Assembly: GCF_965641715.1 (NCBI RefSeq)
Contig: NZ_OZ282453.1
Length of the DNA stretch: 64,000 nucleotides
Origin: Escherichia coli
GTDB lineage: Bacteria > Pseudomonadota > Gammaproteobacteria > Enterobacterales > Enterobacteriaceae
Strand: one strand, 5' to 3'
Position numbers and translations under genes: made by a program
Notes under the pieces: model-generated
Seen by the model: only the letters and a program-made list of their open reading frames with translations
Told to the model about the DNA's origin: nothing
Database searches by the model: none
Shown here: positions 1-64,000 of the stretch, in pieces
Position numbering within the stretch: position 1 is the first letter of the stretch
How the letters are laid out: each line of letters begins with the position of its first letter

Positions 1-239
1 GATATTCCCGGCGGGATCGTAGTTTTGTTGCCAGAGATTCATTGCAGGTCTCCTGGAGTCCACGCACATCGTGTAATGAGTCTGTTGCTCATCTACTTGT
101 CACACGTTGTGTAAAAGTGGCACTGCCAATTGTGTTGTGTAGGGATAATGACAATGAATGGTTAACTAAATGTTATGTATTGGCAACATTGATGTGAGTT
201 TTAATTGGGGAATTGTGAACCAGAGGTCAGATAAGCGAA

Positions 240-258
240 GAATTGGTAGGGCCAATTC
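240..258. promoter_or_regulatory. Inverted repeat GAATTGG-N5-CCAATTC; candidate GntR-family (LldR/PdhR-type) operator in the promoter region of the lldP operon, whose coding sequence would lie just beyond the window start
   Basis: Palindrome read directly at 240-258. By K-12 synteny lldP follows yibL and would be transcribed away from this region on the minus strand. Confidence 0.3.
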
Positions 259-326
259 TTGTGGGGGGAGATGTCTGGTAAAGAAAAGGGCAATCCTCAT
301 CAGAGAATTGCCCTTAGATTGTTGAC

Positions 327-430
327 CCGGAGCGCCTTATCTTGCCAGATGCTGCGTGAACACCTTACCCGGCCTATAGGAATGTGCAGAATCACCCTGT
401 AGGCCTGATAAGCGTAGCGCATCAGGCAAT
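327..430. repeat. REP/BIME cluster downstream of the adhesin gene
   Basis: Canonical REP unit gtaggcctgataagcgtagcgcatcaggcaat at about 400-430 plus a degenerate REP-like unit at about 327-380; short direct repeat ttgcccttag at 308-317 and 438-447 flanks the cluster. Confidence 0.55.
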
Positions 431-468
431 TTGGCGTTTGCCCTTAGTCACACTAACTTAATGGATCA

Positions 469-3400
469 TTACCACTGAATACCGGCACCGAGTGCGGCGG
501 AGTATTCACCCTGGCTATTGGTACTACCTTGTAATTTGTAGACCCAACGACCATTGGCGCTCACCATCGACACACCTAAAGCAACTGCCGATTCACCGTT
601 GTAAGTACCGCCACCAATAGAGGCCATGCTGGCACCTGGAGTGTAAGCCTGCGGCAGACCGGTCATTGCCATTGCAGAAGCGATACCACCGCTCAACTTG
701 CTTTCAGTTTTAGACAGTTTGTTATCCATCTCAACCATCCGCTGATCGGTGTATTGCTTCGTTTCCTGCACGCTTTGCTTCAACTGCGCGTAGTTCACCG
801 CGTCGTTGTTGTTGACGCCAGCGGAGACGTTGCTGATACGAGTCGTACCGCCGTTGCCCCCACCGAGGGTGATATTGCTATAGTCAACAGAACCATCAGC
901 GTTGGTGTCGTAACGTACACCGCCCGCCTCAGAAGACTTCAACTGTGCCACGTTAACAGCATCGGTGTCGTTTTTACCTGCGGCTACGTTGGTGATACGA
1001 CGTTGATTAGTAGATGAGCCTACAGAGATCGTATTTTCTTCGGTTGCCACAGACCCTGTACCCAGTGCGACGCTGTTATCCGCGGCAGCAATGGAACCAG
1101 AACCAATCGCGACGCTATCTTTACCCTGCGCGCTGGCATCTACACCATCGGTATTGGTCTTGAAGTACTTGGTGCTACCGGTGGTGACGATATCGCCAAT
1201 ACCGTTTTCGATATTAGTAACGCGAGTATCCAGATTAGTGACCTGATTGTTCAGGTTAGTAATGCTCTGGGTATTCTGGGAAACCTGCGCATCCGTTACT
1301 TTCAACTGACCTACGTTGACCGCATCGGTATCCGCTGAACCAGCTGCGACGTTGGTGATCTGACGTTGACCGTCTTCACTACCAACAGAAAACTCACCTA
1401 CAGAGTTCTGCGGTGCGTCCATGTTGTAGGCGGTGTAGCCAGTCTGTGCACCACGGGTGGTCTGAGAACCGTTACCCATTGCAATACTGTTTGCATGGTT
1501 TGCGCGTGCGTTACTGCCGATAGCAATGCCGTTGATCGCATCAGCCAGAACCAGAGTGTTCAAACCGATACCAATACCTGCATTACCATTAACGACAGTT
1601 TTCGCACCCATTGCCAGCGAGTCTTCACCAACGGCCAGTGAGTCTTCTGCCGTTGAGTTGGCGTGAAAGTACTTGGTTGGCGTGGTTGCGACCGCACCAA
1701 TCGCATTCTGCAATTGACGAACCGTAACGGCGTCATGGGCTTCGGAACCATCAGCTACGTTGATGATTTGGCGGTATTTACCGTCATTACCAATTGACAA
1801 TGCACCTAGCAGTTCGCCGTCAGTGGTGTCATAACCAATCACCACGCCATTTTCCGTTACGCTAGTGTCACGAGAACCTTTGGCAATCACACGGCTGGAA
1901 ACGGAGCTGCTACCCAGCGCAATACCGGTATCAACGGTGCTATTGCTGTTCTGACCAATGGCTACGCTGCTGGCACCAGACGCGACAGCGTTATAACCTA
2001 CAGCTGTAGCGCCGACACCAGAGGCGCTTGCATCGTTAAAGGCTAAACCGTTGTCGTTAGTACGAACGTAGTTGATACCAGCGCCATTTTCTTCGATATA
2101 GGTTGCGTCGGTGTTACCAGCAAGCTGATTGATGATTTGGCTGTTCTGCTCAATCATCATATTCGTCGCATTCAACTGAGAACCGTTCACTGCATCGGTA
2201 CTGTCCTCACTAATACTGCCATTAGCGACATTAGTGATGATGCTGGCTTTACCGTCATGGCTGGCATTGTAGGCTCCTGCACCGCCATTGGCAGTCTCAT
2301 CCCACAGCAGGGCGTTATCATCAAGCGCATCCAGGGCGTCACCGACGTTGTTGTACTCGGCGTTCGCAATGGTGTAAGTCGGTGCGGTGATGGTGCCGTC
2401 AGCGTTAACTTCTGCATCACCACCCAGCGCATCAGCGATGTACTTGTTGGTGGTATACAGTTGTGAGCCGTTAATAGCATCGCTGCTGGTTGCGGAGACT
2501 GTACCGGCTGCAACATTAGTGATCTTGCTGGCGGAGTTATCTTTCCCGTGACCAGCACTGAATGCACCTTTACCATCATTGGCTGTTGCATCCCACAGCA
2601 GAGCATCATCGAGAGTGGTGTCGATGGCGTTCAGGGCATCACCGACGTTATCGTAATCAGCATTAGCAATGGTGTACGTCGGCGCAGTGATGGTGCCGTC
2701 TGCATTGATTTCGGCACCACCACCCAACGCATCTACGACGTACTTATTGGTGGTATAGAGTTGCGAGCCGTTCACAGCATCAGAGCTTGTGCTTGAAACA
2801 TCCCCGTTTGCGACATCAGTGATCACGCTTGCGTCACCATTAGTACCGTGTTTGGCACTAAATTTATCTACGGAAGCGTCCCAAAGCAGGGCATCGCCGA
2901 GAGACGTGCTAAATGAGGAGTTAATCGCAGCTAGTGCATCGCCGACGTTATAATAATTTGTTTCACCGATTTTGTAGGTTGGACCGGTAAACACACCGTC
3001 AGTATTCACAGAAGCATTGCCGCCGAAGTAGGTGGCGATATTGCTGCTTAAGTCATAAAGCTGGCTGCCGTTAATGGCATCGGAACTGGTTGCAGTGACT
3101 GCGCCGTCCAGGATATTGGTGATTTTGCTGGCGGCGTTGTTGCCATGAGCAGCCGTGAAGACACCATTGTCCTTATCCCATTTCAGCGCATCTTCACCAA
3201 GGTTAGTCACCGTCTCAGTCAGGTTAGAGATGTTGGTGGTGTTAGTGGCAATATTGGTGGTATTCGTCGCCACAGCATCGTTGGTGGTTTTCAGCTGGGA
3301 GCCGTTAACGGCATCAGTGCTGCCAGCCGTCAGGTCGGCATCTTTAACGTTGGTGATTTTGCTGGTGGCGTTGTTGCCGTGAGCTGCCGTGAATACACCA

Positions 3401-5358
3401 TTGTCCTTATCCCATTTCAGCGCATCTTCACCAAGGTTAGTCACCGTCTCAGTCAGGTTAGAGATGTTGGTGGTGTTAGTGGCAATATTGGAAGTGTTAT
3501 TGGCGATATTGGTGGTATTCGTCGCCACAGCATCGTTGGTGGTTTTCAGCTGAGAGCCGTTAACGGCATCGGTGCTGTCAGCCGTCAGGTCGGCATCTTT
3601 AACGTTGGTGATTTTGCTGGTGGCGTCGGTGCCATGAGCTGCCGTGAATACACCATTGTCCTTATCCCATTTCAGCGCATCTTCACCAAGGTTAGTCACC
3701 GTCTCAGTCAGGTTAGAGATGTTGGATGTGTTAGTGGCGATATTGGTGGTGTTGGCTGCCACGGCATCGTTGGTGGTTTTCAGCTGAGAGCCATTAACCG
3801 CGTCAGTGCTGCCAGCCGTCAGGTCGCCAGCGGTGACGTTGGTGATTTTGCTGGTGGCATCAGTACCGTGTGCGGCGCTGAATGCTGTACCCTTCCAGAG
3901 GAGGGCATCATCCTTAAGGTCGCCAACGGAATCCGTCAGGTTGGTGATATTGGTGGTGTTAGTGGCGATATTGGTGGTGTTGGTTGCCACATTATCATTG
4001 GTGGTTTTCAGCTGAGAGCCGTTAACGGCGTCTTTACTGGTAGCCGAAATATCGCCATCTTTTACATTGATGATTTTGTTTTCTGCTACGGTACTGGTAA
4101 TCGTTCCATCAGCATTTTTAACAATATAATTGGCGCTGAAAGCCCCTTTAGCTGAGTCCCAGTGCAGAGTTTCATTGTCAAGGTACTGGAGTGCTTCACC
4201 AACGTTATTGAAATTCTTTTTCTTCAGTTGAAAAGACATATCCATTATTGTTCCGTTAGTAGCAACATTTGCTCCGCCTCCCAGCCTGTCTGCTACTGAC
4301 CTACTAATGGCGTAAAGTTGTGAACCGTTAATGGCTTCTTTACTGTCCGTTGAGATTGTACCTGCCGCCATATTGACGATGCGACGCTGCGCTGACCCAG
4401 AGCCTACCGATACAACGTTGTCTTCACCTGCTGTAGAGTTTGCACCAATCGCGACGGAGTTATTCCCTCCTGCAGAGGATGAACTTCCTAATGCAAGACT
4501 GTTTGATCCAACCGCAGAACTTCCTGTACCGATCGCAATAGCATTTGCGGTTGATGCGCAGCTGTTCTGGCCTAATGCGATGGTGTTTGTGTTTGATGCT
4601 TGCGCATTTTGCCCCAAGGCAAGAGCACTTGCGCCAGTAGCCGCTGCTGTATATCCCAGGGCAACAGAACCTTCACCTGTTGAATCACTGTTTGCACCTA
4701 ATGCAAGACTGTTTTTGCCTCGAGCTTTCGCTTTAGTACCTACAGCCGTCGCATTTTCAGCGGCTTCGGTCTCAGCACCTATCGCAATGGAGTTTGCTGC
4801 ACTGGCAAGTGATTGCCTGCCTAATGCCAGAGAGTCTGCGCCGTTCGCCTTTGCAGATTTTCCCAGCACTAAAGAGTTGCTGGCAGTAGTAGCAGCTTGT
4901 GCTCCGACCCCCAGGACAACTGAATATTCTGCCAGTCCGTCGGCCCCACTACCGATTGCGATCGCTCGGTTTCCGGAAGCTTCTGCCACTTGTCCGATTG
5001 ATACCGATCTCTCTCCGGTTGCGTAGCTTTGGTAACCTAATGCAGTCGAACCAATACCTGTAGCCCAGGCGTTCGCGCCCACCGCAACTGCACCAGTCCC
5101 ATTGCCCACTGAGGACGCTCGTGCACCCTGGCCAATAGCTACCCAGACATCAGTGATTTCTGTTGGATCAGAGAATGTGCCACCATCAAGTGACGCACTG
5201 GCGTTTGCCCCAAACGACGAAAACATTCCACCCGCAACCAGGGCAGAAATTAACAGCTTACTGCGACCAGATTTCTTACCACGGCTCTTCGCTGTTTCGC
5301 TGGCAACGCTATAACTGCCCGTCGCCGGATTCCAGATGACTTTAAATATTTTGTTCAT
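469..5358 (-). CDS. upaG: Trimeric autotransporter adhesin, SadA/UpaG/EhaG family, 1629 aa
   Basis: N-terminal extended signal peptide [10 protein letters not shown]...; Ala/Gly/Ser-rich head repeats (NSLALG, NSVAIG); many neck motifs S(T)DAVNGSQL; Asn/Thr-rich coiled-coil stalk; C-terminal YadA-like anchor ending ...[10 protein letters not shown]. Symbol assigned by family and position only, allele not determined. Confidence 0.85.
3140..4110. repeat. Four near-identical tandem repeat units (about 234-255 bp, 78-85 aa each) inside the adhesin stalk, with 7-aa NTTNIAT-type sub-repeats
   Basis: The string cattgtccttatcccatttcagcgcatcttcaccaaggttagtcaccgtctcagtcaggttagagatgttgg recurs at about 3165, 3399 and 3654; the antisense ORF 3145..4155 shows the same peptide three times, confirming DNA-level identity. 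Confidence 0.75.
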
Positions 5359-5401
5359 TATTGATGTTCTCTATTCCTTGATATAAGCGCAGAAGCTGCA
5401 T

Positions 5402-6085
5402 TTATTTTTTGTTTTTTCGCTGCCGAGTTTCAGCAGATTGAACAGTGTCGAACTGGAGATTGGCCATATTGATGGACAACTTCAGATACTTCAGGTTATT
5501 AGGCGAAACGCCTTTTAATGTCAGATTAATGTCTTGCCATTGACCAGGCATTAATTGCAGAGTGGAATTCAGAGCGGTATTGAAAAGTAATTGTTGCCAC
5601 TTCGCCAGAGCTTTGGCATCGGTGGGCCTTTCATTGCCCCATGTAGCATGAAAACCAATATTTGATACGGGAACGCTTAATAGGTTGACCAGCGAAATAC
5701 GAATAACGCTGCCGTTTTCAACTGCATCAATAGCCAGCACCCGACCCGCCAAACCGACAGAGCCGTTATTTAAAATGAAGTAGTGTGTTTGTGCTGGGTT
5801 AAATTCTGTGAAGACAAATTCATCCTGCTTTTCTTTAACTCCCTTCACCACACTAGCAAGCGTTTTGGTACTACTTATGATGGCAGTTTGCTGTTTTTCA
5901 AATAGTTCTATCTTGCGTTTATCTTGTTCTTGTTGTTTTTCAAGTTGCTCTATTTTACTTTTTTGCAACTCTTGCTGTTTGGAAAGATCGTCGATTAGTT
6001 TTGCTTTTCCAATATAGTCACACCCTGTCAACATGCAGAGTGGCGATATCATTAACAAGCTTAATAGTATCTTTTTTAGATTCAT
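5402..6085 (-). CDS. SadB-like inner-membrane lipoprotein, 227 aa, putative adhesin surface-display helper
   Basis: Signal peptide with lipobox LTGC followed by Asp at +2 (CDY), an inner-membrane retention signal; coiled-coil-prone Gln/Glu/Lys-rich region; start has SD aaaggaa; 43 bp upstream of and co-oriented with the adhesin gene, as in Salmonella sadB-sadA. Confidence 0.7.
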   Translation of the reverse strand: MNLKKILLSLLMISPLCMLTGCDYIGKAKLIDDLSKQQELQKSKIEQLEKQQEQDKRKIELFEKQQTAIISSTKTLASVVKGVKEKQDEFVFTEFNPAQTHYFILNNGSVGLAGRVLAIDAVENGSVIRISLVNLLSVPVSNIGFHATWGNERPTDAKALAKWQQLLFNTALNSTLQLMPGQWQDINLTLKGVSPNNLKYLKLSINMANLQFDTVQSAETRQRKNKK

Positions 6086-6630
6086 AGGATGAATTCCTTT
6101 TCATAATCCTGATGCGTTGAAAATTACTTTACAATCATTTGCTTTATGAATGATCAAGCTAAATAAATTCACGGTGAAAATTTATAATATTTTTAATTGG
6201 TCGTTACTGTGAATGTGTTATTCAATGCAGAAATATTTTAGTTTGTTGCCGATTATTATATTAATCGCGCGGATTCTAATGATTGGTGTCAATCGATGTC
6301 AAATTTTTAAAGGGATAAGGTGAGAAAAAGTCAAAGGATAATATTTGTATGGTGAATGTTTTATAGTGATAAGGACAGTTTGAGTTGGAAAATATAAATA
6401 AATAGTTATGATATAAGCATGTTTATGCTGATATTTATAGCTGTAAATTATATATTAATTTTTATTGCGTAGCATATTTTCAGATTTTAACCTGCTAAAA
6501 TTATTCAGGTGAGTGGGAAGAATTGAAAAGATAATGTTAATAGATTTCGATATCTGAAATATGCTCCTGCATTTGCCAGCAGGAGCGAATAAAAATGAGG
6601 AAACTTTAGTTGTATTGACCAGTAGGGGAC
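6086..6630 (-). promoter_or_regulatory. Long AT-rich intergenic region holding the yibL terminator and the presumed promoter of the lipoprotein-adhesin operon
   Basis: 545 bp of very AT-rich sequence (for example ttataatatttttaattgg, aaatataaataaatagttatgatataagc) between yibL stop and the lipoprotein start. Confidence 0.4.
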
Positions 6631-6993
6631 TTAAAACGCGGTCTTTGAGAAGCCGGTCATCTCTTCCAGGCCCATTTCGCGGCCCAGCGCGGTCATTGGG
6701 TGAACAACCACCAGTCCGCGAACACTTTTCTTCAGCTTGCCCATATCAGCCTGCTCTTTTTTGGTAATTGCGCGCTGAAACGGCATCTTCATCAGCTTCT
6801 GTGCTTCTTTACTCAGTTTCTGGCTGTGAACTTCACGCAGGCGGGCAATTTCTGCTTCCAGCGTGGCTTTCTCTTTTTCCAGCTCGGCATATTTGTCTGC
6901 GGCTTCAACCAGCGACAGATCGGCCTGCTGGTGGCGGATGGCGTCCAGACGATCGCTGAGACGTTTGATTTCGTTTTTTTCGACTTCTTTCAT
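6631..6993 (-). CDS. yibL: YibL, ribosome-associated protein of unknown function, 120 aa
   Basis: Translation [28 protein letters not shown]... matches recalled K-12 YibL in length and position next to mtlR/yibT. Confidence 0.85.
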
Positions 6994-7277
6994 GTGATGG
7001 CTTCTGATAAAGATAAATTTATAGCCCCTAGTATGCGCGACCAGGTGCTTTGTTCACAACTGATGACATTGCAATAGTTCCGCAACGTAATCATTTATAT
7101 GCTTAAAAACTACGCAATTTATTGATTAATTAAGAAATCTATAGAAAAAAGATAATAAACAGAAGCGGATGATTATTGAGGATTCAGCACGTTTTCCTTA
7201 ATGTCATCTTTACCGGGAACCTAAACTAAAATTGGCGGCCGCGCATTCCCGGCGCGGGGTAATACGGAGATATCATC

Positions 7278-7487
7278 ATGGGCAAATTAGGTGAAAACGT
7301 TCCGCTTCTTATCGATAAAGCCGTAGATTTCATGGCATCAAGCCAGGCGTTCCGGGAGTATCTGAAAAAACTTCCTCCCCGTAACGCGATTCCGTCCGGA
7401 ATACCCGATGAAAGCGTGCCGTTATATCTACAACGTCTGGAGTATTATCGTCGGCTTTATCGGCCGAAGCAGGTAGAGGGACAGTAA
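7278..7487 (+). CDS. yibT: YibT small protein, 69 aa
   Basis: 69-aa [31 protein letters not shown]... convergent with mtlR, matching K-12 gene order. Confidence 0.8.
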
Positions 7488-7497
7488 GCGAAAGTAC

Positions 7498-8085
7498 TTA
7501 CTTTTGGAAGGCTTTTTTTAAGCTGATTCTGGAAATCAGCTCTGTCAGTGAAAGGACCATTGTTGATCGCACAGCCTGTTGATAGCGCTGAATTTGCATT
7601 GCATACAAACTGGAGTCTGCTGGTTCAAACTGTGGCGGCGGTGGCAACGCCGCCACGCAGTGCAGTTCACCAAAGGGTCCAAGGATCTCGTCGTCGGTAA
7701 AGGCGTACTCGTTGCCGTCGTGATTTAGTTCTTCACGCAATGCCATCAGCAGCTCCGCATCTTCGTATTCCTGGCGGTTAATGACGCCCAACCCGTAAAT
7801 GAGTTTTAAACGCACAGAAAGATCGCCCAGCGGACCATCGCCGTCGAGTAACGGTTCTACAGCATACTTCACCGCGTAATCGTCTTTGCGGAATACCTGA
7901 AGCACCAGAAGATTTACCGCCTCGGTCAGGAGCTCGACGGCGGTGATCAGAAAGCTTCGCACGGTTTTGCCAGCATTCAGACGCTCAAGCACACGGTTTT
8001 CAAAGGCCTGGGTTTGTTCCATTGTTGCCTGCATATCTGACAATCTGTTATTCGGGCGCAGGGTGTCCTGCGCCTGGTCCACCAT
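7498..8085 (-). CDS. mtlR: Mannitol operon repressor MtlR, 195 aa
   Basis: Length and sequence [36 protein letters not shown]...; immediately downstream of mtlD, start overlapping the mtlD stop (TAATG). Confidence 0.93.
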   Translation of the reverse strand: MVDQAQDTLRPNNRLSDMQATMEQTQAFENRVLERLNAGKTVRSFLITAVELLTEAVNLLVLQVFRKDDYAVKYAVEPLLDGDGPLGDLSVRLKLIYGLGVINRQEYEDAELLMALREELNHDGNEYAFTDDEILGPFGELHCVAALPPPPQFEPADSSLYAMQIQRYQQAVRSTMVLSLTELISRISLKKAFQK

Positions 8086-9233
8086 TATTGCATTGCTTTA
8101 TAAGCGGTTACCGCCTCAGATACAACCTCGCTGTTGGCATCAAGCCCGGAAATCTGTGCCAGCGCCGCCTGCGGACCTTTGTCAGCGATCAGTGCTGCCA
8201 GTTCCTGAGCCTGCGGATCATCTTCACTGCGGAAGTGCATTGCAGCGGCAATACCTTCAATCAGGTTTTTATGTGGCAGACCATATTCCAGCGTACCGAG
8301 CAGTGGCTTGATCAGACGGTCGCCTGCGCTCAGTTTACGCAGCGGCTGACGGCCTACGCGCTCTACATCATCTTTCAGATACGGGTTCTCAAAACGACCG
8401 AGGATTTTCTGGATGTACGCCGCATGCTTGTCAGCGTCAAAGCCGTAACGCTTGATCAGTACCGCGCCACTTTCTTCCATCGCACCTTTTACCACCGCGC
8501 GGATTTTCTCGTCGAGAATAGCGTCACGAATGGTCTGATGACCGGCCAGTTTTCCGAGGTACGCGGTTATAGCATGACCCGTGTTCAGGGTGAAGAGTTT
8601 ACGTTCGACAAATGCCATCAGGTTGTCGGTTAACTCCATGCCTGGGATGTTCGGCAGTGCGCCTTTGAACTGAGTTTTATCGACAATCCATTCGCTGAAG
8701 GTTTCTACCGTCACTTCCAGCGGATCGTTAGTTGCAGAAGCCGAAGGCGGTACGATGCGGTCAACGGCGGAATCGACAAAGCCAACGTGTTCTTCTACCC
8801 ACGCTTTGGCGTCTTCCGGCAGGGCGTTCATCACATGGCCTTTCAGTTGCGTGGTGCCGCGGACCATGTTTTCACAAGCGATGATGTTCAGCGGAGATTC
8901 ATTACCTTGTTCTTTACGTTTCACCAGCCCTTTGGCGATAGCCGGAGCAATACGTTCCAGCACTACCGGGCCAACGGCGGTAGTGACTAAATCAACCTGA
9001 GCAATGAGATCAACGACATCATCACCAATGCTGCTGACAGCATTGACGCCAGAAACGGTATCTACCTGCTCGGTTTCACCGACCACATGAACCTGATAGC
9101 TATGACGGGCATTCAGGGCATCAAGTACCACCTGATTGACATCGGCAAACGTCAGTTGTATACCCGCGTCTGCCAGCAGTTTACCGATAAAGCCACGACC
9201 GATATTACCTGCGCCAAAATGTAATGCTTTCAT
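8085..9233 (-). CDS. mtlD: Mannitol-1-phosphate 5-dehydrogenase, 382 aa
   Basis: ORF track gives a 485-aa frame; true start taken at [17 protein letters not shown] (Rossmann motif), ATG confirmed at 9233, giving the K-12 length. Confidence 0.93.
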
Positions 9234-9244
9234 AGTATTAACCT

Positions 9245-9460
9245 TCATCAATGTTTTTACCCGAGAGGGCTGGGGTGAGGCTTTTCCCTCACCCAAACCC
9301 TCTCCGTGAGGAGAGGGGCAGCGCCGGAGGCGGCGTAAACGCCTTATCCGGCCTACAAGAACGTGCAAATTCAACAAATTGTGATGCATCCTGTAGGCCT
9401 GATAAGCGAAGCGCATCAGGCAATCAGCCCCACCGTCTCCATGTGGAGAGGGTGGGATTG
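9245..9460. repeat. REP/BIME cluster in the mtlA-mtlD intergenic region, with flanking CTCTCC...GGAGAGGG-type palindromes
   Basis: REP units at about 9322-9357 and 9390-9424; flanking imperfect palindromes ccctctccgtgaggagagggg (about 9293-9313) and cgtctccatgtggagagggtg (about 9433-9453). Confidence 0.65.
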
Positions 9461-9462
9461 GG

Positions 9463-11376
9463 TTACTTACGACCTGCCAGCAGTTCCAGCACTTCATCCA
9501 CACTGGTGGTGTGTGCCAGACGCTCGATGACAGACTCATCATCCAGTGCGTTGGTCAGGCTGGTGATAACCTGAATGTGCTCGTTGTTACGGGCTGCAAT
9601 ACCAATCACCAGACGGGCAATGTCATCTTCTTCTTCGCCGAAGCGCACGCCTTCCGGGTACTGGCAGAACACGACGCCAGTTTTCAGTACGCGATCTTTC
9701 GCTTCAACCGTACCGTGCGGCACTGCGATAGACTCACCCAGATAAGTCGGGGTCAGTTTTTCACGATCCAACATCGCCTGAACGTACTCCGGCTCAACGT
9801 AACCACCTTTCACCAGCTGCTCGCCAGCAAAACGAATCGCTTCTTCTTTGGTGGCAGCTTTGCGACCGAGGAAGATGTTCTCCGCGCCCAGTTTGAACAG
9901 GTTAGCACTGGAATCGTCAAAGCTGTCTTTCAGACTGTCTTTCACTTTCACTTCGTTTTCAGTATGGCGCTGGGCAGCAACCAGACGTTCGGTCAGGCTG
10001 GTGTACAGGCCGCTGTCGAGGAAGTTGGTCAGCGAAATATGCTGTGCCTGCGGAACCTGGCGCATAGCGCGTTCGGTCAGGTCACGGTGAGTGATGACGA
10101 GGTCCACATCTGGCGGCAGGTTGTTGATCGCGCTGTTAGTGACCGAAATCTGCGACAGACCTGCATCCTGAATTTTCTTACGCAGCACGCCTGCGCCCAT
10201 CGCACTTGAACCCATACCGGCGTCACAGGCAACGATGATTTTACGTACGTGGCTCAGGTCGTTAGTCACATCGCCCGCAGACAGCGGAGATGCACCTTTA
10301 GACTCAGCTTTCATGTCCTGCATACGACGAGTTGCTGCTTCAATATCATCTTCTTCTTTCACTTTGCTGGTTTTCAGCAAAATAGCAGAGACAACAAAGG
10401 AGACAGCCATCGCCGCACACACACCCGCGATGTTAGCGAAATAAGCACCTTTTGGTGTCATCGCCAGTACAGCAAGGATAGAACCCGGAGATGCCGGAGA
10501 AACCAGACCACCGCCCAGGATAGTCAGCGTGAACACGCCAGTCATACCGCCGAGGATAACGGCCAGGATCAGACGCGGATTCATCAACACATACGGGAAG
10601 TAAATTTCGTGGATACCACCCAGGAAGTGGATAATTGCCGCACCGCCCGCAGACTGTTTAGCGCTACCACGACCAAAGAACATGTACGCCAGCAGCACGC
10701 CCATACCCGGACCTGGGTTAGCTTCAATCAGGAAGAATATGGATTTACCCAGTTCATGGGACTGCTGAATACCCAGCGGCGAGAAGATACCGTGGTTAAT
10801 GGCGTTGTTGAGGAACAGGATTTTCGCCGGTTCAACAAAGATAGACGCCAGCGGCAGCATGTCATGGACAACCATGAAGTTAACGCCCGCAGCCAGCATT
10901 TTGGACAGGGCTTCAACAATCGGGCCAATGCCGAGAAATGCCAGAATGGCGAGGATCATCCCGATGATGCCTGCGGAGAAGTTATTCACCAGCATCTCAA
11001 AACCGGATTTGATCTTACCGTCTACCCAGCGGTCGAAGTGCTTAATGCACCAGCCGCCCAGCGGACCTGCAATCATAGAACCGAGGAACATCGGCATGTC
11101 TGCGCCGACGATAACGCCCATGGTGGTGATGGCACCGACTACGCCGCCACGTTCGCCGCCTACCAGCTTACCACCGGTATAACCGATCAGCAGCGGCAGG
11201 AGATAAGTGATCATCGGCCCGACCAGCTTCGCCAGCGTCTCGTTCGGTAACCACCCTGTTGGAATAAATAACGCGGTGATGATACCCCACGCGATAAACG
11301 CGCCGATATTTGGCATCACCATGTTGCTGAGGAAACGACCAAAGCTTTGCACTTTGATCTTAATATCGGATGACAT
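9463..11376 (-). CDS. mtlA: Mannitol-specific PTS enzyme IICBA, 637 aa
   Basis: Full-length match in size and sequence to MtlA ([25 protein letters not shown]...). Confidence 0.95.
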
Positions 11377-11912
11377 AAAAACACCCCTTCTTATGTTTGC
11401 TGTCGCGCAGGCTGGAAGCCCGAGGTTTTTTGTTAATGTGGCGGCAGAGGTAGCCGGACCTTGTAGATACTGCGAAATCTGGCACTGAATCGGTTAACTG
11501 TCCAGTCGACGGCCTTTTGTGTGATATCAATCACATAAATATAGGGGGTAGAGAGGTAATTGACGTGACGTTCATCACAAAACGCTTGTGTAAAAAAGCA
11601 ACAAGGCGGCGATTTTCGCTAAAAATGGCATTTAAATGTGAGTAGTGTCACATTTTTGTTTTGATGGTTTGTTGAATCTTTGTGATCTGAATCACAAGAT
11701 ATTTTCTTACGGCGTTCACCTGATGTGATCTACAGCATGTTATGCCTTCGTCATACAATCGTTATGTAACTAAGCAACTCATCACCTCTAAAAATTATTC
11801 TTTGGTGTTATGGCGAGAATCGCGAACCCGGATTATTGTCAAAATATCAGCCTGACTCCCTTCTGGCTGCCAGCCAAAAAACAACACTGATAAACGTGAA
11901 TCCGAGGCAAAT
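11377..11912. promoter_or_regulatory. mtl operon regulatory region, divergent from yibI, with multiple CRP sites
   Basis: Perfect CRP consensus TGTGA-N6-TCACA at 11520-11535 (tgtgatatcaatcaca) and 11681-11696 (tgtgatctgaatcaca), plus a half-site-rich element at 11565-11579; the mtl promoter is known to carry several CRP sites. Confidence 0.7.
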
Positions 11913-12275
11913 ATGTTTCTAAACTATTTCGCGTTGGGAGTGCTGATCTTCGTCTTTCTGGTGATTTTTTATGGAATCATCGCGATACATGACATCCCTT
12001 ATTTGATTGCCAAAAAGCGCAACCATCCCCATGCCGACGCTATTCATACGGCGGGCTGGGTGAGCCTGTTTACTCTGCATGTTATCTGGCCGTTTCTGTG
12101 GATCTGGGCGACGCTCTATCAACCGGAGCGCGGCTGGGGCATGCAGTCACATGTTGCGTCGCAGGAGAAAGTGACTGACCCGGAAATCGCCGCACTTTCT
12201 GACCGAATTTCCCGGCTGGAGCACCAACTCGCCGCCGAGAAAAAGACTGACTATTCCACGTTCCCGGAGATCTAA
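11913..12275 (+). CDS. yibI: DUF3302-type small membrane protein YibI, 120 aa
   Basis: N-terminal transmembrane helix and conserved [20 protein letters not shown] motif; paralogue of yiaW at 21011. Confidence 0.85.
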
Positions 12276-12277
12276 TT

Positions 12278-13414
12278 ATGGATCTATTGATTGTTTTAAC
12301 TTACGTGGCGCTGGCGTGGGCGGTCTTTAAAATCTTTCGTATTCCGGTGAATCAATGGACGCTGGCGACGGCGGCGCTGGGAGGCGTGTTTCTGGTGAGT
12401 GGTTTGATTTTGTTGATGAACTACAACCACCCTTACACTTTTACCGCGCAAAAGGCTGTGATAGCGATCCCCATCACGCCACAGGTGACGGGAATTGTTA
12501 CTGAAGTCACTGACAAGAATAATCAGCTTATTCAAAAGGGCGAGGTGCTTTTTAAGCTCGACCCGGTTCGTTACCAGGCGCGAGTTGACAGACTTCAGGC
12601 TGACCTGATGACGGCGACGCATAATATAAAGACGCTGCGCGCGCAGCTCACTGAAGCGCAGGCCAACACCACCCAGGTTTCAGCGGAGCGCGACCGTCTG
12701 TTTAAAAATTATCAACGTTATCTGAAAGGCAGCCAGGCGGCGGTGAATCCGTTCTCGGAACGTGACATCGACGATGCGCGGCAAAATTTCCTCGCGCAGG
12801 ATGCGCTGGTGAAAGGCTCGGTGGCGGAGCAGGCGCAGATCCAGAGCCAGCTCGACAGTATGGTCAACGGCGAGCAATCGCAGATTGTGAGCTTAAGAGC
12901 GCAACTTACTGAAGCAAAATATAATCTTGAGCAGACTGTCATTCGCGCACCAAGCAATGGCTACGTCACTCAGGTACTGATCCGCCCAGGCACATACGCA
13001 GCTGCCTTGCCGTTGCGTCCGGTGATGGTTTTCATCCCCGAGCAAAAACGGCAAATTGTCGCCCAATTTCGGCAAAACTCGCTGTTACGTCTGAAACCTG
13101 GTGATGATGCGGAAGTGGTGTTTAACGCGCTACCTGGGCAGGTGTTCCACGGCAAACTGACCAGTATTTTACCTGTCGTGCCAGGCGGTTCTTATCAGGC
13201 GCAGGGGGTATTGCAATCATTAACGGTCGTGCCCGGCACGGACGGTGTGCTGGGAACCATTGAACTGGACCCTAACGATGATATCGATGCCTTACCCGAC
13301 GGCATTTACGCCCAGGTGGCAGTTTACTCCGACCATTTCAGCCATGTTTCGGTGATGCGGAAAGTGCTGCTAAGAATGACCAGCTGGATGCATTATCTTT
13401 ATTTGGATCATTGA
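12278..13414 (+). CDS. yibH: HlyD-family membrane-fusion-like protein YibH, 378 aa
   Basis: N-terminal transmembrane helix, long coiled-coil, C-terminal beta domain; 2 bp downstream of yibI; paralogue of yiaV. Confidence 0.85.
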
Positions 13415-13484
13415 GACTTATATCACCTGTGTTTTGCGTGAGCCTGAGCCATACTGATATTTTTCCTCGCACAAAGGACTCGGC

Positions 13485-14093
13485 ATGAAACTCGTCGGTA
13501 GCTACACCAGCCCGTTTGTACGCAAACTTTCTATTCTGTTGTTAGAAAAGGGCATAACTTTCGAATTTATTAATGAACTGCCCTATAACGCGGACAACGG
13601 CGTGGCGCAATTTAACCCGTTAGGAAAAGTGCCGGTGCTGGTGACCGAAGAGGGCGAATGCTGGTTTGATTCGCCGATCATCGCTGAATATATTGAATTA
13701 ATGAATGTCGCTCCGGCGATGTTGCCGCGCGATCCGCTGGAGTCGTTGCGGGTGCGCAAAATTGAGGCACTGGCGGATGGCATTATGGATGCCGGGCTGG
13801 TATCGGTGCGTGAACAGGCGCGTCCAGCGGCGCAGCAGTCTGAAGATGAATTGTTACGCCAGCGGGAGAAAATCAACCGTAGTCTGGATGTGCTGGAAGG
13901 ATATCTGGTCGATGGCACACTTAAAACCGATACGGTCAATCTGGCGACGATCGCCATTGCCTGTGCCGTCGGATATCTCAATTTCCGCCGCGTTGCGCCA
14001 GGCTGGTGTGTCGACCGCCCACACTTAGTCAAACTGGTCGAAAACCTGTTTAGCCGCGAAAGTTTTGCTCGCACCGAACCGCCAAAGGCTTGA
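13485..14093 (+). CDS. yibF: Glutathione S-transferase-like protein YibF, 202 aa
   Basis: Thioredoxin-like GST N-terminal signature ([28 protein letters not shown]); position upstream of selA. Confidence 0.88.
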
Positions 14094-14190
14094 TGCGCGA
14101 TATGTCCTCCTGACCCATCTCACGTTACAATCCGTGGTTATGTTAAACGCCCTTCTCCGTGTGAGAGGGCCTTGATCAGCCAGGTTTCCT

Positions 14191-15582
14191 ATGACAACCG
14201 AAACGCGTTCCCTCTATAGTCAACTTCCGGCTATTGATCGCTTATTGCGCGATAGCTCCTTCCTTTCTTTGCGTGATACTTATGGTCACACCCGCGTGGT
14301 GGAATTGCTGCGTCAGATGCTTGACGAAGCGCGAGAAGTGATTCGTGACAGCCAGACGCTTCCCACGTGGTGTGAAAACTGGGCGCAAGAAGTCGATGCC
14401 CGGTTGACGAAAGAGGCGCAGAGCGCGCTGCGTCCGGTGATAAACCTGACGGGAACCGTGCTGCATACCAATCTTGGGCGAGCTTTACAGGCGGAAGCTG
14501 CGGTGGAAGCCGTTGCGCAGGCTATGCGTTCGCCAGTGACCCTCGAGTACGATTTGGACGACGCCGGACGCGGACATCGCGATCGGGCGCTGGCGCAGCT
14601 GCTGTGCCGCATTACCGGCGCGGAAGATGCCTGTATCGTTAATAACAATGCGGCGGCGGTGTTATTGATGTTGGCGGCCACTGCCAGCGGGAAAGAGGTG
14701 GTGGTTTCTCGCGGCGAATTGGTGGAGATTGGCGGCGCGTTTCGTATTCCCGATGTTATGCGTCAGGCAGGCTGCACACTATACGAAGTAGGGACCACCA
14801 ACCGCACGCACGCGAATGATTATCGTCAGGCGGTGAATGAAAATACCGCACTGTTGATGAAAGTACATACCAGTAACTACAGCATTCAGGGGTTCACCAA
14901 AGCGATAGACGAAGCTGAACTGGTGGCGCTCGGCAAAGAGCTGGATGTTCCAGTGGTGACTGATTTAGGCAGTGGCTCGCTGGTCGATCTTAGCCAGTAC
15001 GGTTTGCCGAAAGAGCCAATGCCGCAGGAGTTGATTGCGGCGGGCGTCAGTCTGGTGAGCTTCTCCGGCGACAAGTTGTTAGGCGGGCCGCAGGCAGGGA
15101 TTATCGTTGGTAAAAAAGAGATGATCGCCCGCCTGCAAAGCCACCCGCTGAAGCGTGCATTACGCGCGGATAAAATGACCCTCGCGGCGTTGGAAGCCAC
15201 GTTGCGTCTTTATTTACACCCTGAAGCTCTGAGTGAAAAATTACCGACCCTGCGCCTGCTTACCCGCAGCGCAGAGGTCATTCAAATCCAGGCACAACGT
15301 TTACAGGCTCCCCTTGCCGCACATTACGGCGCGGAGTTTGCGGTACAGGTTATGCCATGTCTTTCGCAGATTGGCAGTGGTTCGCTGCCGGTTGATCGCC
15401 TGCCGAGCGCGGCATTAACGTTTACACCCCATGATGGACGCGGTAGCCACCTTGAGTCATTAGCCGCCCGCTGGCGTGAATTGCCAGTGCCGGTGATTGG
15501 TCGTATTTATGACGGACGATTGTGGCTGGATTTACGCTGCCTTGAAGATGAGCAACGGTTTTTGGAGATGTTGTTGAAATGA
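14191..15582 (+). CDS. selA: L-seryl-tRNA(Sec) selenium transferase, 463 aa
   Basis: Length and sequence match; stop overlaps the selB start (ATGA at 15579-15582). Confidence 0.95.
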
Positions 15583-17423
15583 TTATTGCGACTGCCGGAC
15601 ACGTTGACCACGGCAAAACAACCTTATTGCAGGCGATTACTGGCGTAAATGCCGATCGTCTGCCGGAAGAAAAAAAGCGCGGCATGACTATCGATCTCGG
15701 CTATGCCTACTGGCCGCAGCCGGATGGCCGCGTGCCTGGTTTTATCGACGTACCCGGTCATGAAAAGTTTCTTTCCAACATGCTGGCGGGCGTTGGTGGT
15801 ATCGATCACGCGCTGTTGGTGGTGGCGTGCGATGACGGCGTGATGGCACAGACCCGTGAGCATCTGGCGATTTTGCAGCTGACCGGTAACCCGATGCTGA
15901 CAGTGGCGCTGACCAAAGCCGATCGCGTGGACGAAGCGCGTGTTAATGAGGTTGAACGCCAGGTAAAGGAGGTGCTGCGGGAATACGGTTTTGCTGAGGC
16001 AAAACTGTTTATCACCGCAGCAACCGAAGGTCGGGGAATTGATGCCCTGCGCGAGCATCTGCTTCAGTTACCAGAACGTGAACACGCCAGCCAACATAGT
16101 TTCCGCCTCGCGATCGACCGCGCATTTACCGTAAAAGGTGCCGGGCTGGTCGTCACCGGTACGGCGTTAAGCGGGGAAGTGAAGGTAGGCGATTCACTAT
16201 GGCTGACTGGTGTAAATAAACCGATGCGTGTACGTGCACTGCATGCACAAAACCAGCCAACAGAAACCGCTCATGCCGGCCAGCGTATCGCGCTTAACAT
16301 CGCGGGGGATGCGGAAAAAGAGCAGATTAACCGTGGCGACTGGCTGCTTGCCGATGTGCCGCCAGAGCCGTTCACGCGGGTGATTGTCGAGCTTCAAACC
16401 CATACGCCGCTGACCCAGTGGCAGCCGCTGCATATTCACCACGCCGCCAGCCACGTTACGGGACGCGTTTCGCTGCTGGAAGATAACCTTGCCGAGCTGG
16501 TGTTCGACACGCCGCTGTGGCTGGCGGATAACGATCGCTTAGTGTTGCGCGATATCTCGGCCCGCAATACGCTGGCGGGGGCGCGTGTGGTGATGCTTAA
16601 CCCGCCGCGTCGCGGTAAACGTAAGCCGGAATATCTGCAATGGCTGGCGTCTCTTGCACGGGCGCAGAGCGATGCCGATGCGTTATCTGTTCATCTGGAA
16701 CGCGGAGCGGTTAACCTTGCGGATTTCGCCTGGGCGCGCCAGCTCAACGGCGAAGGGATGCGCGAACTGCTGCAACAGCCTGGCTATATTCAGGCTGGTT
16801 ATAGCTTGTTGAATGCGCCGGTTGCCGCCCGCTGGCAGCGGAAAATTCTCGACACATTAGCGACTTATCATGAGCAACATCGCGATGAACCTGGTCCTGG
16901 GCGCGAGCGTCTGCGACGTATGGCGTTGCCAATGGAAGATGAAGCGCTGGTACTGTTGCTGATTGAAAAGATGCGCGAAAGCGGCGACATCCACAGCCAT
17001 CACGGCTGGTTGCATCTGCCAGATCACAAAGCGGGCTTCAGCGAAGAGCAGCAGGCCATCTGGCAAAAAGCAGAGCCGCTGTTTGGTGACGAGCCGTGGT
17101 GGGTGCGTGACCTGGCAAAAGAGACGGGAACCGACGAGCAGGCAATGCGTCTGACGCTACGCCAGGCGGCCCAACAGGGGATAATTACCGCGATCGTCAA
17201 AGATCGTTATTACCGTAACGATCGGATTGTCGAGTTTGCCAATATGATCCGCGATCTCGATCAGGAATGTGGTTCAACCTGCGCGGCGGATTTCCGCGAT
17301 CGCTTAGGGGTTGGGCGAAAACTGGCGATTCAAATCCTGGAATATTTTGACCGCATTGGCTTTACGCGTCGTCGTGGAAATGATCATTTATTGCGCGACG
17401 CATTATTATTTCCGGAAAAATAA
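15579..17423 (+). CDS. selB: Selenocysteine-specific translation elongation factor, 614 aa
   Basis: GTP-binding motif [11 protein letters not shown] at the N-terminus; length and position match. Confidence 0.95.
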
Positions 17424-17483
17424 GGAAATGATTAATTAAGTTTTAAAATAAATTAATACAAAATTCTTATGATTTTAAAAAAA

Positions 17484-17516
17484 GCACATTGTTTAATGAA
17501 TACAATGTGCTTTTTA
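17484..17516 (+). terminator. Rho-independent terminator downstream of selB
   Basis: Stem gcacattg / caatgtgc with an 11-nt loop followed by TTTTT. Confidence 0.7.
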
Positions 17517-17612
17517 TTAGATTAATTTTGCTAAACAATAATACTGATCATATTTTCGAATGAAAATCCTCAGTAAGCTGCCCGCCCTTTTTTACACTTT
17601 CAGGAGTGTGTT

Positions 17613-18764
17613 ATGGCAGCTTCAACCTTTTTTATTCCTTCTGTGAATGTCATCGGCGCTGACTCATTGGCTGATGCAATGAATATGATGGCAGAATATG
17701 GGTTTCGCCGTACATTGATTGTCACTGACAGTATGTTAACGAAATTAGGTATGGCGGGCGATGTGCAAAAAGCACTGGAAGAACGCAATATTTTTAGCAT
17801 TATTTATGATGGCACCCAACCTAACCCAACCACGGAAAACGTCGCCGCAGGTTTGAAATTACTTAAAGAAAATAATTGCGATAGCGTGATTTCCTTAGGC
17901 GGTGGTTCTCCGCATGACTGTGCAAAAGGTATTGCGCTGGTGGCAGCCAATGGTGGTGATATCCGTGATTATGAAGGCGTTGACCGCTCTGCAAAACCGC
18001 AGCTGCCGATGATCGCCATCAATACCACTGCGGGTACAGCATCAGAAATGACTCGTTTCTGCATCATCACCGACGAAGCGCGTCACATCAAAATGGCGAT
18101 TGTTGATAAGCACGTGACTCCGCTGCTTTCTGTCAATGACTCCTCTCTGATGATTGGTATGCCGAAGTCACTGACCGCCGCAACGGGTATGGATGCCTTA
18201 ACGCACGCTATCGAAGCGTATGTTTCTATTGCCGCCACGCCGATCACTGACGCTTGTGCACTGAAAGCCGTGACCATGATTGCCGAAAACCTGCCGTTAG
18301 CCGTTGAAGATGGCAGTAATGCGAAAGCGCGTGAAGCAATGGCTTATGCCCAGTTCCTCGCCGGTATGGCGTTCAATAATGCTTCTCTGGGTTATGTTCA
18401 TGCGATGGCGCACCAGCTGGGCGGTTTCTACAACCTGCCACACGGTGTATGTAACGCCGTTCTGCTGCCGCATGTTCAGGTATTCAACAGCAAAGTCGCC
18501 GCTGCACGTCTGCGTGACTGTGCCGCTGCAATGGGCGTGAACGTGACAGGTAAAAACGACGCGGAAGGTGCTGAAGCCTGCATTAACGCCATCCGTGAAC
18601 TGGCGAAGAAAGTGGATATCCCGGCAGGCCTACGCGACCTGAACGTGAAAGAAGAAGATTTCGCGGTTCTGGCGACTAATGCCCTGAAAGATGCCTGTGG
18701 CTTTACTAACCCGATCCAGGCAACTCACGAAGAAATTGTGGCGATTTATCGCGCAGCGATGTAA
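17613..18764 (+). CDS. yiaY: Fe-containing (group III) alcohol dehydrogenase YiaY, 383 aa
   Basis: Iron-ADH family sequence with GGGSPHD motif; K-12 position between selB and aldB. Confidence 0.9.
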
Positions 18765-18928
18765 TCATCATTTCCACAACGGCTGGCAAATTGTCAGCCG
18801 CTTTTTCAACTATCTCTGTAACCCTTGCCCGTAAATTCGTGATAGCCGTCGAAAAGCTGTTACCGACTGGCGAAGATTTCGCCAGCCACGTCTACCCTTG
18901 TTATACCTCACACCGCAAGGAGACGATC

Positions 18929-20467
18929 ATGACCAATAATCCCCCTTCAGCACAGATTAAGCCCGGCGAGTATGGTTTCCCCCTCAAGTTAAAAAACCGC
19001 TATGACAACTTTATTGGCGGCGAATGGGTAGCCCCTGCCGATGGTGAGTATTACCAGAACCTGACGCCGGTGACCGGGCAGCTGCTGTGCGAAGTGGCGT
19101 CTTCGGGCAAACGAGACATCGATCTGGCGCTGGATGCTGCGCACAAAGTGAAAGATAAATGGGCGCACACCTCGGTGCAGGATCGCGCGGCGATTCTGTT
19201 TAAGATTGCCGATCGAATGGAACAAAACCTCGAGCTGTTAGCGACAGCTGAAACCTGGGATAACGGCAAACCCATTCGCGAAACCAGTGCTGCCGACGTG
19301 CCGCTGGCGATTGACCATTTCCGCTATTTTGCCTCGTGTATTCGGGCGCAGGAAGGCGGGATCAGTGAAGTTGATAGCGAAACCGTGGCCTATCATTTCC
19401 ATGAACCGTTAGGCGTGGTGGGGCAGATTATCCCGTGGAACTTCCCGCTGCTGATGGCGAGCTGGAAAATGGCTCCCGCGCTGGCGGCGGGCAACTGTGT
19501 GGTGCTGAAACCCGCACGTCTTACCCCGCTTTCTGTACTGCTGCTAATGGAAATTGTCGGTGATTTACTGCCGCCGGGCGTGGTGAACGTGGTCAATGGC
19601 GCAGGTGGGGAAATTGGCGAATATCTGGCGACCTCGAAACGCATCGCCAAAGTGGCGTTTACCGGCTCAACGGAAGTGGGCCAACAAATTATGCAATACG
19701 CAACGCAAAACATTATTCCGGTGACGCTGGAGCTGGGCGGTAAGTCGCCAAATATCTTCTTTGCTGATGTGATGGATGAAGAAGATGCCTTTTTCGATAA
19801 AGCGCTGGAAGGCTTTGCACTGTTTGCCTTTAACCAGGGCGAAGTTTGCACCTGTCCGAGTCGTGCCTTAGTGCAGGAGTCAATCTACGAACGCTTTATG
19901 GAACGCGCCATCCGCCGTGTCGAAAGCATTCGCAGCGGTAACCCACTCGACAGCGTGACGCAAATGGGGGCGCAGGTTTCTCACGGGCAACTGGAAACCA
20001 TCCTCAACTACATTGATATCGGTAAAAAAGAGGGCGCAGACGTGCTCACCGGCGGGCGGCGCAAGCTGCTGGAAGGCGAACTGAAAGACGGCTACTACCT
20101 TGAACCGACGATTCTGTTTGGTCAGAACAATATGCGGGTGTTCCAGGAAGAGATTTTTGGCCCGGTGCTGGCGGTGACCACCTTCAAAACGATGGAAGAA
20201 GCGCTGGAGCTGGCGAACGATACGCAATATGGCCTGGGCGCGGGCGTCTGGAGCCGCAACGGTAATCTTGCCTATAAGATGGGGCGCGGCATACAGGCAG
20301 GGCGCGTGTGGACCAACTGTTATCACGCTTACCCGGCACATGCGGCGTTTGGTGGCTACAAACAATCAGGCATTGGACGCGAAACCCACAAGATGATGCT
20401 GGAGCATTACCAGCAAACCAAGTGCCTGCTGGTGAGCTACTCAGATAAACCGTTGGGGCTGTTCTGA
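18929..20467 (+). CDS. aldB: Aldehyde dehydrogenase B, 512 aa
   Basis: ORF track frame begins at 18791; start refined to ATG 18929 ([17 protein letters not shown]) preceded by SD aaggagacg, giving the K-12 length. Confidence 0.93.
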
Positions 20468-20494
20468 TATAAGAAGCTGGTCGCATTGGGTATT

Positions 20495-20582
20495 CATTGC
20501 CTGATGCGACGCTTACGCGTCTTATCATGCCTACGGGACCTGACCGTAGGCCGGATAAGGCGTACACGCCGCATCCGGCATA
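20495..20582. repeat. REP pair (BIME) downstream of aldB
   Basis: Units gcctgatgcgacgcttacgcgtcttatcatgcctac and gtaggccggataaggcgtacacgccgcatccggc. Confidence 0.65.
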
Positions 20583-21010
20583 AACAAAGCGCACGTTGTT
20601 ACAATTTACGTTTTAAACCTACGTGCGCAATAACCCAGACTACGCCAACAGAAGTGCGTTTCTGGGGCGTGTTTTGCCAGGAGTTTAATCTCGCGTTTCG
20701 ATGGTGAGCGGGCGAACCAGGCCATAAATCACCATTGGCGTTCCGAGGCCAATCAGCAATAAACGGTAGATAATTGAAGGTTTAATACGCTTAATCTGCA
20801 TTGTGGATGTTTTACTGAAGTTATTCATTAGTTTGGCTGATAGTTCCATTATTTCAATATGATAAGCCTCGACCTGTTAAAAAGCCAGGCAGCACACTTC
20901 AGGAAGTATATAAAAAACAATATGTCGTTATATAAATAAGGAAATTGCACTGCATCATGGCATTTAATAATATGCGTTAATTGTTCATTTTTATATTCTC
21001 TGAGGGAAAT

Positions 21011-21334
21011 ATGTTCCTGGATTATTTTGCACTGGGAGTGCTTATTTTTGTATTTCTGGTGATATTCTATGGGATTATTATTTTACATGATATTCCCTAC
21101 CTGATTGCTAAAAAACGTAATCATCCTCATGCCGACGCCATTCATGTTGCTGGTTGGGTGAGTCTTTTTACGCTGCATGTTATCTGGCCATTTTTGTGGA
21201 TTTGGGCCACGCTTTACCGCCCGGAGCGGGGATGGGGAATGCAAAACCATGATTCATCCGTTATGCAACTGCAACAGCGCATTGCCGGGCTGGAGAAACA
21301 GCTCGCCGACATCAAATCCTCTTCTGCCGAGTAA
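21011..21334 (+). CDS. yiaW: DUF3302-type small membrane protein YiaW, 107 aa
   Basis: ORF track starts at a TTG (20981); ATG at 21011 gives [23 protein letters not shown]..., nearly identical at the N-terminus to YibI. Confidence 0.85.
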
Positions 21335-21339
21335 TACTT

Positions 21340-22476
21340 ATGGATTTACTGATTATTTTGACCTATGTGGCTTTTGCATGGGCAATGTTTAAGATCTTCA
21401 AAATTCCCGTAAATAAATGGACCATTCCCACAGCGGCCCTGGGTGGAATATTTATTGTCAGCGGTCTAATTCTGTTAATGAACTATAACCATCCGTATAC
21501 CTTTAAAGCGCAAAAAGCGGTTATTTCTATTCCTGTTGTCCCACAGGTGACTGGTGTGGTGATTGAAGTGACGGATAAGAAAAATACGCTGATTAAAAAA
21601 GGTGAAGTGCTATTTCGACTGGACCCGACGCGTTATCAGGCGCGGGTGGATCGGCTGATGGCGGATATCGTTACCGCAGAACATAAACAGCGGGCGTTGG
21701 GCGCAGAGTTAGATGAGATGGTGGCGAATACTCAGCAGGCAAAGGCCACGCGGGATAAATTCGCTAAAGAGTACCAGCGTTACGCACGCGGCAGCCAGGC
21801 GAAAGTAAACCCGTTTTCAGAACGCGATATTGATGTGGCACGGCAAAATTATCTGGCGCAGGAAGCCTCCGTAAAGTCATCGGCGGCGGAACAAAAACAG
21901 ATCCAGAGCCAGCTGGATAGCCTGGTGTTGGGTGAACATTCTCAAATCGCCAGCCTGAAAGCGCAGCTCGCGGAAGCAAAATATAACCTTGAGCAGACGA
22001 TAGTGCGTGCGCCGAGCGATGGTTATGTGACCCAAGTGCTGATTCGTCCGGGTACCTATGCCGCGTCGCTGCCGCTACGTCCGGTGATGGTGTTTATACC
22101 CGATCAGAAACGACAAATCGTGGCGCAGTTCCGTCAGAACTCCTTGCTGCGACTGGCTCCTGGCGACGATGCGGAAGTGGTGTTTAATGCTCTGCCAGGT
22201 AAGGTATTCAGCGGTAAGCTGGCAGCCATTAGTCCAGCCGTTCCCGGCGGAGCTTATCAGTCGACCGGCACCTTACAGACGTTAAACACAGCGCCGGGTT
22301 CAGATGGCGTTATCGCGACCATTGAACTGGATGAGCATACTGATTTGAGCGCATTACCAGACGGTATTTACGCCCAGGTGGCGGTCTACTCTGATCATTT
22401 CAGCCATGTCTCGGTGATGCGCAAAGTACTGTTACGCATGACCAGCTGGGTGCATTACCTTTATCTCGATCATTAA
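21340..22476 (+). CDS. yiaV: HlyD-family membrane-fusion-like protein YiaV, 378 aa
   Basis: Same architecture and length as YibH; C-terminus [20 protein letters not shown] is nearly identical to that of YibH. Confidence 0.88.
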
Positions 22477-23447
22477 TCTTCGCTTTCCGCCGCTTGTTCA
22501 GGCCGCAGTTGCTGCGACTGAGCAAGCTGGTGGCGAATTTCACGCAGCATTTCATCCAGCACATACTGGACCCGCCAGGGCTGGTATTCCCGTTTACGGA
22601 AGATAGCCACCAGATCCAGCCACCATTCATACGGGTGCTGAAAGCAGGGCACCAGCGTGCCGTCTTGCAGATCGCTCTGCACACTTTTGTCTGGCGCAAA
22701 CACAATCCCCAGGTGATTTCGTGCCAGCTCCAGCGCCGATTGCGTGTTATCGCAAACGTAATTTCCCTTCACGCGATAATCCCGCACCTCTTTACTCCCG
22801 GCGACGTTGAAGCGCCAGATATTCGCGTCGTCGATCATCATCGAGTCGATCAAAATACAGGAGTGATGTTCGAGTTCGTCAGGACGGCTAATGGGATGTT
22901 TCTCAAGATAGCGCTGGCTGGCATAAGCGGTTACGGCATATTGGGTAATAAAACTGGCAACCAGCGATTCATCTTTTGGTGGGGCATAGCTGATTAAAAC
23001 ATCACAATCATCAGGAAATTCGACGCCTTCATAAAAGGCATTACGCTCAAGATTGCAGGTTTTTAGCGATAAGGTGATATCACCGATATCTTTAATTTTA
23101 TCGATTACATGTTTGGATAAATAGGTAATTATGCCGGTTGGGGCGTAGATGGTGACCCGACCACGTTTCTCATGCTTATAATCTGCAATAAAATTATTAA
23201 GCTGCTCGTTTCTGTCCAGCATGTCGTTGATGTACGGTAACAGCGCGGTACCAAAAGGTGTGAGCATCAGCTGCCGGGTGGTTCGGTCAAAGACTTTTAA
23301 ACCCACTTTTGATTCAAAATCAGCAAGGTATTTGCTGACGTTGGCCTGTGCGATGCCAAGTACAGTCGCGGCATGGCTGATATTTTCACTGGCAGCGATT
23401 ACCGAGATAATTTTTAACTCCCGGTACTTAAGTTGTAATTTTGTCAT
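22473..23447 (-). CDS. yiaU: LysR-family transcriptional regulator YiaU, 324 aa
   Basis: N-terminal LysR helix-turn-helix; convergent with yiaV, stop codons overlapping. Confidence 0.88.
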
Positions 23448-23570
23448 CGCAACAGCCCAATTATATATAATTTTATATATTACTATATAAATATGAATCT
23501 TGCACCGGAGAAATTGTAAGCATTACTATGCCGACTCTTTTTTATCTTATTTTAAAATGGAATACCGGAC

Positions 23571-24311
23571 ATGTTAATTAACCGCAATATTGTGGCGTTA
23601 TTTGCGTTGCCTTTTATGGCAAGCGCAACTGCTTCTGAATTATCCATTGGTGCCGGTGCGGCTTATAATGAATCGCCTTATCGCGGTTATAATGAAAATA
23701 CAAAGGCAATTCCCCTGATTAGTTATGAAGGTGATTCTTTTTATGTTCGTCAGACCACGTTAGGTTTTATTCTGTCGCAAAGTGAAAAAAATGAACTTAG
23801 CCTGACCGCATCCTGGATGCCGCTGGAATTTGACCCTGCCGATAATGACGATTATGCCATGCAACAGCTTGATAAGCGTGATAGTACGGCTATGGCGGGG
23901 GTTGCCTGGTATCACCACGAGCGTTGGGGAACCGTGAAAGCCTCTGCAGCTGCGGACGTTCTGGATAACAGCAACGGCTGGGTGGGGGAGCTATCGGTAT
24001 TCCACAAAATGCAGATAGGTCGTCTGTCGCTGACACCTGCGCTAGGCGTTCTCTATTATGACGAGAATTTCAGTGACTATTACTATGGCATTTCAGAGAG
24101 TGAGTCCCGTCGTAGCGGTCTGGCAAGTTATTCCGCGCAGGATGCCTGGGTGCCCTATGTCAGCCTGACGGCAAAATACCCGATAGGAGAGCACGTCGTA
24201 TTGATGGCGAGCGCAGGATACAGCGAGCTGCCGGAAGAGATTACCGACAGCCCGATGATTGATCGTAATGAGAGTTTTACCTTTGTCACCGGCGTGAGCT
24301 GGCGTTTTTAA
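23571..24311 (+). CDS. yiaT: MipA/OmpV-family outer-membrane protein YiaT, 246 aa
   Basis: Signal peptide and C-terminal aromatic residue (...GVSWRF), typical of a beta-barrel protein. Confidence 0.85.
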   Translation: MLINRNIVALFALPFMASATASELSIGAGAAYNESPYRGYNENTKAIPLISYEGDSFYVRQTTLGFILSQSEKNELSLTASWMPLEFDPADNDDYAMQQLDKRDSTAMAGVAWYHHERWGTVKASAAADVLDNSNGWVGELSVFHKMQIGRLSLTPALGVLYYDENFSDYYYGISESESRRSGLASYSAQDAWVPYVSLTAKYPIGEHVVLMASAGYSELPEEITDSPMIDRNESFTFVTGVSWRF

Positions 24312-24361
24312 TTCACCGGTGGATGTCGGTGCGGCTGGCCTACGCTCTCGCACCGACTTGT

Positions 24362-24447
24362 ATGCCTGATAAGACGTGTTAAGCGTCGCATCAGGCAATG
24401 TGCTCCTTACGTTGGATGCGGCGCGAGTGCCTTATCCAACCTACGGA
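24362..24447. repeat. REP pair between yiaT and the accessory hydrolase gene
   Basis: Units gcctgataagacgtgttaagcgtcgcatcaggc and ggatgcggcgcgagtgccttatccaacctacgg; the second overlaps the hydrolase stop. Confidence 0.55.
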
Positions 24448-26411
24448 TGGCAATGCTTTTCCTCATTCACCCAGATCCGCATTTCGCCTTCACCCCGGTT
24501 GGCCCAGCTAAACCACGGGATAAAGGTCAGAGTTTGCGTCTGGCGTTTGGCTGGCGCGCTGTCGTAATGCCACAGCGGTTGCTGCTCTGGATTGCTCTGT
24601 TCATACCGGTAACCCGGTGCCTGGATTAAGATCTTATGGCTAAACAATCCCTTGCCTTCAAATGTCGTAAATGGCGCATCGGTGGGCAGCCACAGATTAT
24701 GCAGTGACTCGCCGTTGTCGGCCTGTTCCAGGCAATACACCAGCGGGCCGCGCTGAATCGCCACTTTTCCGGCGACGTGACGCACCAGCGGGTTACCGTA
24801 AACGCGGCGTACCGGCATCGGCAAAGTCAGATTCAGCGTATCGCCCTCCTGCCATTCGCGGGTAATGTGCAAATACCCTTTACGAATATCCTGCTCGACC
24901 TCTTCCCCATTCAATATGATCTGCGGCTGTGTGCACCAGTCCGGCAGACGTAAAGCCAGCGTATGACGTACCGGCTGGGGCGATTCAACCGCAATCGTCA
25001 CCTGCTCCTGCCACGGATAGTTCCCGCTAACCCGCAGGCGCAGCGTGCCATTTTCTACCGGCACTTCCATGCTGTTTCCTGCGTATATGTTGATATACAA
25101 CGCATCTTCACGCGGCGTGTAGAGATAATGACCAATCGAGGTCAGCACGCGGGCGATATTTGGCGGACAACAAGCGCAGCCAAACCAACGCTGGCGGATC
25201 GGTTTAACGTGATCGTAGATATGGTTGAATTTCAGCGATTTTGGATGTACTTCCAGCGGATTCACATAGAAGAAATGTTTGCCATCCAGCGCCATGCCGC
25301 CGAGCACGGTGTTGTACAGTGCACGCTCCATCACATCGGCATATTGACTGTCGCCTTCCATTTCCAGCATTCGTCGGGCAAACATCATCAGGCCGATGGA
25401 GGCGCAACTTTCAGCGTATACCGTGTCATTCGGCAGATCGTAATCGCTAGTGAACGCTTCGCCGCTGCTTTGCGAGCCAATGCCGCCGGTAATATATAAC
25501 TGACGCTGGGCCATATTGTTCCACAGCCGCAGGCAGTCCTGACGCTTGCTGTCATCGTGACTTAAACGCGCGAGATGCGCGACGCCGGTCATCAGATAGA
25601 CAAAACGTACCGCGTGACCGATGGCGGTTTGCTGTTGCGCAAGGGGTAAATGTGCCTGGCTGTAGGCTTTGTCTTTCACCATCCACGCCGGGCCGTAGGT
25701 GTGCCAGTGCGATGTCTGCCCGCGCTTTTCATATTCCTGGTCGTAATAGTGCGGTTGCGCACCACGCTGTTCGACAAAATAGTTCGTCAGCGCCAGGTAG
25801 CGCGGCTCTTCAGTCACTTCATACAGGCGCATTAGTGCCAGTTCAATTTCCGGGTGACCAGGATAACCGTGTAACTTACTTTCATCTGGACCAAATACGC
25901 TGTCGATATGATCGGCCAGGCGGCAAACGACCCCCAGCAAGCGCCGTTTTCCCGTGGCCTGGAAGAAGGCGACTCCGGCTTCAATCAGATGACCTGCGCA
26001 GTAAAGTTCATGACACTCCGCCAGATTGCTCCAGCGTTCTTCGGGTGCTTTTACCGTAAAGTAAGTATTGAGATAGCCGTCTTCGCATTGGGCGGAGGCG
26101 ATCAGTTCGATTACCTCGTCGGCGGTTTTTTCCAGTTCGGCGTCCGGCTTCTGGCACAGCGACCAGGCTACCGCTTCCAGCCATTTGGCGACGTCGCTGT
26201 CCTGAAACACCATCCCGTAAAATTCACCCTCCTGAAGTCCGGCGGCAATGCGAAAGTTTTCAATCGCATGGCTGGGTTCCGCTTCTGGGATACGATCGTT
26301 CAAGGCATCCCACTGATAAGGAATCACCACGTCGCGGACCAGTTGTTGGTACTGACCGAGGAACGGATCGCTGACCGTCAGTTTATGCAGATCGACTTCC
26401 GAAATGTTCAT
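24441..26411 (-). CDS. Glycoside hydrolase family 127-like protein (DUF1680; beta-L-arabinofuranosidase-type), about 656 aa
   Basis: Motifs AESCASIG (Glu-x-Cys) and WFGCACCPPN (Cys pair) resemble the Zn/catalytic-Cys site of GH127 HypBA1; start refined to ATG 26411 with SD aaggag overlapping the upstream stop. Confidence 0.75.
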   Translation of the reverse strand: MNISEVDLHKLTVSDPFLGQYQQLVRDVVIPYQWDALNDRIPEAEPSHAIENFRIAAGLQEGEFYGMVFQDSDVAKWLEAVAWSLCQKPDAELEKTADEVIELIASAQCEDGYLNTYFTVKAPEERWSNLAECHELYCAGHLIEAGVAFFQATGKRRLLGVVCRLADHIDSVFGPDESKLHGYPGHPEIELALMRLYEVTEEPRYLALTNYFVEQRGAQPHYYDQEYEKRGQTSHWHTYGPAWMVKDKAYSQAHLPLAQQQTAIGHAVRFVYLMTGVAHLARLSHDDSKRQDCLRLWNNMAQRQLYITGGIGSQSSGEAFTSDYDLPNDTVYAESCASIGLMMFARRMLEMEGDSQYADVMERALYNTVLGGMALDGKHFFYVNPLEVHPKSLKFNHIYDHVKPIRQRWFGCACCPPNIARVLTSIGHYLYTPREDALYINIYAGNSMEVPVENGTLRLRVSGNYPWQEQVTIAVESPQPVRHTLALRLPDWCTQPQIILNGEEVEQDIRKGYLHITREWQEGDTLNLTLPMPVRRVYGNPLVRHVAGKVAIQRGPLVYCLEQADNGESLHNLWLPTDAPFTTFEGKGLFSHKILIQAPGYRYEQSNPEQQPLWHYDSAPAKRQTQTLTFIPWFSWANRGEGEMRIWVNEEKHCHP

Positions 26412-26421
26412 CTTGTGCTCC

Positions 26422-27822
26422 TTAAGGCTGTACATGACGCTGACGCAGGTCGGTAGCTATGCGTGACATCATAGGATTATTGAGTTTGCAAAAGCGGATC
26501 GCCCCTGCCAGCAGCAGGTGGAATAGCGCAGGCAGTAATGTTTCCATCGCCGCGATCCCGCCAAGCGAACTGGCGGTCTGGTTTTCCACGCCAGGCTGGT
26601 AGGCGACAAAAATAAACAGCAGGCTGATGATCCCGGCGCTGGAGGCCCAGGCCAGCTTGATGAAAAACAGATTGAAGGCGAAGTTCATGCCGGAAGAACG
26701 TACGCGGGTTTTCCACTCGCCGTAGTCATCGGCAAAGGCCATCAATGAGAAGTGCAGTGGCAATGTGAAGCCAAGAATCACGCCATTACCGAGGATCACC
26801 GCCAGCCACAGCGTTTGATAAGCCGGGCCGGAGGGCAGGAACCACATCAACACCGCCAGCGCAGCGAGGAGCTGGTTGGTGTAGTAGTAAATTTTGACGG
26901 TATCGAAACGCCGCGTTAACGGGCTGACAATCACCGAGCCGATAATGGAGGCGAAGGTGACCATGGTGAAGAACAGCGACGTGTAGCCCGTACTGCCTTG
27001 TAAGACGTAGGTAATGAAGTACATATACCCACCGCCGCGAATGTTAAAGACGTTAATCAGCAGGAAAGACATGACCAGCATCAGCAGCAGTTGGTCGTTG
27101 TTCCGCAGCCCGGCAAGATGTTCGCGCAGGGTAAATTTCCCCATTGTGGAGAGTGGCACCCGTTCACGAACCCAGAAGAAACAGCACAGAAACATCACCA
27201 CGGCGATGGCGCACAGCACGCCGACGCCCAGTTGATAGCCGCGCGCGGCATTACCCTGACCGAAGAGATCTACCATCCACGGTAAGCCTACCGAAACCAG
27301 AAATCCCGCTACGCCACAGAGAACGAATCGCCAGGACTGGCAGGAGATCACTTCATTGTGGCGGGTGGTCATGGTGTTGATCAGCGCGCAGTACGGTACG
27401 TTGATGGCGGTATAACCGACTGAAAGGAGCAGGTAAGTACCGAACGCCCAGGCGATTTTTACTCCCATGCTGGCATCTGGCACGGTGAACGTCAGGATGC
27501 CGATAATGCCGATGGGAATGGCAATCCATAGCTGCCACGGACGAAAGCGCCCCCATCGGCTTTGCGTCCGGTCGGCAATGACGCCCATCACCGGGTCGGA
27601 GATAGCATCAAACACGCGCAGTGCAATAAACAGCGTGCCAACCAGCGCCGGAGTTAATCCAAAAACGTCGGTGTAGAAAAAGGTGAGAAAGTTCATGATC
27701 AGGCAAGTTATTACGGTGCCGCCTGCGTCACCCAGGCCGTAGCCTATTTTTTCCCGTACAGATAACGCATCGTCAATTTTACCTTTAGCGATATCAGCGG
27801 TAGTAATCGGTGTAGAGGTCAT
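26422..27822 (-). CDS. Glycoside-pentoside-hexuronide (GPH) family sugar:cation symporter, 466 aa
   Basis: About 12 predicted transmembrane segments; GYGLGD motif near the N-terminus as in MelB/YicJ-type transporters; SD gagga upstream of the start. Confidence 0.75.
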
Positions 27823-28047
27823 AGATATTCCTCGTGAATAGGGAGCAATTTTTAGTTTTATTGAAATGACCTGATTAATTCTGCCGTGAACGGGAATATC
27901 AACAAGGCGAGAAAAGAGTAAAAAAAGGTGACGATTCCGACCTGAATTTAAAAGTGTGAAATGGATCAGGTGAAATTAATGTTTTTGATTAATAATCAAA
28001 AGGTAATGTGTTTAATCATTGATGAATAAGCGGGAAATTACATATCA
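27823..28047. promoter_or_regulatory. AT-rich divergent promoter region between the symporter operon and the AraC-type regulator, with direct repeat GTGAAAT-N7-GTGAAAT
   Basis: Read directly; direct repeats at 27954-27977 are typical of AraC/XylS-type operator half-sites. Confidence 0.35.
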
Positions 28048-28863
28048 ATGCTCGAATTATCCATGACGTTACCGATTAAAGTGCAAAATGGTGGATTATT
28101 TATTTCCCGTGGCGTAGGGAGGCATCCTGCAAGGCGGCTGGAGTCATGGGAAATTATCTTTGTCGAAAAAGGTCGATTAACGATTCAGGAAGAAGAACGG
28201 ATATTTCTGGTCGATGCGGGAGAGAGTTTATTACTCTGGCCGAACCGACAACATGTTGGGGTGGAGGATTTTCCCGCCGATCTCAAATTTTACTGGCTGC
28301 ATTTTGAGGTTAAAGCGCCGGACAACGACCCTCGCTGGCTTACTCATCTTAGCGTGCCGCAACAAACGAAGGTTGTCGATCCGCAGGCGCTGGTGGCCCT
28401 GTTTCGCCAGTTCTTAAGCGAACAGGAAAAGCATCAACGCACTCCGGCGCTGGAGTTTATTGTGCTGCTCATTTTGCAGCAGCTCACCCGTGACGCGCGT
28501 CTTGATGAACAGGCCGATGGCGCAGGCACCACCCTTGCCTGGAAAGCGCAGAAACTGATCCGCACGCAATATCATCGCCCGCTTTCTACGGCGCTTCTGG
28601 CCCGCGAGCTGTACTGCAATGCCGATTATCTTGGGCGCGTCTACCGGCGGGTGTTTCATCTGACGTTAACAGAAGCAATCCATCGCCAGCGGGTGCGCGA
28701 AGCCGAAAAGCTGTTAATTAGCGAAGCGCGATCGCTCACGGAAGTGGCGGCGTTGTGCGGGTTTAATGACGTTGGCTATTTCCGGCAGATTTTTCGCAAA
28801 CACACCGGTTTAACGCCAGCAGCGTGGAAGCGGCGTTACAGCAAGGAACATATCAATTCGTAG
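28048..28863 (+). CDS. AraC/XylS-family transcriptional regulator, 271 aa
   Basis: N-terminal cupin-like sugar-binding domain and C-terminal dual helix-turn-helix (ALCGFNDVGYFRQIFRKHTGLTPAAWKRRY); start could alternatively be Met6 at 28063. Confidence 0.75.
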   Translation: MLELSMTLPIKVQNGGLFISRGVGRHPARRLESWEIIFVEKGRLTIQEEERIFLVDAGESLLLWPNRQHVGVEDFPADLKFYWLHFEVKAPDNDPRWLTHLSVPQQTKVVDPQALVALFRQFLSEQEKHQRTPALEFIVLLILQQLTRDARLDEQADGAGTTLAWKAQKLIRTQYHRPLSTALLARELYCNADYLGRVYRRVFHLTLTEAIHRQRVREAEKLLISEARSLTEVAALCGFNDVGYFRQIFRKHTGLTPAAWKRRYSKEHINS

Positions 28864-28865
28864 TG

Positions 28866-28890
28866 CCGGGGCGATGAAGCCCCGGCGTGA
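28866..28890. terminator. GC-rich hairpin between the convergent AraC-type gene and sgbE (possible bidirectional terminator)
   Basis: gccggggcgatgaagccccggc palindrome directly after the AraC-type stop. Confidence 0.45.
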
Positions 28891-28894
28891 GGGA

Positions 28895-29590
28895 TTACTG
28901 CCCGTAATAGGCATTGTCTCCATGCTTACGCAGGTAGTGCTTATCCAGCAGTTCGTTTTGCATGGCAGGGAGCTGCGGCGCAAGCTGGCGCGAGAACAGG
29001 CCCATATAGGCGCACTCTTCCAGCACCACGGCGTTATGCACCGCATCGGCGGCGTTTTTTCCCCAGGCGAACGGGCCGTGAGAATGTACCAGTACCGCCG
29101 GGATTTGTGCCGGGTTCAAACCACGTTCTTCGAAGGTTTGAATGATCACTTCGCCAGTCTGGTATTCATACTCGCCGTTGATCTCCTCTGCTGTCATCTG
29201 GCGCGTGCAGGGGATGGTACCGTAAAAATAATCGGCGTGGGTGGTGCCCCAGGCGGGGAGATCCAGCCCGGCCTGCGACCAGATGGTAGCGTGGCGCGAG
29301 TGGGTATGCACAATACCGCCAATTTCGGCATAGCGACGGTAGAGCGCCAGATGCGTTGGCGTGTCGGACGAGGGCTTTTTGCTGCCTTCCACCACTTTAC
29401 CGCTGGCTATCTCAACCACCACCATATCGTCGGCGGTCATCACGTCGTACTCGACGCCGGAAGGTTTGATTACCATCCATTGCCGCGTTTCGTCTACCGC
29501 GCTGACATTGCCCCAGGTGAACGTCACCAGATGGTGAGCGGGAAGTGCCAGATTTGCCGCCAGCACGTCGGCTTTCAGTTGCTCTAACAT
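28895..29590 (-). CDS. sgbE: L-ribulose-5-phosphate 4-epimerase, 231 aa
   Basis: Class II aldolase/epimerase sequence; length and order sgbH-sgbU-sgbE. Confidence 0.92.
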
Positions 29591-30444
29591 ATAAATCCAG
29601 CCTCCTGCATACGCGCTTCAATCCAGCGCCGCGCCTGAATAATCTCCAGCACCGGCTCTTTGGCTTTTTCGGTCCACATCTCAATCAGGAAAGAACCGCG
29701 ATAGTTCAGTTCATGCAGCGTTTTGAAGATGCCAACGAAATCGACGCAGCCTTCGCCAAACGGCACATCACGGAACTGTCCGGGACTTTGCTCGGTGACT
29801 GGCTGGGTGTCTTTCAGGTGGATGGCGGCGATACGGTCAATGCCCAGTTTCAGTTCGGCGGGAACATCATTGCCCCAGGCGCTGAGGTTGCCGACGTCCG
29901 GGTAGACGGTGAACCACGGCGAGGCGAGCATCTCGTCCCATTTTTTCCATTTGCTGATGGAGTTCATAAACGCGGTATCCATAATCTCCACCGCCAGCAT
30001 TACTTGTGATGCCGCCGCCTGTTCGACTGCCCACGCCAGCCCTTCAGCAAAACGTTGTTGGGTGCCTTCGTCGTGGTCTTCGTAATAGACGTCATAACCT
30101 GCCAGCTGGATTGTGCGAATGCCGAGATCGCGCGCCAGGCGAATCGCTTTACTCATTATTTCCCGCGCCCGTTCGCGCACTGCCTCGTCCCGGCTGCCAA
30201 AGGGAAAACGACGATGGGCAGACAGGCACATTGACGGAATGGCAACACCCGTTTCGATCATCGCAGTGACCAGCGAAGCACGTTGTGCGGCGCTCCAGTC
30301 AAGACGTGAGAGCCGTTCGTCGGTTTCATCCACCGACATTTCGACGAAATCAAAACCGCAGCTTTTTGCCAGCACCAGCCGCTCCGGCCAGGAGAGATCT
30401 TTCGCCAGCGCTTTTTCATAAATCCCTAACGGATGATTACGCAC
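29584..30444 (-). CDS. sgbU: L-xylulose-5-phosphate 3-epimerase, 286 aa
   Basis: ORF track frame is longer; start placed at GTG 30444 ([11 protein letters not shown]...) to give the K-12 length; overlaps sgbH 3' end by 8 nt. Confidence 0.85.
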
Positions 30445-31099
30445 GCTTGCCTCCCCAGATAGCGTCGATTTGCGCATGAAAATCAGCGGCCACCTGTGCC
30501 GGATTTGCCGCGCCTGCCAGTGCTCTCCCGGCAATAAACGCTTTCACGCGGATATCTTTAAACAGCGGCAGGTCAGCAGGGGTAATCCCGCCAGTAATGG
30601 AAAGCTCAAGGCCGATATCTGAAAGCGCCTTCATGCGTGCCAGATCGGCTTCACCCCACTGTTGCCCGCTGGCCTGTGCATCACGACCGCGATGATAAAT
30701 GGCCTGCCGCACGCCAATACGATGCCAGTCGCGGGCGTCGTCCAGCGTCCAGTTACCGAACAGCTCTATCTGAATTTCACCCCCGCAGCGTTGCGCCATT
30801 GCGTGGCCTTTTTCTACCGTCGCGAGCGGCGCGGCGCAGATGATGGTCATCCAGTTAGCGCCTGCGCCAAACGCCTGTTGCGCGAGCGTTTCACCAGCGT
30901 CGGCGACCTTCCAGTCAGCAACGATGATTTTGTCCGGGCACTGTTCGCGCAAGGCTTTCACCGCGCCCAGCCCTTCGTTTAAACAGAGAATGGTGCCAGC
31001 TTCGACGATATCGACGCTGTCTTTTAACAGCGTCACGTCGCGCTGTGCGTCTTCAAGTGATGAGTGGTCGAGGGCCAGTTGCAGAAGTGGTCGGCTCAT
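30437..31099 (-). CDS. sgbH: 3-keto-L-gulonate-6-phosphate decarboxylase, 220 aa
   Basis: OMP-decarboxylase-like fold sequence; start overlaps the lyxK stop. Confidence 0.92.
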
Positions 31100-32592
31100 A
31101 ATGTGTGCTCCTTGATGCGGGCGTGAAAGCCCTGAAGTGCGGCAATGAGATGCTGATAGCGTTGATATTTTTGTTGGTAAAGCTGATGGGCGGTCATATC
31201 CGGTAGCAGGGTGCGTACCGGGTGCTGCAAGTCACGTTGGGCTTCGCTGAAATCGCGATAAACCCCGGTGCCGACGCGGGCGGCAAGTGCCGCACCAAAG
31301 CAGCCGGTTTCTTCCACCTGCGGCAGCTCAATACGCAGGCCGCTAACGTCCGCCAGCATTTGCATCCAGACATCGGAGTGCGCCGGGCCGCCAGTCACGC
31401 GCAGGGTGTGCACATCAGTAAAACGTTCGCGCATCCGGTTGAGATGAGTCATATGGCAGAACACCACCCCTTCATAGATGGCCTGCAACAGGTGCGCGCG
31501 GGTGTGAATGGCCTGCATCCCGTAGAAACCGCTGGTCATCTCGAGTCCGGCGTTGCTGCCGTACAGGAATGGCAGGAAAAAGAGATCGCCACCGGCCTTC
31601 GGTAAGCTGGCAACGGCCTGGTTGATCTCATCAAACGAGATTTCTCCCCACTGTGCGGTAAACCATTCGAGGTTGCCGGAAGAGGTAGGGCTGGCTTCGT
31701 GAACGATAAATTCACCATCGTTAACGTAGCGACCATAGACATACGGATGCGCTTCACCGTCACGTAAACCACGGGTTATGCCGCTGGTCACCGCCCAGGT
31801 GCCCATCACCGCATTAAGGGTAAATTCGTCTTCGATCCCGGCACAGAGTGCGGTGGAAACCACATCAAACAGGCCGCCGACAACGGGCGTACCCGCTTTC
31901 AGACCGGTCAGTACGGCTGTCTGAGCGGTGATCTCCCCGCAGATTTCGGCAGATCCGACAACAGGCGGCAGGGTGTGATTGATTTCAGCGATCCCCAGCC
32001 AGTCGGTGAGGCACGGGTCATATTCCCCAAGACTCATGTTGTAGAGATTGGACTCAGAAATATTGCTCTCTTCACAGCCTTTGACGCCGGTTAAACACCA
32101 GCGCAGGTAGTCGTGCGTCATCATCACGCAGCCAATTTGCGCGTAGCGTTCTGGTTCGTGCTCTTTCAGCCAGCGTAACAGCGACACCGGATGCCCGGTC
32201 CACAAGGTTTGTCGGGTCAACGGGTAGAGTTTTTCCGGGATGCCATCTTCCTGCCAGCGACGAACGATTTCCATCGCCCGGCGATCCGAGGACAAAATGG
32301 CGTTACCGAGCGGCTTGTTGTTTTTATCCAGCAAAAACAAGCCCTTTCCCTGTGCGGAGATACCGATACCCACTATTTGCTCCCCGCTAACGCCGGAATG
32401 GGTAAGCAGGGCGCGAATGACAGCCATGCAGCATTGCCACAGTTCTGCCATATCGCGCTCTGCCCAACCTGGCTGCGGGCTTAATGCGCACAGCGGCAGG
32501 CGCTGCACGCCTGCCTCCCGGCCTTCGCGGTCATACAGCCCGGCTTTCAGCCAGCTACCGCCACAATCTAACCCCAGCCAGTATTGCGTCAT
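31096..32592 (-). CDS. lyxK: L-xylulose/3-keto-L-gulonate kinase, 498 aa
   Basis: FGGY carbohydrate kinase family; length and position match. Confidence 0.92.
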   Translation of the reverse strand: MTQYWLGLDCGGSWLKAGLYDREGREAGVQRLPLCALSPQPGWAERDMAELWQCCMAVIRALLTHSGVSGEQIVGIGISAQGKGLFLLDKNNKPLGNAILSSDRRAMEIVRRWQEDGIPEKLYPLTRQTLWTGHPVSLLRWLKEHEPERYAQIGCVMMTHDYLRWCLTGVKGCEESNISESNLYNMSLGEYDPCLTDWLGIAEINHTLPPVVGSAEICGEITAQTAVLTGLKAGTPVVGGLFDVVSTALCAGIEDEFTLNAVMGTWAVTSGITRGLRDGEAHPYVYGRYVNDGEFIVHEASPTSSGNLEWFTAQWGEISFDEINQAVASLPKAGGDLFFLPFLYGSNAGLEMTSGFYGMQAIHTRAHLLQAIYEGVVFCHMTHLNRMRERFTDVHTLRVTGGPAHSDVWMQMLADVSGLRIELPQVEETGCFGAALAARVGTGVYRDFSEAQRDLQHPVRTLLPDMTAHQLYQQKYQRYQHLIAALQGFHARIKEHTL

Positions 32593-32595
32593 GGT

Positions 32596-33582
32596 TTATT
32601 GCACCTCATCCACGGCTTTCAGCAGATCAGCGCCCTGCGGCACATCTTTAACAAACATGTCACGAACCTGATTCCCCAGTGCGTCACTAAAGGCTTTGCG
32701 GTCGAGATCGGTAATCACTTCCACGCCCGCTTCTTTCATGCCGTCGATGATTTTTTGCTGATCTTCAGCAACCAGTTTGCGCTGATAGTTACCCGCTTCT
32801 TGTGCAGATGAAACTAGCGCCTGCTGGAACTCCGGACTTAAGTCATCAAACTTCGCTTTGTTGATCACCACCAGAAGCGGGGAATAGGCGTGGTGCGTCA
32901 GAGAAAGATACTTCTGTACTTCGAAAAATTTTGCTGACCAGACGACGTTGATCGGGTGTTCCTGAGCATCGATAGTGCGCGTTTCCAGCCCGGTATAGAC
33001 TTCGGCAAACGGCATCGGGATCGGGTTAGCGCCAAAAACTTTGAATGCCGCGATATTCATCGGACTATTGTTGGTGCGGATTTTCAGCCCTTTCAGGTCG
33101 GCGGGGGTTTTAACCGGTGCGCGCGAGTTGGTGACATCGCGCCAGCCGTTTTCCCAGTAGGCCAGTACTTTCAGTCCCTTACCTTCAAGGGAGACTTTCA
33201 GGTCATCACCGACTTTGCCGTCGAGCGTTTTATGCGCGTGAGCGGTATCGCGGAACAGGAAAGGGACGTCGAGCAGGTTGATGACGGGCGAGAGCCCCGT
33301 AAAGTTGTTAGAGCCAGACATCTCCATATCAATAGTGCCGCCACGTACGCCGCTGATCATCGCCTGCGCGTTACCGAGGGTGCTATCCGGGAACAGTTTT
33401 AATTTCAGCTCGCCTTTGGTTCTCTCCTGCAATAACTCATTGAATTTTTTCGCCGCAATATGTTGCGAGTCGGTTTGTGATGTTTCATAACCGAAACGTA
33501 AAGATTGTGCCGCCAGAGAAGATGTGCTGAATGCAGCCAGGCCAGCAATGAATAATGCATAGGTTACAGAGCGTAATTTCAT
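32596..33582 (-). CDS. yiaO: TRAP transporter periplasmic substrate-binding protein, 328 aa
   Basis: Signal peptide plus DctP-like sequence; order yiaM-yiaN-yiaO. Confidence 0.92.
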   Translation of the reverse strand: MKLRSVTYALFIAGLAAFSTSSLAAQSLRFGYETSQTDSQHIAAKKFNELLQERTKGELKLKLFPDSTLGNAQAMISGVRGGTIDMEMSGSNNFTGLSPVINLLDVPFLFRDTAHAHKTLDGKVGDDLKVSLEGKGLKVLAYWENGWRDVTNSRAPVKTPADLKGLKIRTNNSPMNIAAFKVFGANPIPMPFAEVYTGLETRTIDAQEHPINVVWSAKFFEVQKYLSLTHHAYSPLLVVINKAKFDDLSPEFQQALVSSAQEAGNYQRKLVAEDQQKIIDGMKEAGVEVITDLDRKAFSDALGNQVRDMFVKDVPQGADLLKAVDEVQ

Positions 33583-33594
33583 AATATTTTCCTT

Positions 33595-34872
33595 TTAATT
33601 AATCCATTTCAAAGGGAGGATGATGAGATCGGGAATAAAAACAAATACGACTAATAAGGAATATAAAACCAGGACATAAGGGAAAACGCCTCTGACTGCA
33701 TCATCGAATTTGAGTTTTGCCACCCCTGAAATAACGTTAAGCACATTACCGATAGGCGGTGTAATTAAGCCGATTGAGCAGTTAATGATAAACATGACAC
33801 CGAAATAAATCGGATCGATTCCTGCCTCTTTAACTAAAGGCATTAATACCGGGGTAAGAATTAATACCGTCGGCGTTAAATCCATGACCATGCCAACAAT
33901 CAGGATAGCCACCATAATGACGATAAACAGCAGACGCGGTGAATCGACCAACGGTTGTAGTAAATCAGAAACCATCATCGGCAGTTCAGCAATGGTAATC
34001 AGCCAGGCGGAAACTTGTGCCGAGGCCACCAGAAACATCACCACTGAGGTGGTTTTCGCCGCGCCAATAAGCACATGCCAAAGTGTGGCGAAGGTCATTT
34101 CACGGTAAATAACCGTGGCGACAAATAACGCATAGAAAGCAGCAACAGCCCCGGCTTCGGTAGGGGTAAACAGACCGGAGCGAAAACCCCCAATAATGAT
34201 GACCGGAAGAAACAGCGCCCAAATACCGGAGACAAAAGAGTGCCAGATTTCCTGCATCGTCGCTTTTTGCTGGCGGGGTAAATTAAGACGACTGGCCTGC
34301 CACCACCAGGTAAGCATCAGTGTTGCGCCCATCATAATGCCTGGGGCAATGCCCGCCATAAACAGCTTACTGATGGATAATCCGCTGGAAACACCGAAGA
34401 TAATAAATGGAATGGAAGGGGGAATAATTGGCGCGATAATTCCGCCAGAGGCAATTAGCCCCGCCGCCCGGTTGACCGGGTAGTTGGCGCTGCGCATCAT
34501 CGGCACCAGTAGAGCTGCAACGGCAGCGGTATCTGCAACGGCAGAACCGGAAAGGCTCGCCATAATCATTGCCGCCAGCACGCCGACGTAGCCAAGCCCA
34601 CCAGGCTTATGCCCCACCAGTTTCATCGGCAGGTCAACAATGCGTTTCGACAAGCCGCCCGCATTCATGATTTCACCCGCCAGCACAAAGAACGGGATCG
34701 CCAGCAGGGAGAAGCTGTCGGCACCGTTCACCAGCGTTTGTGCCATGATCTGGACATCAAACATATCCAGCCAGAACATTAACGCTGCGCCACATAACAA
34801 AAGCGCCCAGGCAATAGGCAAACCGATAGCAATGCCACCCAACAGGCAGCCCAGAAAAATCAGCACAGCCAT
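33595..34872 (-). CDS. yiaN: TRAP transporter large permease (DctM-like), 425 aa
   Basis: Polytopic membrane protein, DctM family. Confidence 0.92.
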   Translation of the reverse strand: MAVLIFLGCLLGGIAIGLPIAWALLLCGAALMFWLDMFDVQIMAQTLVNGADSFSLLAIPFFVLAGEIMNAGGLSKRIVDLPMKLVGHKPGGLGYVGVLAAMIMASLSGSAVADTAAVAALLVPMMRSANYPVNRAAGLIASGGIIAPIIPPSIPFIIFGVSSGLSISKLFMAGIAPGIMMGATLMLTWWWQASRLNLPRQQKATMQEIWHSFVSGIWALFLPVIIIGGFRSGLFTPTEAGAVAAFYALFVATVIYREMTFATLWHVLIGAAKTTSVVMFLVASAQVSAWLITIAELPMMVSDLLQPLVDSPRLLFIVIMVAILIVGMVMDLTPTVLILTPVLMPLVKEAGIDPIYFGVMFIINCSIGLITPPIGNVLNVISGVAKLKFDDAVRGVFPYVLVLYSLLVVFVFIPDLIILPLKWIN

Positions 34873-34874
34873 GA

Positions 34875-35348
34875 TTAAGCTCCTTGCGGTGGCGGCGTTA
34901 GAGAATTGCTACGCGTGATGAGTTGATATAAATGACGCAGTTCAAAGAAAGCGATAACGAGGCTGGTGGGCAGACAAGCGGCATACATCAGGCCGATGGG
35001 CAAACCGAGGATCGGTGAATAATCGCTCCAGTCCTGAATTGTTTTTAGCGTTGCGCCCCAGGCCAGTGCACTACAAATAAATAAGATTAAGGAATGGGTG
35101 ACCAGAGCGACTCGTCGCTGCCATGCGGGGGAGAGTTTCTCCACCAGAAAGGTGACCTGAACGTGGGCGTTATCCATAAAAGCCACAATCGCGCCAATAA
35201 ACGTTAACCAGACAAATAAATAACGTGACAATTCATCTACAGATAAAATGCTTGTCTGAAAACCATATCTTAAAATAATGTTTATAAACACAATACAGGA
35301 AAGTACGGCGAGATTAATCGCCAGTATTGCTTCGAGTATTTTTTTCAT
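34875..35348 (-). CDS. yiaM: TRAP transporter small permease (DctQ-like), 157 aa
   Basis: Four predicted transmembrane helices; immediately upstream of yiaN. Confidence 0.9.
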
Positions 35349-35465
35349 AGCTATTCCTTGAGGCGATGTCTGTCATAATTCAAGTTGCATGTGCAGCAAC
35401 CTGAATTATTAATATAGTTAGAGCAATAACATTACCCAGGCGTTCTGGCGTAGACGATTATTCGA

Positions 35466-35936
<471 letters not shown>

Positions 35937-35944
35937 TTATCTCC

Positions 35945-36943
35945 TCATAACGCCTGGATTTTGGCCCACACGCTGTCATCAACAGTGATGCCGTTACGGC
36001 GGTTTTCGGCCAGCAGGGTAGTAAATTCATGGCCGGGTAAGCGGATGGCCTGGTTTTCGTCAGCGCGTTCAGCGGTAGTAACGTAATCCATGATGCGTTG
36101 CAGCTTGGCATCGCGGGTGGGGCCGTCGATCAATTTATCCACTTCGATGGCGATAAAGATTTGCGAAACGCCGTATTCGTCGCTGTTGTCCTGGGTGACT
36201 TCGGCAACCGATGCGCCGTCGGAAAGGAGAGTAGCGATCATATCCAGCACAATCGACATGCCAGAACCTTTCCAGTAGCCCATCGGCAAAATGCGGCGAT
36301 TCTTCTCGATAACGCCAGGTTCTTTGGTCAAATTGCCCTCATCATCAAAGCCACCATCGACCGGGAGCTGACGGCCCGCCAGGCGGTTAACTTCTAACAT
36401 GCCGTAAGAGAACATCGACATCGACATATCGACCATGGTGATCGGCGTGGAAGGAATGGCGACGATCAGCGGGTTAGTGCCGATGCGACACTCTTTTGCG
36501 CCCCACGGCGGCATTACGGCGATGGAGTTGGTCCAGCAAATGCCAATATAGCCTTTTTCCGCCGCCTGCCAGCCGTAGCTGCCGCCGCGCATCCAGTGGT
36601 TGGCATTACGAAGTGCCACCAGACCAATACCGTGATCGGCAGCCAGTTCAATGGCGCGATCCATCATCTTTTTCGCCGTCAGGTTGCCGATCGAACGCTG
36701 GGCATCCCACTGTTCAATTGCGCCGAGGCTGGTTATACGTTTGGGTTGGGCATCAGGAATGATATCGCCGTTTTCCAGTTGTTGAATGAAACGAGGGAAA
36801 CGATTAACGCCGTGAGAATAAACGCCGGATTCGGTGGTGCGGGCGAACATCTCTGCACAGGCGTCAGCCGTTTCACTGTCAACGCCGCGTGAAATTAAGA
36901 CTCGATTAAAGGCTGCTTTTAACTGCTCAAATGTCACTTTCAT
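35945..36943 (-). CDS. yiaK: 2,3-diketo-L-gulonate reductase, 332 aa
   Basis: Ldh2-family dehydrogenase sequence; first gene of the operon, divergent from yiaJ. Confidence 0.92.
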
Positions 36944-37144
36944 CCCAGGCTTCCTTGTTTTTTTTGATCGCTTTTTTGGCTTAAAATTTCAATATGCGAA
37001 ACTTGATTTCAAATATATCGATCACTTTTTAACAAAGCAATCGGATTGACGAATTCAAAAAAACTTAAGAATCAAGTGGTTATAAATTATCTGTCGAGAT
37101 CGTGAACTACGGCACACTTTGCGCTACCATCAGGACGCGACAAA
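36944..37144. promoter_or_regulatory. Divergent yiaJ / yiaK-operon promoter region (site of YiaJ autoregulation and operon repression)
   Basis: Intergenic position between divergent genes; function from established knowledge of the yiaK-S operon; no specific operator resolved by eye. Confidence 0.4.
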
Positions 37145-37993
37145 ATGGGGAAAGAAGTGATGGGGAAAAAAGAGAACGAGATGGCGCAGGAAAAAGAGCG
37201 TCCAGCCGGAAGCCAGAGTCTGTTTCGCGGGTTGATGCTGATTGAGATTTTGAGCAACTATCCAAACGGTTGTCCGTTGGCTCATCTTTCGGAGCTGGCT
37301 GGTTTAAATAAGAGTACCGTCCATCGCTTATTGCAGGGATTACAGTCCTGCGGCTATGTGACCACCGCGCCCGCTGCAGGGAGTTATCGCCTGACCACCA
37401 AATTTATTGCCGTCGGGCAGAAGGCGCTATCTTCGCTGAATATCATTCATATCGCCGCTCCGCATCTTGAGGCACTGAACATCGCCACTGGTGAAACCAT
37501 TAACTTCTCCAGCCGCGAAGACGATCACGCTATTTTGATTTATAAGCTGGAACCCACAACCGGGATGCTGCGAACCCGTGCCTATATTGGCCAGCATATG
37601 CCGCTCTACTGTTCCGCAATGGGCAAGATCTACATGGCGTTTGGTCACCCGGACTACGTGAAGTCATACTGGGAAAGCCATCAGCATGAGATCCAGCCGT
37701 TAACCCGCAATACCATTACCGAGCTGCCCGCGATGTTCGACGAACTGGCGCACATTCGTGAAAGCGGAGCGGCGATGGACAGAGAAGAAAACGAACTCGG
37801 CGTCTCCTGTATTGCTGTTCCGGTGTTTGATATTCATGGGCGGGTGCCGTACGCCGTGTCGATTTCGCTTTCGACATCACGTCTGAAACAGGTGGGAGAG
37901 AAAAATCTCCTGAAACCACTGCGTGAAACCGCGCAGGCTATTTCTAATGAACTGGGATTTACTGTCAGGGATGACCTGGGCGCGATCACATAA
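37145..37993 (+). CDS. yiaJ: IclR-family transcriptional repressor of the yiaK-S operon, 282 aa
   Basis: IclR-type N-terminal helix-turn-helix (LSELAGLNKSTVHRLLQGL) and C-terminal effector domain. Confidence 0.9.
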   Translation: MGKEVMGKKENEMAQEKERPAGSQSLFRGLMLIEILSNYPNGCPLAHLSELAGLNKSTVHRLLQGLQSCGYVTTAPAAGSYRLTTKFIAVGQKALSSLNIIHIAAPHLEALNIATGETINFSSREDDHAILIYKLEPTTGMLRTRAYIGQHMPLYCSAMGKIYMAFGHPDYVKSYWESHQHEIQPLTRNTITELPAMFDELAHIRESGAAMDREENELGVSCIAVPVFDIHGRVPYAVSISLSTSRLKQVGEKNLLKPLRETAQAISNELGFTVRDDLGAIT

Positions 37994-38094
37994 CGCTTTG
38001 GACAAGTGCCAAAACTTTAACATTTCCTTCGTTGGATCAAAGCAGTAGGGACGCGCTCTCTGGCACTCTGCTGTTTTAGTGCAAAGGAGTGATC

Positions 38095-38568
38095 ATGAAC
38101 CGGTTTATTATTGCGGATGCGACGAAATGTATCGGTTGCCGTACCTGTGAAGTGGCTTGCGCAGTGTCGCATCAGGAAAATCAGGATTGCGCTGCGTTGT
38201 CACCAGACGAGTTTATTTCCCGTATTCGTGTTATTAAAGACCACTGCTGGACCACGGCAGTAGCCTGTCATCAGTGTGAAGATGCACCGTGCGCGAATGT
38301 CTGCCCTGTTGACGCGATAAGCCGCGAACATGGGCATATTTTCGTTGAACAATCACGTTGCATTGGCTGTAAAAGCTGTATGCTGGCTTGCCCGTTTGGT
38401 GCGATGGAGGTCGTTTCTTCGCGCAAAAAGGCGAGGGCGATTAAGTGCGATCTGTGCTGGCATCGGGCGACGGGACCGGCCTGTGTTGAAGCCTGCCCGA
38501 CAAAGGCGTTGCAGTGCATGGATGTCGAGAAAGTGCAGCGGCATCGGCTACGGCAGCAGCCTGTTTGA
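38095..38568 (+). CDS. ysaA: 4Fe-4S ferredoxin-type protein, 157 aa
   Basis: Multiple CxxCxxCxxxCP clusters; ATG 38095 preceded by SD aaggag (ORF track begins at GTG 38089). Confidence 0.88.
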   Translation: MNRFIIADATKCIGCRTCEVACAVSHQENQDCAALSPDEFISRIRVIKDHCWTTAVACHQCEDAPCANVCPVDAISREHGHIFVEQSRCIGCKSCMLACPFGAMEVVSSRKKARAIKCDLCWHRATGPACVEACPTKALQCMDVEKVQRHRLRQQPV

Positions 38569-38614
38569 AACGTTTTTCCGGCGTTTCTCAACGCCGGAAT
38601 AGTGCGCTTTGTTT

Positions 38615-38717
38615 ATGCCAGATGCGGCGTAAACGCCTTATCCGGCCTACAAATTCTTCCAAATTCAATATATTGCAGAAATCATGTAGGCCTGATAAGC
38701 GTAGCGCATCAGGCAAT
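38615..38717. repeat. REP pair (BIME) between ysaA and avtA
   Basis: Units gatgcggcgtaaacgccttatccggcctac and gtaggcctgataagcgtagcgcatcaggcaat. Confidence 0.65.
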
Positions 38718-38719
38718 TT

Positions 38720-39973
38720 TTAGTGACTTTCAGCCCAGGCTCTTTCTATCTCTTCTGCCAGAATCTTCACACCCGCCTCAATTTTATCCGGCTCCGGCAC
38801 GTAGTTCATGCGCATACATTGATGTGTATGTGGCCACGGTTTATCCAGTCCTGGGAAGAAGTTGTGCCCCGGCACCATCAGCACGCCGCGTGCTTTCAGG
38901 CGCTGATAGAGCTGCTCGGTCGTAATGGGCAAATCCTTAAACCATAGCCAGAGGAAAATGGCTCCTTCCGGTTTATGAATCAGGCAGCGATTTTCCGGTA
39001 AATAGCGGCGAATGATGGCGATAGTTTCCTGAACACGCTGGTAGTAAAACGGTTTGATGACTGTTTCAGACAGGCGCAGCAGATCGTTACGCTTAATCAT
39101 TTCATACATCATCGCCGGACCAATACCGCCAGGTGCCAGGCTGATAATGCCGTTCATATTGGTGATGGCGGTGATGATTTTTTCATTGGCGATGATAATG
39201 CCGCAGCGGGAGCCAGGTAGACCCAGCTTGGAAAGACTCATGCACAGCACGATATTCGGATTCCATAGCGGGCGCGCTTCACTGAAGATGATACCCGGGA
39301 ACGGGACGCCATAAGCGTTATCAATTACCAGCGGAATACCGTGTTGATTCGCCAGCGCGTCAAGCTTCAGCAACTCTTCGTCAGTAATCACATTGCCTGT
39401 TGGATTCGTCGGCCGGGAGACGCAAATCATCCCGGTTTCTTCGCCAATATGCAGATGCTCAAAATCGACGTGGTATTTAAACTGGCCTTCAGGCAGCAGT
39501 TCAATATTCGGACGCGCAGAGACAAACAGATCTTCTTCCAGTCCGGCGTCAGCGTAGCCAATGTATTCCGGTGCCAGCGGGAACAGCACTTTTTTGACCC
39601 GACCATCGGCACGGCGTCCGGCAAACAGATTAAATAAGTAGAAAAACGCGCTCTGGCTGCCGTTTGTTAGTGCAATATTCTGTGGTTCGATATCCCAACC
39701 CAACTTCTCGCGCAGCATTCCGGCAAGCAGTGTGAGTAGCTCCGTTTTCCCCTGTGGACCGTCGTAGTTACACAGTGCATCAGTCGCTTTGCCACTTTCC
39801 AGCATGTCGGTCAGTAGCGTCTGGAAGTAGTCCTGCATTTCCGGGATCTGCGCCGGATTACCGCCGCCGAGCATAATCGCGCCAGGCGTGCGTAAACCGT
39901 CGTTCAGATCTTCCATCAGCAGCGTAATGCCGGAGTGGCGGGTAAATTTGTCACCAAAAAGGGAGAATGTCAT
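38720..39973 (-). CDS. avtA: Valine-pyruvate aminotransferase, 417 aa
   Basis: Start refined to ATG 39973 (MTFSLFGDKFTRHSGITLLMEDL...), giving the K-12 length; class I aminotransferase. Confidence 0.9.
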   Translation of the reverse strand: MTFSLFGDKFTRHSGITLLMEDLNDGLRTPGAIMLGGGNPAQIPEMQDYFQTLLTDMLESGKATDALCNYDGPQGKTELLTLLAGMLREKLGWDIEPQNIALTNGSQSAFFYLFNLFAGRRADGRVKKVLFPLAPEYIGYADAGLEEDLFVSARPNIELLPEGQFKYHVDFEHLHIGEETGMICVSRPTNPTGNVITDEELLKLDALANQHGIPLVIDNAYGVPFPGIIFSEARPLWNPNIVLCMSLSKLGLPGSRCGIIIANEKIITAITNMNGIISLAPGGIGPAMMYEMIKRNDLLRLSETVIKPFYYQRVQETIAIIRRYLPENRCLIHKPEGAIFLWLWFKDLPITTEQLYQRLKARGVLMVPGHNFFPGLDKPWPHTHQCMRMNYVPEPDKIEAGVKILAEEIERAWAESH

Positions 39974-40150
39974 AGCGGGATATCTGTCGAACTCTGTAGC
40001 AAGGAAGGTAACAATAACGCTACATTTGCTGGGGTGCAAATCGGTCTGTTGAAGAGTGATTGGTGCTTTATCCTGCAACGCTGATTAGGGCTGACATTTT
40101 ATCCTGGTTGGCGGCTTCCCGAGGTACTGACGAACGGGAAGCCGGAAAAG

Positions 40151-42181
40151 TCACTGTTGCCCAGCCCAGATGACCAGCACTTTATCGTCGCCATGCTCAC
40201 GAACAAAGCCGTAGCCCTGCTTCAGCGAAAGTGTCGTTTGTTTGCCCGCGCCAATTGCGGGATGGCGGGCGCGGAACTGGCTGATTTTCTGCCAGTGCGC
40301 GACGCTGGCGGCAGATTTACCGCTAACATCCTGCCAGTTCATATCCGAACGTGTACCTTGCAGCGGATCAGAACCTGTAGGACCGAACGGACGCGAGGAT
40401 TCATCACCATAAAAGATTTGTACCGCGCCTGGCGCTAATAGTAATAACTCTGCTGCTTTGTCGCCCCCTTCACGGAACAGGCGGGTATCATGCGACGAGA
40501 GGTAGCTCAACACGTTGAAACCCTGCAATTTCTCCGCCATTTGCTGCCAGGTCGTATCCATCTGCGCCAGACAATCGACTGCTTTCGCCGCCTGCTCCTG
40601 ATAATCGAAATTGATCATCGCATCGAAGCCGTGGCGATAGTAGTCACTTTGCATCACGCCGTGGCCCCAGGCTTCACCGGTCATCCAGAAAGGTTTGTCA
40701 TCTAATGCTTTGTCGGGGTTAGCTTTTTTCCATTCGCGAAGCGCGGCGCTGGCTTCGGTTTTCAGTTGCTGCCAGGCGGGCAACTCAACATGTTTGGCGG
40801 TATCAACTCGAAAACCATCAATCCCATAGTCGCGGACCCACTGACTTAACCAGTGGGTTAAGTAATCGCGAGGGGTAAAGCCGTCGATGACTTTAGCGTG
40901 GGTATCCGTTTTGTTTTTATAGAACACCGGCAGACCAGAAGCGGTCGTTGATTCGGTTTTGATATCCGGCAAAAAGGCCAGCGACATAGTGAGATCGTCA
41001 AATCCAGGATTGTCGTAATCGCCGATATCCGTTCTGATCCAGTTTTTTCCCCACCATTTATCCCAGCCTGTTTTGTCGCTGAAATTAATGTAATCGTTAA
41101 AGCTATGCCAGGTTTGCCCGGCGGCAGGTTCCCAGTCGCTCCAGCGTTCACCCAGCGTTTTTTTTACTTCGTCACCAGAAAGATATAACGCGCCAAACTG
41201 ATACTCCTGCATATCCGCCAGCGTGGCATAGCCGGTGTGGTTCATCACGACATCAAAGAGAATACGAATACCGCGCTGATGCGCGCTATCAACCAGCGTC
41301 CGTAGATCGGCTTCGCTGCCCATATTGGCATCAAGATTCGTCCAGTCCTGTGTGTAATAACCGTGGTAGGCATAATGCGGGAAATCACCTTTTGTACCGC
41401 CGCCGACCCAGCCGTGAATTTGCTCAAATGGGGCGCTTATCCACAAAGCATTGACGCCCAGCTGCTGGAGATAATCCAGTTTGTTGGTCAGGCCGCGTAA
41501 ATCGCCGCCGTGAAAAGTACCTATTTCTGCCATACCGTCTTTATGACGTCCGTAACTCTGGTCATTACTGGGATCGCCGTTTTCGAAACGATCTGTCAGC
41601 ACAAAGTAAACCGTGGCGTTATGCCAGTCGAAAGGGGCAGGGACGTCAGTTTCTGCCCGTTCCAGCAGGAGTAAACCGTTGCTGGTGGCAGCGGGTTGTA
41701 ACGTTATTTGACCGTTCTTCACTATCGCAATTTGCTGGCTGTAATAATCCCGTACGGCGGCTCCTTCCGGAAAAGTGGCGCTGACATCCAGCGTGAGCGG
41801 TAATCCATCCCATTTCGGGCATACACGGACCTGGTTTGCTACCGGTTCGGCGGCGTTCTGGATGGAAATCATCAATGTTGGCGTGCCGGAGCGGGTGTCT
41901 ATTTGCAGCGTATATTCGCCGTCCCTGAACAATCGCCATTGAGGCGGCGTGTTGCTACAAGGTTGCAGGGAAAGCATCTGATTGAGTTTTATCGCATCCG
42001 CAGGCTGCCAGCACTGTTGGTCAAAATTTAGCGTTAGTGGACGCGTACCTTTGGGCAACTGCGCGTGGCTGACAAATGTTCCCGCTCCCTGTTCACTAAA
42101 GGCAGGGAACCCCGGAGAAGTCCAGCTGGCGGCAACGGCGAAGCCAGGAAGGAGTGTCAGAAAACAGGCGGCGAGTTTCAT
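40151..42181 (-). CDS. malS: Periplasmic alpha-amylase, 676 aa
   Basis: Signal peptide plus GH13 catalytic regions (GFRVDTAKH, FDVVMNH); length match. Confidence 0.93.
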   Translation of the reverse strand: MKLAACFLTLLPGFAVAASWTSPGFPAFSEQGAGTFVSHAQLPKGTRPLTLNFDQQCWQPADAIKLNQMLSLQPCSNTPPQWRLFRDGEYTLQIDTRSGTPTLMISIQNAAEPVANQVRVCPKWDGLPLTLDVSATFPEGAAVRDYYSQQIAIVKNGQITLQPAATSNGLLLLERAETDVPAPFDWHNATVYFVLTDRFENGDPSNDQSYGRHKDGMAEIGTFHGGDLRGLTNKLDYLQQLGVNALWISAPFEQIHGWVGGGTKGDFPHYAYHGYYTQDWTNLDANMGSEADLRTLVDSAHQRGIRILFDVVMNHTGYATLADMQEYQFGALYLSGDEVKKTLGERWSDWEPAAGQTWHSFNDYINFSDKTGWDKWWGKNWIRTDIGDYDNPGFDDLTMSLAFLPDIKTESTTASGLPVFYKNKTDTHAKVIDGFTPRDYLTHWLSQWVRDYGIDGFRVDTAKHVELPAWQQLKTEASAALREWKKANPDKALDDKPFWMTGEAWGHGVMQSDYYRHGFDAMINFDYQEQAAKAVDCLAQMDTTWQQMAEKLQGFNVLSYLSSHDTRLFREGGDKAAELLLLAPGAVQIFYGDESSRPFGPTGSDPLQGTRSDMNWQDVSGKSAASVAHWQKISQFRARHPAIGAGKQTTLSLKQGYGFVREHGDDKVLVIWAGQQ

Positions 42182-42500
42182 GGCGGATGAGTCCTTATTG
42201 CTGCGATTTCAGACAGTTTGCCAGCGATAAGCCAAACAAAACTCATCCCTGAGCGGTAAGTCCACAGGATGAGAAGCAAGGTTGAGCGATCTCGCGCAAA
42301 AAACGGCTGAATTTTGCGATAAACCCCACATTTTCTGCGATTTAGCGCCAATCTGAATCGTTAACACGTGACATAGTTTCAGATTTGGACTATTCCTTGG
42401 GGTGCTCTTGACAGCTATTTTTGATATGATTTGAGATTCAACTCTCAAATTTGTGAAAAATATAAGGTGTTGGAATGATTAAATCCGACCAGGAGACCTG

Positions 42501-43325
42501 ATGATTTTGACTCCCATACGACGATATGGGGCGATGATTCTTATGTTACTCACTCTGGTGTTTTCGAGTGAGGTGTTAGCGAAGACGCACACAACAACAG
42601 CGAGTCAAAAGTCCCACTTAACTAAAGCTAGTAATAAACAGGTAAGCAGTAAACAAGAGTATTCTCGCAATAGTGCAAAGAGTAGTTCACTTCCTGATTT
42701 GCGAAAATACCCTTCCGGAACACCAAGGAAAAAGGCGTTTCTCCGGACCGTAATGCCTTACATTACCAGCCAAAATGCAGCCATTACTGCAGAACGTAAC
42801 TGGCTGATTTCAAAACAGTATCAGGGCCAATGGTCACCTGCTGAGCGTGCGCGTCTGAAAGACATCGCCAAACGCTACAAGGTGAAGTGGTCTGGTAATA
42901 CGCGAAAAATCCCGTGGAATGCCTTGCTTGAACGCGTAGACATTATCCCTACCAGTATGGTGGCGACGATGGCTGCAGCAGAAAGCGGTTGGGGAACGTC
43001 GAAGCTGGCGCGCAACAACAACAATCTTTTCGGCATGAAATGCATGAAAGGACGTTGTACCAATGCGCCGGGTAAAGTGAAAGGGTACTCACAGTTTAGT
43101 TCTGTCAAAGAATCGGTGAGCGCCTATGTCACTAACCTCAATACGCATCCGGCTTACTCTTCGTTCCGTAAATCGCGTGCGCAGCTGCGTAAAGCTGATC
43201 AGGAAGTGACTGCCACAGCGATGATTCACAAGCTGAAGGGCTACTCGACCAAAGGGAAGAGTTATAACAACTACCTGTTCGCAATGTACCAGGATAACCA
43301 ACGGTTAATCGCGGCGCATATGTAA
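42501..43325 (+). CDS. bax: Bax protein (putative glucosaminidase-like), 274 aa
   Basis: Length and sequence match; between malS and xylR. Confidence 0.88.
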   Translation: MILTPIRRYGAMILMLLTLVFSSEVLAKTHTTTASQKSHLTKASNKQVSSKQEYSRNSAKSSSLPDLRKYPSGTPRKKAFLRTVMPYITSQNAAITAERNWLISKQYQGQWSPAERARLKDIAKRYKVKWSGNTRKIPWNALLERVDIIPTSMVATMAAAESGWGTSKLARNNNNLFGMKCMKGRCTNAPGKVKGYSQFSSVKESVSAYVTNLNTHPAYSSFRKSRAQLRKADQEVTATAMIHKLKGYSTKGKSYNNYLFAMYQDNQRLIAAHM

Positions 43326-43343
43326 TTGTATTTCCTCGAGCCT

Positions 43344-43412
43344 TATCCGACTTGTCGGTCGGATAAGGCTTTTGATCGCATCAGGTGGTTGTGCTGAGTT
43401 ACCTGATGCGAC
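43344..43412. terminator. Two adjacent hairpins between convergent bax and xylR (terminator / REP-like)
   Basis: gccttatccgacttgtcggtcggataaggc palindrome followed by gcatcaggt...acctgatgc palindrome. Confidence 0.5.
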
Positions 43413-43432
43413 GCCGACAATTCTCATCATCG

Positions 43433-44611
43433 CTACAACATGACCTCGCTATTTACATCGCGATACTCTTTTGGCGTCGTGTCATATGCTTTTTTAAAAA
43501 CAGAGTAGAAATATTGCAGCGATGGATAACCGCACATTTGCGATATCTCATTGATCGACAAGGTGGTTGAAATCAGCAGACTGCGCGCTTTCTCCAGCTT
43601 CTCGGCATGAATCATGGCATGGATGGTTTCACCCACCTCTTCTTTAAAACGCTTCTCAAGATTGGAGCGCGAGATCCCGACCGCATCGAGTACCTGATCC
43701 ACTTTAATCCCTTTACAGGCGTGATTACGAATGTAATGCATGGCCTGAATAACGGCGGGATCGGTCAGCGAACGGTAATCTGTTGAGCGCCGTTCAATGA
43801 CGCGAACTGGAGGGACCAAAATCCGCTGTAGCGGCATTTCTTCTTTATCTAATAATCGATGCAACAGTTTTGCCGCCTGATAGCCCATTTGCCGCGCGCC
43901 CTGAGCGACCGAAGAAAGGGCGACACGCGACAGATAGCGGGTCAGTTCTTCGTTATCGATGCCAATCACGCATAATTTTTCCGGTACGGGAATGTGTAGA
44001 TGTTCACATACTTGCAGAATATGCCGCGCCCGGGCGTCAGTAACGGCAATAATCCCGGTTTGCGGTGGCAGAGTTTGTAGCCAGTCTGCCAGCCGATTTT
44101 GCGCGTGTTGCCAGTTCTCTGGTGCGGTTTCTAACCCCTGATAAACCACTCCGCGATACTTTTCTTCGGCGACAAGCTGACGAAATGCATATTCGCGTTC
44201 AGTGGCCCAACGTTTGCCGCTTGATTCCGGAAGACCATAAAAAGCAAAGCGGTTAACGCCTTTCTCTTTTAAATGCAAAAATGCGCTTTCAACCAGCGCA
44301 TAGTTATCGGTGGCAATGTAATGAACGGGTGGGTAACTTTCTGCAAGGTGATACGAGCCGCCAACCCCAACAATGGGGACGTCGACATCAGCCAGCGCTT
44401 GCTCGATCTGTTTGTCGTCGAAGTCGGCAATGACGCCATCTCCTAACCAGTCCTTGATTTTATCAATGCGGGCGCGGAAATCTTCTTCAATGAAAATATC
44501 CCATTCCGATTGTGACGCCTGTAAATATTCCCCTACGCCTTCTACTACCTGCCGGTCATAGGCTTTATTGGCATTGAACAGTAATGTGATGCGGTGACGT
44601 TTAGTAAACAT
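43433..44611 (-). CDS. xylR: Xylose operon transcriptional activator (AraC family with periplasmic-binding-protein-like sensor), 392 aa
   Basis: Length, sequence and position after xylFGH. Confidence 0.95.
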   Translation of the reverse strand: MFTKRHRITLLFNANKAYDRQVVEGVGEYLQASQSEWDIFIEEDFRARIDKIKDWLGDGVIADFDDKQIEQALADVDVPIVGVGGSYHLAESYPPVHYIATDNYALVESAFLHLKEKGVNRFAFYGLPESSGKRWATEREYAFRQLVAEEKYRGVVYQGLETAPENWQHAQNRLADWLQTLPPQTGIIAVTDARARHILQVCEHLHIPVPEKLCVIGIDNEELTRYLSRVALSSVAQGARQMGYQAAKLLHRLLDKEEMPLQRILVPPVRVIERRSTDYRSLTDPAVIQAMHYIRNHACKGIKVDQVLDAVGISRSNLEKRFKEEVGETIHAMIHAEKLEKARSLLISTTLSINEISQMCGYPSLQYFYSVFKKAYDTTPKEYRDVNSEVML

Positions 44612-44639
44612 GGTTCTTTTCCTGCTGAATCATGCAAAA

Positions 44640-44670
44640 ACTCAAAACCGGTAATACGTTACCGGCTTTG
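44640..44670 (-). terminator. Rho-independent terminator after xylH
   Basis: On the minus strand, hairpin accggtaa / ttaccggt followed by a U-rich run (ttttgagttttt). Confidence 0.5.
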
Positions 44671-44688
44671 AGAAAATTTTTATCAAAA

Positions 44689-45870
44689 TCAAGAACGGCG
44701 TTTGGTTGCGGAGTCCATCCATACTGCCAGCAACAGAATCGCACCTTTAACGATATACTGCCAGAAGGTCGGTACATCCATCATACTCATACCGTTATCC
44801 AGTGAAGCCATGATGAATGCCCCCATTACCGCTCCAGCCACGCTCCCGACGCCGCCTGCCAGACTGGTGCCGCCAATCACGCATGCTGCAATTGCGTCCA
44901 GCTCGGCGATATTCCCCGCAGAAGGTGAACCAGCGCCAAGTCGAGAACTGAGGATTAATCCGGCGATGGCTACCATTAATCCGTTAATAGCGAACACGGC
45001 AAGTTTGGTGCGTTCAACGTTAATCCCGGAGAGACGTGCTGCTTCCAGATTGCCGCCGATGGCATAAATGCGTCGTCCAAATGCTGTCCGCGTTGCCATA
45101 AACATTCCGCCGAGTAACAGCAACGTCAGCAGCAGAACAGGAGTGGGAACGCCACGGTAATCATTCAACAGCCAGATTGCGCCTAATACGATGATAGCGG
45201 TTAAAGCCTGGCGACCGACTACTGCGGTAGAGGCCGGAGACTGCAAACCCAAAGCCTGACGGCGCATTCTTCCGCGCCATTGCCAGCCAACAAAAGCCAT
45301 TAAGCCAAGCGCGCCAATGATGAAGCCGGTGCTGGCGGGGAGATAGCTTTGCCCAATTTGTGACATCGCGGCGCTGGTGGGGGATACAGTCGTGCCGTTG
45401 GTGATGCCAATGAGTATGCCGCGAAATGCCAACATGCCCGCGAGAGTGACAATAAATGAAGGGACTTTGCGGTACGCGACCCACCATCCGTTCCAGGCAC
45501 CGAGAAGCAGTCCCAGAACCAACGTCACAATGATGGTAAGTGGCAAAGGCCAGCCTAGCCAGACGTCACAAATCGCCGCGACGCCACCTAATAGCCCCAT
45601 CATTGAGCCGACGGAAAGGTCGATTTCAGCAGAAATTATGACGAACACCATTCCTACCGCGAGGATGCCGGTAATCGCGGTCTGGCGTAACAGGTTGGAG
45701 ACGTTACGGGCGCTTAAGTAGGCACCATCGGTGGTCCAGGTAAAGAACAGCATGATTGCGATGATAGCTGCAATCATCACGAAGACCTGCAAATTCAGTG
45801 ATTTCAGCCCGGAGAAGCCACCGGATGTCGGTACGGCCAATTTCACTTCAGACGGATTGCTTTTCGACAT
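44689..45870 (-). CDS. xylH: Xylose ABC transporter permease, 393 aa
   Basis: Polytopic permease; start overlaps xylG by 23 nt. Confidence 0.95.
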
Positions 45871-47389
45871 GATGTTCGCTCCTCAATGCGGCTTCCATCA
45901 CCTGCTCCTGAGTCAGGTTATGATTTATCAGGTTGGCTTTTAGTTTCCCTTCATGCATCACCAGTACACGATCGCTAAGGCCGAGCACTTCAGGTAATTC
46001 AGAAGAGATGACAATAACGGCAATACCCTGCTGGACGAGTTGGTTAATTAATTTGTAGATCTCGTATTTCGCGCCAATATCAATACCCCTGGTAGGTTCA
46101 TCAAGAATGAGAATGCGCGGGTTGAGTAACAGACAGCGGGCGAGGATCGCTTTTTGCTGATTGCCGCCGCTCAAACGTCCAATAGCAAGGTCGGGGGACG
46201 ACGTTTTAACTTTGAGTTGCTGGATTGATTCCAGAATACATTTTTGCTCTGCCGCGTCATCAAGCTGGCTAATGCCACCGGTAAATTTATTGAGTGCGGC
46301 GAGGGTAATATTTTTACCAACCGCCATTACCGGAACGATGCCGTCGCGCTTTCTGTCTTCGGGGACCATCGCAATCCCCTGGGCGATGGCTTGCTGACAG
46401 TTACGAATATCTACCTGTTTGCCATCAATATAAATTTTTCCTTCCCATTGTCCGGGCCACACACCAAACAGGCACTGAATGGTCTCGGTACGTCCGGCAC
46501 CAACGAGTCCGGCAATACCCAGTATTTCGCCACGTTTCAGGGAAAACGAGACATCATTAACTCGTTTAATATGACGATTAACCGGATGCCATGCCGTCAG
46601 ATGTTCAATACGTAATATTTCATCTCCGGTGGTATGTGGTTCATTAGGGTAAAGCGCGGTTAACTCTCGCCCGACCATCATGGTGATAATATCGTCTTCA
46701 CTCATTCCGGCAGCATCACGCGTACCAATGTGCTGTCCGTCGCGAATAACGCAAATCGTATCGGAAATCGCTTTGACTTCGTTGAGTTTGTGCGAAATAT
46801 AAATACAGGCGATACCGTGCTGTTGTAGATCGCGAATAATATCCAGTAAAACCGACGTTTCCTGCTCAGTTAATGAGGCTGTCGGTTCATCGAGAATTAA
46901 CAAGCGCACCTGTTTATTAAGTGCCTTGGCAATTTCAACCAGTTGTTGTTGCCCAAGCCCTAAATCGCCAACGCGGGTATCAGGTGAAATGGATAAACTG
47001 ACCTGTGCGAGCAGCTTCTGACAGCGTAGCGTCATCAGGTCATAATCCATAATGCCATTGTGGGTTATTTCGTTACCCAGGAAGATATTTTCCAGCACGG
47101 TCAATTCTTTCACCAGGGCCAATTCCTGGTGAATGATGGCGATACCTTTGCGTTCGGTATCGCGGATGTGACTCGCCTGAATCTCTTCTCCCGCAAAAAT
47201 AATTTCGCCTTCGTAGGAGCCATGGGGATAAATACCACACAGCACTTTCATCAGCGTTGATTTACCAGACCCATTTTCCCCACAGAGTGAGACGATTTCG
47301 CCAGCATTCAACCGCAAGCTGACGTTATCAATCGCCTTCACACTGCCGAAGGTTTTGGTAATGTTCTTCATTTCAAGTAGATAAGGCAT
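45848..47389 (-). CDS. xylG: Xylose ABC transporter ATP-binding protein (duplicated ABC domains), 513 aa
   Basis: Two Walker A motifs ([18 protein letters not shown]). Confidence 0.95.
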
Positions 47390-47466
47390 AACGACTCCAC
47401 CTAAGCCAATTCATTCACGCGGCATGGAGAGAAATCACGCCCCCGCTCCGCGCTGGGGCGTAACGC

Positions 47467-48459
47467 TTACAGCTCGCTCTCTTTGTGGAATCCGTCTTTA
47501 ATTACCGTATCTTTGATGTTGTTTTTATTCACATCGATCGGTGTCAGGAGGCGGGAGGGGACATCTTTCAGGCCATTATTCAGTGAGGTATCTGCTTTTG
47601 GCTCCTGACCATTGCCCAACTCAACGGCAATTTCTGCGGCAGTATTTGCCAGCAATGTAATAGGTTTATATACCGTCATAGTTTGCGTACCGGCAGCAAT
47701 ACGTTTAATACCTGCGAGATCCGCATCCTGGCCAGAAATTGCTACTTTCCCTGATAAACCTTGCGCGCTTAATGCCTGAATTGCCCCACCTGCGGTGGCA
47801 TCGTTTGAGGCAACTACAGCATCAATTTTGTTATTATTGGCGGTTAGCGCGTTTTCCATAATTTTCAATGCGTTTTCCGGTAACCAGCCATCAACCCATT
47901 GGTCACCAACGACTTTAATTTTTCCGGAATCAACGTAAGGTTGTAACACTTTCATTTGTCCGGCGCGGAACAGCTTGGCGTTGTTATCTACCGGCGAGCC
48001 GCCCATCAGGAAGTAATTACCTTGCGGAACAATATCGACCAGGGCTTTTGCCTGCAGTTCACCGACTTTTTCGTTATCGAAAGAAATATAAAAATCGATA
48101 TCCGCATCGTTAATCATACGGTCGTAAGCTAATACTTTAATGCCTTCTTGTTTGGCTTCTTTTACAACGTTACTTAATACCTGACCGTTATACGGAATAA
48201 TGACAAGAACATCGACACCCCGGTTTATCATGTTTTCAATCTGCGACATTTGTGTTTCTTCATTGCCATTTGCAGACTGTACAAATACTTTCGCGCCGAG
48301 AGATTCTGCCTTTTTCACAAAGATATCTCGATCTTTTTGCCAGCGTTCAAGACGGAGATCATCAATCGCCATACCTATTTTGACTTCTTTGGCGTGTGCC
48401 GCAACGTTGGTAAGCAGAAGTGAGGTGCAAAGGGTGAGTAGAATGTTCTTTATTTTCAT
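47467..48459 (-). CDS. xylF: Xylose ABC transporter periplasmic binding protein, 330 aa
   Basis: Start refined to ATG 48459 (MKIKNILLTLCTSLLLTNVAAHA signal peptide). Confidence 0.93.
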   Translation of the reverse strand: MKIKNILLTLCTSLLLTNVAAHAKEVKIGMAIDDLRLERWQKDRDIFVKKAESLGAKVFVQSANGNEETQMSQIENMINRGVDVLVIIPYNGQVLSNVVKEAKQEGIKVLAYDRMINDADIDFYISFDNEKVGELQAKALVDIVPQGNYFLMGGSPVDNNAKLFRAGQMKVLQPYVDSGKIKVVGDQWVDGWLPENALKIMENALTANNNKIDAVVASNDATAGGAIQALSAQGLSGKVAISGQDADLAGIKRIAAGTQTMTVYKPITLLANTAAEIAVELGNGQEPKADTSLNNGLKDVPSRLLTPIDVNKNNIKDTVIKDGFHKESEL

Positions 48460-48824
48460 GGTGTAGGGCCTTCTGTAGTTAGAGGACAGCTTTAATAAGT
48501 AACAATCACCGCGATAAACGTAACCAATTTTTAGCAACTAAACAGGGGAAAACAATTACAGATTTTTATCTTTCGATTACGATTTTTGGTTTATTTCTTG
48601 ATTTATGACCGAGATCTTACTTTTGTTGCGCAATTGTACTTATTGCATTTTTCTCTTCGAGGAATTACCCAGTTTCCTCATTCCATTTTATTTTGCGAGC
48701 GAGCGCACACTTGTGAATTATCTCAATAGCAGTGTGAAATAACATAATTGAGCAACTGAAAGGGAGTGCCCAATATTACGACATCATCCATCACCCGCGG
48801 CATTACCTGATTATGGAGTTCAAT
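48460..48824. promoter_or_regulatory. Divergent xylAB / xylFGHR control region (XylR and CRP binding region)
   Basis: Intergenic position between divergent xyl operons; AT-rich with TGTGA-like motifs; regulation from established knowledge. Confidence 0.55.
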
Positions 48825-50147
48825 ATGCAAGCCTATTTTGACCAGCTCGATCGCGTTCGTTATGAAGGCTCAAAATCCTCAAACCCGTTAGCATTCCGTC
48901 ACTACAATCCCGACGAACTGGTGTTGGGCAAGCGTATGGAAGAGCACTTGCGATTTGCCGCCTGCTACTGGCACACCTTCTGCTGGAACGGGGCGGACAT
49001 GTTTGGTGTGGGGGCGTTTAATCGTCCGTGGCAGCAGCCTGGTGAGGCACTGGCGTTGGCGAAGCGTAAAGCAGATGTCGCATTTGAGTTTTTCCACAAG
49101 TTACATGTGCCATTTTATTGCTTCCACGATGTGGATGTTTCCCCTGAGGGCGCGTCGTTAAAAGAGTACATCAATAATTTTGCGCAAATGGTTGATGTCC
49201 TGGCAGGCAAGCAAGAAGAGAGCGGCGTGAAGCTGCTGTGGGGAACCGCCAACTGCTTTACAAACCCTCGCTACGGCGCGGGTGCGGCGACGAACCCAGA
49301 TCCAGAAGTCTTCAGCTGGGCGGCAACGCAAGTTGTTACAGCGATGGAAGCAACCCATAAATTGGGTGGTGAAAACTATGTCCTGTGGGGCGGTCGTGAA
49401 GGTTACGAAACGCTGTTAAATACCGACTTGCGTCAGGAGCGTGAACAACTGGGCCGCTTTATGCAAATGGTGGTTGAGCATAAACATAAAATCGGCTTCC
49501 AGGGCACGTTGCTTATCGAACCGAAACCGCAAGAACCGACTAAACATCAATATGATTACGATGCTGCGACAGTCTATGGCTTCCTGAAACAGTTTGGTCT
49601 GGAAAAAGAGATTAAACTGAACATTGAAGCTAACCACGCGACGCTGGCAGGTCACTCTTTCCATCATGAAATTGCCACCGCCATTGCGCTTGGCCTGTTT
49701 GGTTCTGTCGACGCGAACCGTGGCGATGCGCAACTGGGCTGGGACACCGATCAGTTCCCGAACAGTGTGGAAGAGAATGCGCTGGTAATGTATGAAATTC
49801 TCAAAGCAGGCGGTTTCACCACCGGCGGTCTGAACTTCGATGCCAAAGTACGTCGTCAAAGTACTGATAAATATGATCTGTTTTACGGTCATATCGGCGC
49901 GATGGATACGATGGCACTGGCGCTGAAAATTGCAGCGCGCATGATTGAAGATGGCGAGCTGGATAAACGCATCGCGCAGCGTTATTCCGGCTGGAATAGC
50001 GAATTAGGCCAGCAAATCCTGAAAGGCCAAATGTCACTGGCAGATTTAGCCAAATATGCTCAGGAACATAATTTGTCTCCGGTGCATCAGAGTGGTCGCC
50101 AGGAGCAACTGGAAAATCTGGTAAATCATTATCTGTTCGACAAATAA
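48825..50147 (+). CDS. xylA: Xylose isomerase, 440 aa
   Basis: Start refined to ATG 48825 ([16 protein letters not shown]...). Confidence 0.95.
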
Positions 50148-50218
50148 CGGCTAACTGTGCAGTCCGTTGGCCCGGTTATCGGTAGCGATACCGGGCATTT
50201 TTTTAAGGAACGATCGAT

Positions 50219-51673
50219 ATGTATATCGGGATAGATCTTGGCACCTCGGGCGTAAAAGTTATTTTGCTTAACGAGCAGGGTGAGGTGGTTGCTTCGCAAA
50301 CGGAAAAGCTGACCGTTTCGCGCCCGCATCCACTCTGGTCGGAACAAGACCCGGAACAGTGGTGGCAGTCAACTGATCGCGCAATGAAAGCTCTGGGCGA
50401 TCAGCATTCTCTGCAGGACGTTAAAGCATTGGGTATTGCCGGCCAGATGCACGGAGCAACCTTACTGGATGCTCAACAACGGGTATTGCGCCCTGCCATT
50501 TTGTGGAACGACGGGCGCTGTGCGCAAGAGTGCGCTTTGCTGGAAGCGAGAGTTCCGCAATCACGAGTGATTACCGGCAACCTGATGATGCCCGGATTTA
50601 CTGCGCCTAAATTGCTATGGGTTCAGCGGCATGAGCCGGAGATATTCCGTCAAATCGACAAAGTATTATTACCGAAAGATTACTTGCGTCTGCGTATGAC
50701 GGGGGAGTTTGCCAGCGATATGTCTGACGCAGCTGGCACCATGTGGCTGGATGTCGCAAAGCGTGACTGGAGTGACGTCATGCTGCAGGCTTGCGACTTA
50801 TCTCGTGACCAGATGCCCGCATTATACGAAGGCAGCGAAATTACTGGTGCTTTGTTACCTGAAGTTGCGAAAGCGTGGGGTATGGCGACGGTGCCAGTTG
50901 TCGCAGGCGGTGGCGACAATGCAGCTGGTGCAGTTGGTGTGGGAATGGTTGATGCTAATCAGGCAATGTTATCGCTGGGGACGTCGGGGGTCTATTTTGC
51001 TGTCAGCGAAGGGTTTTTAAGCAAGCCAGAAAGCGCCGTACACAGCTTTTGCCATGCGCTACCGCAGCGTTGGCATTTAATGTCTGTAATGCTGAGTGCA
51101 GCGTCGTGTCTGGATTGGGCCGCGAAATTAACCGGCCTGAGCAATGTCCCAGCTTTAATCGCTGCAGCTCAACAGGCTGATGAAAGTGCCGAGCCAGTTT
51201 GGTTTCTGCCTTATCTTTCCGGTGAGCGTACGCCACACAATAATCCCCAGGCGAAGGGGGTTTTCTTTGGTTTGACTCATCAACATGGCCCCAATGAACT
51301 GGCGCGAGCAGTGCTGGAAGGCGTGGGTTATGCGCTGGCAGATGGCATGGATGTCGTGCATGCCTGCGGCATTAAACCGCAAAGTGTTACGTTGATTGGT
51401 GGCGGGGCGCGTAGTGAGTACTGGCGTCAGATGCTGGCGGATATCAGCGGTCAGCAGCTCGATTACCGTACGGGGGGGGATGTGGGGCCAGCACTGGGCG
51501 CAGCAAGGCTGGCGCAGATTGCGGCGAATCCAGAGAAATCGCTCATTGAGTTGTTGCCGCAACTACCGTTAGAACAGTCGCATCTACCAGATGCGCAGCG
51601 TTATGCCGCTTATCAGCCACGACGAGAAACGTTCCGTCGCCTCTATCAGCAACTTCTGCCATTAATGGCGTAA
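50219..51673 (+). CDS. xylB: Xylulokinase, 484 aa
   Basis: FGGY kinase; length and position match. Confidence 0.95.
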   Translation: MYIGIDLGTSGVKVILLNEQGEVVASQTEKLTVSRPHPLWSEQDPEQWWQSTDRAMKALGDQHSLQDVKALGIAGQMHGATLLDAQQRVLRPAILWNDGRCAQECALLEARVPQSRVITGNLMMPGFTAPKLLWVQRHEPEIFRQIDKVLLPKDYLRLRMTGEFASDMSDAAGTMWLDVAKRDWSDVMLQACDLSRDQMPALYEGSEITGALLPEVAKAWGMATVPVVAGGGDNAAGAVGVGMVDANQAMLSLGTSGVYFAVSEGFLSKPESAVHSFCHALPQRWHLMSVMLSAASCLDWAAKLTGLSNVPALIAAAQQADESAEPVWFLPYLSGERTPHNNPQAKGVFFGLTHQHGPNELARAVLEGVGYALADGMDVVHACGIKPQSVTLIGGGARSEYWRQMLADISGQQLDYRTGGDVGPALGAARLAQIAANPEKSLIELLPQLPLEQSHLPDAQRYAAYQPRRETFRRLYQQLLPLMA

Positions 51674-51841
51674 ACGTTATCCCCTGCCTGACCGGGTGGG
51701 GGATAATTCACATCTATATATCTCAGTAATTAATTAATATTTAGTATGAATTTATTCTGAAAATCATTTGTTAATGGCATTTTTCAGTTTTGTCTTTCGT
51801 TGGTTACTCGTAATGTATCGCTGGTAGATATGGAGATCGTT

Positions 51842-52183
51842 ATGAAAACCTCAAAAACTGTGGCAAAACTATTATTTGTTGTCGGGGCGCTGGTTTATCT
51901 GGTTGGGCTATGGATCTCATGCCCATTGTTGAGTGGAAAAGGCTATTTTCTTGGCGTGTTAATGACAGCAACTTTTGGCAACTATGCATATCTTCGCGCA
52001 GAAAAACTCGGGCAACTGGATAATTTTTTTACCCATATTTGCCAGTTAGTTGCGTTAATCACTATCGGTCTCTTGTTTATCGGTGTTTTAAATGCACCTA
52101 TCAATGCTTATGAAATGGTGATCTACCCCATCGCCTTTTTTGTCTGCTTGTTTGGTCAAATGCGTTTGTTTCGCTCGGCATGA
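51842..52183 (+). CDS. yiaB: Small inner-membrane protein YiaB, 113 aa
   Basis: ATG 51842 preceded by SD ggag; single YiaAB-type hairpin domain. Confidence 0.8.
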   Translation: MKTSKTVAKLLFVVGALVYLVGLWISCPLLSGKGYFLGVLMTATFGNYAYLRAEKLGQLDNFFTHICQLVALITIGLLFIGVLNAPINAYEMVIYPIAFFVCLFGQMRLFRSA

Positions 52184-52228
52184 GCAACATAAAGCTCTTA
52201 CACATTCAGGAATGAAAGGAATACTGTG

Positions 52229-52666
52229 ATGGACAACAAAATATCAACCTATTCACCGGCCTTTAGTATTGTGTCATGGATAGCTCTCGTTGGTGGTATC
52301 GTTACCTATCTGTTAGGGCTATGGAATGCAGAGATGCAGTTAAATGAAAAAGGATATTATTTTGCCGTACTGGTATTAGGACTGTTTTCTGCGGCGTCTT
52401 ATCAAAAGACCGTTCGGGACAAGTATGAAGGCATACCGACCACTTCCATTTATTATATGACCTGCCTGACTGTCTTTATTATCTCTGTTGCATTACTGAT
52501 GGTAGGTCTGTGGAATGCGACATTATTACTCAGCGAAAAAGGTTTTTATGGACTGGCTTTCTTCTTAAGCTTGTTTGGTGCAGTAGCGGTGCAGAAAAAT
52601 ATTCGTGATGCCGGAATAAACCCACCAAAAGAAACACAGGTTACCCAGGAAGAATACAGCGAATAA
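52229..52666 (+). CDS. yiaA: Inner-membrane protein YiaA, 145 aa
   Basis: Two tandem YiaAB-type domains ([17 protein letters not shown]... and [17 protein letters not shown]...). Confidence 0.8.
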
Positions 52667-52707
52667 CTCACGTAAGCCCGGTCTGTCCAATGTGACCGGG
52701 CTTTTAC

Positions 52708-53703
52708 TTAACTCACTAATCTGTTTCTGTCGATTCGTTGTACCAGCATAGAAAGTAACAAACTCGCTGCCAACGTCGCGCAAAAAATCCAAATAATATC
52801 CAGTATTGGCCAATTTTTAAGCTCAATTCCCCGGGTGCGCAGCGCATGGATAATCAAGGCGTGGAATCCGTATATACCCAACGAATGGCGGGAGATTAAG
52901 CCAAGTCCGCGAATGGTACGCGTATCCAGCGTGTTTTTAACCAGAGTCAATAGCGCGATTGCGCAGATAAAAACCATCGGCCCACAGTAAAGATACCAGG
53001 TATCGGCAAAATTTCCGCGCCACTGCAATTCATATAATGTCCCGCGAGAGATAATAAAAACTCCCGTCGCAAACAGTGCGGTGCTCACCCACGACAGTGC
53101 TTTATGCTGTGTGTCCATCATCCCTATAGCGCGGCCCAACATGCCATACAGAATGTAATAAAAAGTATCGCCATTGATATATAAGTTAATTGGCAGCCAT
53201 TCAAAACCGTCGATTTTCTGCGGCACGGTGTTTGGGTTAGCGATGATACCAATCACCACCATTAGCACCAGCAACATTTTTCCGCCGACGTTCTTCACCT
53301 GAATCAGCGGTGAAACCAGATAAATCACCGCAATCGCGAAGAAAAACCATAAGTGGTAAAACACTGGCTTTTGCAGCAGGTTTTTCAGCGCTAACTCCAC
53401 ATTAATGGAGGTAAACAGTGCAATGTAGAGCAGCGCGATTGCGCTATAAAAAAACAGACATAAGCCGATACGCAAGAAATGGCGCGGCTGGGCGCTGCGT
53501 TCGCCAAAAAAGAGATAGCCGGAAATCATGAAAAATAGCGGCACGCTGACACGAGAGGCAGAGTTCAGAACATTGGCGATATCCCAGGTGACGGGGCTAA
53601 CACTATGAGCATTGGTCACATACCAGGTAGTGGTGTGAATCATCACCACCATTAAACACGCTATCCCTCGCAGGTTATCAATCCAGTAAATTTTGGGCTG
53701 CAT
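52708..53703 (-). CDS. wecH: Acyltransferase-3 family O-acetyltransferase, 331 aa
   Basis: About 10 transmembrane helices, acyltransferase-3 family; position between yiaA and ysaB. Confidence 0.88.
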
Positions 53704-53877
53704 CTGTGTCTCTGTATCTGGTTAAAAAAAGTCTGACCGATAAATCATTCAGTTGGCGCACTGGAATAATCTGAGTTTTAACACTACAGCTTATAGAGGC
53801 TTAAGGAAATTCGTAAGATATCAGCCACTATACCGATATAAATAATAAGACTCACCTGCAAACCAGACGGTAATTTA

Positions 53878-54177
53878 ATGATGATGAACTCTTTCTTTCC
53901 GGCAATGGCGCTTATGGTGCTAGTGGGTTGTTCTACACCGTCACCCGTGCAGAAAGCACAACGGGTAAAGGTTGATCCTCTGCGTTCGTTGAATATGGAA
54001 GCGTTATGCAAGGATCAGGCGGCAAAACGTTATAACACCGGCGAGCAAAAAATCGACGTCACCGCCTTCGAACAGTTCCAGGGAAGCTATGAAATGCGCG
54101 GTTATACCTTCCGTAAAGAGCAGTTTGTCTGTTCTTTTGACGCAGATGGCCATTTTTTGCATCTTTCCATGCGTTAA
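53878..54177 (+). CDS. ysaB: Lipoprotein YsaB, 99 aa
   Basis: Signal peptide with lipobox LVGCS; upstream of glyQ. Confidence 0.8.
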   Translation: MMMNSFFPAMALMVLVGCSTPSPVQKAQRVKVDPLRSLNMEALCKDQAAKRYNTGEQKIDVTAFEQFQGSYEMRGYTFRKEQFVCSFDADGHFLHLSMR

Positions 54178-54271
54178 GCCCTGCTTTTTCCCGTTTCGTA
54201 CTGTATATCTTCCATCCAGCGGGTATACTGATCCCTTCCTTTAAATCCACACGTATCCAGCACGAAATAAT

Positions 54272-55183
54272 ATGCAAAAGTTTGATACCAGGACCTTCCA
54301 GGGCTTGATCCTGACCTTACAGGATTACTGGGCTCGCCAGGGCTGCACCATTGTTCAACCATTGGACATGGAAGTCGGCGCGGGAACCTCTCACCCAATG
54401 ACCTGTCTGCGCGCGCTGGGGCCAGAACCGATGGCGGCTGCTTATGTTCAGCCTTCTCGTCGCCCGACCGATGGTCGCTACGGCGAAAACCCCAACCGTT
54501 TACAGCACTACTATCAGTTCCAGGTGGTCATTAAGCCATCGCCGGACAATATTCAGGAGCTGTACCTTGGTTCTCTGAAAGAGCTGGGCATGGACCCGAC
54601 TATCCACGATATCCGTTTCGTGGAAGATAACTGGGAAAACCCGACGCTGGGTGCCTGGGGACTGGGCTGGGAAGTGTGGCTAAACGGCATGGAAGTGACG
54701 CAGTTCACTTACTTCCAGCAGGTTGGTGGTCTGGAGTGTAAACCGGTTACCGGCGAGATCACCTACGGTCTGGAACGTCTGGCCATGTACATTCAGGGCG
54801 TGGACAGCGTTTACGACCTGGTCTGGAGCGACGGCCCGCTGGGTAAAACCACCTACGGCGACGTGTTCCATCAGAACGAAGTGGAGCAGTCCACTTACAA
54901 CTTCGAATACGCGGATGTGGACTTCCTGTTCACCTGCTTTGAGCAGTACGAGAAAGAAGCGCAGCAGCTGCTGGCGCTGGAAAATCCGCTGCCGCTGCCA
55001 GCTTACGAGCGTATTCTGAAAGCCGCCCACAGCTTCAACCTGCTGGATGCGCGTAAAGCCATCTCCGTCACTGAGCGTCAGCGCTACATTCTGCGCATTC
55101 GCACCCTGACCAAAGCAGTGGCAGAAGCATACTACGCTTCCCGTGAAGCCCTCGGCTTCCCGATGTGCAACAAAGATAAGTAA
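54272..55183 (+). CDS. glyQ: Glycine--tRNA ligase alpha subunit, 303 aa
   Basis: Full-length match. Confidence 0.96.
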
Positions 55184-55192
55184 GAGGCGGCT

Positions 55193-57262
55193 ATGTCTGA
55201 GAAAACTTTTCTGGTGGAAATCGGCACTGAAGAGCTGCCACCAAAAGCACTGCGCAGCCTGGCAGAGTCCTTTGCTGCGAACTTTACTGCGGAGCTGGAT
55301 AACGCAGGCCTCGCACACGGCACCGTTCAATGGTTTGCTGCTCCGCGTCGTCTGGCGCTGAAAGTAGCTAACCTGGCGGAAGCGCAACCGGATCGTGAAA
55401 TCGAAAAACGCGGCCCGGCGATTGCCCAGGCGTTCGACGCTGAAGGCAAACCGAGCAAAGCGGCAGAAGGTTGGGCGCGTGGTTGCGGTATTACCGTTGA
55501 CCAGGCTGAGCGTCTGACTACCGATAAAGGCGAATGGCTGCTGTATCGCGCCCATGTGAAGGGCGAAAGCACTGAAGCACTGCTGCCGAATATGGTTGCG
55601 ACTTCGCTGGCGAAACTGCCGATTCCGAAACTGATGCGCTGGGGTGCAAGCGACGTGCACTTCGTGCGTCCGGTGCACACCGTGACCCTGCTGCTGGGCG
55701 ACAAAGTCATTCCGGCAACCATTCTGGGCATTCAGTCCGATCGCGTGATTCGCGGCCACCGCTTTATGGGCGAGCCGGAATTCACCATCGATAACGCCGA
55801 TCAGTATCCGGAAATTCTGCGTGAGCGCGGGAAAGTCATCGCCGATTACGAAGAACGTAAGGCGAAGATTAAAGCCGATGCCGAAGAAGCAGCGCGTAAG
55901 ATTGGCGGTAACGCTGACTTAAGCGAAAGCCTGCTGGAAGAAGTGGCTTCGCTGGTGGAGTGGCCGGTCGTTCTAACCGCGAAATTTGAAGAGAAATTCC
56001 TCGCGGTGCCGTCTGAAGCACTGGTTTACACCATGAAAGGTGACCAGAAGTACTTCCCGGTGTATGCGAACGACGGCAAACTGCTGCCGAACTTTATCTT
56101 CGTTGCCAACATCGAATCGAAAGATCCGCAGCAAATTATCTCTGGTAACGAGAAAGTCGTTCGTCCACGTCTGGCTGATGCCGAGTTCTTCTTCAACACC
56201 GACCGTAAAAAACGTCTGGAAGATAACCTGCCGCGCCTGCAAACCGTGCTGTTCCAGCAACAGCTGGGTACGCTGCGTGACAAGACTGACCGCATCCAGG
56301 CGCTGGCTGGCTGGATTGCTGAACAGATTGGCGCTGACGTTAACCACGCTACCCGTGCGGGCCTGCTGTCTAAGTGTGACCTGATGACCAACATGGTCTT
56401 CGAGTTCACCGACACCCAAGGCGTTATGGGGATGCACTATGCGCGTCACGATGGCGAAGCGGAAGACGTAGCCGTGGCGCTGAATGAGCAGTATCAGCCG
56501 CGTTTTGCTGGTGATGACCTGCCGTCCAACCCGGTAGCTTGTGCGCTGGCGATTGCTGACAAGATGGATACTCTGGCGGGTATCTTCGGTATCGGTCAGC
56601 ATCCGAAAGGCGACAAAGACCCGTTTGCGCTGCGTCGTGCCGCGCTTGGCGTGCTGCGTATTATCGTTGAGAAGAACCTCAACCTTGATCTGCAAACGCT
56701 GACCGAAGAAGCGGTGCGTCTGTATGGCGATAAGCTGACTAATGCCAACGTCGTTGATGATGTTATCGACTTTATGCTCGGTCGCTTCCGCGCCTGGTAT
56801 CAGGACGAAGGTTATACCGTTGACACCATCCAGGCGGTACTGGCGCGTCGTCCGACTCGTCCGGCTGATTTCGATGCCCGCATGAAAGCGGTATCGCACT
56901 TCCGTACCCTGGAAGCAGCTGCAGCACTGGCGGCGGCGAACAAACGTGTATCTAACATCCTGGCGAAATCTGACGAAGTGCTGAGCGATCGCGTGAATGC
57001 CTCTACTCTGAAAGAGCCGGAAGAAATTAAACTGGCGATGCAGGTTGTGGTGCTACGTGACAAGCTGGAGCCGTACTTTGCGGAAGGTCGTTACCAGGAT
57101 GCGCTGGTCGAACTGGCAGAGCTGCGTGAACCGGTCGATGCCTTCTTCGATAAAGTGATGGTCATGGTTGATGACAAAGAATTGCGTATCAACCGTCTGA
57201 CCATGCTGGAGAAACTGCGCGAACTGTTCCTGCGCGTTGCGGATATTTCGCTGTTGCAGTAA
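55193..57262 (+). CDS. glyS: Glycine--tRNA ligase beta subunit, 689 aa
   Basis: Full-length match; 9-bp spacer after glyQ. Confidence 0.96.
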
Positions 57263-57275
57263 TAACGCCGTTATT

Positions 57276-57306
57276 AAAAAGCCTGCCATCTGGCAGGCTT
57301 TTTTTA
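57276..57306 (+). terminator. Rho-independent terminator of glyQS
   Basis: Stem gcctgcca / tggcaggc followed by TTTTTTT. Confidence 0.85.
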
Positions 57307-57585
57307 TCGCTAAATAATAGAGCAACCTTTAATAATCTTCTGCTGAATAAAGATTATCTCATATATTAATTTTATGAGATTTTTTTAGGATTATATCAAG
57401 GAGAAGAAACAAACTTATTAAGCTAGAATAGCCACGGGTGCTTGAGACTGTTTGTCTCAGGTATTCACCGAAAGGCAGACAGAGAAAAGCCCCACCTGAC
57501 TATAAATCAAAGTGAGGCCCCTCTATGCATAGACACCATAAGGTTAGCCTCTTACTCGTTGGAAATCAACACAGGGGGGCTGGGA

Positions 57586-57738
57586 ATGCCGCAGAAATAT
57601 AGATTGCTTTCTTTAATAGTGATTTGTTTCACGCTTTTATTTTTCACCTGGATGATAAGAGATTCACTGTGTGAATTGCATATTAAACAGGGGAGTTATG
57701 AGCTGGCGGCATTTTTAGCCTGCAATTTGAAAGAGTAA
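57586..57738 (+). CDS. hokA: Hok-family type I toxin, 50 aa
   Basis: MPQKYRLLSLIVICFTLLFFTWMIRDSLCELHIKQGSYELAAFLACNLKE: one transmembrane helix and conserved Hok C-terminus; an in-frame upstream extension exists in the ORF track (57442). Confidence 0.8.
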   Translation: MPQKYRLLSLIVICFTLLFFTWMIRDSLCELHIKQGSYELAAFLACNLKE

Positions 57739-57870
57739 GAGTCTTTGGCGGGAAATTATTCCCGCCTTTCTTACGGCGTTGGCATTCTCATTGCACCCAA
57801 ATTTATTTTTCACAAAAATAATACTAGATTTTATTACGCGATCGATTATTTATTTCCTGAAAAACAAATA

Positions 57871-57897
57871 AAAAAATCCCCGCCAAATGGCAGGGAT
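57871..57897 (-). terminator. Rho-independent terminator of cspA
   Basis: On the minus strand, hairpin atccctgcc / ggcgggga (one mismatch) followed by a U-run. Confidence 0.65.
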
Positions 57898-57924
57898 CTT
57901 AGATTCTGTGCTTTTAAGCAGAGA

Positions 57925-58137
57925 TTACAGGCTGGTTACGTTACCAGCTGCCGGGCCTTTAGCGCCGCTTTCGATGGTGAAGGACACTTTCTGACCTTCG
58001 TCCAGAGATTTGTAACCATCGTTCTGGATAGCAGAGAAGTGTACGAACACGTCTTTAGAGCCATCGTCAGGAGTGATGAAGCCGAAGCCTTTGTCAGCGT
58101 TGAACCATTTTACGATACCAGTCATTTTACCGGACAT
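57925..58137 (-). CDS. cspA: Major cold-shock protein CspA, 70 aa
   Basis: Exact CspA-type sequence with RNP motifs KGFGFI and VFVHF. Confidence 0.97.
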
Positions 58138-58297
58138 AGTGTATTACCTTTAATAATTAAGTGTGCCTTTCGGCGATATGGCGTGCTTTACAGATTTTGA
58201 AGCGTTAAAGGAATGTGCACTACGAGGGGTATCAACGATAACTCTTGAAGGGACTTGCCTTACTACACTGCTTTAATGGTCTGTACGTCAAACCGTT
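58138..58297 (-). promoter_or_regulatory. cspA long 5' UTR (cold-responsive RNA thermosensor region)
   Basis: About 160 nt upstream of the cspA start; role from established knowledge; exact transcription start not determined here. Confidence 0.6.
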
Positions 58298-58360
58298 GAT
58301 GTGCATTAAGCCACGCATTGGCGGGTGATGCAACAATTATTTTTCATATTTATGATTAAT

Positions 58361-58390
58361 CGGTTGGAAAACGGTCCTGTCATCAGGACC
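58361..58390 (-). terminator. Terminator hairpin downstream of yiaG
   Basis: Palindrome cggtcctg-tcat-caggaccg followed on the minus strand by a U-rich run. Confidence 0.55.
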
Positions 58391-58417
58391 GTAAACAGCA
58401 ATAAAGTGGATAAAAGT

Positions 58418-58708
58418 CTATTCCATCAACTGATTACTTAATGCCGGGTTGGCTTGAATCAAACGCATCAATTTTAGTTCGGCACTTGAAGGCTTCACGC
58501 GTCTGGATTCCCATTCCTTTACCATGGCGACTGATACGCCCAAAACCCGGGCGAAATCATCGATTTTTAATCCTGTCCCTTTTCGTAACTGCTCAATTTC
58601 GGTACAGGACGTTGTTCTGTGCGTCAGGGTAATTTTCTGCGTTTCATCTTTAAAAACAATCTGTTCCAGGCTGCTCAACAGCTCATGCATTGGATCTTTA
58701 TATTCCAT
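58418..58708 (-). CDS. yiaG: XRE-family helix-turn-helix protein YiaG, 96 aa
   Basis: Cro/C1-type helix-turn-helix (LRKGTGLKIDDFARVLGVSVAMVKEWE). Confidence 0.85.
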   Translation of the reverse strand: MEYKDPMHELLSSLEQIVFKDETQKITLTHRTTSCTEIEQLRKGTGLKIDDFARVLGVSVAMVKEWESRRVKPSSAELKLMRLIQANPALSNQLME

Positions 58709-59141
58709 TGAAAACTCCTCAAATCACACTGCGGGATCGTGAATTGCATCGAAGCTCATTAAGAATAGTCGGGAAAAGCAGACACAGCGGGGTGAAGTCA
58801 GGGCATGCTCTGGCTATGATTCGATTCAGCCAGTCATTTAGCGTGACTTATAGCCACCTAACGATCTGATAAATGCCGATATATCTCTTACCACTCCTGG
58901 TTTGTAAAGATTTCGAAAATCTAACCTTCTGCGAAGGCGTAAATCTCTGGCTACAAAAAAGGCAACGGCAATATCATTTTTTAACAATGAAACAACAAAT
59001 TAACCTTGTTTCATTTTCTCCATGATTTTACCAGGAAGATTACGTAGAAAGGGTATCCTGCAAGCCTGTCCTGGACTATCCTTGTCACGTCAGACACGCG
59101 TGTGTCGTTGTGCGCTTTTTTTGGGTGAAAGGAGTAAGAAA

Positions 59142-59852
59142 ATGGCGACAGGAAAGTCCTGCTCTCGCTGGTTTGCGCCTCTTGCGGCGTTATTAATGGT
59201 AGTTAGCCTGAGTGGGTGTTTTGATAAAGAAGGCGATCAGCGTAAAGCGTTTATCGACTTCCTGCAGAATACAGTGATGCGTAGCGGTGAACGTCTACCA
59301 ACCCTGACTGCCGATCAGAAAAAACAGTTTGGTCCTTTTGTCTCTGATTACGCGATTCTGTATGGTTATTCTCAGCAGGTGAATCAGGCGATGGATTCCG
59401 GTCTGCGCCCGGTTGTAGACAGCGTTAACGCAATTCGCGTACCGCAGGATTACGTTACGCAAAGCGGTCCGCTGCGTGAAATGAATGGTTCGCTGGGTGT
59501 GCTGGCGCAACAACTGCAAAATGCGAAGTTGCAGGCCGATGCTGCGCACTCTGCGCTAAAACAGAGTGATGACCTGAAACCGGTCTTTGATCAGGCATTC
59601 ACCAAAGTGGTAACGACGCCAGCTGATGCATTGCAACCGTTGATTCCGGCGGCACAAACTTTCACGCAACAACTAGTGATGGTTGGAGACTACATTGCCC
59701 AACAAGGTACTCAGGTGAGCTTTGTAGCAAATGGCATCCAGTTCCCGACTTCACAGCAGGCAAGTGAATATAACAAACTGATTGCGCCATTACCGGCACA
59801 GCATCAGGCGTTTAATCAGGCCTGGACTACAGCAGTTACTGCAACCCAATAA
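59142..59852 (+). CDS. yiaF: DUF3053 lipoprotein YiaF, 236 aa
   Basis: Start refined to ATG 59142 with SD aaaggag; lipobox LSGC. Confidence 0.85.
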   Translation: MATGKSCSRWFAPLAALLMVVSLSGCFDKEGDQRKAFIDFLQNTVMRSGERLPTLTADQKKQFGPFVSDYAILYGYSQQVNQAMDSGLRPVVDSVNAIRVPQDYVTQSGPLREMNGSLGVLAQQLQNAKLQADAAHSALKQSDDLKPVFDQAFTKVVTTPADALQPLIPAAQTFTQQLVMVGDYIAQQGTQVSFVANGIQFPTSQQASEYNKLIAPLPAQHQAFNQAWTTAVTATQ

Positions 59853-59857
59853 AGAGT

Positions 59858-59886
59858 AAAAGCCCGAGCGATTATCGGGCTTTACT
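59858..59886 (+). terminator. Terminator hairpin after yiaF
   Basis: Stem agcccga / tcgggct with a 7-nt loop, followed by ttt. Confidence 0.5.
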
Positions 59887-59901
59887 CCACGCAGTCGCGG
59901 C

Positions 59902-60876
59902 TTAGTCCGCGACGTGCGGATTCACACAGTTCTTCTCAACCTTTCCTTGTAACGCATCAATCAAATTATCCACGGCACAGGCGGCCATGCCATAACGCGT
60001 CTCATGGGTGGCAGATCCAATATGCGGTACTGCGACGACGTTGGCCATTGAGAGCAACGGCGAATCTACGGAAAGTGGCTCTTGTTCGAAGACATCCAGC
60101 CCGGCAGCGTGAATTTCGCCTTTCTGCAATGCAGCAATCAGTGCATTTTCATCAACCACCGGGCCACGTCCGGCATTAATGAATATGGCGGAGGATTTCA
60201 TTTTGGCGAATTGTTCTGCGCCAAATAGATGATACGTCTCATCAGTTAACGGCAGGATCAGGCAAACGAAATCTGACTCTTGTAACAGTGTATCCAAATC
60301 GCAGTAGCGGGCGTTGAAGCGTTCTTCTGCTTCTTTATGGTGGCGGCGCGCGTTATAGAGGATGGGCATGTTGAAGCCAAAGTGCGCACGTTGTGCCAGC
60401 GCCATACCGATCCGTCCCATCCCGACAATGCCCAGTGTTTTATGGTGAACGTCAGTGCCGTACCAGTCCGGGCCTATGCTCGCGGTCCATTCGCCTGCTT
60501 TTACCCGTTCTGCTACCTCCACAACCCGACGAGCGGTAGACAACACCAGCGCCATCAGCGTATCGGCGACGGTTTCTGTTAATACGGTTGGCGTGTGCAT
60601 CAGCAGAATTTTTCGGGCGGTAAGCGCATCGACATCAAAATTGTCATAGCCGACGGAGATCGTTGATGTGGCACGCAGTTTCGGCATTTTTTCCAGCAAT
60701 GCGGCATCTACATTCTCGTTTGAACCCAGTAAACCTTCAGCTTCTGCAAAAATTGCTGCATTTTGATCGACGGTTTGTGGGCTGAGGTTTGCCACCTGGT
60801 GAACGGTGAAATGCTCTTGCAGGCGTTGCAGTAAATCATCAGGTAAGGCTTTGTAGAGGATAACGGACGGCTTCAT
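59902..60876 (-). CDS. ghrB: Glyoxylate/hydroxypyruvate reductase B, 324 aa
   Basis: Start refined to ATG 60876 ([16 protein letters not shown]); D-2-hydroxyacid dehydrogenase family with GMGRIG nucleotide-binding motif. Confidence 0.92.
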
Positions 60877-60979
60877 GCTTCTCTCCATTCACTGATAAGG
60901 CGATCACCTTAGCCTGAAATATGATGAAGGAAAACTGAAGAATGCCAGGTGATTTCTGCATCACCTGGCATGAAAGGGA

Positions 60980-61639
60980 TTACAGCGGGCTTAAGGTAAT
61001 TTCTACACGGCGGTTTTGCGCCTTACCTTCTGCGGTGCTGTTGCTGGCGATTGGGTTAGCCGGGCCAAGGCCCTGAGTACGGATGCGGCTGGCGTCCACG
61101 CCTTGGGTGATCAACGCGCTGGCAACGGAATCCGCACGTTGCTGGGAGAGACGCATGTTCAGGTCGTGACCACCCGTGCTGTCGGTATAACCAATCACGT
61201 TAACCGCCGTTTTCGGATACTCTTTCAGTACCATTGCCACGCCGGTCAGGGTGTTAGCGCCCGCCGGTTTCAGGGTCGCGCTGCTGCTGTCGAAGGTCAC
61301 ATTGTTCGGCATATTGAGGATAATGTTATCCCCGCTGCGGGTTACGCTAACACCAGTGCCGCGCATTTTGTCACGCAGCTTCGCTTCCTGCACATCCATG
61401 TAATAACCCACGCCGCCGCCCAGAGCTGCGCCTGCTGCTGCGCCAATCAGCGCGCCTTTACCGCGATCTTTCTTCGAAGAAGAGAGCGCACCAATACCCG
61501 CGCCCACGAGAGAGCCCAGACCTGCGCCGATAGCAGATTTACCTGCTTCGCGTTCGCCGGTGTAAGGGTTAGTTGTGCAGCCAGATACCGCCAGAGCGCC
61601 ACTCACTACGGCGGCAATAAGATAAACACGTTTCTTCAT
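60980..61639 (-). CDS. yiaD: OmpA-domain lipoprotein YiaD, 219 aa
   Basis: Lipobox VSGC, Gly-rich region, C-terminal OmpA-like peptidoglycan-binding domain. Confidence 0.9.
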   Translation of the reverse strand: MKKRVYLIAAVVSGALAVSGCTTNPYTGEREAGKSAIGAGLGSLVGAGIGALSSSKKDRGKGALIGAAAGAALGGGVGYYMDVQEAKLRDKMRGTGVSVTRSGDNIILNMPNNVTFDSSSATLKPAGANTLTGVAMVLKEYPKTAVNVIGYTDSTGGHDLNMRLSQQRADSVASALITQGVDASRIRTQGLGPANPIASNSTAEGKAQNRRVEITLSPL

Positions 61640-61791
61640 TGTTAATCCTTAATAACCTTTTTATTCTTTGCCACGGGTTCCGTGGCGGGAGATTATGCCG
61701 CGTGAACATGAAGATTATTCCTGGGAATACTCGGAAATTTGTAAGTAATATTTAACTGCTCAATACATCTAACCTTTCAGGAGTCTTCGGT

Positions 61792-64000
61792 TTGGCCAAC
61801 TCATCCTCACGATATTCCGTTCTGACTGCCGCCCATTGGGGGCCCATGCTGGTTGAAACCGACGGCGAAACCGTGTTTAGCTCGCGTGGCGCGTTAGCCA
61901 CAGGAATGGAAAACTCCTTGCAGAGCGCGGTTCGTGACCAGGTTCACAGCAATACGCGGGTACGATTTCCAATGGTGCGCAAAGGCTTTCTCGCGTCACC
62001 GGAAAACCCGCAAGGCATTCGTGGGCAGGATGAATTTGTTCGCGTGAGTTGGGATGAGGCGCTGGATCTTATTCACCAACAACATAAACGCATTCGTGAG
62101 GCTTATGGTCCGGCATCGATTTTTGCTGGTTCCTACGGCTGGCGTTCAAACGGCGTGCTGCATAAGGCCTCGACATTATTACAACGCTATATGGCGCTGG
62201 CAGGCGGTTATACCGGGCATCTGGGGGATTATTCGACCGGCGCGGCACAGGCGATCATGCCGTATGTCGTGGGTGGTAGTGAAGTTTATCAACAGCAGAC
62301 CAGTTGGCCGCTGGTGCTGGAACATAGCGATGTCGTGGTGCTGTGGAGTGCTAACCCACTCAATACGCTGAAAATTGCGTGGAATGCATCCGATGAGCAG
62401 GGGCTTTCTTACTTTTCTGCACTGCGTGACAGCGGGAAAAAGCTGATCTGCATTGATCCAATGCGATCGGAAACCGTCGATTTCTTTGGCGATAAAATGG
62501 AGTGGGTGGCACCGCACATGGGCACCGATGTTGCGCTGATGCTGGGGATCGCCCATACGCTGGTGGAAAATGGTTGGCACGACGAAGCGTTTCTGGCGCG
62601 TTGCACCACAGGTTATGCCGTCTTCGCCTCTTATTTGCTGGGCGAGAGTGACGGAATAGCGAAAACCGCCGAATGGGCAGCAGAGATTAGTGGTGTTAAC
62701 GCAGAGAAAATCCGCGAGCTGGCGGCTATTTTCCACCAAAATACCACCATGCTGATGGCTGGCTGGGGAATGCAGCGCCAACAGTTTGGTGAGCAAAAAC
62801 ACTGGATGATCGTCACGCTGGCGGCAATGTTGGGGCAAATCGGCACACCCGGCGGCGGTTTTGGTCTTTCTTATCATTTTGCCAATGGTGGTAACCCCAC
62901 GCGGCGTTCTGCGGTGCTCTCTTCCATGCAGGGCAGCTTGCCGGGTGGCTGCGATGCGGTGGATCAAATACCTGTTGCCCGCATTGTTGAAGCACTGGAA
63001 AACCCCGGTGGCGCATATCAACACAACGGTATGGACCGACATTTCCCGGATATTCGTTTTATCTGGTGGGCGGGCGGTGCCAACTTTACTCATCATCAGG
63101 ATACCAATCGCCTGATCCGTGCCTGGCAAAAACCGGAGCTGGTGGTGATCTCTGAATGCTTCTGGAAGGCGGCGGCAAAACACGCGGATATCGTTCTGCC
63201 TGCGACTACCTCTTTTGAGCGTAATGATCTCACCATGACCGGTGATTACAGTAATCAGCATCTGGTGCCGATGAAGCAAGTGGTGCCGCCACGCTATGAA
63301 GCGCGTAATGATTTTGATGTTTTTGCCGAGTTAAGTGAACGCTGGGAGAAGGGCGGTTATGCACGTTTTACGGAAGGAAAAAGTGAGCTGCAATGGCTGG
63401 AAACGTTTTATAACGTTGCCCGACAGCGCGGGGCAAGCCAGCAGGTTGAATTGCCGCCATTTGCTGAGTTCTGGCAAGCCAATCAGTTAATTGAGATGCC
63501 GGAAAACCCGGACAGCGAGCGGTTTATTCGCTTCGCTGATTTTTGCCGCGATCCGCAGGCGCATCCATTAAAAACCGCCAGCGGTAAGATTGAAATCTTC
63601 TCGCAGCGTATTGCCGATTACGCTTATCCGGATTGCCCGGGGCATCCAATGTGGCTGGTGCCGGACGAATGGCAGGGCAATGCCGAACCGGAACAGTTAC
63701 AGGTACTTTCTGCTCATCCGGCGCATCGTCTGCACAGCCAGCTGAATTACAGTTCTCTGCGCGAATTGTACGCGGTGGCAAACCGTGAGCCTGTCACCAT
63801 TCATCCTGACGATGCCCAGGCGCGCGGCATACAAGATGGCGATACTGTTCGGCTGTGGAACTCACGCGGGCAAATTCTTGCCGGAGCGGTCATTAGCGAG
63901 GGAATTAAACCTGGCGTGATTTGCATTCACGAAGGGGCATGGCCGGATCTGGATTTAACCGCTGACGGTATTTGTAAAAACGGCGCAGTGAACGTGCTGA
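61792..64000 (+). CDS. bisC: Biotin sulfoxide reductase (molybdopterin oxidoreductase), 5' part only; continues beyond the window
   Basis: Frame open from 61792 to the window end, so absent from the ORF track; translation from TTG 61792 reads (M)[28 protein letters not shown]..., matching recalled BisC. Confidence 0.85.

Follow-up and report, generated by a model that had tools for sequence, protein, structure and literature searches.

An unoccupied RhsA insertion site between yibH and yibF in Escherichia coli

In Escherichia coli K-12 MG1655, eight genes and pseudogenes separate yibF from yibH, the order in the RefSeq annotation being yibF-rhsA-yibA-yibJ-yibG-yibS-yibW-yibV-yibU-yibH. In the 64-kb stretch of E. 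coli DNA analysed here (hereafter the window) the same two genes lie 70 bp apart, which raises the question whether the RhsA element never entered this site or was present and has been lost. An earlier note on this DNA had given the K-12 order, correctly as the MG1655 annotation demonstrates, and had proposed both readings. Most E. coli of the phylogroup A and B1 types carry the RhsA effector and immunity set; the strain studied here is without one polymorphic-toxin (Rhs) effector/immunity set at yibH-yibF, which bears on its repertoire against competing bacteria. At the same time, the locus cannot join here in recombination between rhsA and rhsB, the process from which Rhs elements took their name.

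The junction and its K-12 counterpart

The ORF list and the sequence place the end of yibH at position 13414 and the ATG of yibF at 13485, leaving a spacer of exactly 70 bp (13415-13484), and the same yibI, yibH, yibF, selA and selB gene calls are annotated by RefSeq in a complete genome 98.6% identical to the window. This adjacency is a matter of structural comparison, to which a chance model is not applicable. Upstream, mtlA (9463-11376, minus strand) is followed on the plus strand by yibI (11913-12275), the first gene of the yibIH pair, which encodes a 120-aa DUF3302 protein (PF11742, E = 2.7e-41) and is annotated as yibI in near-identical genomes, and by an intact yibH (12278-13414, with its TGA at 13412-13414), identified from the ORF list and Pfam as a 378-aa membrane-fusion protein of the HlyD family. 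Downstream, also on the plus strand, yibF (13485-14093) encodes a 202-aa glutathione S-transferase-like protein (NF007682 equivalog, 407.7 bits, E = 7e-123; Pfam GST_N and GST_C), and selA (14191-15582; TIGR00474, E = 5.7e-190) and selB (15579-17423) form a right flank, 14191-17423, that is collinear with K-12 and annotated likewise in the 98.6% identical genome.

Alignment of the junction to K-12, the check that the earlier note had proposed, places the breaks at 13415/13416 and 13447/13448. On the yibH side, homology reaches window position 13415, the G after the TGA, equivalent to position 14243 of the K-12 segment (L001), as seen both by BLAST and by inspection of the junction; on the yibF side it restarts at 13448 (GCCATACTGAT...), equivalent to L001 5993. 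Between these breakpoints K-12 has 8,249 bp (L001 5994-14242) whereas the window has 32 bp, ACTTATATCACCTGTGTTTTGCGTGAGCCTGA (13416-13447), a sequence found in the empty allele only: a search of the K-12 region allowing up to 8 mismatches yielded no copy of it. Outside the breakpoints the two genomes are collinear and gapless over 5,759 bp on the left (98.1% identity) and 5,993 bp on the right (97.4%). Divergence along these flanks is uneven, with anything between 0 and 24 mismatches in a 500-bp stretch, and the 653 bp directly beyond the right breakpoint (13448-14100, comprising yibF and its 37-bp leader) are 99.4% identical to K-12.

The K-12 RhsA element thus occupies the same chromosomal position, with the same flanks, as the yibH-yibF site of the window. 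It has a core of DUF6531, 10 RHS_repeat stretches and RHS, a Ntox34 tip (all Pfam assignments), yibA and orphan fragments, while the window is without all of these. When K-12 RhsA was compared with the whole 64-kb window by tblastn, the best match had E = 0.78 and no Rhs core, which would be a large ORF of about 1,400 aa, was found; blastn with the entire 8.25-kb K-12 island gave zero matches in the same window, and hence no toxin tip, immunity gene or downstream ORF, in agreement with what the earlier note had concluded from the letters. The borders of the K-12-type island, GGGGGAGGGG beside yibH and ...CCCATCACCAG beside the yibF leader, are likewise absent from the junction.

These observations bear directly on the possibility that RhsA was once present and was excised or lost in place by illegitimate recombination, the 70 bp being the resulting junction. 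Rhs loci do decay and recombine among themselves (Jackson et al. 2009, PMC2935791), but the spacer holds 32 bp that are missing from the occupied allele, and an empty allele of this kind is therefore not derivable from the occupied one by deletion; moreover, neither island border is left behind and no direct repeats flank the site. We regard in-place deletion as effectively refuted and, with the spacers of other Escherichia species also considered (see below), as very improbable. Direct and inverted repeats were also sought in and around the spacer as a possible remnant of a target site, and none was found; no repeat is shared between the two ends of the K-12 island, or between either end and the empty site. 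An attachment site for an integrase-type island was considered and rejected, there being no flanking direct repeats and no integrase annotated in the K-12 island or in that of strain MY504 (described below).

Feulner et al. 1990 (J Bacteriol 172:446) reportedly gave the length of rhsA in K-12 as 8,249 bp and described an Rhs0 isolate that has 32 bp of unrelated sequence instead, and these numbers are exactly those given by the breakpoints computed here. The adjacency of yibH and yibF, the K-12-collinear flanks, the 32 bp standing against an 8,249-bp element and the recurrence of this allele in nature (see below) together identify the spacer, on the ORF list and cross-genome alignment, as an unoccupied RhsA site of the Rhs0 type. 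An empty RhsA site is thus something already known for decades, common (28% of the genomes counted below) and ordinary, and it matters little beyond the description of this strain. The genes flanking it are those of rhs locus 10 in the survey by Jackson et al. 2009 (BMC Genomics 10:584; PMC2935791, Table 3), situated between yibF and yibH, at which some strains have no gene and which those authors inferred to postdate the split from an rhs-poor pathogenic lineage; ten further rhs positions are known from the same table.

The part of the spacer found in both empty and occupied alleles is the 37-bp yibF leader (13448-13484, plus strand), which runs from GCCATACTGAT to AAGGACTCGGC and is identical in K-12. 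It contains a CATACT motif and an AAGGA ribosome-binding site, and in an alignment of spacers the CCATACT and AAGGA columns are kept across Enterobacteriaceae; CATACT is a candidate -10 element for yibF. A consensus scan called neither a promoter nor a terminator within the spacer, leader included, and a search of 12800-14300 against Rfam at E ≤ 1 returned no structured RNA. The 70 bp are plain spacer with the ribosome-binding site of yibF and have no activity as a site; they probably carry the yibF promoter as well.

States of the site among E. coli genomes

To place the window's allele among others, we counted the states of the site in 5,426 complete E. coli genomes from RefSeq, where Jackson et al. 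2009 (PMC2935791) had covered 20 strains. In 1,521 genomes (28%) the site is empty, a single aligned piece of unchanged length running across the junction; 3,673 (68%) have the K-12-type yibF border together with an rhs core gene; 143 (2.6%) have an unrelated island of about 10.4 kb; and about 89 (1.6%, by subtraction) are unclassified. The empty state was counted with a 1,101-bp query across the junction, and we take its result as correct. A 66-bp junction query recovered only 435 genomes, which is an undercount, since alleles of the B2 type have SNPs in the spacer and megablast needs an exact 28-mer word. On the yibH side, 3,711 genomes of this set have the K-12-type border, and the near-equal counts of the two fixed borders (3,673 on the yibF side) suggest a single ancestral insertion.

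Empty sites are found in CFT073, 042 and O145:H28, among others, and occupied ones in K-12 derivatives, BL21(DE3), IAI1, O111:H8, O104:H4 and O157:H7. Both O145:H28 (empty) and O157:H7 (occupied) belong to phylogroup E, so that the state must have moved between lineages or have been lost more than once. The distribution of the states in E. coli fits the account of Jackson et al. 2009 (PMC2935791).

Among the same 5,426 genomes, the best match to the first 25 kb of the window (1-25000) is baboon strain A30, at 98.6%, followed by O145:H28 strains at 97.7%, and since the best match reaches no more than 98.6%, the source lineage has no close representative in this collection. The resemblance to other genomes forms a mosaic, as with GDSC2227PM, where an identity of 99.8% over 1.1 kb falls to 98.9% when 13 kb are compared. 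In this genome, the nearest across the junction, yibH is annotated as a pseudogene owing to an internal stop (GAG to TAG at L002 6121, equivalent to window position 13020, where the window has GAG and an intact yibH).

Such patterns are relevant to a second way of arriving at an empty site, namely that an ancestor with RhsA received the allele of an empty-site donor through crossovers in yibH/mtlA and yibF/selA, without leaving a scar. The mosaic similarity, the occurrence of both states within phylogroup E and the uneven divergence of the flanks from K-12, as expected in a recombining region, are all consistent with such a replacement. On the other hand, no sequence feature demands it, and all 15 of the 15 complete genomes that best match the first 25 kb align straight across the site. 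On balance we consider allelic replacement rather unlikely for this strain, while treating it as a serious alternative.

Outgroup loci and the direction of change

Loci outside E. coli were located by a YibF scan of GTDB species representatives followed by tblastn. The genes yibI-yibH-yibF-selA are adjacent in E. whittamii, in Escherichia sp. E1V33 and in two divergent genomes labelled 'E. coli', and they are also adjacent in Citrobacter amalonaticus, C. koseri, Kluyvera cryocrescens, Lelliottia, Huaxiibacter and Pluralibacter; Rhs matches were sought in these adjacent-type loci and none was seen in any. The outgroup spacers measure 61-92 bp, apart from that of C. koseri, which is 174 bp and has an insert. 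The 70-bp spacers of E. whittamii and Escherichia sp. E1V33 match that of the window at 66-67 of 70 positions, the 32 bp included, and the spacer of C. amalonaticus is recognisably homologous to it, again including the 32 bp. The adjacency in the outgroups and the match of the Escherichia spacers show that the empty allele is the ancestral state rather than a deletion scar, and, on this comparison of sequences, that RhsA is a derived insertion. The present data support the interpretation in the earlier note, and of its two readings the ancestral 32 bp favour the first: that the element was never acquired is a better fit than that it was deleted in place.

The account that we prefer, and consider quite probable, is that 13415-13484 is the spacer in its ancestral form, never interrupted and corresponding to the classical Rhs0 state, and that RhsA inserted in an ancestor of K-12-like lineages. 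One event would there have set the 8,249-bp composite element, made up of an rhs core gene with its Ntox34 toxin tip, yibA and the downstream orphan fragments, immediately after the yibH stop codon, replacing 32 bp of the spacer. Since then both alleles would have been segregating in E. coli, inherited by descent and exchanged through homologous recombination between the conserved flanking sequences, and the window strain would have kept the original one. Beyond the observed gene order, breakpoints, absence of Rhs DNA, allele frequencies and outgroup conservation, a single insertion, its spread through recombination in the flanks and a lineage that never carried the element are what we infer, and that the site was never occupied in the lineage of the window strain is, taken by itself, likely. 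The population counts and outgroups in this way confirm the long-held view of RhsA as a derived insertion and bring no new biology.

Two outgroup genomes do not have the empty state. In Escherichia sp. MOD1-EC7003 (L009 1-2962) the site is not empty, 184 bp of K-12-type border being followed by other content, namely a fragment of an ISAs1/H-repeat-like transposase (DDE_Tnp_1_assoc) and unknown ORFs, with the rhs core absent; in E. albertii NBRC 107761 (L010 1-838) a 230-aa ORF that is not yibH lies directly upstream of yibF. The absence of the empty state from these two genomes suggests that the polymorphism at yibH-yibF may be older than E. coli itself.

Both of these contigs end just upstream of yibF, and short-read assemblies break at Rhs cores, which are multi-copy repeats; an artefact could arise in this way if the assembly had merged or omitted a repeated rhs element and falsely joined yibH to yibF. 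Such a collapse would leave K-12-type borders, however, whereas the window's junction has the specific 32-bp empty allele, and 1,521 complete genomes have a junction of identical type; we find an assembly artefact scarcely credible here. Even taken jointly, in-place deletion and artefact retain a very slight probability.

A second island, a G-rich border and neighbouring genes

The unrelated island of about 10.4 kb lies at the same yibH-yibF site (equivalent to window 13415/13416) and is seen, for example, in E. coli MY504 (L003 5635-16063) and in isolate AHB7 (L004). It carries a fimbrial operon of the chaperone-usher type together with genes for a regulator of the AraC family and for an autotransporter of 1,226 aa that is annotated as an S6 peptidase, and the genomes that have it retain almost all of the spacer, in diverged form, on the yibF side. 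The presence of this unrelated fimbrial/autotransporter island in 143 genomes indicates that occupation of the site is not confined to RhsA.

Directly after the TGA-G of yibH, both the RhsA and the MY504-type islands open with the same 11-nt sequence, GGGGGA(G/A)GGGG, located at L001 14242-14232 in K-12 (minus strand) and at L003 5636-5646 in MY504, the equivalent window position being 13416; the ancestral empty spacer does not have this 11-mer. A comparison of the K-12 and MY504 islands gave no common sequence beyond this G-rich border. The 11-mer could mark a common mechanism of integration or replacement, or perhaps a sequential occupation of the site. That the bases after the yibH stop form a recurrent insertion hotspot with some common mechanism is a speculative reading, to which we give little credence, and we know of no earlier description of a hotspot with a common G-rich border after yibH.

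At the other end of the K-12 island, about 25 nt by the yibF-side breakpoint weakly resemble the spacers of E. albertii and UBA7338 (shuffle fractions 0.004 and 0.0065, respectively), while no resemblance was found to the spacers of the window, MY504 or C. amalonaticus. This is weakly suggestive of the spacer having survived in the occupied allele as an old version that has since diverged.

A second pair of DUF3302 and HlyD-family genes, yiaW-yiaV (21011-22476), is paralogous to yibI-yibH and lies 7.6 kb downstream in the window; second copies resembling YibI and YibH (about 75-78% protein identity) are likewise found downstream in E. whittamii, MOD1-EC7003 and C. amalonaticus. Near the start of the window, a 1,629-aa ORF on the minus strand (469-5358), between lldP and yibL, is assigned to the YadA-like (trimeric autotransporter) family by the annotation of the closest genome; a DUF3251 gene comes next, at 5402-6085. 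This YadA-like ORF is the probable reason why BLAST with the first 25 kb hit many repeated places in each genome.

Follow-up and report, generated by a model that had tools for sequence, protein, structure and literature searches.

The 47-codon open reading frame (ORF) between aldB and yiaW of Escherichia coli is very likely the relic of a longer gene, at best vestigial and probably non-functional. It starts at the same codon and lies at the same position as a gene for a 104-residue membrane protein, from which it is distinguished by the clean loss of one internal block of 171 nt, and the deletion alleles sampled vary under relaxed constraint. The ORF was analysed within a stretch of 64,000 nt of E. 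coli DNA (contig NZ_OZ282453.1 of assembly GCF_965641715.1), which is referred to here as the window. The original prediction had regarded the ORF, with low confidence, as a candidate gene of a membrane mini-protein. A coding origin in a membrane protein was indeed found, but a dedicated and conserved mini-protein gene was not. The features of the window on which the analysis rests are:

18929-20467, plus strand: aldB, gene flanking the spacer
20457-20629, 3′ of aldB: REP/BIME-like palindromic repeats, multicopy, with three sub-threshold Rfam naRNA4 matches
20580-20628, minus strand: terminator-like hairpin 3′ of the ORF on the same strand, GCGCACGU...ACGUGCGC followed by UUUGUUUAU
20685-20828, minus strand: 47-codon ORF with stop codon, an in-frame fusion of residues 1-38 and 96-104 of the ancestral 104-aa gene
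20715-20722, minus strand: deletion junction, the lone surviving copy of GCCTGGTT (codons G36-L37-V38), located by alignment to intact alleles
20829-20849, minus strand: possible 5′ extension in frame, MELSAKL, from an upstream ATG, which would give 54 aa
21012-21335, plus strand: yiaW, gene flanking the spacer
21340-22476, plus strand: yiaV
22473-23447, minus strand: yiaU

The ORF sits inside the 544-nt spacer between aldB and yiaW and corresponds to nucleotides 3,754,611-3,754,754 on the plus strand of MG1655; its coordinates and translation are exactly those predicted. The proposed transmembrane (TM) helix coincides with a hydrophobic stretch at residues 19-37 (Kyte-Doolittle 19-residue maximum of 1.71), where a single transmembrane segment is plausible on the basis of the amino acid sequence. 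The weak SD ascribed to the ORF could not be recovered, as no SD-like sequence is present within 15 nt of the ATG. An SD is absent from Escherichia alleles, intact or deleted, and present in Franconibacter (AGGAG) and C. amalonaticus (AAGGGA). Because the intact Escherichia alleles also do without it, the absence of an SD alone is no proof of lost expression. K-12 has GTG in place of the upstream ATG at 20849, and in strain 50579417 a TAA comes after this ATG; the 54-aa extension is thus not conserved. Both PGAP and the homologues of other genera begin at the MNN/MSK methionine.

The description of the ORF as unannotated holds for the curated MG1655 record (NC_000913.3) but not elsewhere. Most sampled RefSeq E. 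coli genomes carry it as a 'hypothetical protein' called by PGAP (WP_001066080.1, WP_024192092.1, WP_001066082.1 and others), with a CDS at equivalent coordinates in homologous genomes, and NCBI nr holds the ORF protein on more than 1000 contigs. The start assigned by PGAP varies among these calls, giving 47, 51 or 67 aa, and in O157:H7 genomes (e.g. strain 611) the intact 47-codon ORF is skipped although near-identical ORFs are called elsewhere. No mention of the ORF was found in the searchable literature, nor is the locus mentioned in the PIRT-Seq supplements.

A TBLASTN comparison of yiaW loci, in which each species was represented by a single genome, identified full-length homologues. The start codon of the window ORF begins an ORF of 104 aa in both E. 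whittamii and Escherichia sp. E1V33. Pseudocitrobacter vendiensis and Citrobacter sp. R56 encode proteins of 103 aa, which are 51-55% identical to the E. whittamii protein from end to end (E about 1e-36), and the homologues of Citrobacter amalonaticus/farmeri and of Franconibacter comprise 104 and 103 aa, respectively. The gene order is likewise preserved. In C. amalonaticus the gene lies between yiaW and aldB, divergent from the former and convergent with the latter as in E. coli; in Franconibacter, where yiaWVU is absent from the locus, it lies between avtA and aldB and is again convergent with aldB. E. coli itself retains an intact gene at this site in strains 6409 and EC42405, again in convergent orientation to the 3′ end of aldB. 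The window ORF therefore occupies the position orthologous to that in 6409, EC42405, C. amalonaticus and Franconibacter. The 47-aa form was found in E. coli and Shigella only, its relatives elsewhere having 103-104 aa, and the 47-aa sequence, used as query against 5.8 billion proteins, retrieved E. coli entries only. The TBLASTN comparison proposed along with the original prediction hence does show a conserved frame, but it is the frame of a longer, 103-104-aa gene that encodes two TM helices.

The closest counterparts of the ORF product are the 104-aa proteins WP_001064340.1 and WP_001064341.1, which occur in rare E. coli, E. whittamii and cryptic Escherichia, and whose genes share locus, orientation and start codon with the window ORF. 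Residues 1-38 and 96-104 of the WP_001064340.1 type are collinear with the 47-aa sequence and 87-94% identical within Escherichia, whereas residues 39-95 are missing. The lost part comprises the loop and helix 2 with G46, N53, G59 and G88-L89-W90, and thereby four of the six most conserved residues (G46, G59, G88 and L89).

When its DNA is aligned with the alleles of E. whittamii, Escherichia sp. E1V33 and the E. coli strains 6409 and EC42405, the 47-codon ORF lacks a single clean block of 171 nt or 57 codons of the long gene (144 versus 315 nt). In the intact alleles this block is bounded by two 8-nt direct repeats GCCTGGTT, which are spaced 171 nt apart and embedded in the contexts TAC-GGC-CTG-GTT and TAC-AGC-CTG-GTT, encoding YGLV and YSLV. 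With both repeats in one codon phase, a deletion between them inevitably preserves the frame, and selection is not needed to explain why it is open. The polarity of the change is likewise clear: an origin of the 104-aa form by insertion would require outgroups devoid of the 171-nt segment, which is contradicted by its presence in all outgroup genera. The gap of 171 nt is identical in all sampled deletion alleles, which also lack 12 nt behind the stop codon, a second and linked deletion at a site where the full-length alleles contain the block GGGCAGCTTCYG (window about 20660-20672, minus strand). The sharing of both features favours, without proving, a single deletion event with later point mutation or recombination, and some doubt is left by differences among the deletion alleles at the junction (GGC/GGT and CGC/TGC). 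Retention of one repeat copy between the endpoints of 8-bp repeats and subsequent drift, frameshifts and IS insertions are also the marks of pseudogenes arising from direct-repeat-mediated deletion. Unlike in other cases of this kind, the loss is in frame, so that an intact-looking ORF persists and PGAP calls a gene.

The parent protein is a member of a widespread family of two-helix membrane proteins without a Pfam or NCBIfam model or a known function. A profile built from five full-length proteins was searched against 1.84 billion representatives and retrieved 267 clusters (50% identity) at E ≤1e-3 and 74 at E ≤1e-10, including sequences of the 47-aa type. The family members are about 70-260 aa long, mostly 95-130, match mostly from end to end, and occur in Proteobacteria, Cyanobacteria, Verrucomicrobia, Planctomycetes, other phyla and metagenomes; those bearing a name are all called "hypothetical". 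Both parts of the window ORF align in frame with the full-length proteins, residues 1-38 directly and residues 39-47 to positions 96-104. They share with the family an N-terminal motif (K/R-hydrophobic ... S-I-Y/F-K/R-L ... G-L) and a C-terminal R-P-L. The ORF represents only a fragment of the family domain. In an alignment of 106 sequences G59 is invariant and G27, G46, G88 and L89 are conserved in at least 90%; an alignment of 32 sequences adds N53 and W90 at this level. Conserved W-N, G and G-L-W positions recur across the family. With the exception of G27, all of these best-conserved residues fall into the deleted segment and are absent from the window ORF. A confident AF2 model of the full-length protein calculated from the 106-sequence alignment (pLDDT 81) displays long helices at residues 17-44 and 62-95 connected by a short β-hairpin loop, of which the window ORF would retain helix 1 only.

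Scans of the 54-aa and 104-aa proteins and of 32 family members against Pfam and NCBIfam yielded sub-threshold noise only. The name DUF3566, which UniRef attaches to the Franconibacter homologue, was rejected, as neither this protein nor any of the 32 members matches the DUF3566 model at E-values up to 10. A Foldseek search against the PDB gave no significant match (best E-value of 2). The gene neighbourhoods of four distant family members have no partner gene in common, which makes a functional inference impossible.

The synonymous-site bias expected of a conserved mini-protein gene was assessed on 11 distinct deletion alleles, drawn evenly down the similarity ranking, and on the intact alleles of E. 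coli, E1V33 and E. whittamii. The intact gene is clearly constrained, with dN/dS values of 0.09-0.15 both overall and within the 47 retained codons, the latter differing by 4-5 nonsynonymous versus 10-12 synonymous changes. In the deletion alleles pN/pS amounts to about 0.65-0.9 (0.93 when summed over all pairs). A hand count gave about 14 nonsynonymous and 7 synonymous events against 7 and 19 in the intact alleles, so that no purifying selection is detectable in this small sample of about 21 substitutions, four of which (codons 3-5) may be one complex event. Fisher's exact test indicated a difference between the two classes (p = 0.019 for 14:8 versus 7:19; p = 0.025 versus 4:12), with the reservation that some of the variation may predate the deletion or stem from recombination. 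The substitutions in the deletion alleles include G27V, T30S/I, V33M, V38I, R39C and D47E. G27V, found in the O157:H7 and O145 alleles, affects a near-invariant position of the family, and the N-terminus is rewritten among the alleles as NNFS, NNSS, NKNR or IKNR. No variation occurs at residues 11-26 (QIKRIKPSIIYRLLLI) in the deletion alleles sampled. Between the window and K-12 the ORF is 95.8% identical, compared to 98.1% for aldB, 97.5% for yiaW, 98.7% for yiaV and 98.6% for the REP-containing spacer.

The frequency of the alleles was determined in 5,426 complete E. coli genomes. The deletion allele is carried by about 3,800 of them (ca. 70%), most with an open, ATG-started ORF; for 141 nt at the divergence found in E. 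coli, an open frame is expected under neutrality as well. An intact 315-nt gene is found in merely 28 genomes, annotated as WP_001064340.1 or WP_001064341.1 and present with or without hicAB between the gene and aldB. The remaining genomes, about 1,600 or 30%, gave no match to the gene. In both loci of this class that were examined (L102 and L103) yiaWVU is absent and the last ~29 nt of the gene alone are kept beside hicB. Escherichia sp. MOD1-EC7003 has suffered an independent deletion of the 5′ part of the gene. The deletion allele, MOD1-EC7003 and the near-total loss together imply that damage to the gene, or its loss, has occurred on at least three separate occasions in Escherichia. Further decay is visible in an 11-nt frameshift deletion in one sampled genome (L097) and in frameshifted, stop-loss and IS-fused versions of the ORF in the protein database.

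Fusions by read-through from IS ends enter the ORF at a minimum of nine junctions within window positions of about 20780-20830, i.e. in the first ~17 codons. Five of the IS-fusion proteins carry the peptide ...VSWQHH, which we take to be the left end of IS1. This pattern suggests that the AT-rich, H-NS-marked spacer is a hot spot of IS insertion. By analogy with other H-NS-silenced operons, such insertions might de-repress yiaWV. Some strains have a toxin-antitoxin pair, hicA-hicB, inserted between aldB and the gene (e.g. EC42405, locus L085, positions 2812-3424), with hicB overlapping the stop codon of the gene by 4 nt. In AR13438 and JNEC-KY174, the two examined genomes without a match to the gene, hicAB abuts the genes of a GH127 glycoside hydrolase and an MFS transporter, and in AR13438 a type I restriction endonuclease gene is inserted after aldB.

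We propose the following history of the locus. An ancestral Escherichia gene, situated between yiaW and aldB and convergent with aldB, would have encoded an inner-membrane protein of 104 residues with two long TM helices connected by a short β-hairpin loop. In the ancestry of most E. coli and Shigella, 171 bp between the 8-bp direct repeats GCCTGGTT were lost, presumably by replication slippage or short-homology recombination, either of which fits the pattern of the deletion. Helix 1 (residues 1-38) was thereby fused to the last nine residues, and the product, if made at all, would be a single-pass peptide devoid of the loop and helix 2. After the deletion the sequence appears to have drifted near the neutral rate, and the remnant has probably no function.

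Alternatively, the remnant might be transcribed and translated and work as a single-pass membrane mini-protein, having partly kept the old function or gained a new one. Many E. coli proteins of up to 50 aa modulate other membrane proteins, and the validated small membrane proteins AcrZ, KdpF and MgtS resemble the ORF product in their size, single predicted TM helix and charged flank. In favour of such a role, most carriers have an intact, ATG-started ORF, the plausible TM segment, the positive N-terminal flank (KRIK) and the terminator-like hairpin are all kept, the core of residues 11-26 is unchanged in the sampled alleles, and the intact Escherichia alleles start at the same SD-less codon. 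However, AcrZ, KdpF and MgtS are conserved as short ORFs across genera, under purifying selection and with evidence of translation, whereas the window ORF is short in E. coli and Shigella only and its constraint is relaxed. A pN/pS of about 0.65-0.9 compared to 0.1 for the intact gene, nonsynonymous changes at G27, T30, V33, V38, R39 and D47 besides the rewritten N-terminus, and conservation below that of the flanking genes all speak against a working product, as do the circulating frameshift and IS-disrupted alleles, the ~30% of E. coli genomes without a match and the failure to find the short form outside E. coli and Shigella. We therefore consider a functional mini-protein unlikely. Continued translation of the remnant, and its retention as a single-pass membrane micro-protein, is distinctly improbable. 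If this were true, it would provide a natural example of a larger membrane protein giving rise, through an internal deletion, to a small protein, which perhaps has the neighbouring YiaW/YiaV system as partner or acts as a fragment of its lost parent.

Two further explanations have far less to recommend them. A small hydrophobic protein resembling type I toxins would account for the 5′ IS insertions by the harm of its expression; it would agree with the short and hydrophobic product, the at least nine different IS junctions and the hicAB pair adjoining the gene in some strains. Its ancestor, however, is a widespread 104-aa membrane protein of housekeeping type belonging to no toxin family, no antisense RNA or Rfam match was found over the ORF, the ORF is intact in most strains, and the IS clustering is equally well explained by an AT-rich spacer marked by H-NS (PMC3946193), so that a toxin is very improbable. 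As to a chance ORF in AT- and T-rich intergenic DNA without coding history, ORFs of 47 codons or more arise in 83% of the composition-matched sequences obtained by first-order Markov resampling of the 544-nt spacer, and ATG-started ones in 60%. The ORF alone is thus not beyond chance, and it also lacks a Pfam or NCBIfam match. Yet both of its parts align in frame with a 103-104-aa protein across genera, within a family of 267 clusters, and synteny is conserved; homology and synteny refute a chance origin, to which we assign practically no weight. The explanation as an internally deleted gene relic is hence retained.

The finding as such is ordinary and leaves the understanding of E. coli biology unchanged; its main value lies in a correction of annotation and a warning for small-ORF screens. 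An ORF that is open, hydrophobic and frame-conserved in TBLASTN can nevertheless be the truncated relic of a longer gene, which calls for caution in small-protein discovery, and frame conservation needs to be checked alongside the ORF length in relatives. A more fitting label for the 47-aa PGAP entries (e.g. WP_001066080.1) would be that of an internally deleted pseudogene belonging to the WP_001064340.1 family. The parent family of 267 clusters may interest curators because it has no Pfam or NCBIfam model.

The spacer of the window is 99.4% identical to that of strain Res13-Sevr-PER07-33 and 95.8% identical to that of K-12. The original prediction had described it as otherwise devoid of assigned function, which does not hold. 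It contains REP-like repeats, a terminator-like hairpin and the promoter of yiaWV together with an H-NS mark (PMC3946193). The REP-like sequence matches several other sites per genome, and in an Rfam scan of 19500-22000 it scored 33-42 bits with naRNA4 compared to a gathering score of 59.5; these sub-threshold matches are all located outside the ORF, over which no Rfam family was detected. A 73-codon ORF on the plus strand (20486-20707) crosses the REP-like repeats and is almost certainly spurious. The terminator-like hairpin (MFE of -38.3 kcal/mol for a 116-nt stretch, z = -2.75) is followed by a U-run, is also found 3′ of the full-length alleles and may serve as terminator of the gene. A second 'terminator', called inside the ORF at 20753-20734, was rejected for want of biological support. 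The constitutive σ70 promoter of yiaWV (CAGACA-17-TATAAA) has been placed in the aldB-yiaW spacer, which was marked there as H-NS-associated (PMC3946193), and maps to positions 20886-20914 on the plus strand of the window. No promoter-like site was found in a promoter scan.

Some observations concern the neighbouring genes. Escherichia genomes contain a second DUF3302 gene, presumably yibI, whose product is 73-76% identical to YiaW, and E. albertii is represented among the YiaW matches through this paralogue only. A YiaW-like protein of 71% identity is encoded on a 433-nt contig of very low coverage in the assembly of Myxococcus llanfairpwll..., which looks like enterobacterial contamination. 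In E. coli 2013C-3277, aldB is annotated as frameshifted.

Follow-up and report, generated by a model that had tools for sequence, protein, structure and literature searches.

In Escherichia coli, the melR-melAB locus combines a divergently transcribed AraC-family regulator with a GPH symporter and a cytoplasmic exo-glycosidase, and a CRP site is located in the shared control region. The yagG-yagH, yicJ-yicI and uidB-uidA pairs of the same organism also join a GPH transporter to a glycosidase and follow the same logic of small-glycoside import and cytoplasmic cleavage. In family GH127, HypBA1 of Bifidobacterium longum (PDB 3WKW/3WKX) is an intracellular enzyme that acts on imported beta-Ara2 (PMC8106489; PMC6085000). 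B. longum pairs it with an ABC transporter and with the extracellular enzymes HypBA2 (GH121) and HypAA. Ara127N (AraN) of Geobacillus stearothermophilus T-6 (PDB 4QJY/4QK0) is a Gram-positive enzyme deposited as a GH127 beta-L-arabinofuranosidase. It is presumably encoded within a large L-arabinan utilisation cluster and, unlike the hydrolase described below, is not known to have GPH or AraC partners.

A 64,000-nucleotide stretch of E. coli DNA (the window) was found to hold an intact and self-contained catabolic unit of regulator, importer and cysteine-type GH127 glycosidase which resembles melR-melAB in its build. Its three intact ORFs are located between yiaT (23571-24311, plus strand), which encodes a MipA/OmpV family outer-membrane protein (ORF, RefSeq name and OmpV-like NCBIfam match) and is the left flank outside the module, and sgbE (28895-29590, minus strand), the L-ribulose-5-phosphate 4-epimerase gene (RefSeq annotation; NCBIfam NF009002 at 509.8 against a cutoff of 386) that closes the yiaK-sgbE operon and forms the right flank. 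A 466-residue GPH-family (glycoside-pentoside-hexuronide) cation symporter (26422-27822) and a 656-residue GH127 hydrolase, a predicted beta-L-arabinofuranosidase (24441-26411), form an operon on the minus strand, and a 271-residue AraC/XylS-family regulator (28048-28863, plus strand) is divergent from it. The symporter gene comes first and stops 10 bp short of the hydrolase start, and both genes are preceded by a Shine-Dalgarno sequence of their own. An earlier note on this DNA had placed the three ORFs at these coordinates and strands and had reported no integrase or transposase; the ORF list agrees on both points, with no such ORF within 21000-32000, and RefSeq gives the identical three genes with identical boundaries in a 99.8%-identical strain. 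The GC content of the module (0.52-0.57) is in line with that of its flanks. The module differs from mel in that the transporter precedes the hydrolase, the hydrolase belongs to GH127 rather than GH4 and the regulation is predicted, while the partner enzyme family and predicted sugar of the yagG-yagH, yicJ-yicI and uidB-uidA pairs are unlike those of the module. The module is already annotated at family level and is an ordinary, uncharacterised member of known families; our literature search found no biochemical or genetic study of this orthologue group and no experimental characterisation in E. coli.

The hydrolase has the three-domain architecture of GH127 (Pfam PF07944, PF20736 and PF20737; E = 1e-111), as its earlier assignment to GH127/DUF1680 had proposed. 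Its closest solved relative is the Geobacillus enzyme 4QJY (782 bits; 628 residues aligned, 55% of them identical), and all active-site motifs are the same in the two. The other structure matches are HypBA1 (507 bits, at an identity clearly below that to the Geobacillus enzyme), BT3674 (385 bits) and the aceric-acid enzyme BT1003 (PDB 5MQO, 318 bits). Residues E318, E334, C336, C414 and C415 align to E322, E338, C340, C417 and C418 of HypBA1, whose residue roles (PMC8106489) predict E318 as the acid/base, C414 as the nucleophile and E334, C336, C414 and C415 as the zinc site. The two enzymes have in common the three-domain fold, the acid/base glutamate, the cysteine nucleophile and a zinc site of the (Cys)3-Glu type, and the Glu-x-Cys motif (AESCAS, residue 333) and cysteine pair (GCACCPP, residue 411), previously suggested to form the active site, coincide exactly with the zinc site and nucleophile of HypBA1. 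His134, His186 and His266 align to His142, His194 and His270 of HypBA1, a trio which we take to bind the sugar. As the note had also stated, no hydrophobic signal sequence was observed at the N-terminus; the hydrolase is thus predicted to be cytoplasmic and, like the intracellular HypBA1, has a dedicated importer, but the module uses a GPH symporter for import, together with an AraC-type regulator, and has no linked extracellular enzyme. The start at 26411 is preceded by an AAGGAG Shine-Dalgarno sequence 6 nt upstream and is also used in RefSeq, which disfavours a 664-residue ORF starting at 26435.

The GPH assignment of the symporter and the AraC-family assignment of the regulator were likewise upheld by profile searches. 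The symporter scores 331.7 with TIGR00792 (GPH), above the curated cutoff of 231.35, and matches Pfam MFS_2. Its best NCBIfam subfamily is YagG (353.8 bits, below the subfamily cutoff of 610), and the MelB equivalog model gives 206.9 against a cutoff of 456. It aligns to MelB over the full length and keeps the helix-II aspartate pair as D72/D76. The sugar-binding residues K18, D19 and D124 of MelB are replaced by G35, T36 and N141, and therefore the sugar specificity cannot be read from the sequence. The regulator contains an N-terminal cupin-type ligand domain (Pfam AraC_binding) and a C-terminal double helix-turn-helix (HTH_18). An identity as an AraC equivalog was rejected (61 bits, cutoff 208), its MelR score of 38.6 falls short of the cutoff of 253, and no informative solved homologue of the sensor domain was found.

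Several blocks of the intergenic region were observed to be highly conserved in a footprint of 68 loci. The first block, GCAGAATTAAT..GGTC (27867-27884, minus strand), holds a hand-assigned candidate -10 hexamer, ATTAAT (27874-27879), of the GPH-GH127 promoter, with transcription predicted to start near 27867. It is separated from GTCGGAAT by 57 nt in 66 of the 68 loci. GTCGGAAT itself was found in all 68 and belongs to a near-invariant 44-bp block, AGGTCGGAATCGTCAYCTTTTTATACTTTT..CCTTGTTG (27900-27943, minus strand), in which a 35-nt spacing is kept in 65/68. Because its geometry resembles that of AraC-family promoters, this block is a candidate tandem site for the regulator of the module, ending at a candidate -35 hexamer, TTGATA (27897-27902). 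A CRP-like site, TGTGAAATGGATCAGG (27955-27970), has 2 mismatches from the consensus. Its TCACA half is present in 68/68 loci, the G4, A5, T6 and C7 of the other half in 64-66/68, and 64/68 loci keep the site 18 nt away from the GTCGGAAT block, so that the likeness to melR-melAB may extend to the shared control region. Further upstream, a perfect palindrome, TTTTGATTA-A-TAATCAAAA (27983-28001), contains TTAATAATCA, which may be the -10 element or an operator for the regulator gene; TTAATAATCA is kept in 58/68 loci, 51 of these 58 with a 39-nt spacing to the CRP half-site. A consensus sigma-70 scan returned no promoter, which is expected if the promoter is activator-dependent; that the hand-assigned hexamers fail the consensus criteria speaks against their assignment.

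The module had also been described as bounded by REP elements and a hairpin. Both elements are present, but the hairpin (GCCGGGGC-N6-GCCCCGGC) occupies 28865-28886 instead of 28866-28890. The gap between yiaT and the hydrolase gene holds a REP pair resembling a BIME unit (24362-24456), with two imperfect palindromes (about 24363-24456; RNA fold z = -3.9) and an exact canonical core, GCCTGATGCGACGC, at 24383-24396 on the minus strand. The second REP overlaps the stop codon of the hydrolase. The GC-rich hairpin separates the regulator gene from sgbE, which converges on it, and because of this position is a candidate terminator for both. A role of the REPs and the hairpin as module boundaries was not borne out: the hairpin persists in the deletion scar of K-12. 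The REP stretch (24362-24456) is deleted in that scar, and the hairpin is the breakpoint of the O157:H7 deletion (junction at 28875/37853).

We consider it rather probable that the module is an ancestral melR-melAB-like unit, since lost by deletion in part of the species, which is controlled by CRP and its own regulator and serves to import a beta-L-arabinofuranoside and cleave it in the cytoplasm to L-arabinose. The AraC-family protein, together with CRP, would switch on the divergent two-gene operon when the ligand is present, and the symporter would then import a small beta-L-arabinofuranoside. As this sugar we favour beta-1,2-L-arabinofuranobiose or a related piece of arabinan or of hydroxyproline-rich glycoproteins from plants, presumably freed extracellularly by other organisms. 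The zinc-dependent cysteine-nucleophile enzyme would hydrolyse it to L-arabinose, which would enter the araBAD pathway. Here the substrate, inducer, coupling ion, promoter positions and activation rather than repression are predicted. Escherichia lacks homologues of the extracellular hypBA2 and hypAA (PMC6085000), and cross-feeding is therefore proposed. Against this reading, a 2021 study of arabinose use in O157:H7 stated that E. coli is unable to access L-Araf directly; it tested alpha-linked substrates only and left the module unmentioned (PMC8489885).

GH127 membership alone leaves the substrate unfixed since the family contains other specificities. The same architecture and mechanism might thus serve another furanoside or unusual sugar, with a product other than L-arabinose, which we regard as unlikely but worth weighing. 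GH127 includes an aceric acid hydrolase as well as enzymes of carrageenan catabolism (PMC5698469); the sugar-site residues of the transporter are unlike those of MelB, and in 24 of 67 loci the module adjoins the L-xylulose / 2,3-diketo-L-gulonate operon and not ara genes. However, the two closest solved enzymes, by a wide margin, are beta-L-arabinofuranosidases, the score of 455.8 bits with the aceric acid hydrolase model (NF049879) is far under its cutoff of 950, and the catalytic residues and three active-site histidines match HypBA1.

The second alternative, that the module is a decaying and dispensable remnant left intact here by chance and without a current role, seems to us decidedly improbable. 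Within E. coli, the module has been lost through at least two independent deletions, the adjacent yiaK-sgbE operon through a third, and the regulator is truncated or missing in some genomes (H15, H62). Nevertheless, the module is present, with 80% or more of it retained, in 2313 of the 5426 complete E. coli genomes, and the regulatory blocks do not vary from one genus to the next. All three genes are under purifying selection, with dN/dS of 0.03-0.10 overall (hydrolase 0.025-0.064, symporter 0.03-0.08, regulator 0.05-0.10), 0.04-0.08 within E. coli (window vs O157) and 0.03-0.06 against E. whittamii.

The earlier note had treated the module as an accessory insert between genes adjacent in K-12. 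The module is indeed missing there, but the junction is not clean: the yiaT-sgbE spacer still carries two of the three genes as pseudogene remnants, namely a decayed internal piece of the GH127 gene (190 bp, 89.5% identity, compared with 97-99% in the flanks) and about 100 bp from the 3' end of the regulator gene. This single scar is common to about 45% of complete E. coli genomes (2461), and Nissle-like strains have a larger deletion from aldB to sgbE. The complete AraC-GPH-GH127 unit was found in 67 of 80 species loci from more than 25 genera; nine species loci share the yiaT and sgbE flanks, and the order and site are identical in Citrobacter, Enterobacter, Lelliottia and Huaxiibacter. The module is therefore the ancestral arrangement at this site in Enterobacteriaceae, and its polymorphism in E. 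coli is due to deletions, not gain. Horizontal insertion as an island, perhaps through the REP or hairpin sequences, could be argued from the absence in K-12 and more than half of complete genomes, the REPs on one flank and a 71%-identical Bradyrhizobium GH127, which shows the gene to be capable of movement across phyla, but it is refuted by the K-12 scar and cross-genus synteny and is hardly credible given dS values equal to those of sgbE and yiaT, flank-like GC, the lack of mobility genes and a GH127 prevalence of 99-100% in phylogroups D and F (29.5-67% elsewhere; bioRxiv 10.1101/2021.10.19.464957).

If the proposed import and cytoplasmic cleavage of beta-L-arabinofuranosides is correct, the module probably allows cells to scavenge these plant-derived sugars.

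An ORF scan of window 21000-32000 gave the gene order yiaW, yiaV, yiaU, yiaT, the module, sgbE, sgbU, sgbH and lyxK. The module consists of a hydrolase gene on the minus strand encoding 656 or 664 residues (24441-26411 or 24441-26435), a transporter gene on the same strand encoding 466 residues (26422-27822) and a regulator gene on the plus strand encoding 271 residues (28048-28863), where the last two are separated by an AT-rich spacer of 225 bp between 27822 and 28048 (GC 0.39). It is flanked by yiaT (23571-24311, plus strand) and by sgbE (28895-29590, minus strand), which is convergent to the regulator gene and is followed by sgbU, sgbH and lyxK. An AAGGAG ribosome-binding site precedes the shorter, 656-residue hydrolase start and GAGGAA precedes the transporter gene. 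In an E. coli genome with 99.8% identity, RefSeq places the same three genes at identical coordinates and names them 'glycoside hydrolase family 127 protein', 'MFS transporter' and 'AraC family transcriptional regulator'. The REP pair was found to be real by inverted-repeat, REP-core and folding analyses, and an inverted-repeat search located the hairpin GCCGGGGC-N6-GCCCCGGC at 28865-28886. The three-gene module that the earlier note had placed between yiaT and sgbE was confirmed in its ORFs, its coordinates and its families.

The same note had framed the module as an accessory insertion, missing from a clean yiaT-sgbE junction in K-12. This framing has to be reversed, as the deletion scar in K-12 and the synteny across genera identify an ancestral enterobacterial module that was deleted in K-12 and others. 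The yiaT-sgbE spacer of K-12 (BW25113) is 347 bp long, contains two pseudogene fragments annotated by RefSeq and carries remnants of both the hydrolase and the regulator genes. Relative to the window, 24339-24548 is deleted, which takes the REPs and the 3' end of the hydrolase gene, 24549-24738 is retained at 89.5% identity and encodes, in frame, part of the hydrolase C-terminal domain, 24739-28759 is deleted, and the hairpin is retained together with ~100 bp from the 3' end of the regulator gene; the flanks of the scar are 97-99% identical to the window. A horizontally acquired island was rejected on several grounds: the ORFs examined include no integrase or transposase, as had been noted earlier, the GC content of the module (0.52-0.57) equals that of its flanks, the module genes resemble sgbE and yiaT in dS when the same pairs of genomes are compared, the 'empty' site of K-12 has gene remnants and other genera have the module at this very site. 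The window therefore carries the complete and probably ancestral arrangement.

One genome per species was scanned, and the best 80 of 265 confirmed loci were mapped with the window proteins. All three genes were observed in the same arrangement in 67 of these best 80 of 265 loci, distributed over Citrobacter, Klebsiella, Raoultella, Enterobacter, Kluyvera, Leclercia, Lelliottia, Kosakonia, Phytobacter, Buttiauxella, Pantoea, Mixta, Salmonella diarizonae and others. Among the best 80, sgbE adjoins the module in 24 loci and yiaT in 19, and both flanks are shared in nine (Citrobacter, Enterobacter, Lelliottia and Huaxiibacter). The dN/dS of all three module genes is 0.03-0.10. In E. whittamii (retrieved locus L004, 4657-6364) we noticed no sgbE match of at least 60% length between sgbU, which ends at 5508, and the AraC-family gene, which ends at 5552, and this suggests yet another local deletion, one removing sgbE. 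A second, paralogous GPH and GH127 pair (~70% identity; L082 3626-8357 and L081 6578-9950 of the retrieved loci) occurs besides the main module in Citrobacter gillenii and in one gut Enterobacteriaceae isolate; the C. gillenii pair sits between ubiX and purF and is accompanied by a LacI-family regulator in place of AraC. Several Bradyrhizobium species (loci L073-L077 and L079) encode a GH127 protein without GPH or AraC partners, where the neighbours, a PAS histidine kinase and an S9 peptidase, give an uninformative context. Its identity to the E. coli enzyme, 71-72%, exceeds what would be expected between alpha- and gammaproteobacteria and suggests horizontal transfer.

Within E. coli, at least 80% of the module was found in 2313 of 5426 complete genomes, and the K-12-type scar, in one piece, was found in 2461 of the 5426, with K-12, O111:H8 and APEC O78 among them. 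Nissle 1917 and similar strains have a different deletion which joins aldB to sgbE and removes window 20469-28895 (~8.4 kb), that is yiaW, yiaV, yiaU and yiaT together with the module; a different GC hairpin is located at this junction (L083, 6954-7001). O157:H7 keeps the module and has lost window 28876-37852 (~9 kb), from sgbE through most of yiaJ and so the whole yiaK-sgbE operon, with the deletion junction inside the 28865-28886 hairpin (L084, at about 8576). A pseudogene of the yiaJ (IclR) C-terminus is retained there. Taken together, the K-12 scar, the Nissle-type deletion and the O157 deletion make this region a deletion hot spot. The regulator gene is absent from some module-positive E. 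coli, where query coverage ends at 3792 of 4601, and in others it is annotated just as 'helix-turn-helix domain-containing protein' (genomes H15, NZ_CP182182.1, and H62, NZ_CP043414.1, hold these variants); such strains may be regulator-defective. In a previous survey, GH127 reached 98.8-100% in the clades that match phylogroups D and F, compared with 29.5-67% in B2, A and B1/C (bioRxiv 10.1101/2021.10.19.464957).

The hydrolase matches all three GH127 Pfam domains, PF07944 at residues 12-427 (E = 1.1e-111), PF20736 at 438-532 and PF20737 at 534-649, which bears out its expected GH127/DUF1680 profile and corresponds to the three-domain architecture of an (alpha/alpha)6 catalytic domain with middle and C-terminal beta domains. 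In a search against the PDB it aligned full-length to 4QJY, the GH127 beta-L-arabinofuranosidase of Geobacillus stearothermophilus (782 bits, 55% identity over 628 aligned residues), and to 3WKW, HypBA1 of B. longum (507 bits), followed by the Bacteroides GH127 structures 6EX6 (385 bits) and 5MQO (318 bits). A crystal structure at 55% identity settles the predicted fold. An aceric acid hydrolase of the BT1003 type was rejected, with 455.8 bits against the cutoff of 950 for the NF049879 equivalog and just 318 bits for 5MQO. Counterparts of HypBA1 His142, His194 and His270, which we take to be sugar ligands, are conserved in the PDB-search alignment. HypBA1 is a retaining 'cysteine glycosidase' with Cys417 as nucleophile, Glu322 as acid/base and zinc in a (Cys)3-Glu site (PMC8106489). 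In the HMMER alignment the catalytic pair is conserved as C414 and E318, and the predicted metal site is formed by E334, C336, C414 and C415, which correspond to HypBA1 E338, C340, C417 and C418. Since the HypBA1 residues map onto them, the Glu-x-Cys motif and the Cys pair that had been read by eye as a GH127 active site are exactly the Zn and nucleophile motifs. Inspection of the N-terminus (MNISEVDLHKLTVSD...) showed no hydrophobic signal segment, in agreement with a protein lacking a signal peptide. Hydrolysis of terminal beta-L-arabinofuranosyl residues (EC 3.2.1.185) is the predicted activity.

The transporter scored 331.7 with TIGR00792 (curated cutoff 231.35) over residues 25-462 of 466 and matched Pfam MFS_2 with E = 3.4e-72, so its proposed identity as a GPH cation symporter (TC 2.A.2) of the MFS_2 family holds. 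The YagG (353.8 versus a cutoff of 610), MelB (206.9 versus 456) and GusB glucuronide transporter (190.7 versus 528) equivalogs were all rejected. Alignment to Salmonella MelB indicates that the helix-II acidic pair of the cation site is kept, with D72 and D76 at the positions of MelB D55 and D59, that MelB N58 and D124 are replaced by S75 and N141, and that the MelB sugar ligands are not kept. The coupling ion cannot be deduced from these aligned residues.

The regulator has the AraC/XylS-family layout, an N-terminal AraC-type cupin ligand domain with a C-terminal double HTH, and both domains expected of it were matched (AraC_binding at 26-132, E = 1.3e-9; HTH_18 at 184-263, E = 4e-19). It is not AraC itself, as it scored 61.1 bits against a cutoff of 208 for the arabinose operon equivalog, and the label 'Arabinose operon regulatory protein' given by some databases is unsupported. 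A PDB search with the regulator returned DNA-binding domains as the sole matches, with no effector-pocket counterpart to compare with AraC.

Alignment of the regulator-transporter spacer from 68 loci revealed four conserved elements at fixed distances from each other. These are a palindrome, TTTTGATTA-A-TAATCAAAA (27983-28001), whose core TGATTATT occurs in 58 loci; a CRP-like site (27955-27970) with TCACA in 68/68 and G4, A5, T6 and C7 of the other half in 64-66; a 44-bp block, AGGTCGGAATCGTCAYCTTTTTATACTTTT..CCTTGTTG (27900-27943), with GTCGGAAT in all 68, located 18 nt from TCACA in 64; and the block GCAGAATTAAT (about 27874-27884), 57 nt from GTCGGAAT in 66. Between GCAGAATTAAT and the transporter ATG there are 52 to 97 nt, depending on the locus, which fits a transcribed leader. 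A candidate transporter promoter is formed by TTGATA (27897-27902), a 17-nt spacer and ATTAAT (27874-27879), and its predicted start is near 27867 on the minus strand. This would put the 44-bp block at about -76 to -33, which is the geometry of tandem AraC-family half-sites overlapping -35, and the CRP centre near -95. The candidate hexamer of the regulator gene, AATAAT (27991-27996), would place the same CRP-like site near -41, with a predicted start near 28003 on the plus strand. A scan of the control region found no consensus sigma-70 promoter or terminator, which fits activator dependence and also makes the assigned hexamers weak evidence. The window-wide count of the CRP pattern is not above chance (31 observed versus 26.7 expected), so the call of the CRP-like site rests on cross-genus conservation and not on the pattern match. 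Elsewhere in the window, three perfect matches and one 1-mismatch match to TGTGA-N6-TCACA occur within 180 bp (11520-11696), presumably the multi-CRP mtlA promoter region of the K-12 map. As in melR-melAB, the AraC-family gene is divergent; from the fixed-spacing blocks with their CRP-like site and the lack of a consensus promoter, co-control by CRP of the melR-melAB kind may be proposed.

The model with the best support describes an inducible 'import then cleave' unit, where CRP and the AraC-family protein would activate the transporter-hydrolase operon, the GPH symporter would import a small beta-L-arabinofuranoside and the cytoplasmic GH127 enzyme would free L-arabinose to feed araBAD. The functional interpretation in the earlier note is supported at the family and active-site level by the Pfam and NCBIfam matches and the residue alignment; the substrate and inducer are inferred, and the coupling ion and the sign of regulation are likewise predicted. 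A precedent exists in B. longum, where the intracellular HypBA1 acts on imported beta-1,2-L-arabinofuranobiose that is released outside the cell by HypBA2 (PMC8106489). Homologues of hypBA2 and hypAA are missing from Escherichia (PMC6085000), so other organisms or plant turnover would have to supply the substrate.

The literature searched contains comparative-genomic mentions only, with no biochemical or genetic study of an E. coli or enterobacterial GH127 module. GH127 has been described as a variable CAZy family of E. coli with a phylogroup-biased distribution (bioRxiv 10.1101/2021.10.19.464957) and as co-segregating with invasive IBD isolates (PMC11879602), and a study of arabinose use in O157:H7 stated that E. 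coli is unable to access L-Araf directly, leaving the module unmentioned (PMC8489885). Database names for the module genes are at family level only. The gain is incremental, as RefSeq already gives family names, the families of enzyme and transporter are familiar and so is the operon logic; the module is an uncharacterised member of well-known families in well-known operon logic.

It is possible, and in our judgement only slightly less probable than its opposite, that most Enterobacteriaceae and ~43% of sequenced E. coli, including O157:H7, ST131 and the phylogroups D and F, have a dedicated, unstudied route for scavenging beta-L-arabinofuranosyl disaccharides or glycosides, which other microbes (e.g. 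Bifidobacterium longum) or plant enzymes would free from plant extensins or arabinans. The repeated deletion in E. coli, by the K-12-type scar and the Nissle-type event, would then mark differences in gut or plant colonisation niche. Standard laboratory knowledge of sugar use in E. coli overlooks the module, since K-12 has lost it. Use of beta-linked L-arabinofuranosides, a plant-derived carbon source, has so far been credited to bifidobacteria, Bacteroides and Xanthomonas. If the scavenging route exists, it would contradict the published claim that E. coli has no access to L-arabinofuranose (PMC8489885). Should the enzyme have its predicted activity, this would explain a strain-variable CAZyme that comparative studies flagged without follow-up (PMC11879602; bioRxiv 10.1101/2021.10.19.464957). 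Most enteric genera and many lineages of E. coli would then be able to use these arabinofuranosides, and a cross-feeding link would be added in the gut and on plants.

Follow-up and report, generated by a model that had tools for sequence, protein, structure and literature searches.

In enteric bacteria, operons that join a GPH symporter to a glycosidase are known, for example yicJ-yicI and uidA-uidB. In these systems, which have a regulator of their own, a sugar is imported and then hydrolysed within the cell by a cytoplasmic glycosidase. Translational coupling of neighbouring genes is a functional dependence, and as such lies beyond what a sequence can reveal. Its classic form has the stop codon fused to the next start (ATGA or TAATG, at -4 or -1 nt), as in trpB-trpA and in hyfH-hyfI and menD-menH, tested by Huber et al. 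Termination-reinitiation is placed at distances of about -8 to +6 nt (PMC10666635). This limit is itself debated, because other E. coli studies tolerate gaps of up to about +25 nt; in some reporter studies coupling was undiminished out to +25 nt (review PMC12548453). Depletion of RRF left coupling unchanged genome-wide (PMC7538156). Another class comprises 203 E. coli pairs (7% of the unidirectional pairs) with gaps of +9 to +12 nt and a Shine-Dalgarno (SD) sequence in the spacer; for these, independent initiation, or coupling through some other mechanism, is considered likely (Huber et al. 2023, PMC10666635).

The window analysed here, a stretch of 64,000 nt of Escherichia coli DNA, harbors a cassette that resembles the yicJ-yicI and uidA-uidB type: a GPH symporter, a glycoside hydrolase and a regulator of their own. 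The symporter gene (26422..27822, minus strand, 466 aa) has the coordinates of the RefSeq 'MFS transporter'. Its product matches Pfam MFS_2 (E 3e-72) and scores 331.7 bits against TIGR00792 (gph), above the curated cutoff of 231.35, being thus a GPH-family MFS sugar:cation symporter. The hydrolase gene (24441..26411, minus strand, 656 aa) encodes the Pfam GH127 catalytic, middle and C-terminal domains (374, 84 and 89 bits, with cutoffs of about 24). The nearest solved structure is the GH127 beta-L-arabinofuranosidase 4qjy (E 3.4e-234), and Bifidobacterium HypBA1 (3wkw) is matched at E 7e-151. Both matches run over the full length, the E. coli protein has the three-domain architecture of these enzymes, and the ExC and CACCPPN motifs are conserved, YAESCAS and GCACCPPN aligning with YAETCAS and SCACCPPN of 4qjy. 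Going by the catalytic residues of HypBA1, we take the E-x-C and C-C motifs to be the Cys/Glu metal site and nucleophile. The NCBIfam equivalog for aceric acid hydrolase was not reached (456 bits, cutoff 950). The strong full-length match to 4qjy suggests that the enzyme is probably a cytoplasmic beta-L-arabinofuranosidase. The cassette differs from the yicJ-yicI and uidA-uidB type in that its enzyme belongs to GH127 and that no characterised E. coli substrate was found in the literature; a literature search for any E. coli GH127/MFS/AraC locus that has been characterised returned unrelated marine GH127 papers only.

An AraC-family regulator (28048..28863, plus strand; Pfam HTH_18 and AraC_binding, and RefSeq) is divergent from the symporter, and this arrangement suggests that it presumably activates the symporter-hydrolase operon. 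The presumed promoters would lie in the 225 nt between the divergent genes (27823..28047), where a consensus sigma-70 scan gave no match, as expected of an activator-dependent promoter. The cassette is an accessory locus that was deleted in K-12, and its symporter-hydrolase junction is absent from MG1655. The locus is complete in 2315 complete genomes, and strain O145:H28 RM12761 is one carrier. Most start-site profiling has been done in K-12, and since the junction is deleted in MG1655, those data do not apply to it.

At the junction, on the minus strand, the symporter stop codon TAA (26422..26424; TAA or TGA at the aligned position in orthologues) is followed by the SD AAGGAG (26418..26423), a 6-nt spacer CACAAG (26412..26417) and the ATG (26409..26411), leaving 10 nt between stop and start. 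The longest hydrolase ORF (26435..24441, 664 aa) begins eight codons further upstream in the same frame, at an ATG (26433..26435) that lies within the symporter codons CAT-GTA, giving a 14-nt overlap with the symporter. The earlier note had reported this overlap and also a strong SD in front of ATG 26411 that runs into the symporter stop. All minus-strand coordinates check, and the SD proved to be conserved, sharing its first two bases with the last two of TAA and forming a duplex of -8.4 kcal/mol with the 16S tail ACCUCCUUA, within the top 1% of 2141 ATGs in the window. Two copies of the arrangement TRAGGAG-N6-ATG are present in the window, where 0.14 would be expected, and both are real gene starts, which is beyond chance. 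A scan of the junction for minus-strand promoter-like or terminator-like sites found none; this, together with the 10-nt gap, supports co-transcription of the symporter and the hydrolase. An Rfam scan of the whole window found no family at the junction; the matches elsewhere were the cspA thermoregulator, sok and ES036 only.

The same earlier note had called the arrangement classic for coupled translation, a label that does not fit. As in the ATGA and TAATG junctions, the genes are adjacent, co-directional and apparently on one mRNA, and the next start is within reach of the terminating ribosome. However, stop and start are separate here (+10 nt, beyond the -8 to +6 range), the SD is essentially outside the upstream coding region, lying in the spacer, and the products are not known complex subunits. 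The junction belongs instead with the +9 to +12 class of E. coli (PMC10666635). Here too co-directional genes are separated by a gap that barely fits an SD and leaves no room for a promoter or terminator, and the SD is suitably spaced from the start. Nothing material differs, and the 2-base overlap of SD and stop is found at yiaK>yiaL as well.

This geometry was followed in 80 genome loci, from which 53 distinct orthologous junctions were aligned. The gap was scored as exactly 10 nt in 57 of the 80 loci and 7 more tie to 10 nt; about 64 of the 73 symporter-linked loci have this distance. The in-frame start with the best SD coincides with the aligned Met or lies two to four codons to either side of it, at an ATG that keeps a gap of 9-10 nt; three loci differ, with gaps of 12, 16 and 33. 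GGAG is invariant in 52-53 of the 53 junctions, while the spacer between SD and start is fixed in length and free in sequence (entropy of 1.1-2.0 bits per position). Phytobacter and Kosakonia have lost the first three codons through a 9-nt deletion, yet TAA-GGAG-N6-ATG was re-created exactly. Bradyrhizobium homologues keep AAGGAG-N7-ATG without an upstream symporter, which indicates that a ribosome binding site of this type works alone. The locus thus offers a clear case of an SD kept invariant next to a stop codon over many enterobacterial genera, although it does not settle the question of coupling at +10 nt.

The hydrolase almost certainly starts at ATG 26411 and not at 26435. RefSeq/PGAP annotates a 656-aa GH127 protein from 26411 with the 10-nt gap, so this start is already in the reference annotation, and the junction is ordinary and already known. 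An alignment of orthologues had been named beforehand as the check, with conserved residues upstream of this Met as the outcome that would speak against it. The 120 homologous proteins examined are 649-656 aa long, their first Met aligns with that at 26411 in all 120, and none carries an N-terminal extension. These N-termini are themselves gene predictions, and the tests at the DNA level are independent of them. A start at 26435, or the use of both starts to give two isoforms, is extremely improbable. ATG 26435 does give the longest ORF, at least two GenBank records (CDU34819.1 and CDP67628.1) contain the 664-aa form, and 29 of the 53 junctions, about half of the orthologous loci, have the upstream ATG. 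However, the T of this ATG falls at the wobble position of a His codon in the symporter, and in the other 24 junctions it was lost through synonymous CAT-to-CAC changes. It has no SD, with a predicted pairing to the 16S tail of +0.4 kcal/mol. Two loci (L035 and L056) have in-frame stops between the two ATG positions, and several have no in-frame upstream start. Ahead of the stop, the junctions vary in the manner of the symporter frame only, at symporter third codon positions, which are the second positions of the supposed hydrolase extension. Finally, homology to solved GH127 structures and the Pfam domain start at residue 11 or 12 of the 656-aa protein, the match to 4qjy beginning at residue 11. 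On this comparative evidence the 664-aa form was rejected and is close to refuted; ATG 26435 would be an accident of the symporter His-Val codons and presumably goes unused.

The symporter and the GH127 hydrolase would thus form one two-gene transcript, divergent from the AraC-type regulator, with the hydrolase translated from ATG 26411 by means of its own AAGGAG, two bases into the symporter TAA. We consider it probable that initiation there is mainly independent, driven by this SD through ordinary 30S recruitment. Coupled translation at the junction is possible. Since terminating ribosomes, 10 nt upstream, may add to a mainly SD-driven initiation, any coupling would be partial and facultative, not obligate. 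Of what the earlier note proposed, the start and the stop-overlapping SD stand, while the coupling is supported in part only, the hydrolase having a strong SD of its own and no conserved structure that occludes it. An obligate mechanism, in which the ribosome stays on the mRNA after finishing the symporter, is captured by the stop-codon SD and begins again at 26411, so that hydrolase output is tied to that of the symporter, is unlikely. The short gap, an SD abutting the stop, a stop-SD-start geometry shared by more than 60 species and restored after the 9-nt deletion, and several E. coli studies with coupling at +10 to +25 nt (PMC12548453) speak for it. Against this, re-initiation drops steeply with distance, and the +9 to +12 class falls outside efficient termination-reinitiation (Huber et al. 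2023, PMC10666635). The hydrolase SD is strong and optimally spaced, so a donated ribosome is not needed, and the Bradyrhizobium homologues use such a site on its own. A fixed transporter:enzyme stoichiometry is also unsupported, and no complex of a soluble hydrolase with a membrane symporter is known to us. That the SD has been retained strictly beside the stop in over 60 species would fit selection for re-initiation and simple compactness equally. It is distinctly unlikely that the stop-GGAG-N6-ATG module is kept because its stop-adjacent SD captures the terminating ribosome; if it were, such +10 junctions would be genuine re-initiation devices and not just compact independent starts. Coupling could also act through RNA unfolding, with the SD and start sequestered by the symporter 3' coding sequence and opened by translating ribosomes, which is very unlikely here. 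The modelled probability that the SD is unpaired is indeed low, 0.10 in the window (with a context of ±100 nt) and 0.31 on average across species against 0.45 overall, and for this reason some structure-mediated coupling is possible. The minimum free energy fold of the window also pairs AGGA with an upstream UCCU. However, this pairing is absent from the centroid structure, the UCCU corresponds to Asn-Pro codons that vary synonymously, and the predicted partners of the SD change from species to species (-16..-14, -73..-71 and +48..+51). Against shuffled sequences the junction shows no excess stability (z = 0.64), 145 of the 200 shuffles folding equally well, and the RNAalifold consensus of 25 species has 5 pairs only, all far upstream and none at the SD or start. 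A structural gate was therefore rejected, the single-sequence fold, the 25-species consensus and the per-locus accessibility having given nothing significant or conserved. These results support mainly independent initiation at 26411, which, with a strong SD and no significant or conserved occluding structure, is at least as likely as coupling.

The significance of these results beyond correct annotation is small. Calling the longest ORF gives a wrong N-terminus here (664 aa in place of 656 aa), and an expression construct of the E. coli GH127 enzyme should begin with MNISEVDLHK. Other junctions of the +9 to +12 class are found in the same window, namely yiaK>yiaL (35931-35947), which has TGAGGAG and a gap of 11, glyQ>glyS with a gap of 9, and yiaN>yiaO with a gap of 12.

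The symporter and hydrolase genes both lie on the minus strand. The symporter ORF (27822..26422, 466 aa) ends in a TAA at 26424-26422, and the longest hydrolase ORF (26435..24441, 664 aa) overlaps the symporter gene by 14 nt. A second in-frame hydrolase ATG (26411-26409) is found eight codons inside this ORF, preceded by the Shine-Dalgarno (SD) sequence AAGGAG (26423-26418), which has two bases in common with the symporter TAA, and by the 6-nt spacer CACAAG. The junction reads, 5' to 3' on the minus strand, ...CGT CAT GTA CAG CCT TAA GGAGCACAAG ATG AAC ATT.... The coordinates given in the earlier note are all correct once they are taken on the minus strand, and the junction observation is confirmed. 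The symporter belongs to the GPH family of MFS sugar:cation symporters, with a Pfam MFS_2 match at E 3e-72 and a TIGR00792 score of 331.7 bits (cutoff 231). The hydrolase is a GH127 glycoside hydrolase with three Pfam domains; among solved structures it is closest to the GH127 beta-L-arabinofuranosidase 4qjy (E 3.4e-234) and then to HypBA1 (3wkw), and its ExC and CACCPPN motifs are conserved and align with the solved GH127 structures. An AraC-family regulator gene (28048-28863, Pfam) is divergent from the pair. Judging from family membership, this AraC-type activator would turn on a two-gene mRNA, the symporter would import a beta-L-arabinofuranosyl sugar and the GH127 enzyme would hydrolyse it in the cytoplasm.

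The start codon of the hydrolase is almost certainly ATG 26411, as is already the case in the reference annotation; RefSeq/PGAP, homologous proteins, junction conservation and SD pairing energy all support it. RefSeq/PGAP gives a protein of 656 aa starting at 26411, with an intergenic gap of 10 nt. The 120 best homologous proteins have 649-656 aa, and the N-terminus M-x-x-x-E-V-D-L-H aligns with Met 26411 in 120/120. Since the N-termini of homologues are themselves predictions, the start was also examined at the DNA level in 80 loci, one genome per species. In 57 loci the gap between the symporter stop (TAA or TGA) and an ATG is exactly 10 nt, and seven further loci tie to this geometry. Among the 53 distinct junctions with this geometry, GGAG at -10..-7 is invariant (52-53/53), while the six spacer positions have entropies of 1.1-2.0 bits each. 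Just 29 of the 53 have, at position -23, the T that makes up the upstream ATG; in the symporter frame this is the wobble base of a His codon (CAT/CAC). The variable sites 5' of the stop (-14, -17, -20, -23 and so on) are third codon positions in the symporter frame and second codon positions in the supposed hydrolase extension. In-frame stops occur between the upstream ATG and 26411 positions in two loci (L035 and L056), and several of the 80 loci have no in-frame start upstream of the aligned 26411. In Phytobacter, Kosakonia, Superficieibacter and relatives (L014, L016, L017, L019, L036 and L069), a 9-nt deletion at the junction took the first three hydrolase codons, leaving the N-terminus MEVDLH, and the TAA-GGAG-N6-ATG geometry was exactly rebuilt. 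The predicted energy of pairing to the 16S 3' tail is -8.4 kcal/mol at 26411 (top 1% among the 2141 ATGs of the window) versus +0.4 kcal/mol at 26435. In the 656-aa form, homology to solved structures and to the Pfam catalytic domain starts at residues 11-12. The start ambiguity raised in the earlier note is real in public data, where two deposits (CDU34819.1 and CDP67628.1) have the 664-aa form and the 656-aa form is found in 598 contigs, and the reference annotation has resolved it. Upstream of Met 26411, the orthologues show no conservation of translated residues. The 664-aa start at 26435 is very unlikely in view of its lack of SD pairing, its poorly kept ATG, the in-frame stops and the symporter-frame variation.

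Initiation of the hydrolase is probably mainly independent: translation from ATG 26411 would occur chiefly through its own SD, and ribosomes terminating 10 nt upstream may make a minor addition. Translational coupling to the symporter is plausible but unproven. The two genes are expected to share a transcript, given the 10-nt gap and a scan of the minus strand at the junction that found no promoter- or terminator-like site, and a ribosome terminating at the symporter TAA would cover the hydrolase SD and start. Against obligate coupling, this SD is strong and its spacing optimal, and the junction does not fold better than shuffled sequences (z = 0.64; 145/200 shuffles fold equally well). In a consensus fold built from 25 species the SD and start are unpaired, and all of its mere five pairs are located far upstream. 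The predicted unpaired probability of the SD is rather low (0.10 in the window and on average 0.31 over the loci, versus 0.45 overall), yet its predicted partners vary by species. Furthermore, Bradyrhizobium homologues (71% identical) keep AAGGAG-N7-ATG without an upstream symporter. The sequence offers an opportunity for coupling, dependence being beyond its reach. The idea that the junction fixes transporter:enzyme stoichiometry is unsupported; the symporter is a membrane protein and the hydrolase is soluble, and no complex between them is known. As for the "classic arrangement for coupled translation", the SD at the stop stands, but the label is overstated, since the classic arrangement is an ATGA/TAATG stop-start overlap and here there is a 10-nt gap instead.

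The literature on gaps of the +10 type also makes this label too strong. Gene-pair distances in E. coli have a small peak at +10/11 nt, and the +9..+12 nt class, to which our junction belongs by its gap and its SD in the spacer, contains 203 pairs (7% of unidirectional pairs), nearly all polycistronic, with barely room for one SD (Huber et al. 2023, PMC10666635). These authors regard such pairs as "likely to be initiated independently", or else as coupled in some other way; re-initiation in their experiments dropped steeply with distance, and coupling through short overlaps is over-represented in subunits of heteromeric complexes (PMC10666635). Coupling is most efficient at -4 to +3 nt; between +5 and +25 nt it depends on context, and anything from no loss to a complete one has been seen (Brown and Wade 2025, PMC12548453). 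RRF depletion leaves coupling unaltered, a result that speaks against a major role for re-initiation in E. coli (Saito et al. 2020, PMC7538156).

The symporter-hydrolase junction is an ordinary operon junction of a known kind. By the RefSeq annotation of a genome that is 99.8% identical, 14 same-strand pairs of the 64-kb window are spaced by 12 nt or less, four of them in the +9..+12 class, which includes glyQ>glyS (55177-55195, gap 9) and yiaN>yiaO (33580-33597, gap 12). At yiaK>yiaL (35931-35947, minus strand), another pair of this class, TGAGGAG likewise overlaps the yiaK stop, and the ATG follows after a gap of 11 nt rather than 10. Exact TRAGGAG-N6-ATG occurs twice in the window versus 0.14 expected, both times at true gene starts. 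The other match is the start of yiaG (58418-58708), with TGAGGAG-N6 at 58706-58721 on the minus strand; the window's ORF list has no long upstream ORF ending at this TGA.

In E. coli, the cassette of AraC-family regulator, symporter and hydrolase is located between yiaT and an sgbE/araD-like gene, and at least 80% of it is present in 2315 of 5426 complete genomes. K-12 MG1655 (L085, 3750700-3751200) lacks window ~24739-28759, comprising most of the AraC gene, the whole symporter and most of GH127, as well as ~24339-24548. What remains is the 3' end of the AraC-family gene and an internal GH127 C-terminal fragment (89% identical), annotated as the pseudogenes ysaC and ysaD. The junction is therefore absent from the strain used for most start-site profiling. 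Some Citrobacter and Enterobacteriaceae genomes (L081 and L082, the same genomes as L027 and L006) have a second symporter-GH127 pair, ~70% identical and with a shorter junction (TGAGGTAAACATGATG), and the cassette was therefore duplicated or twice acquired. GH127 homologues ~71% identical to the enterobacterial enzyme are present in several Bradyrhizobium genomes (L073-L077, L079). This identity, unusually high between Alpha- and Gammaproteobacteria, suggests horizontal transfer. The 90%-identity cluster with the GH127 protein also lists a 466-aa "MFS transporter" (P0128), probably a clustering or labelling artefact of the protein collection. Elsewhere, an IS150 element is inserted upstream of hokA in the near-identical reference strain PapM-32-1 (L084, 22840-24209) and is absent from the window (~57400). 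In the window, matches at the Rfam gathering score were found for sok (57436-57588, plus strand) and for a cspA-type thermoregulator (57870-58297, minus strand).

Follow-up and report, generated by a model that had tools for sequence, protein, structure and literature searches.

In Escherichia coli, the genes for L-xylulokinase and the three enzymes encoded downstream of it are described as part of the operon yiaKLMNO-lyxK-sgbHUE, the repressor of which is PlaR/YiaJ and which is under repression in standard conditions. The closest described cluster is lyxK-sgbH-sgbU-sgbE of E. coli K-12 MG1655 (b3580-b3583, NC_000913.3), for which spacings of -4 (lyxK/sgbH), -8 (sgbH/sgbU), and -7 (sgbU/sgbE) are listed among the K-12 gene spacings in Table S2 of Huber 2023. 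A paralogous set, ulaD-ulaE-ulaF of the E. coli L-ascorbate operon, has members of the three enzyme families of sgbH, sgbU, and sgbE in matching order, but with junctions of +9 (ulaD/ulaE) and -1 (ulaE/ulaF) where the sgb genes have -8 and -7.

Short overlaps are frequent in K-12, where 707 of the 2,987 co-directional gene pairs (24%) are spaced from -8 to +6 and the three commonest overlaps are -4, -1, and -8. Spacings of -8 to +10 are taken as predictive of termination-reinitiation. Among five native E. coli pairs with a -4 spacing that were tested, four were coupled and one, bioBF, was uncoupled (Huber et al., 2019). [quoted passage not shown] Coupling efficiency is lower as overlaps exceed -4, and coupling at the -7 and -8 junctions may therefore be less efficient.

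Gene layout of the sgb cluster

The window, i.e., the whole stretch of 64,000 nucleotides of E. coli DNA that was analysed, carries minus-strand ORFs of 332, 155, 157, 425, 328, 498, 220, 286, and 231 aa between 36943 and 28895, and a divergent ORF of 282 aa at 37145-37993 occupies the place of yiaJ/plaR. The resulting gene order on one strand, yiaK-yiaL-yiaM-yiaN-yiaO-lyxK-sgbH-sgbU-sgbE, matches that of K-12 and of the PGAP annotation. The yiaK-S cluster was present in 5,283 of the 5,426 complete E. coli genomes. At the DNA level, the cluster of the window is 96.4% identical to that of a K-12 strain, and the genes, their order, the starts and stops, the three spacings, and the GTG start of sgbU are the same as in MG1655. 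The differences include residue 5 of SgbU (Pro in the window, Gln in K-12) and an AraC-MFS-GH127 block downstream of sgbE, which is kept in the window and lost from K-12.

Table 1. Genes, junctions, and initiation signals of the lyxK-sgbHUE segment (positions in the window).
Feature	Position	Strand	Description
lyxK, L-xylulokinase	31096..32592	minus	498 aa, ATG start; FGGY-kinase profile matches
Shine-Dalgarno AAGGAG for sgbH	31108..31113	minus	Inside lyxK 3' end, 8 nt before ATG
lyxK/sgbH junction, ATGA	31096..31099	minus	sgbH ATG and lyxK stop TGA overlap, -4
sgbH	30437..31099	minus	220 aa, ATG start; NCBIfam NF009831 equivalog
Alternative sgbU start ATG (rejected)	30475..30477	minus	33 nt upstream of GTG, in frame
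Shine-Dalgarno GGGGAGG for sgbU	30450..30456	minus	Within SgbH codons ...W-G-G, about 4-5 nt before GTG
sgbH/sgbU junction, GTGCGTAA	30437..30444	minus	GTG of sgbU 8 nt before sgbH end, -8
sgbU, predicted L-ribulose-5-phosphate / L-xylulose-5-phosphate 3-epimerase	29584..30444	minus	286 aa, GTG start
Shine-Dalgarno AGGAGG for sgbE	29601..29606	minus	Inside sgbU 3' end; duplex energy -11.0 kcal/mol
sgbU/sgbE junction, ATGTTAG	29584..29590	minus	sgbE ATG 7 nt before sgbU end, -7
sgbE, predicted L-ribulose-5-phosphate 4-epimerase	28895..29590	minus	231 aa, start ATG 29590-29588

The assignments are carried by end-to-end profile matches. SgbH scored 451 bits against NF009831 (cutoff 294), with residues 1-220 on profile positions 1-220 of 220. 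SgbU scored 519.7 bits against TIGR00542 (cutoff 272; profile 1-279 of 279) and 510.4 bits against NF009689 (cutoff 200; profile 2-285 of 286), and the first residue aligned to the latter is the one after the GTG codon. Over its residues 1-231, SgbE matched NF009002 (509.8 bits, cutoff 386, profile 1-231) and the full TIGR00760 profile (443 bits, cutoff 389). An annotated lyxK stands at the homologous place in K-12 and the PGAP genomes.

The original prediction, made from the sequence, placed three consecutive overlaps in this segment: the lyxK stop with the sgbH start, a GTG of sgbU that gives the K-12 length with the sgbH 3' end, and the sgbE start with the sgbU 3' end. All three agree to the base with the ORFs and the sequence, at 4, 8, and 7 nt, respectively. 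Read from GTG 30444-30442, which shares the frame of the ORF that ends at 29584, sgbU is 861 nt, that is 286 codons and a stop (TAG at 29586-29584), and the sgbH stop TAA lies at 30439-30437. K-12 MG1655 is annotated with identical overlaps (sgbH 3748577-3749239, sgbU 3749232-3750092, and sgbE from 3750086), and three PGAP-annotated E. coli genomes of differing lineage show them too. The overlapping junctions are real, and like the GTG start they are ordinary and already known from the reference annotation. The overlaps follow a common pattern, and only the -7 geometry falls in a rarer phase class.

Two other features of the segment were considered and rejected. Internal promoters or terminators that would split the unit find no footing in the site counts: promoter-like sites inside the cluster numbered 0 against 1.8 expected, and terminator-like sites 6 against 4.3 +/- 2.1 expected, of which none stands out. 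A 237-aa ORF antisense to sgbE (28874-29587, plus strand) is taken to be a shadow ORF, since stops interrupt it in K-12 and in every other genus that was compared.

Proposed translational coupling at the overlaps

We consider it highly probable that the segment is the distal part of the yiaKLMNO-lyxK-sgbHUE operon, with a GTG-started sgbU and with overlaps at which ribosomes likely reinitiate. The four enzyme genes would be read head-to-tail from one mRNA, and ribosomes ending one gene would most likely reinitiate on the next by termination-reinitiation coupling, because each downstream start lies at most 8 nt from the upstream stop and has its Shine-Dalgarno sequence inside the upstream gene. 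Initiation of sgbU would occur at GTG 30444, served by the GGGGAGG built into the last SgbH codons, and de novo initiation driven by the Shine-Dalgarno sequences would supplement reinitiation. Such coupling would keep the production of consecutive pathway enzymes linked. The original prediction had also claimed coupling from the serial overlaps; for the sgb junctions this may fairly be inferred from the spacing.

Coupling is expected for co-directional genes on one transcript with spacings of about -8 to +6, a range that contains -4, -8, and -7, and for genes whose Shine-Dalgarno sequence lies inside the upstream 3' end, as AAGGAG, GGGGAGG, and AGGAGG do at the three junctions. The AAGGAG of sgbH pairs with the 16S rRNA tail at a duplex energy of -7.7 kcal/mol and is shared by Escherichia, Enterobacter, Kluyvera, and Hafnia, and the sgbE motif (GGAGG/GGAGA) is present in all genera compared. 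A coupling of the RNA-unfolding type is unsupported: 100-nt folds around the three junctions were no more stable than shuffled sequence (z = +0.7, +0.4, and +1.1), and the predicted folds leave the Shine-Dalgarno sequences and start codons largely unpaired.

The alternative that survives best is that stop codons drifted as the compact operon evolved, leaving overlaps that are selectively neutral, and that the genes are initiated independently with no meaningful coupling. The three downstream starts have strong Shine-Dalgarno sequences of their own and no occluding structure, and therefore independent initiation is also possible. In the INRI-seq data, which were obtained in vitro, initiating ribosomes load on a K-12 sgbU fragment (-30 to +153) that is separated from the rest of the operon and has no translation upstream of it. 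The sgbH/sgbU spacing differs between genera (+2, +1, -1, -4, and -8), the final four residues of SgbH vary (GKRA, GARA, EKHA, RTYA, and TQHA), the paralogous ula junctions are spaced differently again, one of the five tested -4 pairs is uncoupled, and the sgb enzymes carry no flag as subunits of heteromeric complexes in the Huber 2023 table. Nevertheless, every observed sgb spacing stays within a narrow range of -8 to +2 that is linked to reinitiation, the ATGTTAG at sgbU/sgbE is invariant in every compared locus in which sgbE lies next to sgbU, and coupling has been seen in most of the native overlapping pairs tested. We regard the neutral explanation as unlikely, though by no means negligible, and retain reinitiation as the preferred reading.

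The probable GTG start of sgbU

GTG 30444 is well supported as the probable start of sgbU by comparative DNA data, family profiles, and the reference annotation. The GGGGAGG upstream of it has a duplex energy of -11.3 kcal/mol, which is in about the top 1% of the 22-nt windows in the cluster, and a G-rich Shine-Dalgarno sequence stands at an equal distance from the sgbU start in all genera compared. The SgbU N-terminus is shared by 19 sequences that represent about 15 genera, and among the matches listed nearly all homologues are of 284-290 aa with this conserved N-terminus. In the 316-aa ORF, residues 32-315 match positions 2-285 of NF009689, and therefore position 1 of the profile corresponds to the GTG codon. 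Similarly, the sequence of the UlaE crystal structure aligns with SgbU from the residue after the GTG codon (residue 2).

At the codon homologous to this GTG, an ATG is found in Enterobacter, Kluyvera, Yersinia, and the related contigs L008, L009, L010, and L012. More broadly, sgbH-sgbU-sgbE of Salmonella, Enterobacter, Klebsiella, Kluyvera, and Hafnia share with E. coli the SgbU N-terminus, the Shine-Dalgarno sequence in the SgbH tail, and ATGTTAG, but start sgbU with ATG instead of GTG, with sgbH/sgbU spacings of +2 to -8. Two exact 50-mers across the sgbU start with GTG occurred in 1,472 and 1,419 complete E. coli genomes, and the same two with ATG in 3 and 0 (5,426 genomes searched). On these sequence comparisons, GTG is a derived and nearly fixed E. 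coli state that arose by an A-to-G change, with ATG in every other lineage compared.

That this change was an adaptive tuning of sgbU rather than drift seems doubtful. If it were, GTG could lower the autonomous initiation of SgbU and make SgbU synthesis more dependent on ribosomes arriving from sgbH, and the three ATG-carrying E. coli genomes would be revertants occurring in nature, in which the SgbH:SgbU ratio is altered. Selection could also have acted via the overlapping SgbH tail, in which the A-to-G substitution replaces His or Tyr by Arg.

It is improbable that initiation at this junction is heterogeneous, with near-cognate or neighbouring codons, CTG at position -14 and, in K-12-type alleles, GTG at -6, used alongside or in place of the annotated GTG. 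The proposal comes from INRI-seq, in which the peaks on the K-12 sgbU fragment are assigned, in the table of alternative sites, to CTG -14 (37 CPM, 3 replicates) and GTG -6 (36 CPM, 2 replicates) and not to the annotated GTG. The assignment of peaks to codons in these data has, however, a tolerance of +/-3 nt, and the signal was obtained in vitro on a fragment of 183 nt. The frame opened by CTG -14 ends after about 10 codons, and the -6 GTG of K-12 abuts the Shine-Dalgarno sequence with zero spacer. Before the sgbU GTG, the window reads GGC AAG C (SgbH ...GKRA) and K-12 reads GGT GCG C (SgbH ...GARA), and therefore the second in-frame GTG at -6 exists only in K-12; the window has GCA there, which makes the -6 codon unusable as a start here. 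In vivo, the Ribo-RET signal at sgbU is zero; the operon is under repression in standard conditions. The TRAINSPOTTER N-terminomics supplements make no mention of sgbU, and our literature search yielded neither N-terminal proteomics nor in vivo start-site mapping of SgbU.

Least credible is a start at the in-frame ATG 30477, which would give 297 aa and a 41-nt overlap with sgbH and would make the GTG an internal valine codon. In its favour, about 88% of annotated E. coli genes begin with ATG, more than with any other codon, and several RefSeq/nr entries of E. coli and Shigella SgbU have 297 aa. Against it, neither UlaE nor any orthologue has residues that match the additional 11, the NCBIfam family profile starts at the GTG codon, and the best Shine-Dalgarno-like match is weak (-7.0 kcal/mol) and stands 12 nt from the ATG. 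Kluyvera, Enterobacter, and Hafnia have in-frame stops upstream of the sgbU start, and the annotation gives 286 aa in K-12 (where the SgbU protein record is version.2) and in PGAP. This ATG is a by-product of the His-Ala codons of SgbH (CAT GCG), and is gone in L008 and L009 through the sgbH-synonymous CAC GCC/GCG. The INRI-seq fragment begins at -30, and therefore it does not test an ATG at -33. With GTG 30444 retained as the start, the earlier claim that naive ATG-based calls mis-size sgbU also holds, as the first in-frame ATG is 30477 and yields the length found in a minority of entries. In the databases, thousands of SgbU proteins are of 286 aa, and the 297-aa minority includes several RefSeq WP_ records.

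Conservation of the junctions across genera

The three junctions differ in how far they are kept. The ATGA of lyxK/sgbH is found in Escherichia, Enterobacter, and Kluyvera, and is absent from Hafnia and Yersinia. The sgbH/sgbU spacing differs among genera, and therefore this overlap itself is not conserved; the 8-nt geometry, with ATG in place of GTG, recurs in L008, L009, and L012, of which L012 is a metagenome contig. The SgbU proteins of L008 and L009 fall in clusters bearing Salmonella, Enterobacter, and Klebsiella names. At sgbU/sgbE, ATGTTAGA is identical in 12 of the 12 loci in which sgbE follows sgbU, a set drawn from Escherichia, Enterobacter, Kluyvera, Hafnia, and related contigs.

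SgbH-SgbU fusion proteins of 457-504 aa also occur in the databases as singletons or tiny clusters. These probably stem from indels in the overlap, not from programmed frameshifting.

Implications for annotation and overlap evolution

The 286-aa call from GTG is upheld as very probably the right one, and the 297-aa RefSeq/nr records are probably over-extended at the N-terminus. The significance of the finding goes little beyond such annotation hygiene, and the biology of the operon, i.e., the utilisation of L-ascorbate or 2,3-diketo-L-gulonate and of L-lyxose or L-xylulose, is unaffected by it. In essence, the sgb junctions offer a small, clean case of overlap evolution, in which the -7 junction (ATGTTAG) stays fixed from genus to genus and the one beside it drifts from +2 to -8.

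Gene Order and Overlaps in the lyxK-sgbHUE Cluster

From our analysis of the minus-strand ORFs of the window and their sequence, the three overlaps proposed by the original prediction were matched exactly in coordinates, and sgbU read from GTG 30444 has the claimed K-12 length, being 286 aa in the K-12 coordinates too (table below). The features under the cluster match annotated lyxK, ulaD (sgbH), sgbU, and araD (sgbE). Enzyme identities were checked with NCBIfam profiles by bit score against the model cutoff, which confirmed sgbH, sgbU, and sgbE end to end. Of 5,426 complete E. coli genomes, 5,283 carry a match to the 3.9-kb cluster, with identities of 94-98%. yiaKLMNO-lyxK-sgbHUE is described in the literature as a single operon under PlaR/YiaJ repression; inside the cluster, we found no promoter-like sites and no match to Rfam families.

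Genes and junctions of the lyxK-sgbHUE cluster in the window (spacing is nt from upstream stop to downstream start; negative values are overlaps)
Feature	Coordinates	Strand	Description	NCBIfam profile	Bits (cutoff)	Profile coverage
lyxK	32592-31096	-	ORF, 498 aa
sgbH	31099-30437	-	ORF, 220 aa	NF009831	451 (294)	1-220 of 220
sgbU	30444-29584	-	from GTG, 861 nt: 286 codons + stop	TIGR00542	519.7 (272)	1-279 of 279
sgbE	29590-28895	-	ORF, 231 aa	NF009002	509.8 (386)	1-231 of 231
lyxK/sgbH	31099-31096	-	ATGA, sgbH start over lyxK stop, -4
sgbH/sgbU	30444-30437	-	GTGCGTAA, sgbU GTG 8 nt ahead of sgbH end, -8
sgbU/sgbE	29590-29584	-	ATGTTAG, sgbE ATG 7 nt ahead of sgbU end, -7

Both the overlap geometry and the GTG start are on record, in the K-12 reference annotation as well as in a published gene-spacing table. 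In K-12 MG1655, lyxK ends at 3748580, sgbH spans 3748577-3749239, sgbU spans 3749232-3750092 (start region GGGGAGGTGCGCGTGCGTAA), and sgbE starts at 3750086, which gives the same overlaps as in the window. Table S2 of the spacing paper likewise agrees with the predicted pattern (lyxK/sgbH -4, sgbH/sgbU -8, sgbU/sgbE -7) and marks each pair as not forming a heteromeric complex; PGAP gives an identical geometry for three E. coli strains of differing origin. Such overlaps are not unusual, as 707 of 2,987 co-directional K-12 pairs (24%) are spaced -8 to +6, the commonest overlaps being -4, then -1 and -8, and only the -7 junction of this cluster belongs to a rarer phase class.

The Start Codon of sgbU

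The maximal ORF holding sgbU opens at TTG 30534 (316 aa), and its first in-frame ATG, at 30477, would give 297 aa. Several independent lines agree on GTG 30444, and we regard this start and the overlap geometry as correct with very high confidence. Alignment to SgbU homologues, proposed earlier as a check, supports the GTG: almost every homologue listed has a length of 284-290 aa, and a shared N-terminal motif begins at the same position in 19 aligned sequences from ~15 enterobacterial genera. The homologous codon is ATG in Enterobacter ludwigii, Kluyvera, Yersinia, and four other compared loci (L008, L009, L010, and L012), with the SgbU proteins of L008 and L009 falling in clusters carrying Salmonella, Enterobacter, and Klebsiella names. 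The sgbU frame 5' of the start is not conserved; Kluyvera, Enterobacter, and Hafnia have stop codons in it. Positions 2-285 of NF009689 (286 positions) lie on residues 32-315 of the 316-aa ORF, which places profile position 1 on the GTG codon, and the UlaE crystal-structure sequence (3cqh) also aligns from residue 32. GGGGAGG precedes the GTG with a 5-nt spacer, and its duplex with the 16S tail (-11.3 kcal/mol) ranks among roughly the strongest 1% of windows across the cluster.

An ATG 30477 start has a small set of 297-aa database entries in its favour, among which are several E. coli and Shigella proteins with RefSeq WP_ accessions (P0002 and P0126-P0130, with WP_215252594.1, WP_001232369.1, and others, beside the dominant 286-aa form); these entries bear out the remark that ATG-first calling yields wrong lengths. 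The best Shine-Dalgarno match of this ATG (-7.0 kcal/mol) is 12 nt away, and the ATG itself is a by-product of SgbH His-Ala codons (CAT GCG), lost through sgbH-synonymous changes (CAC GCC, CAC GCG) in L008 and L009. TTG 30534 is essentially without a Shine-Dalgarno sequence (-2.4 kcal/mol).

Published initiation data were also considered. [quoted passage not shown] The -6 GTG (9226-9228 of the K-12 locus, 6 nt upstream of the sgbU start) is confined to K-12-type alleles, the window having GCA there (30450-30448). These peaks show only de novo ribosome loading at the sgbH/sgbU junction in vitro and do not settle the codon. In vivo Ribo-RET gives zero signal at sgbU, a repressed gene, and SgbU is absent from the N-terminomics supplements searched.

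Conservation of the Junctions and Origin of the GTG

ATGTTAGA is identical at sgbU/sgbE in all 12 compared loci with sgbE after sgbU, because sgbU draws its last codon (TGT, Cys) and its stop (TAG) from the SgbE codons Met1-Leu2 (TTA)-Glu3 (GAR). SgbU ends in TA, not Cys, in Yersinia, where sgbE is not adjacent. Unlike this junction, the sgbH/sgbU spacing drifts across the compared loci: +2 (E. ludwigii, L010), +1 (Yersinia), -1 (Kluyvera), -4 (Hafnia, a 290-aa call), and -8 (E. coli, L008, L009, L012). The paralogous ulaD-ulaE-ulaF has spacings of +9 and -1, whereas sgbHUE has -8 and -7. Rare SgbH-SgbU fusion proteins (P0007, P0010, P0125, and P0133; 457-504 aa) probably reflect an indel of one base in the 8-nt overlap, or a sequencing error there.

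Alleles were counted as exact 50-mer matches spanning the sgbU start in E. coli genomes. The GTG 50-mer occurs in 1,472 genomes for the window-type allele and in 1,419 for a second allele (GGTGCGC; carried by strain PapM-32-1 and also by K-12, there with one further difference at codon 5), and with ATG substituted in three and none, respectively. The three ATG-bearing genomes (NZ_CP080146.1, NZ_CP132061.1, and NZ_CP134353.1) have otherwise window-type flanks, PGAP calls a 286-aa sgbU at that codon in one, and they could be revertants or retain the ancestral state. By parsimony, the GTG is a derived, nearly fixed state of E. coli. The same base changes His or Tyr to Arg in the overlapping SgbH frame, the SgbH tail being otherwise variable (GKRA, GARA, EKHA, RTYA, TQHA).

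Sequences Flanking the Cluster

Between sgbE and yiaT, the window block 24739-28759 involves an AraC-family ORF (28048-28863, +), an MFS/GPH transporter (26422-27822, -), and a glycoside hydrolase family 127 (GH127)-like ORF (24441-26435, -). In K-12, which aligns with the window on either side, ~4.0 kb is missing here, and the pseudogenes ysaC and ysaD are what is left of the ends. Enterobacter and Kluyvera contigs likewise have the AraC regulator and the transporter beside sgbE. A GC-rich perfect hairpin, GCCGGGGC-TTCATC-GCCCCGGC (28865-28886, -), occupies the 31 nt that separate sgbE from the convergent AraC-family gene, with no T-run after it and no place among the terminator-scan hits. 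A 237-aa ORF exactly antisense to sgbE (28874-29587, +) was treated as a shadow ORF: besides the window, two other E. coli strains keep it open, but stop codons break it in K-12, Enterobacter, Kluyvera, Hafnia, and others. In E. coli FP4 (NZ_CP072686.1), aldB directly follows sgbE and yiaM has a DUF4862 gene upstream, so the cluster differs on both flanks between lineages of E. coli. Outside the cluster, Rfam matches in the window (cspA thermoregulator, 57870-58297, -; sok antitoxin RNA (CssrC), 57436-57588, +; ES036/CssrF sRNA, 38651-38693, +) agree with the cspA to yiaK region of K-12.

Translational Coupling

Both the spacing and the placement of the Shine-Dalgarno sequences inside genes fit a termination-reinitiation model. 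A strong dependence on such coupling is argued against by several observations: coupling declines as overlaps exceed -4 in length, all three downstream Shine-Dalgarno sequences are strong, RNA at the junctions has no greater folding stability than shuffled sequence (z = +0.4 to +1.1), ribosomes load de novo in vitro, and one of the five native E. coli -4 pairs tested was uncoupled. The original prediction was right that sgbU starts at GTG and that lengths are mis-called, and its coupling was a reasonable, though unproven, reading. Given the fit of spacing and Shine-Dalgarno sequences and the four coupled pairs among the five, translational coupling is the likeliest interpretation of the overlaps and is, on balance, probable.

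Follow-up and report, generated by a model that had tools for sequence, protein, structure and literature searches.

Two GGATGA hexamers, one on each strand, lie upstream of the Escherichia coli gene malS and raise the question whether they are binding sites of the activator MalT or chance matches to its short recognition motif. malS is a textbook member of the maltose (MalT) regulon. The study of Schneider et al. 1992 (J Biol Chem 267:5148) is presumably the one that characterised its promoter. The MalT dependence of malS, to which the initial annotation had referred, agrees with the literature (PMC10223318), in which malS is described as being regulated by MalT, and malS is up-regulated together with malEFG and malK-lamB-malM (PMC2763269). 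In the passages of PMC7567727 that deal with the MalT box of E. coli and Klebsiella, the box is given as a core GGA(T/G)GA within 5'-GGGGA(T/G)GAGG.

The hexamers were analysed within a window of 64,000 nucleotides, i.e. the whole stretch of DNA considered here, which belongs to the E. coli chromosome. A query of 901 bp that included the site matched 5423 of the 5426 complete E. coli genomes, with 99.8% identity for the best matches, and the features annotated under the match are malS (alpha-amylase) and bax. As the malS coding sequence ends at 42181 and bax begins at 42501, positions 42182-42500 represent the entire divergent malS-bax spacer of 319 bp. For comparison, one genome per species was scanned, which yielded 80 malS loci with 75-93% protein identity from Escherichia, Citrobacter, Salmonella, Enterobacter, Klebsiella, Raoultella, Kluyvera, Kosakonia, Cedecea, Buttiauxella, and other genera. 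In 77 of these 80 Enterobacteriaceae loci, the neighbour divergent from malS is bax, and the spacer mostly has a length of 313-316 bp, so that the shared control region is old and stable in the family.

Direct reading of the plus strand confirmed GGATGA at 42267-42272 and TCATCC at 42243-42248, both within 100 bp upstream of malS (62-91 nt from the start codon). The initial annotation was also right that the two copies have opposite orientations, but its labels have to be exchanged. Because malS is encoded on the minus strand, the copy at 42243-42248 reads GGATGA along malS transcription and is thus directed toward malS, and the copy at 42267-42272 is the inverted one. Three further elements had been absent from that annotation, i.e. 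a third exact GGATGA (42185-42190) and a degenerate box, GGTTGA (42280-42285), both on the plus strand, and a -10 element. The features of the region are summarized in Table 1.

Table 1. Features of the malS-bax region. Positions refer to the 64,000-nt window; matches of the boxes are to the decamer GGGGAKGAGG.
Feature	Position	Strand	Details
malS coding sequence	40151-42181	minus	periplasmic alpha-amylase, 676 aa; A of the start codon at 42181; ORF list, annotation in matching E. coli genomes and K-12
Third exact GGATGA	42185..42190	plus	between malS Shine-Dalgarno motif (AAGGA, 42196..42192) and ATG
malS transcription start (inferred)	42207..42209	minus	~42208; K-12 U00096.3 ~3,737,470; leader ~27 nt
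Extended -10 element	42215..42223	minus	TGgCAAACT; hexamer CAAACT 42220..42215; TG 42223..42222
Proximal MalT box	42241..42250	minus	AGGGATGAGT toward malS; core GGATGA 42248..42243; 8/10
Distal MalT box 1	42265..42274	plus	CAGGATGAGA; core GGATGA 42267-42272; 7/10
Distal MalT box 2	42278..42287	plus	AAGGTTGAGC; core GGTTGA 42280-42285; 6/10
Candidate CRP site	42315..42330	minus	TGTGG-GGTTTA-TCGCA; 8/10 to TGTGA-N6-TCACA; centre 42322.5
bax	42501-43325	plus	divergent from malS; ORF list and annotation

Read in the direction of malS, the minus-strand promoter sequence is ...gatcgcTCAACCttgcttcTCATCCtgtggacttaccgctcagGGATGAgttttgtttggcttatcgcTGgCAAACTgtctgAAAtcgcagcaatAAGGActcatccgccATG, and the elements follow each other in the order degenerate box, 7 nt, inverted box, 18 nt, malS-directed box, 22 nt, extended -10 element. 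The two distal boxes are both inverted relative to malS and form a direct repeat, with 3 bp between the decamers and 13 bp between the centres of the cores, which share a strand. Vidal-Ingigliardi et al. 1991 described a pair of directly repeated MalT sites upstream of a proximal one, as far as their work is cited in PMC7567727, and such a pair is found at malS, on one strand and with a constant gap of 7 nt. A register of distal box 2 shifted by 3 bp was also considered and was rejected, because the match is poorer and the 13-bp repeat that malP, malK, and malZ also have would be lost.

Frequencies of the single motifs were determined within the window. GGATGA is not in excess, with 37 occurrences vs. 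29.8 +/- 4.7 expected ones, and the same is true for GGGGAKGAGG with up to two mismatches (62 vs. 66.5 expected). Heptamer counts in the window are likewise at chance level, and three GGAKGA copies within 100 bp were reached in 27 of 200 shuffles. As all single-motif counts are at chance level, a motif scan alone cannot decide the case of malS. These frequencies are compatible with the view that the hexamers are chance matches and that MalT acts on malS from sites in another part of the spacer, as is the third exact copy at 42185-42190, which is evidently fortuitous. The motif scan that the initial annotation had named as a check was uninformative for GGATGA alone and informative for an ordered composite. 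The pattern TCMTCC-N6-20-GGAKGA-N22-NANNNT has one site in the window and was found in 3 of 300 dinucleotide-preserving shuffles; after addition of the third box, one site was again found in the 64-kb window, and none of the 300 shuffles contained the pattern.

The composite was then relaxed so that position 4 of distal box 1 was unspecified, the proximal core could begin with G or T, and the spacer could have 8-18 nt. This looser version was found at the promoter position in 78 of the 80 other malS loci and nowhere else in 780 kb, both strands included. The two exceptions keep the layout and have one degenerate box each, i.e. TACGCC in L041 and the proximal core GGGGGA in L079 (Limnobaculum). 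The blocks can be seen in the raw upstream sequences even without an alignment.

The distances between the elements are nearly fixed, with one exception. The gap between the two distal boxes is 7 nt in every anchored locus, and the distance from the proximal hexamer to the -10 element is 22 nt in 79 of 79 parsed loci and also in 79 of 79 N22-anchored sequences (a value of 23 nt for L038 was a regex artefact and was counted as 22). The distal pair and the proximal box are separated by 17 nt in 38 loci, by 18 nt in 32 loci, and by 8 nt in nine loci (L036, L038, L045, L051, L054, L058, L062, L073, and L078). The latter belong to Kluyvera, Trabulsiella, Pseudocitrobacter, and relatives; every box is intact in them, about 70-130 nt upstream of malS. 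These changes of 9-10 bp, i.e. about one helical turn, leave the boxes on one and the same side of the helix, and the coexistence of 8-nt with 17/18-nt spacers indicates that the MalT nucleoprotein complex probably tolerates the loss of one helical turn. Among the 79 sequences, the variable position of the proximal box is T in 48 cases and G in 31 cases, the corresponding position of distal box 1 is C in 50 and A in 29 cases on the malS strand, and the malS-strand hexamer of distal box 2 is TCACCC in 45, TCATCC in 20, and TCAGCC in nine cases.

Such anchored spacing and base counts are partly circular, because the anchor itself requires the motif, and an unanchored MAFFT alignment of 26 Enterobacteriaceae sequences was therefore used as an independent check. 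Invariant columns are found only in the three boxes and the -10 element, at A42209, at T42330 within the candidate CRP site, and in the ATG. For the proximal box they comprise G42248, G42247, A42246, G42244, and A42243, and conservation of the next two bases, G and T, is at least 90%; for distal box 1 they are 42272, 42271, 42268, and 42267; and for distal box 2 they are 42285, 42284, 42281, and 42280. The majority-base fractions are 0.86 for box 2, 0.75 for box 1, 0.85 for the proximal box, and 0.88 for the -10 element, vs. 0.40-0.47 for the spacers (0.41 and 0.40 for the two long ones). The hexamers are thus invariant or nearly invariant blocks in DNA that is otherwise unconserved, which supports their assignment as MalT boxes. 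No other MalT-like conserved block was seen in the malS-proximal part of the spacer in the 26-sequence alignment. Fixed spacing and invariance in the 26 aligned species and in 78 of 80 loci, together with this lack of competing blocks, make it very improbable that the hexamers are chance matches.

The binding of a regulator other than MalT to the conserved blocks is also hard to reconcile with the data. Distal box 2 departs from the MalT core in most species (GGGTGA), as could be expected for a different protein. However, the boxes match the MalT consensus and vary only at its known degenerate position: across species, the cores read GGA(T/G)GA and alternate at the T/G position of the published consensus. 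In addition, malS is documented as being MalT-dependent (PMC10223318), and the whole architecture is common to the upstream regions of malP, malK, and malZ of K-12 (see below). We therefore regard this explanation as extremely unlikely. With regard to the boxes themselves, each one is statistically unremarkable when taken alone, and box 2 matches the consensus at only 6 of 10 positions here, with a third core base that varies between genera. At this position the window differs from K-12 (TCAACC vs. TCACCC, corresponding to a plus-strand T at 42282). Of the 5426 complete E. coli genomes, 28 carry the 42282-T allele and 5353 the K-12 form. Since the third core base, unlike the rest of the box, differs freely from genus to genus, a large effect of 42282-T is not expected.

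The malP-malT, malE-malK, and malZ upstream regions of K-12 MG1655 were compared after alignment on the proximal hexamer. We take the malP, malK, and malZ upstream regions to be MalT targets. The composite pattern has exactly one site in each of the three, and they have the same spacing and orientation of the hexamers as malS, which further supports the assignment and argues against chance matches. The gap between the two distal boxes is 7 nt in all three, and a distance of 22 nt from the proximal hexamer to an xAxxxT -10 element is found at malP, malK, malZ, and also malE. The -10 hexamers are CAAACT at malP (preceded by TGG, as at malS), CATAGT at malK, TGGCAAGGT at malZ, and GAAACT at malE.

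The highest similarity was found for malPp, the promoter of malPQ, which like malS has two inverted boxes 7 nt apart, a forward box, and, after 22 nt, an identical -10 element, TGGCAAACT. From the distal pair to the proximal box, malP has 17 nt, as does malS of Klebsiella and Enterobacter, whereas E. coli malS has 18 nt. The malP boxes (TCATCC, TCCTCC, and GGATGAGG) are nearer to the consensus than those of malS, and the proximal box ends with GG at malP, in contrast to GT at malS in nearly all species. malKp and malZp share the ordered layout, the 22 nt to the -10 element, and inverted boxes 17-18 nt from the proximal box. malK differs in having overlapping box registers 3 bp apart, of which the shifted register, with an 18-nt spacer, fits the shared layout; this agrees with the mechanism of MalT repositioning that was reportedly described by Richet et al. 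1991 (Cell 66:1185). malZ differs in its proximal core, TGATGA. Outside this group, a TCATCC-5nt-GGATGA motif of Actinoplanes sp. SE50/110 has the same cores, which are also convergent and overlap the -35 region, but its spacer is 5 nt instead of 8, 17, or 18 nt, a third direct-repeat box is lacking, and the genes are not maltose genes (PMC7567727).

The -10 element of malS is as well conserved as the boxes. C42220, A42219, and T42215 are invariant in the 26-sequence alignment, 36 of 79 sequences have CAAACT and 30 have CACACT as the hexamer, and in 52 of the 79 a TGG directly precedes it. At the -35 position, 17 nt upstream of the -10 element, the sequence reads AGTTTT and does not match TTGACA at any of the six positions. 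A scan of 42100-42600 for consensus sigma-70 promoters did not reveal any -35/-10 pair, and the lack of both a -35 element and a consensus sigma-70 promoter is as expected of an activator-dependent promoter. A conserved run of A residues is located 6-8 nt downstream of the -10 element; A42209 is invariant and 42208 and 42207 are at least 90% conserved. With a start at 42208, the proximal hexamer would be located at -40 to -35 and its decamer would be centred at about -37.5, and the two distal decamers would be centred at about -61.5 and -74.5; this numbering rests on the assignment of the -10 element, from which it is derived. We infer that the proximal box extends from about -42 to -33 and occupies the place of a -35 element. 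In K-12 U00096.3 coordinates, with the ATG (42181) placed at 3,737,497, the boxes (42287..42241) would correspond to 3,737,391-3,737,437. A MalT box that overlaps the -35 region and ends at about -34.5/-35.5 is mentioned in the part of Boos & Shuman 1998 that is quoted in PMC7567727, and a malS hexamer at -40 to -35 would be compatible with such a position. Genome-wide start-site supplements had no entry for malS or nearby coordinates, and full-text literature searches with MalT box sequences and promoter names did not retrieve mapped malS sites.

Taken together, 42207-42287 is, with high confidence from comparison of the sequences, a MalT-dependent promoter of malS with three boxes, an extended -10 element, and no -35 hexamer, and the two GGATGA hexamers very probably are two of its three activator sites.

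The third exact GGATGA, which would be located at +19 to +24 of the malS leader, might likewise be considered a functional MalT site that modulates malS, as its core is exact and its decamer matches at 8 of 10 positions (GCGGATGAGT). However, among the species compared, it is exact only in the window, in K-12, and in E. whittamii. It is mutated in two other Escherichia lineages (TCATCT and TCATTC) and absent from all other genera, and by our own estimate an extra hexamer is found in 319 bp, on either strand, with a probability of ~0.15. A function in MalT binding thus seems very doubtful, and judging from this distribution the third copy is probably a chance occurrence.

Farther upstream, a candidate site for CRP was found, the consensus of which is the palindrome TGTGA-N6-TCACA. 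In 65 of 79 loci, a fixed distance of 44-46 nt separates the best CRP-like 16-mer from distal box 2 downstream of it, and in 51 of 79 the 16-mer matches at 8 of 10 positions. In the 26-sequence alignment, T42330 does not vary, and conservation reaches at least 90% at 42318, 42316, and 42315. The centre would be at about -114.5 from the inferred start, where CRP does not classically activate, and a direct role of this site in the catabolite control of malS is speculative. At malK the CRP sites abut the MalT repeat, in contrast to malS, where the CRP-like site is ~37 bp upstream of box 2. A further difference between the window and K-12 is located at 42323, in the spacer that separates the half-sites of the CRP-like site (GGGGTTTA vs. 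GGGGGTTA).

The bax-proximal half of the spacer (42350-42500) is also highly conserved, with a mean column identity of 76% across genera vs. 56% for the malS-proximal half. Its long invariant runs include AAATAGTCC, CCGAAAC, and ATGTCAC. A promoter or operator of bax may be located in this block, or a long malS leader may begin there. For the bax-malS spacer, Shimada et al. 2014 (PMC3946193) reported a SELEX peak of the RpoD holoenzyme together with the predicted promoters TTCACA-17-TCAAAT and TTGATA-18-TCAAAT, and both predicted promoters fall within 42421-42456. A long malS 5' UTR RNA of Salmonella Typhi is mentioned in literature that cites the original work. A perfect 8-bp inverted repeat at 42429-42450, ATTTGAGA-ttcaac-TCTCAAAT, overlaps both predicted promoters (PMC3946193) and reads CRP-like, i.e. 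TGAGA-N6-TCTCA here and TGTGA-N6-TCGCA in one other genus.

An Rfam scan of the whole window gave no match above threshold in the spacer. The only RNA-family match of the spacer, STnc180 at 42362-42470 (minus strand; 18 bits, E = 0.5), was rejected as a chance match, and STnc180 was not found at gathering threshold upstream of malS in Salmonella, Citrobacter, Klebsiella, or another E. coli. Elsewhere in the window, gathering-level matches were obtained for the sRNA ES036 (CssrF) at 38651-38693 (plus strand, beyond avtA; also in L014), for the sok antitoxin RNA (CssrC) at 57436-57588 (plus strand), and for the cspA thermoregulator leader at 57870-58297 (minus strand). A search for structure in the bax-side leader revealed one small invariant hairpin only, and covariation was not found. 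Neither an Rfam family nor a conserved RNA fold thus explains the conserved block. The hairpin, GUUGGA/UCCGAC, has 6 bp, shows no covariation, and encloses the AUG of a leader ORF, MIKSDQET*, at 42475-42501 (plus strand). The last nucleotide of this ORF is the first of the bax start codon (TGATG), the ORF is baxL (b4794) in the K-12 annotation, and its pattern MxxSDQET is retained in most of the sampled genera.

The SELEX peak and the predicted promoters (PMC3946193), the S. Typhi 5' UTR RNA as mentioned in the citing literature, and the conservation of the bax-proximal half would be in line with MalT boxes that are assigned correctly but serve a different start or register, e.g. with a proximal box centred at -38.5, or with much of the malS transcription coming from a sigma-70 promoter at about 42420-42455 and having a leader of ~240 nt that extends across the MalT boxes. 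In contrast, the 22 nt to a conserved extended -10 element, as at four other mal promoters of K-12, fit a start at about 42208, and neither a conserved RNA structure on the bax strand nor an Rfam match above threshold was found there. A different start or register thus appears unlikely. An upstream promoter and the MalT promoter are not mutually exclusive, and the long S. Typhi 5' UTR and the bax-proximal SELEX peak suggest that a second, upstream start may also feed malS. A control in two tiers would consist of the MalT promoter, helped by CRP at about -114, and the sigma-70 start at about 42420-42455 with its ~240-nt leader; we consider this combination possible but rather improbable. The sigma-70 start may then be sensitive to CRP, and its transcript may cross the MalT boxes like the S. 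Typhi malS 5' UTR. If so, MalT occupancy could also gate or block read-through.

For the MalT promoter proper, a simple series of steps can be proposed. In the presence of maltotriose and ATP, MalT would multimerise and bind the three boxes cooperatively, and the bound MalT would recruit RNA polymerase to a promoter that is presumably unable to work alone. Transcription would then start near 42208 and result in a leader of ~27 nt. Cooperative binding of multimeric MalT to its boxes and recruitment of RNA polymerase are known from earlier work (PMC4381067), and the general model of the regulon is that of Richet & Raibaud 1989, Vidal-Ingigliardi et al. 1991, and Boos & Shuman 1998, as cited in PMC7567727 and PMC4381067.

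The malS region is therefore an ordinary MalT promoter and represents known biology, and the significance beyond annotation is small, i.e. base-level coordinates are now available for the malS promoter elements of this strain. With a simple composite pattern, MalT promoters are located without a false match in ~0.8 Mb, and natural spacer variants of 9-10 bp preserve the helical phasing of the boxes. The comparison also shows that purifying selection acts on the malS promoter elements across the Enterobacteriaceae.
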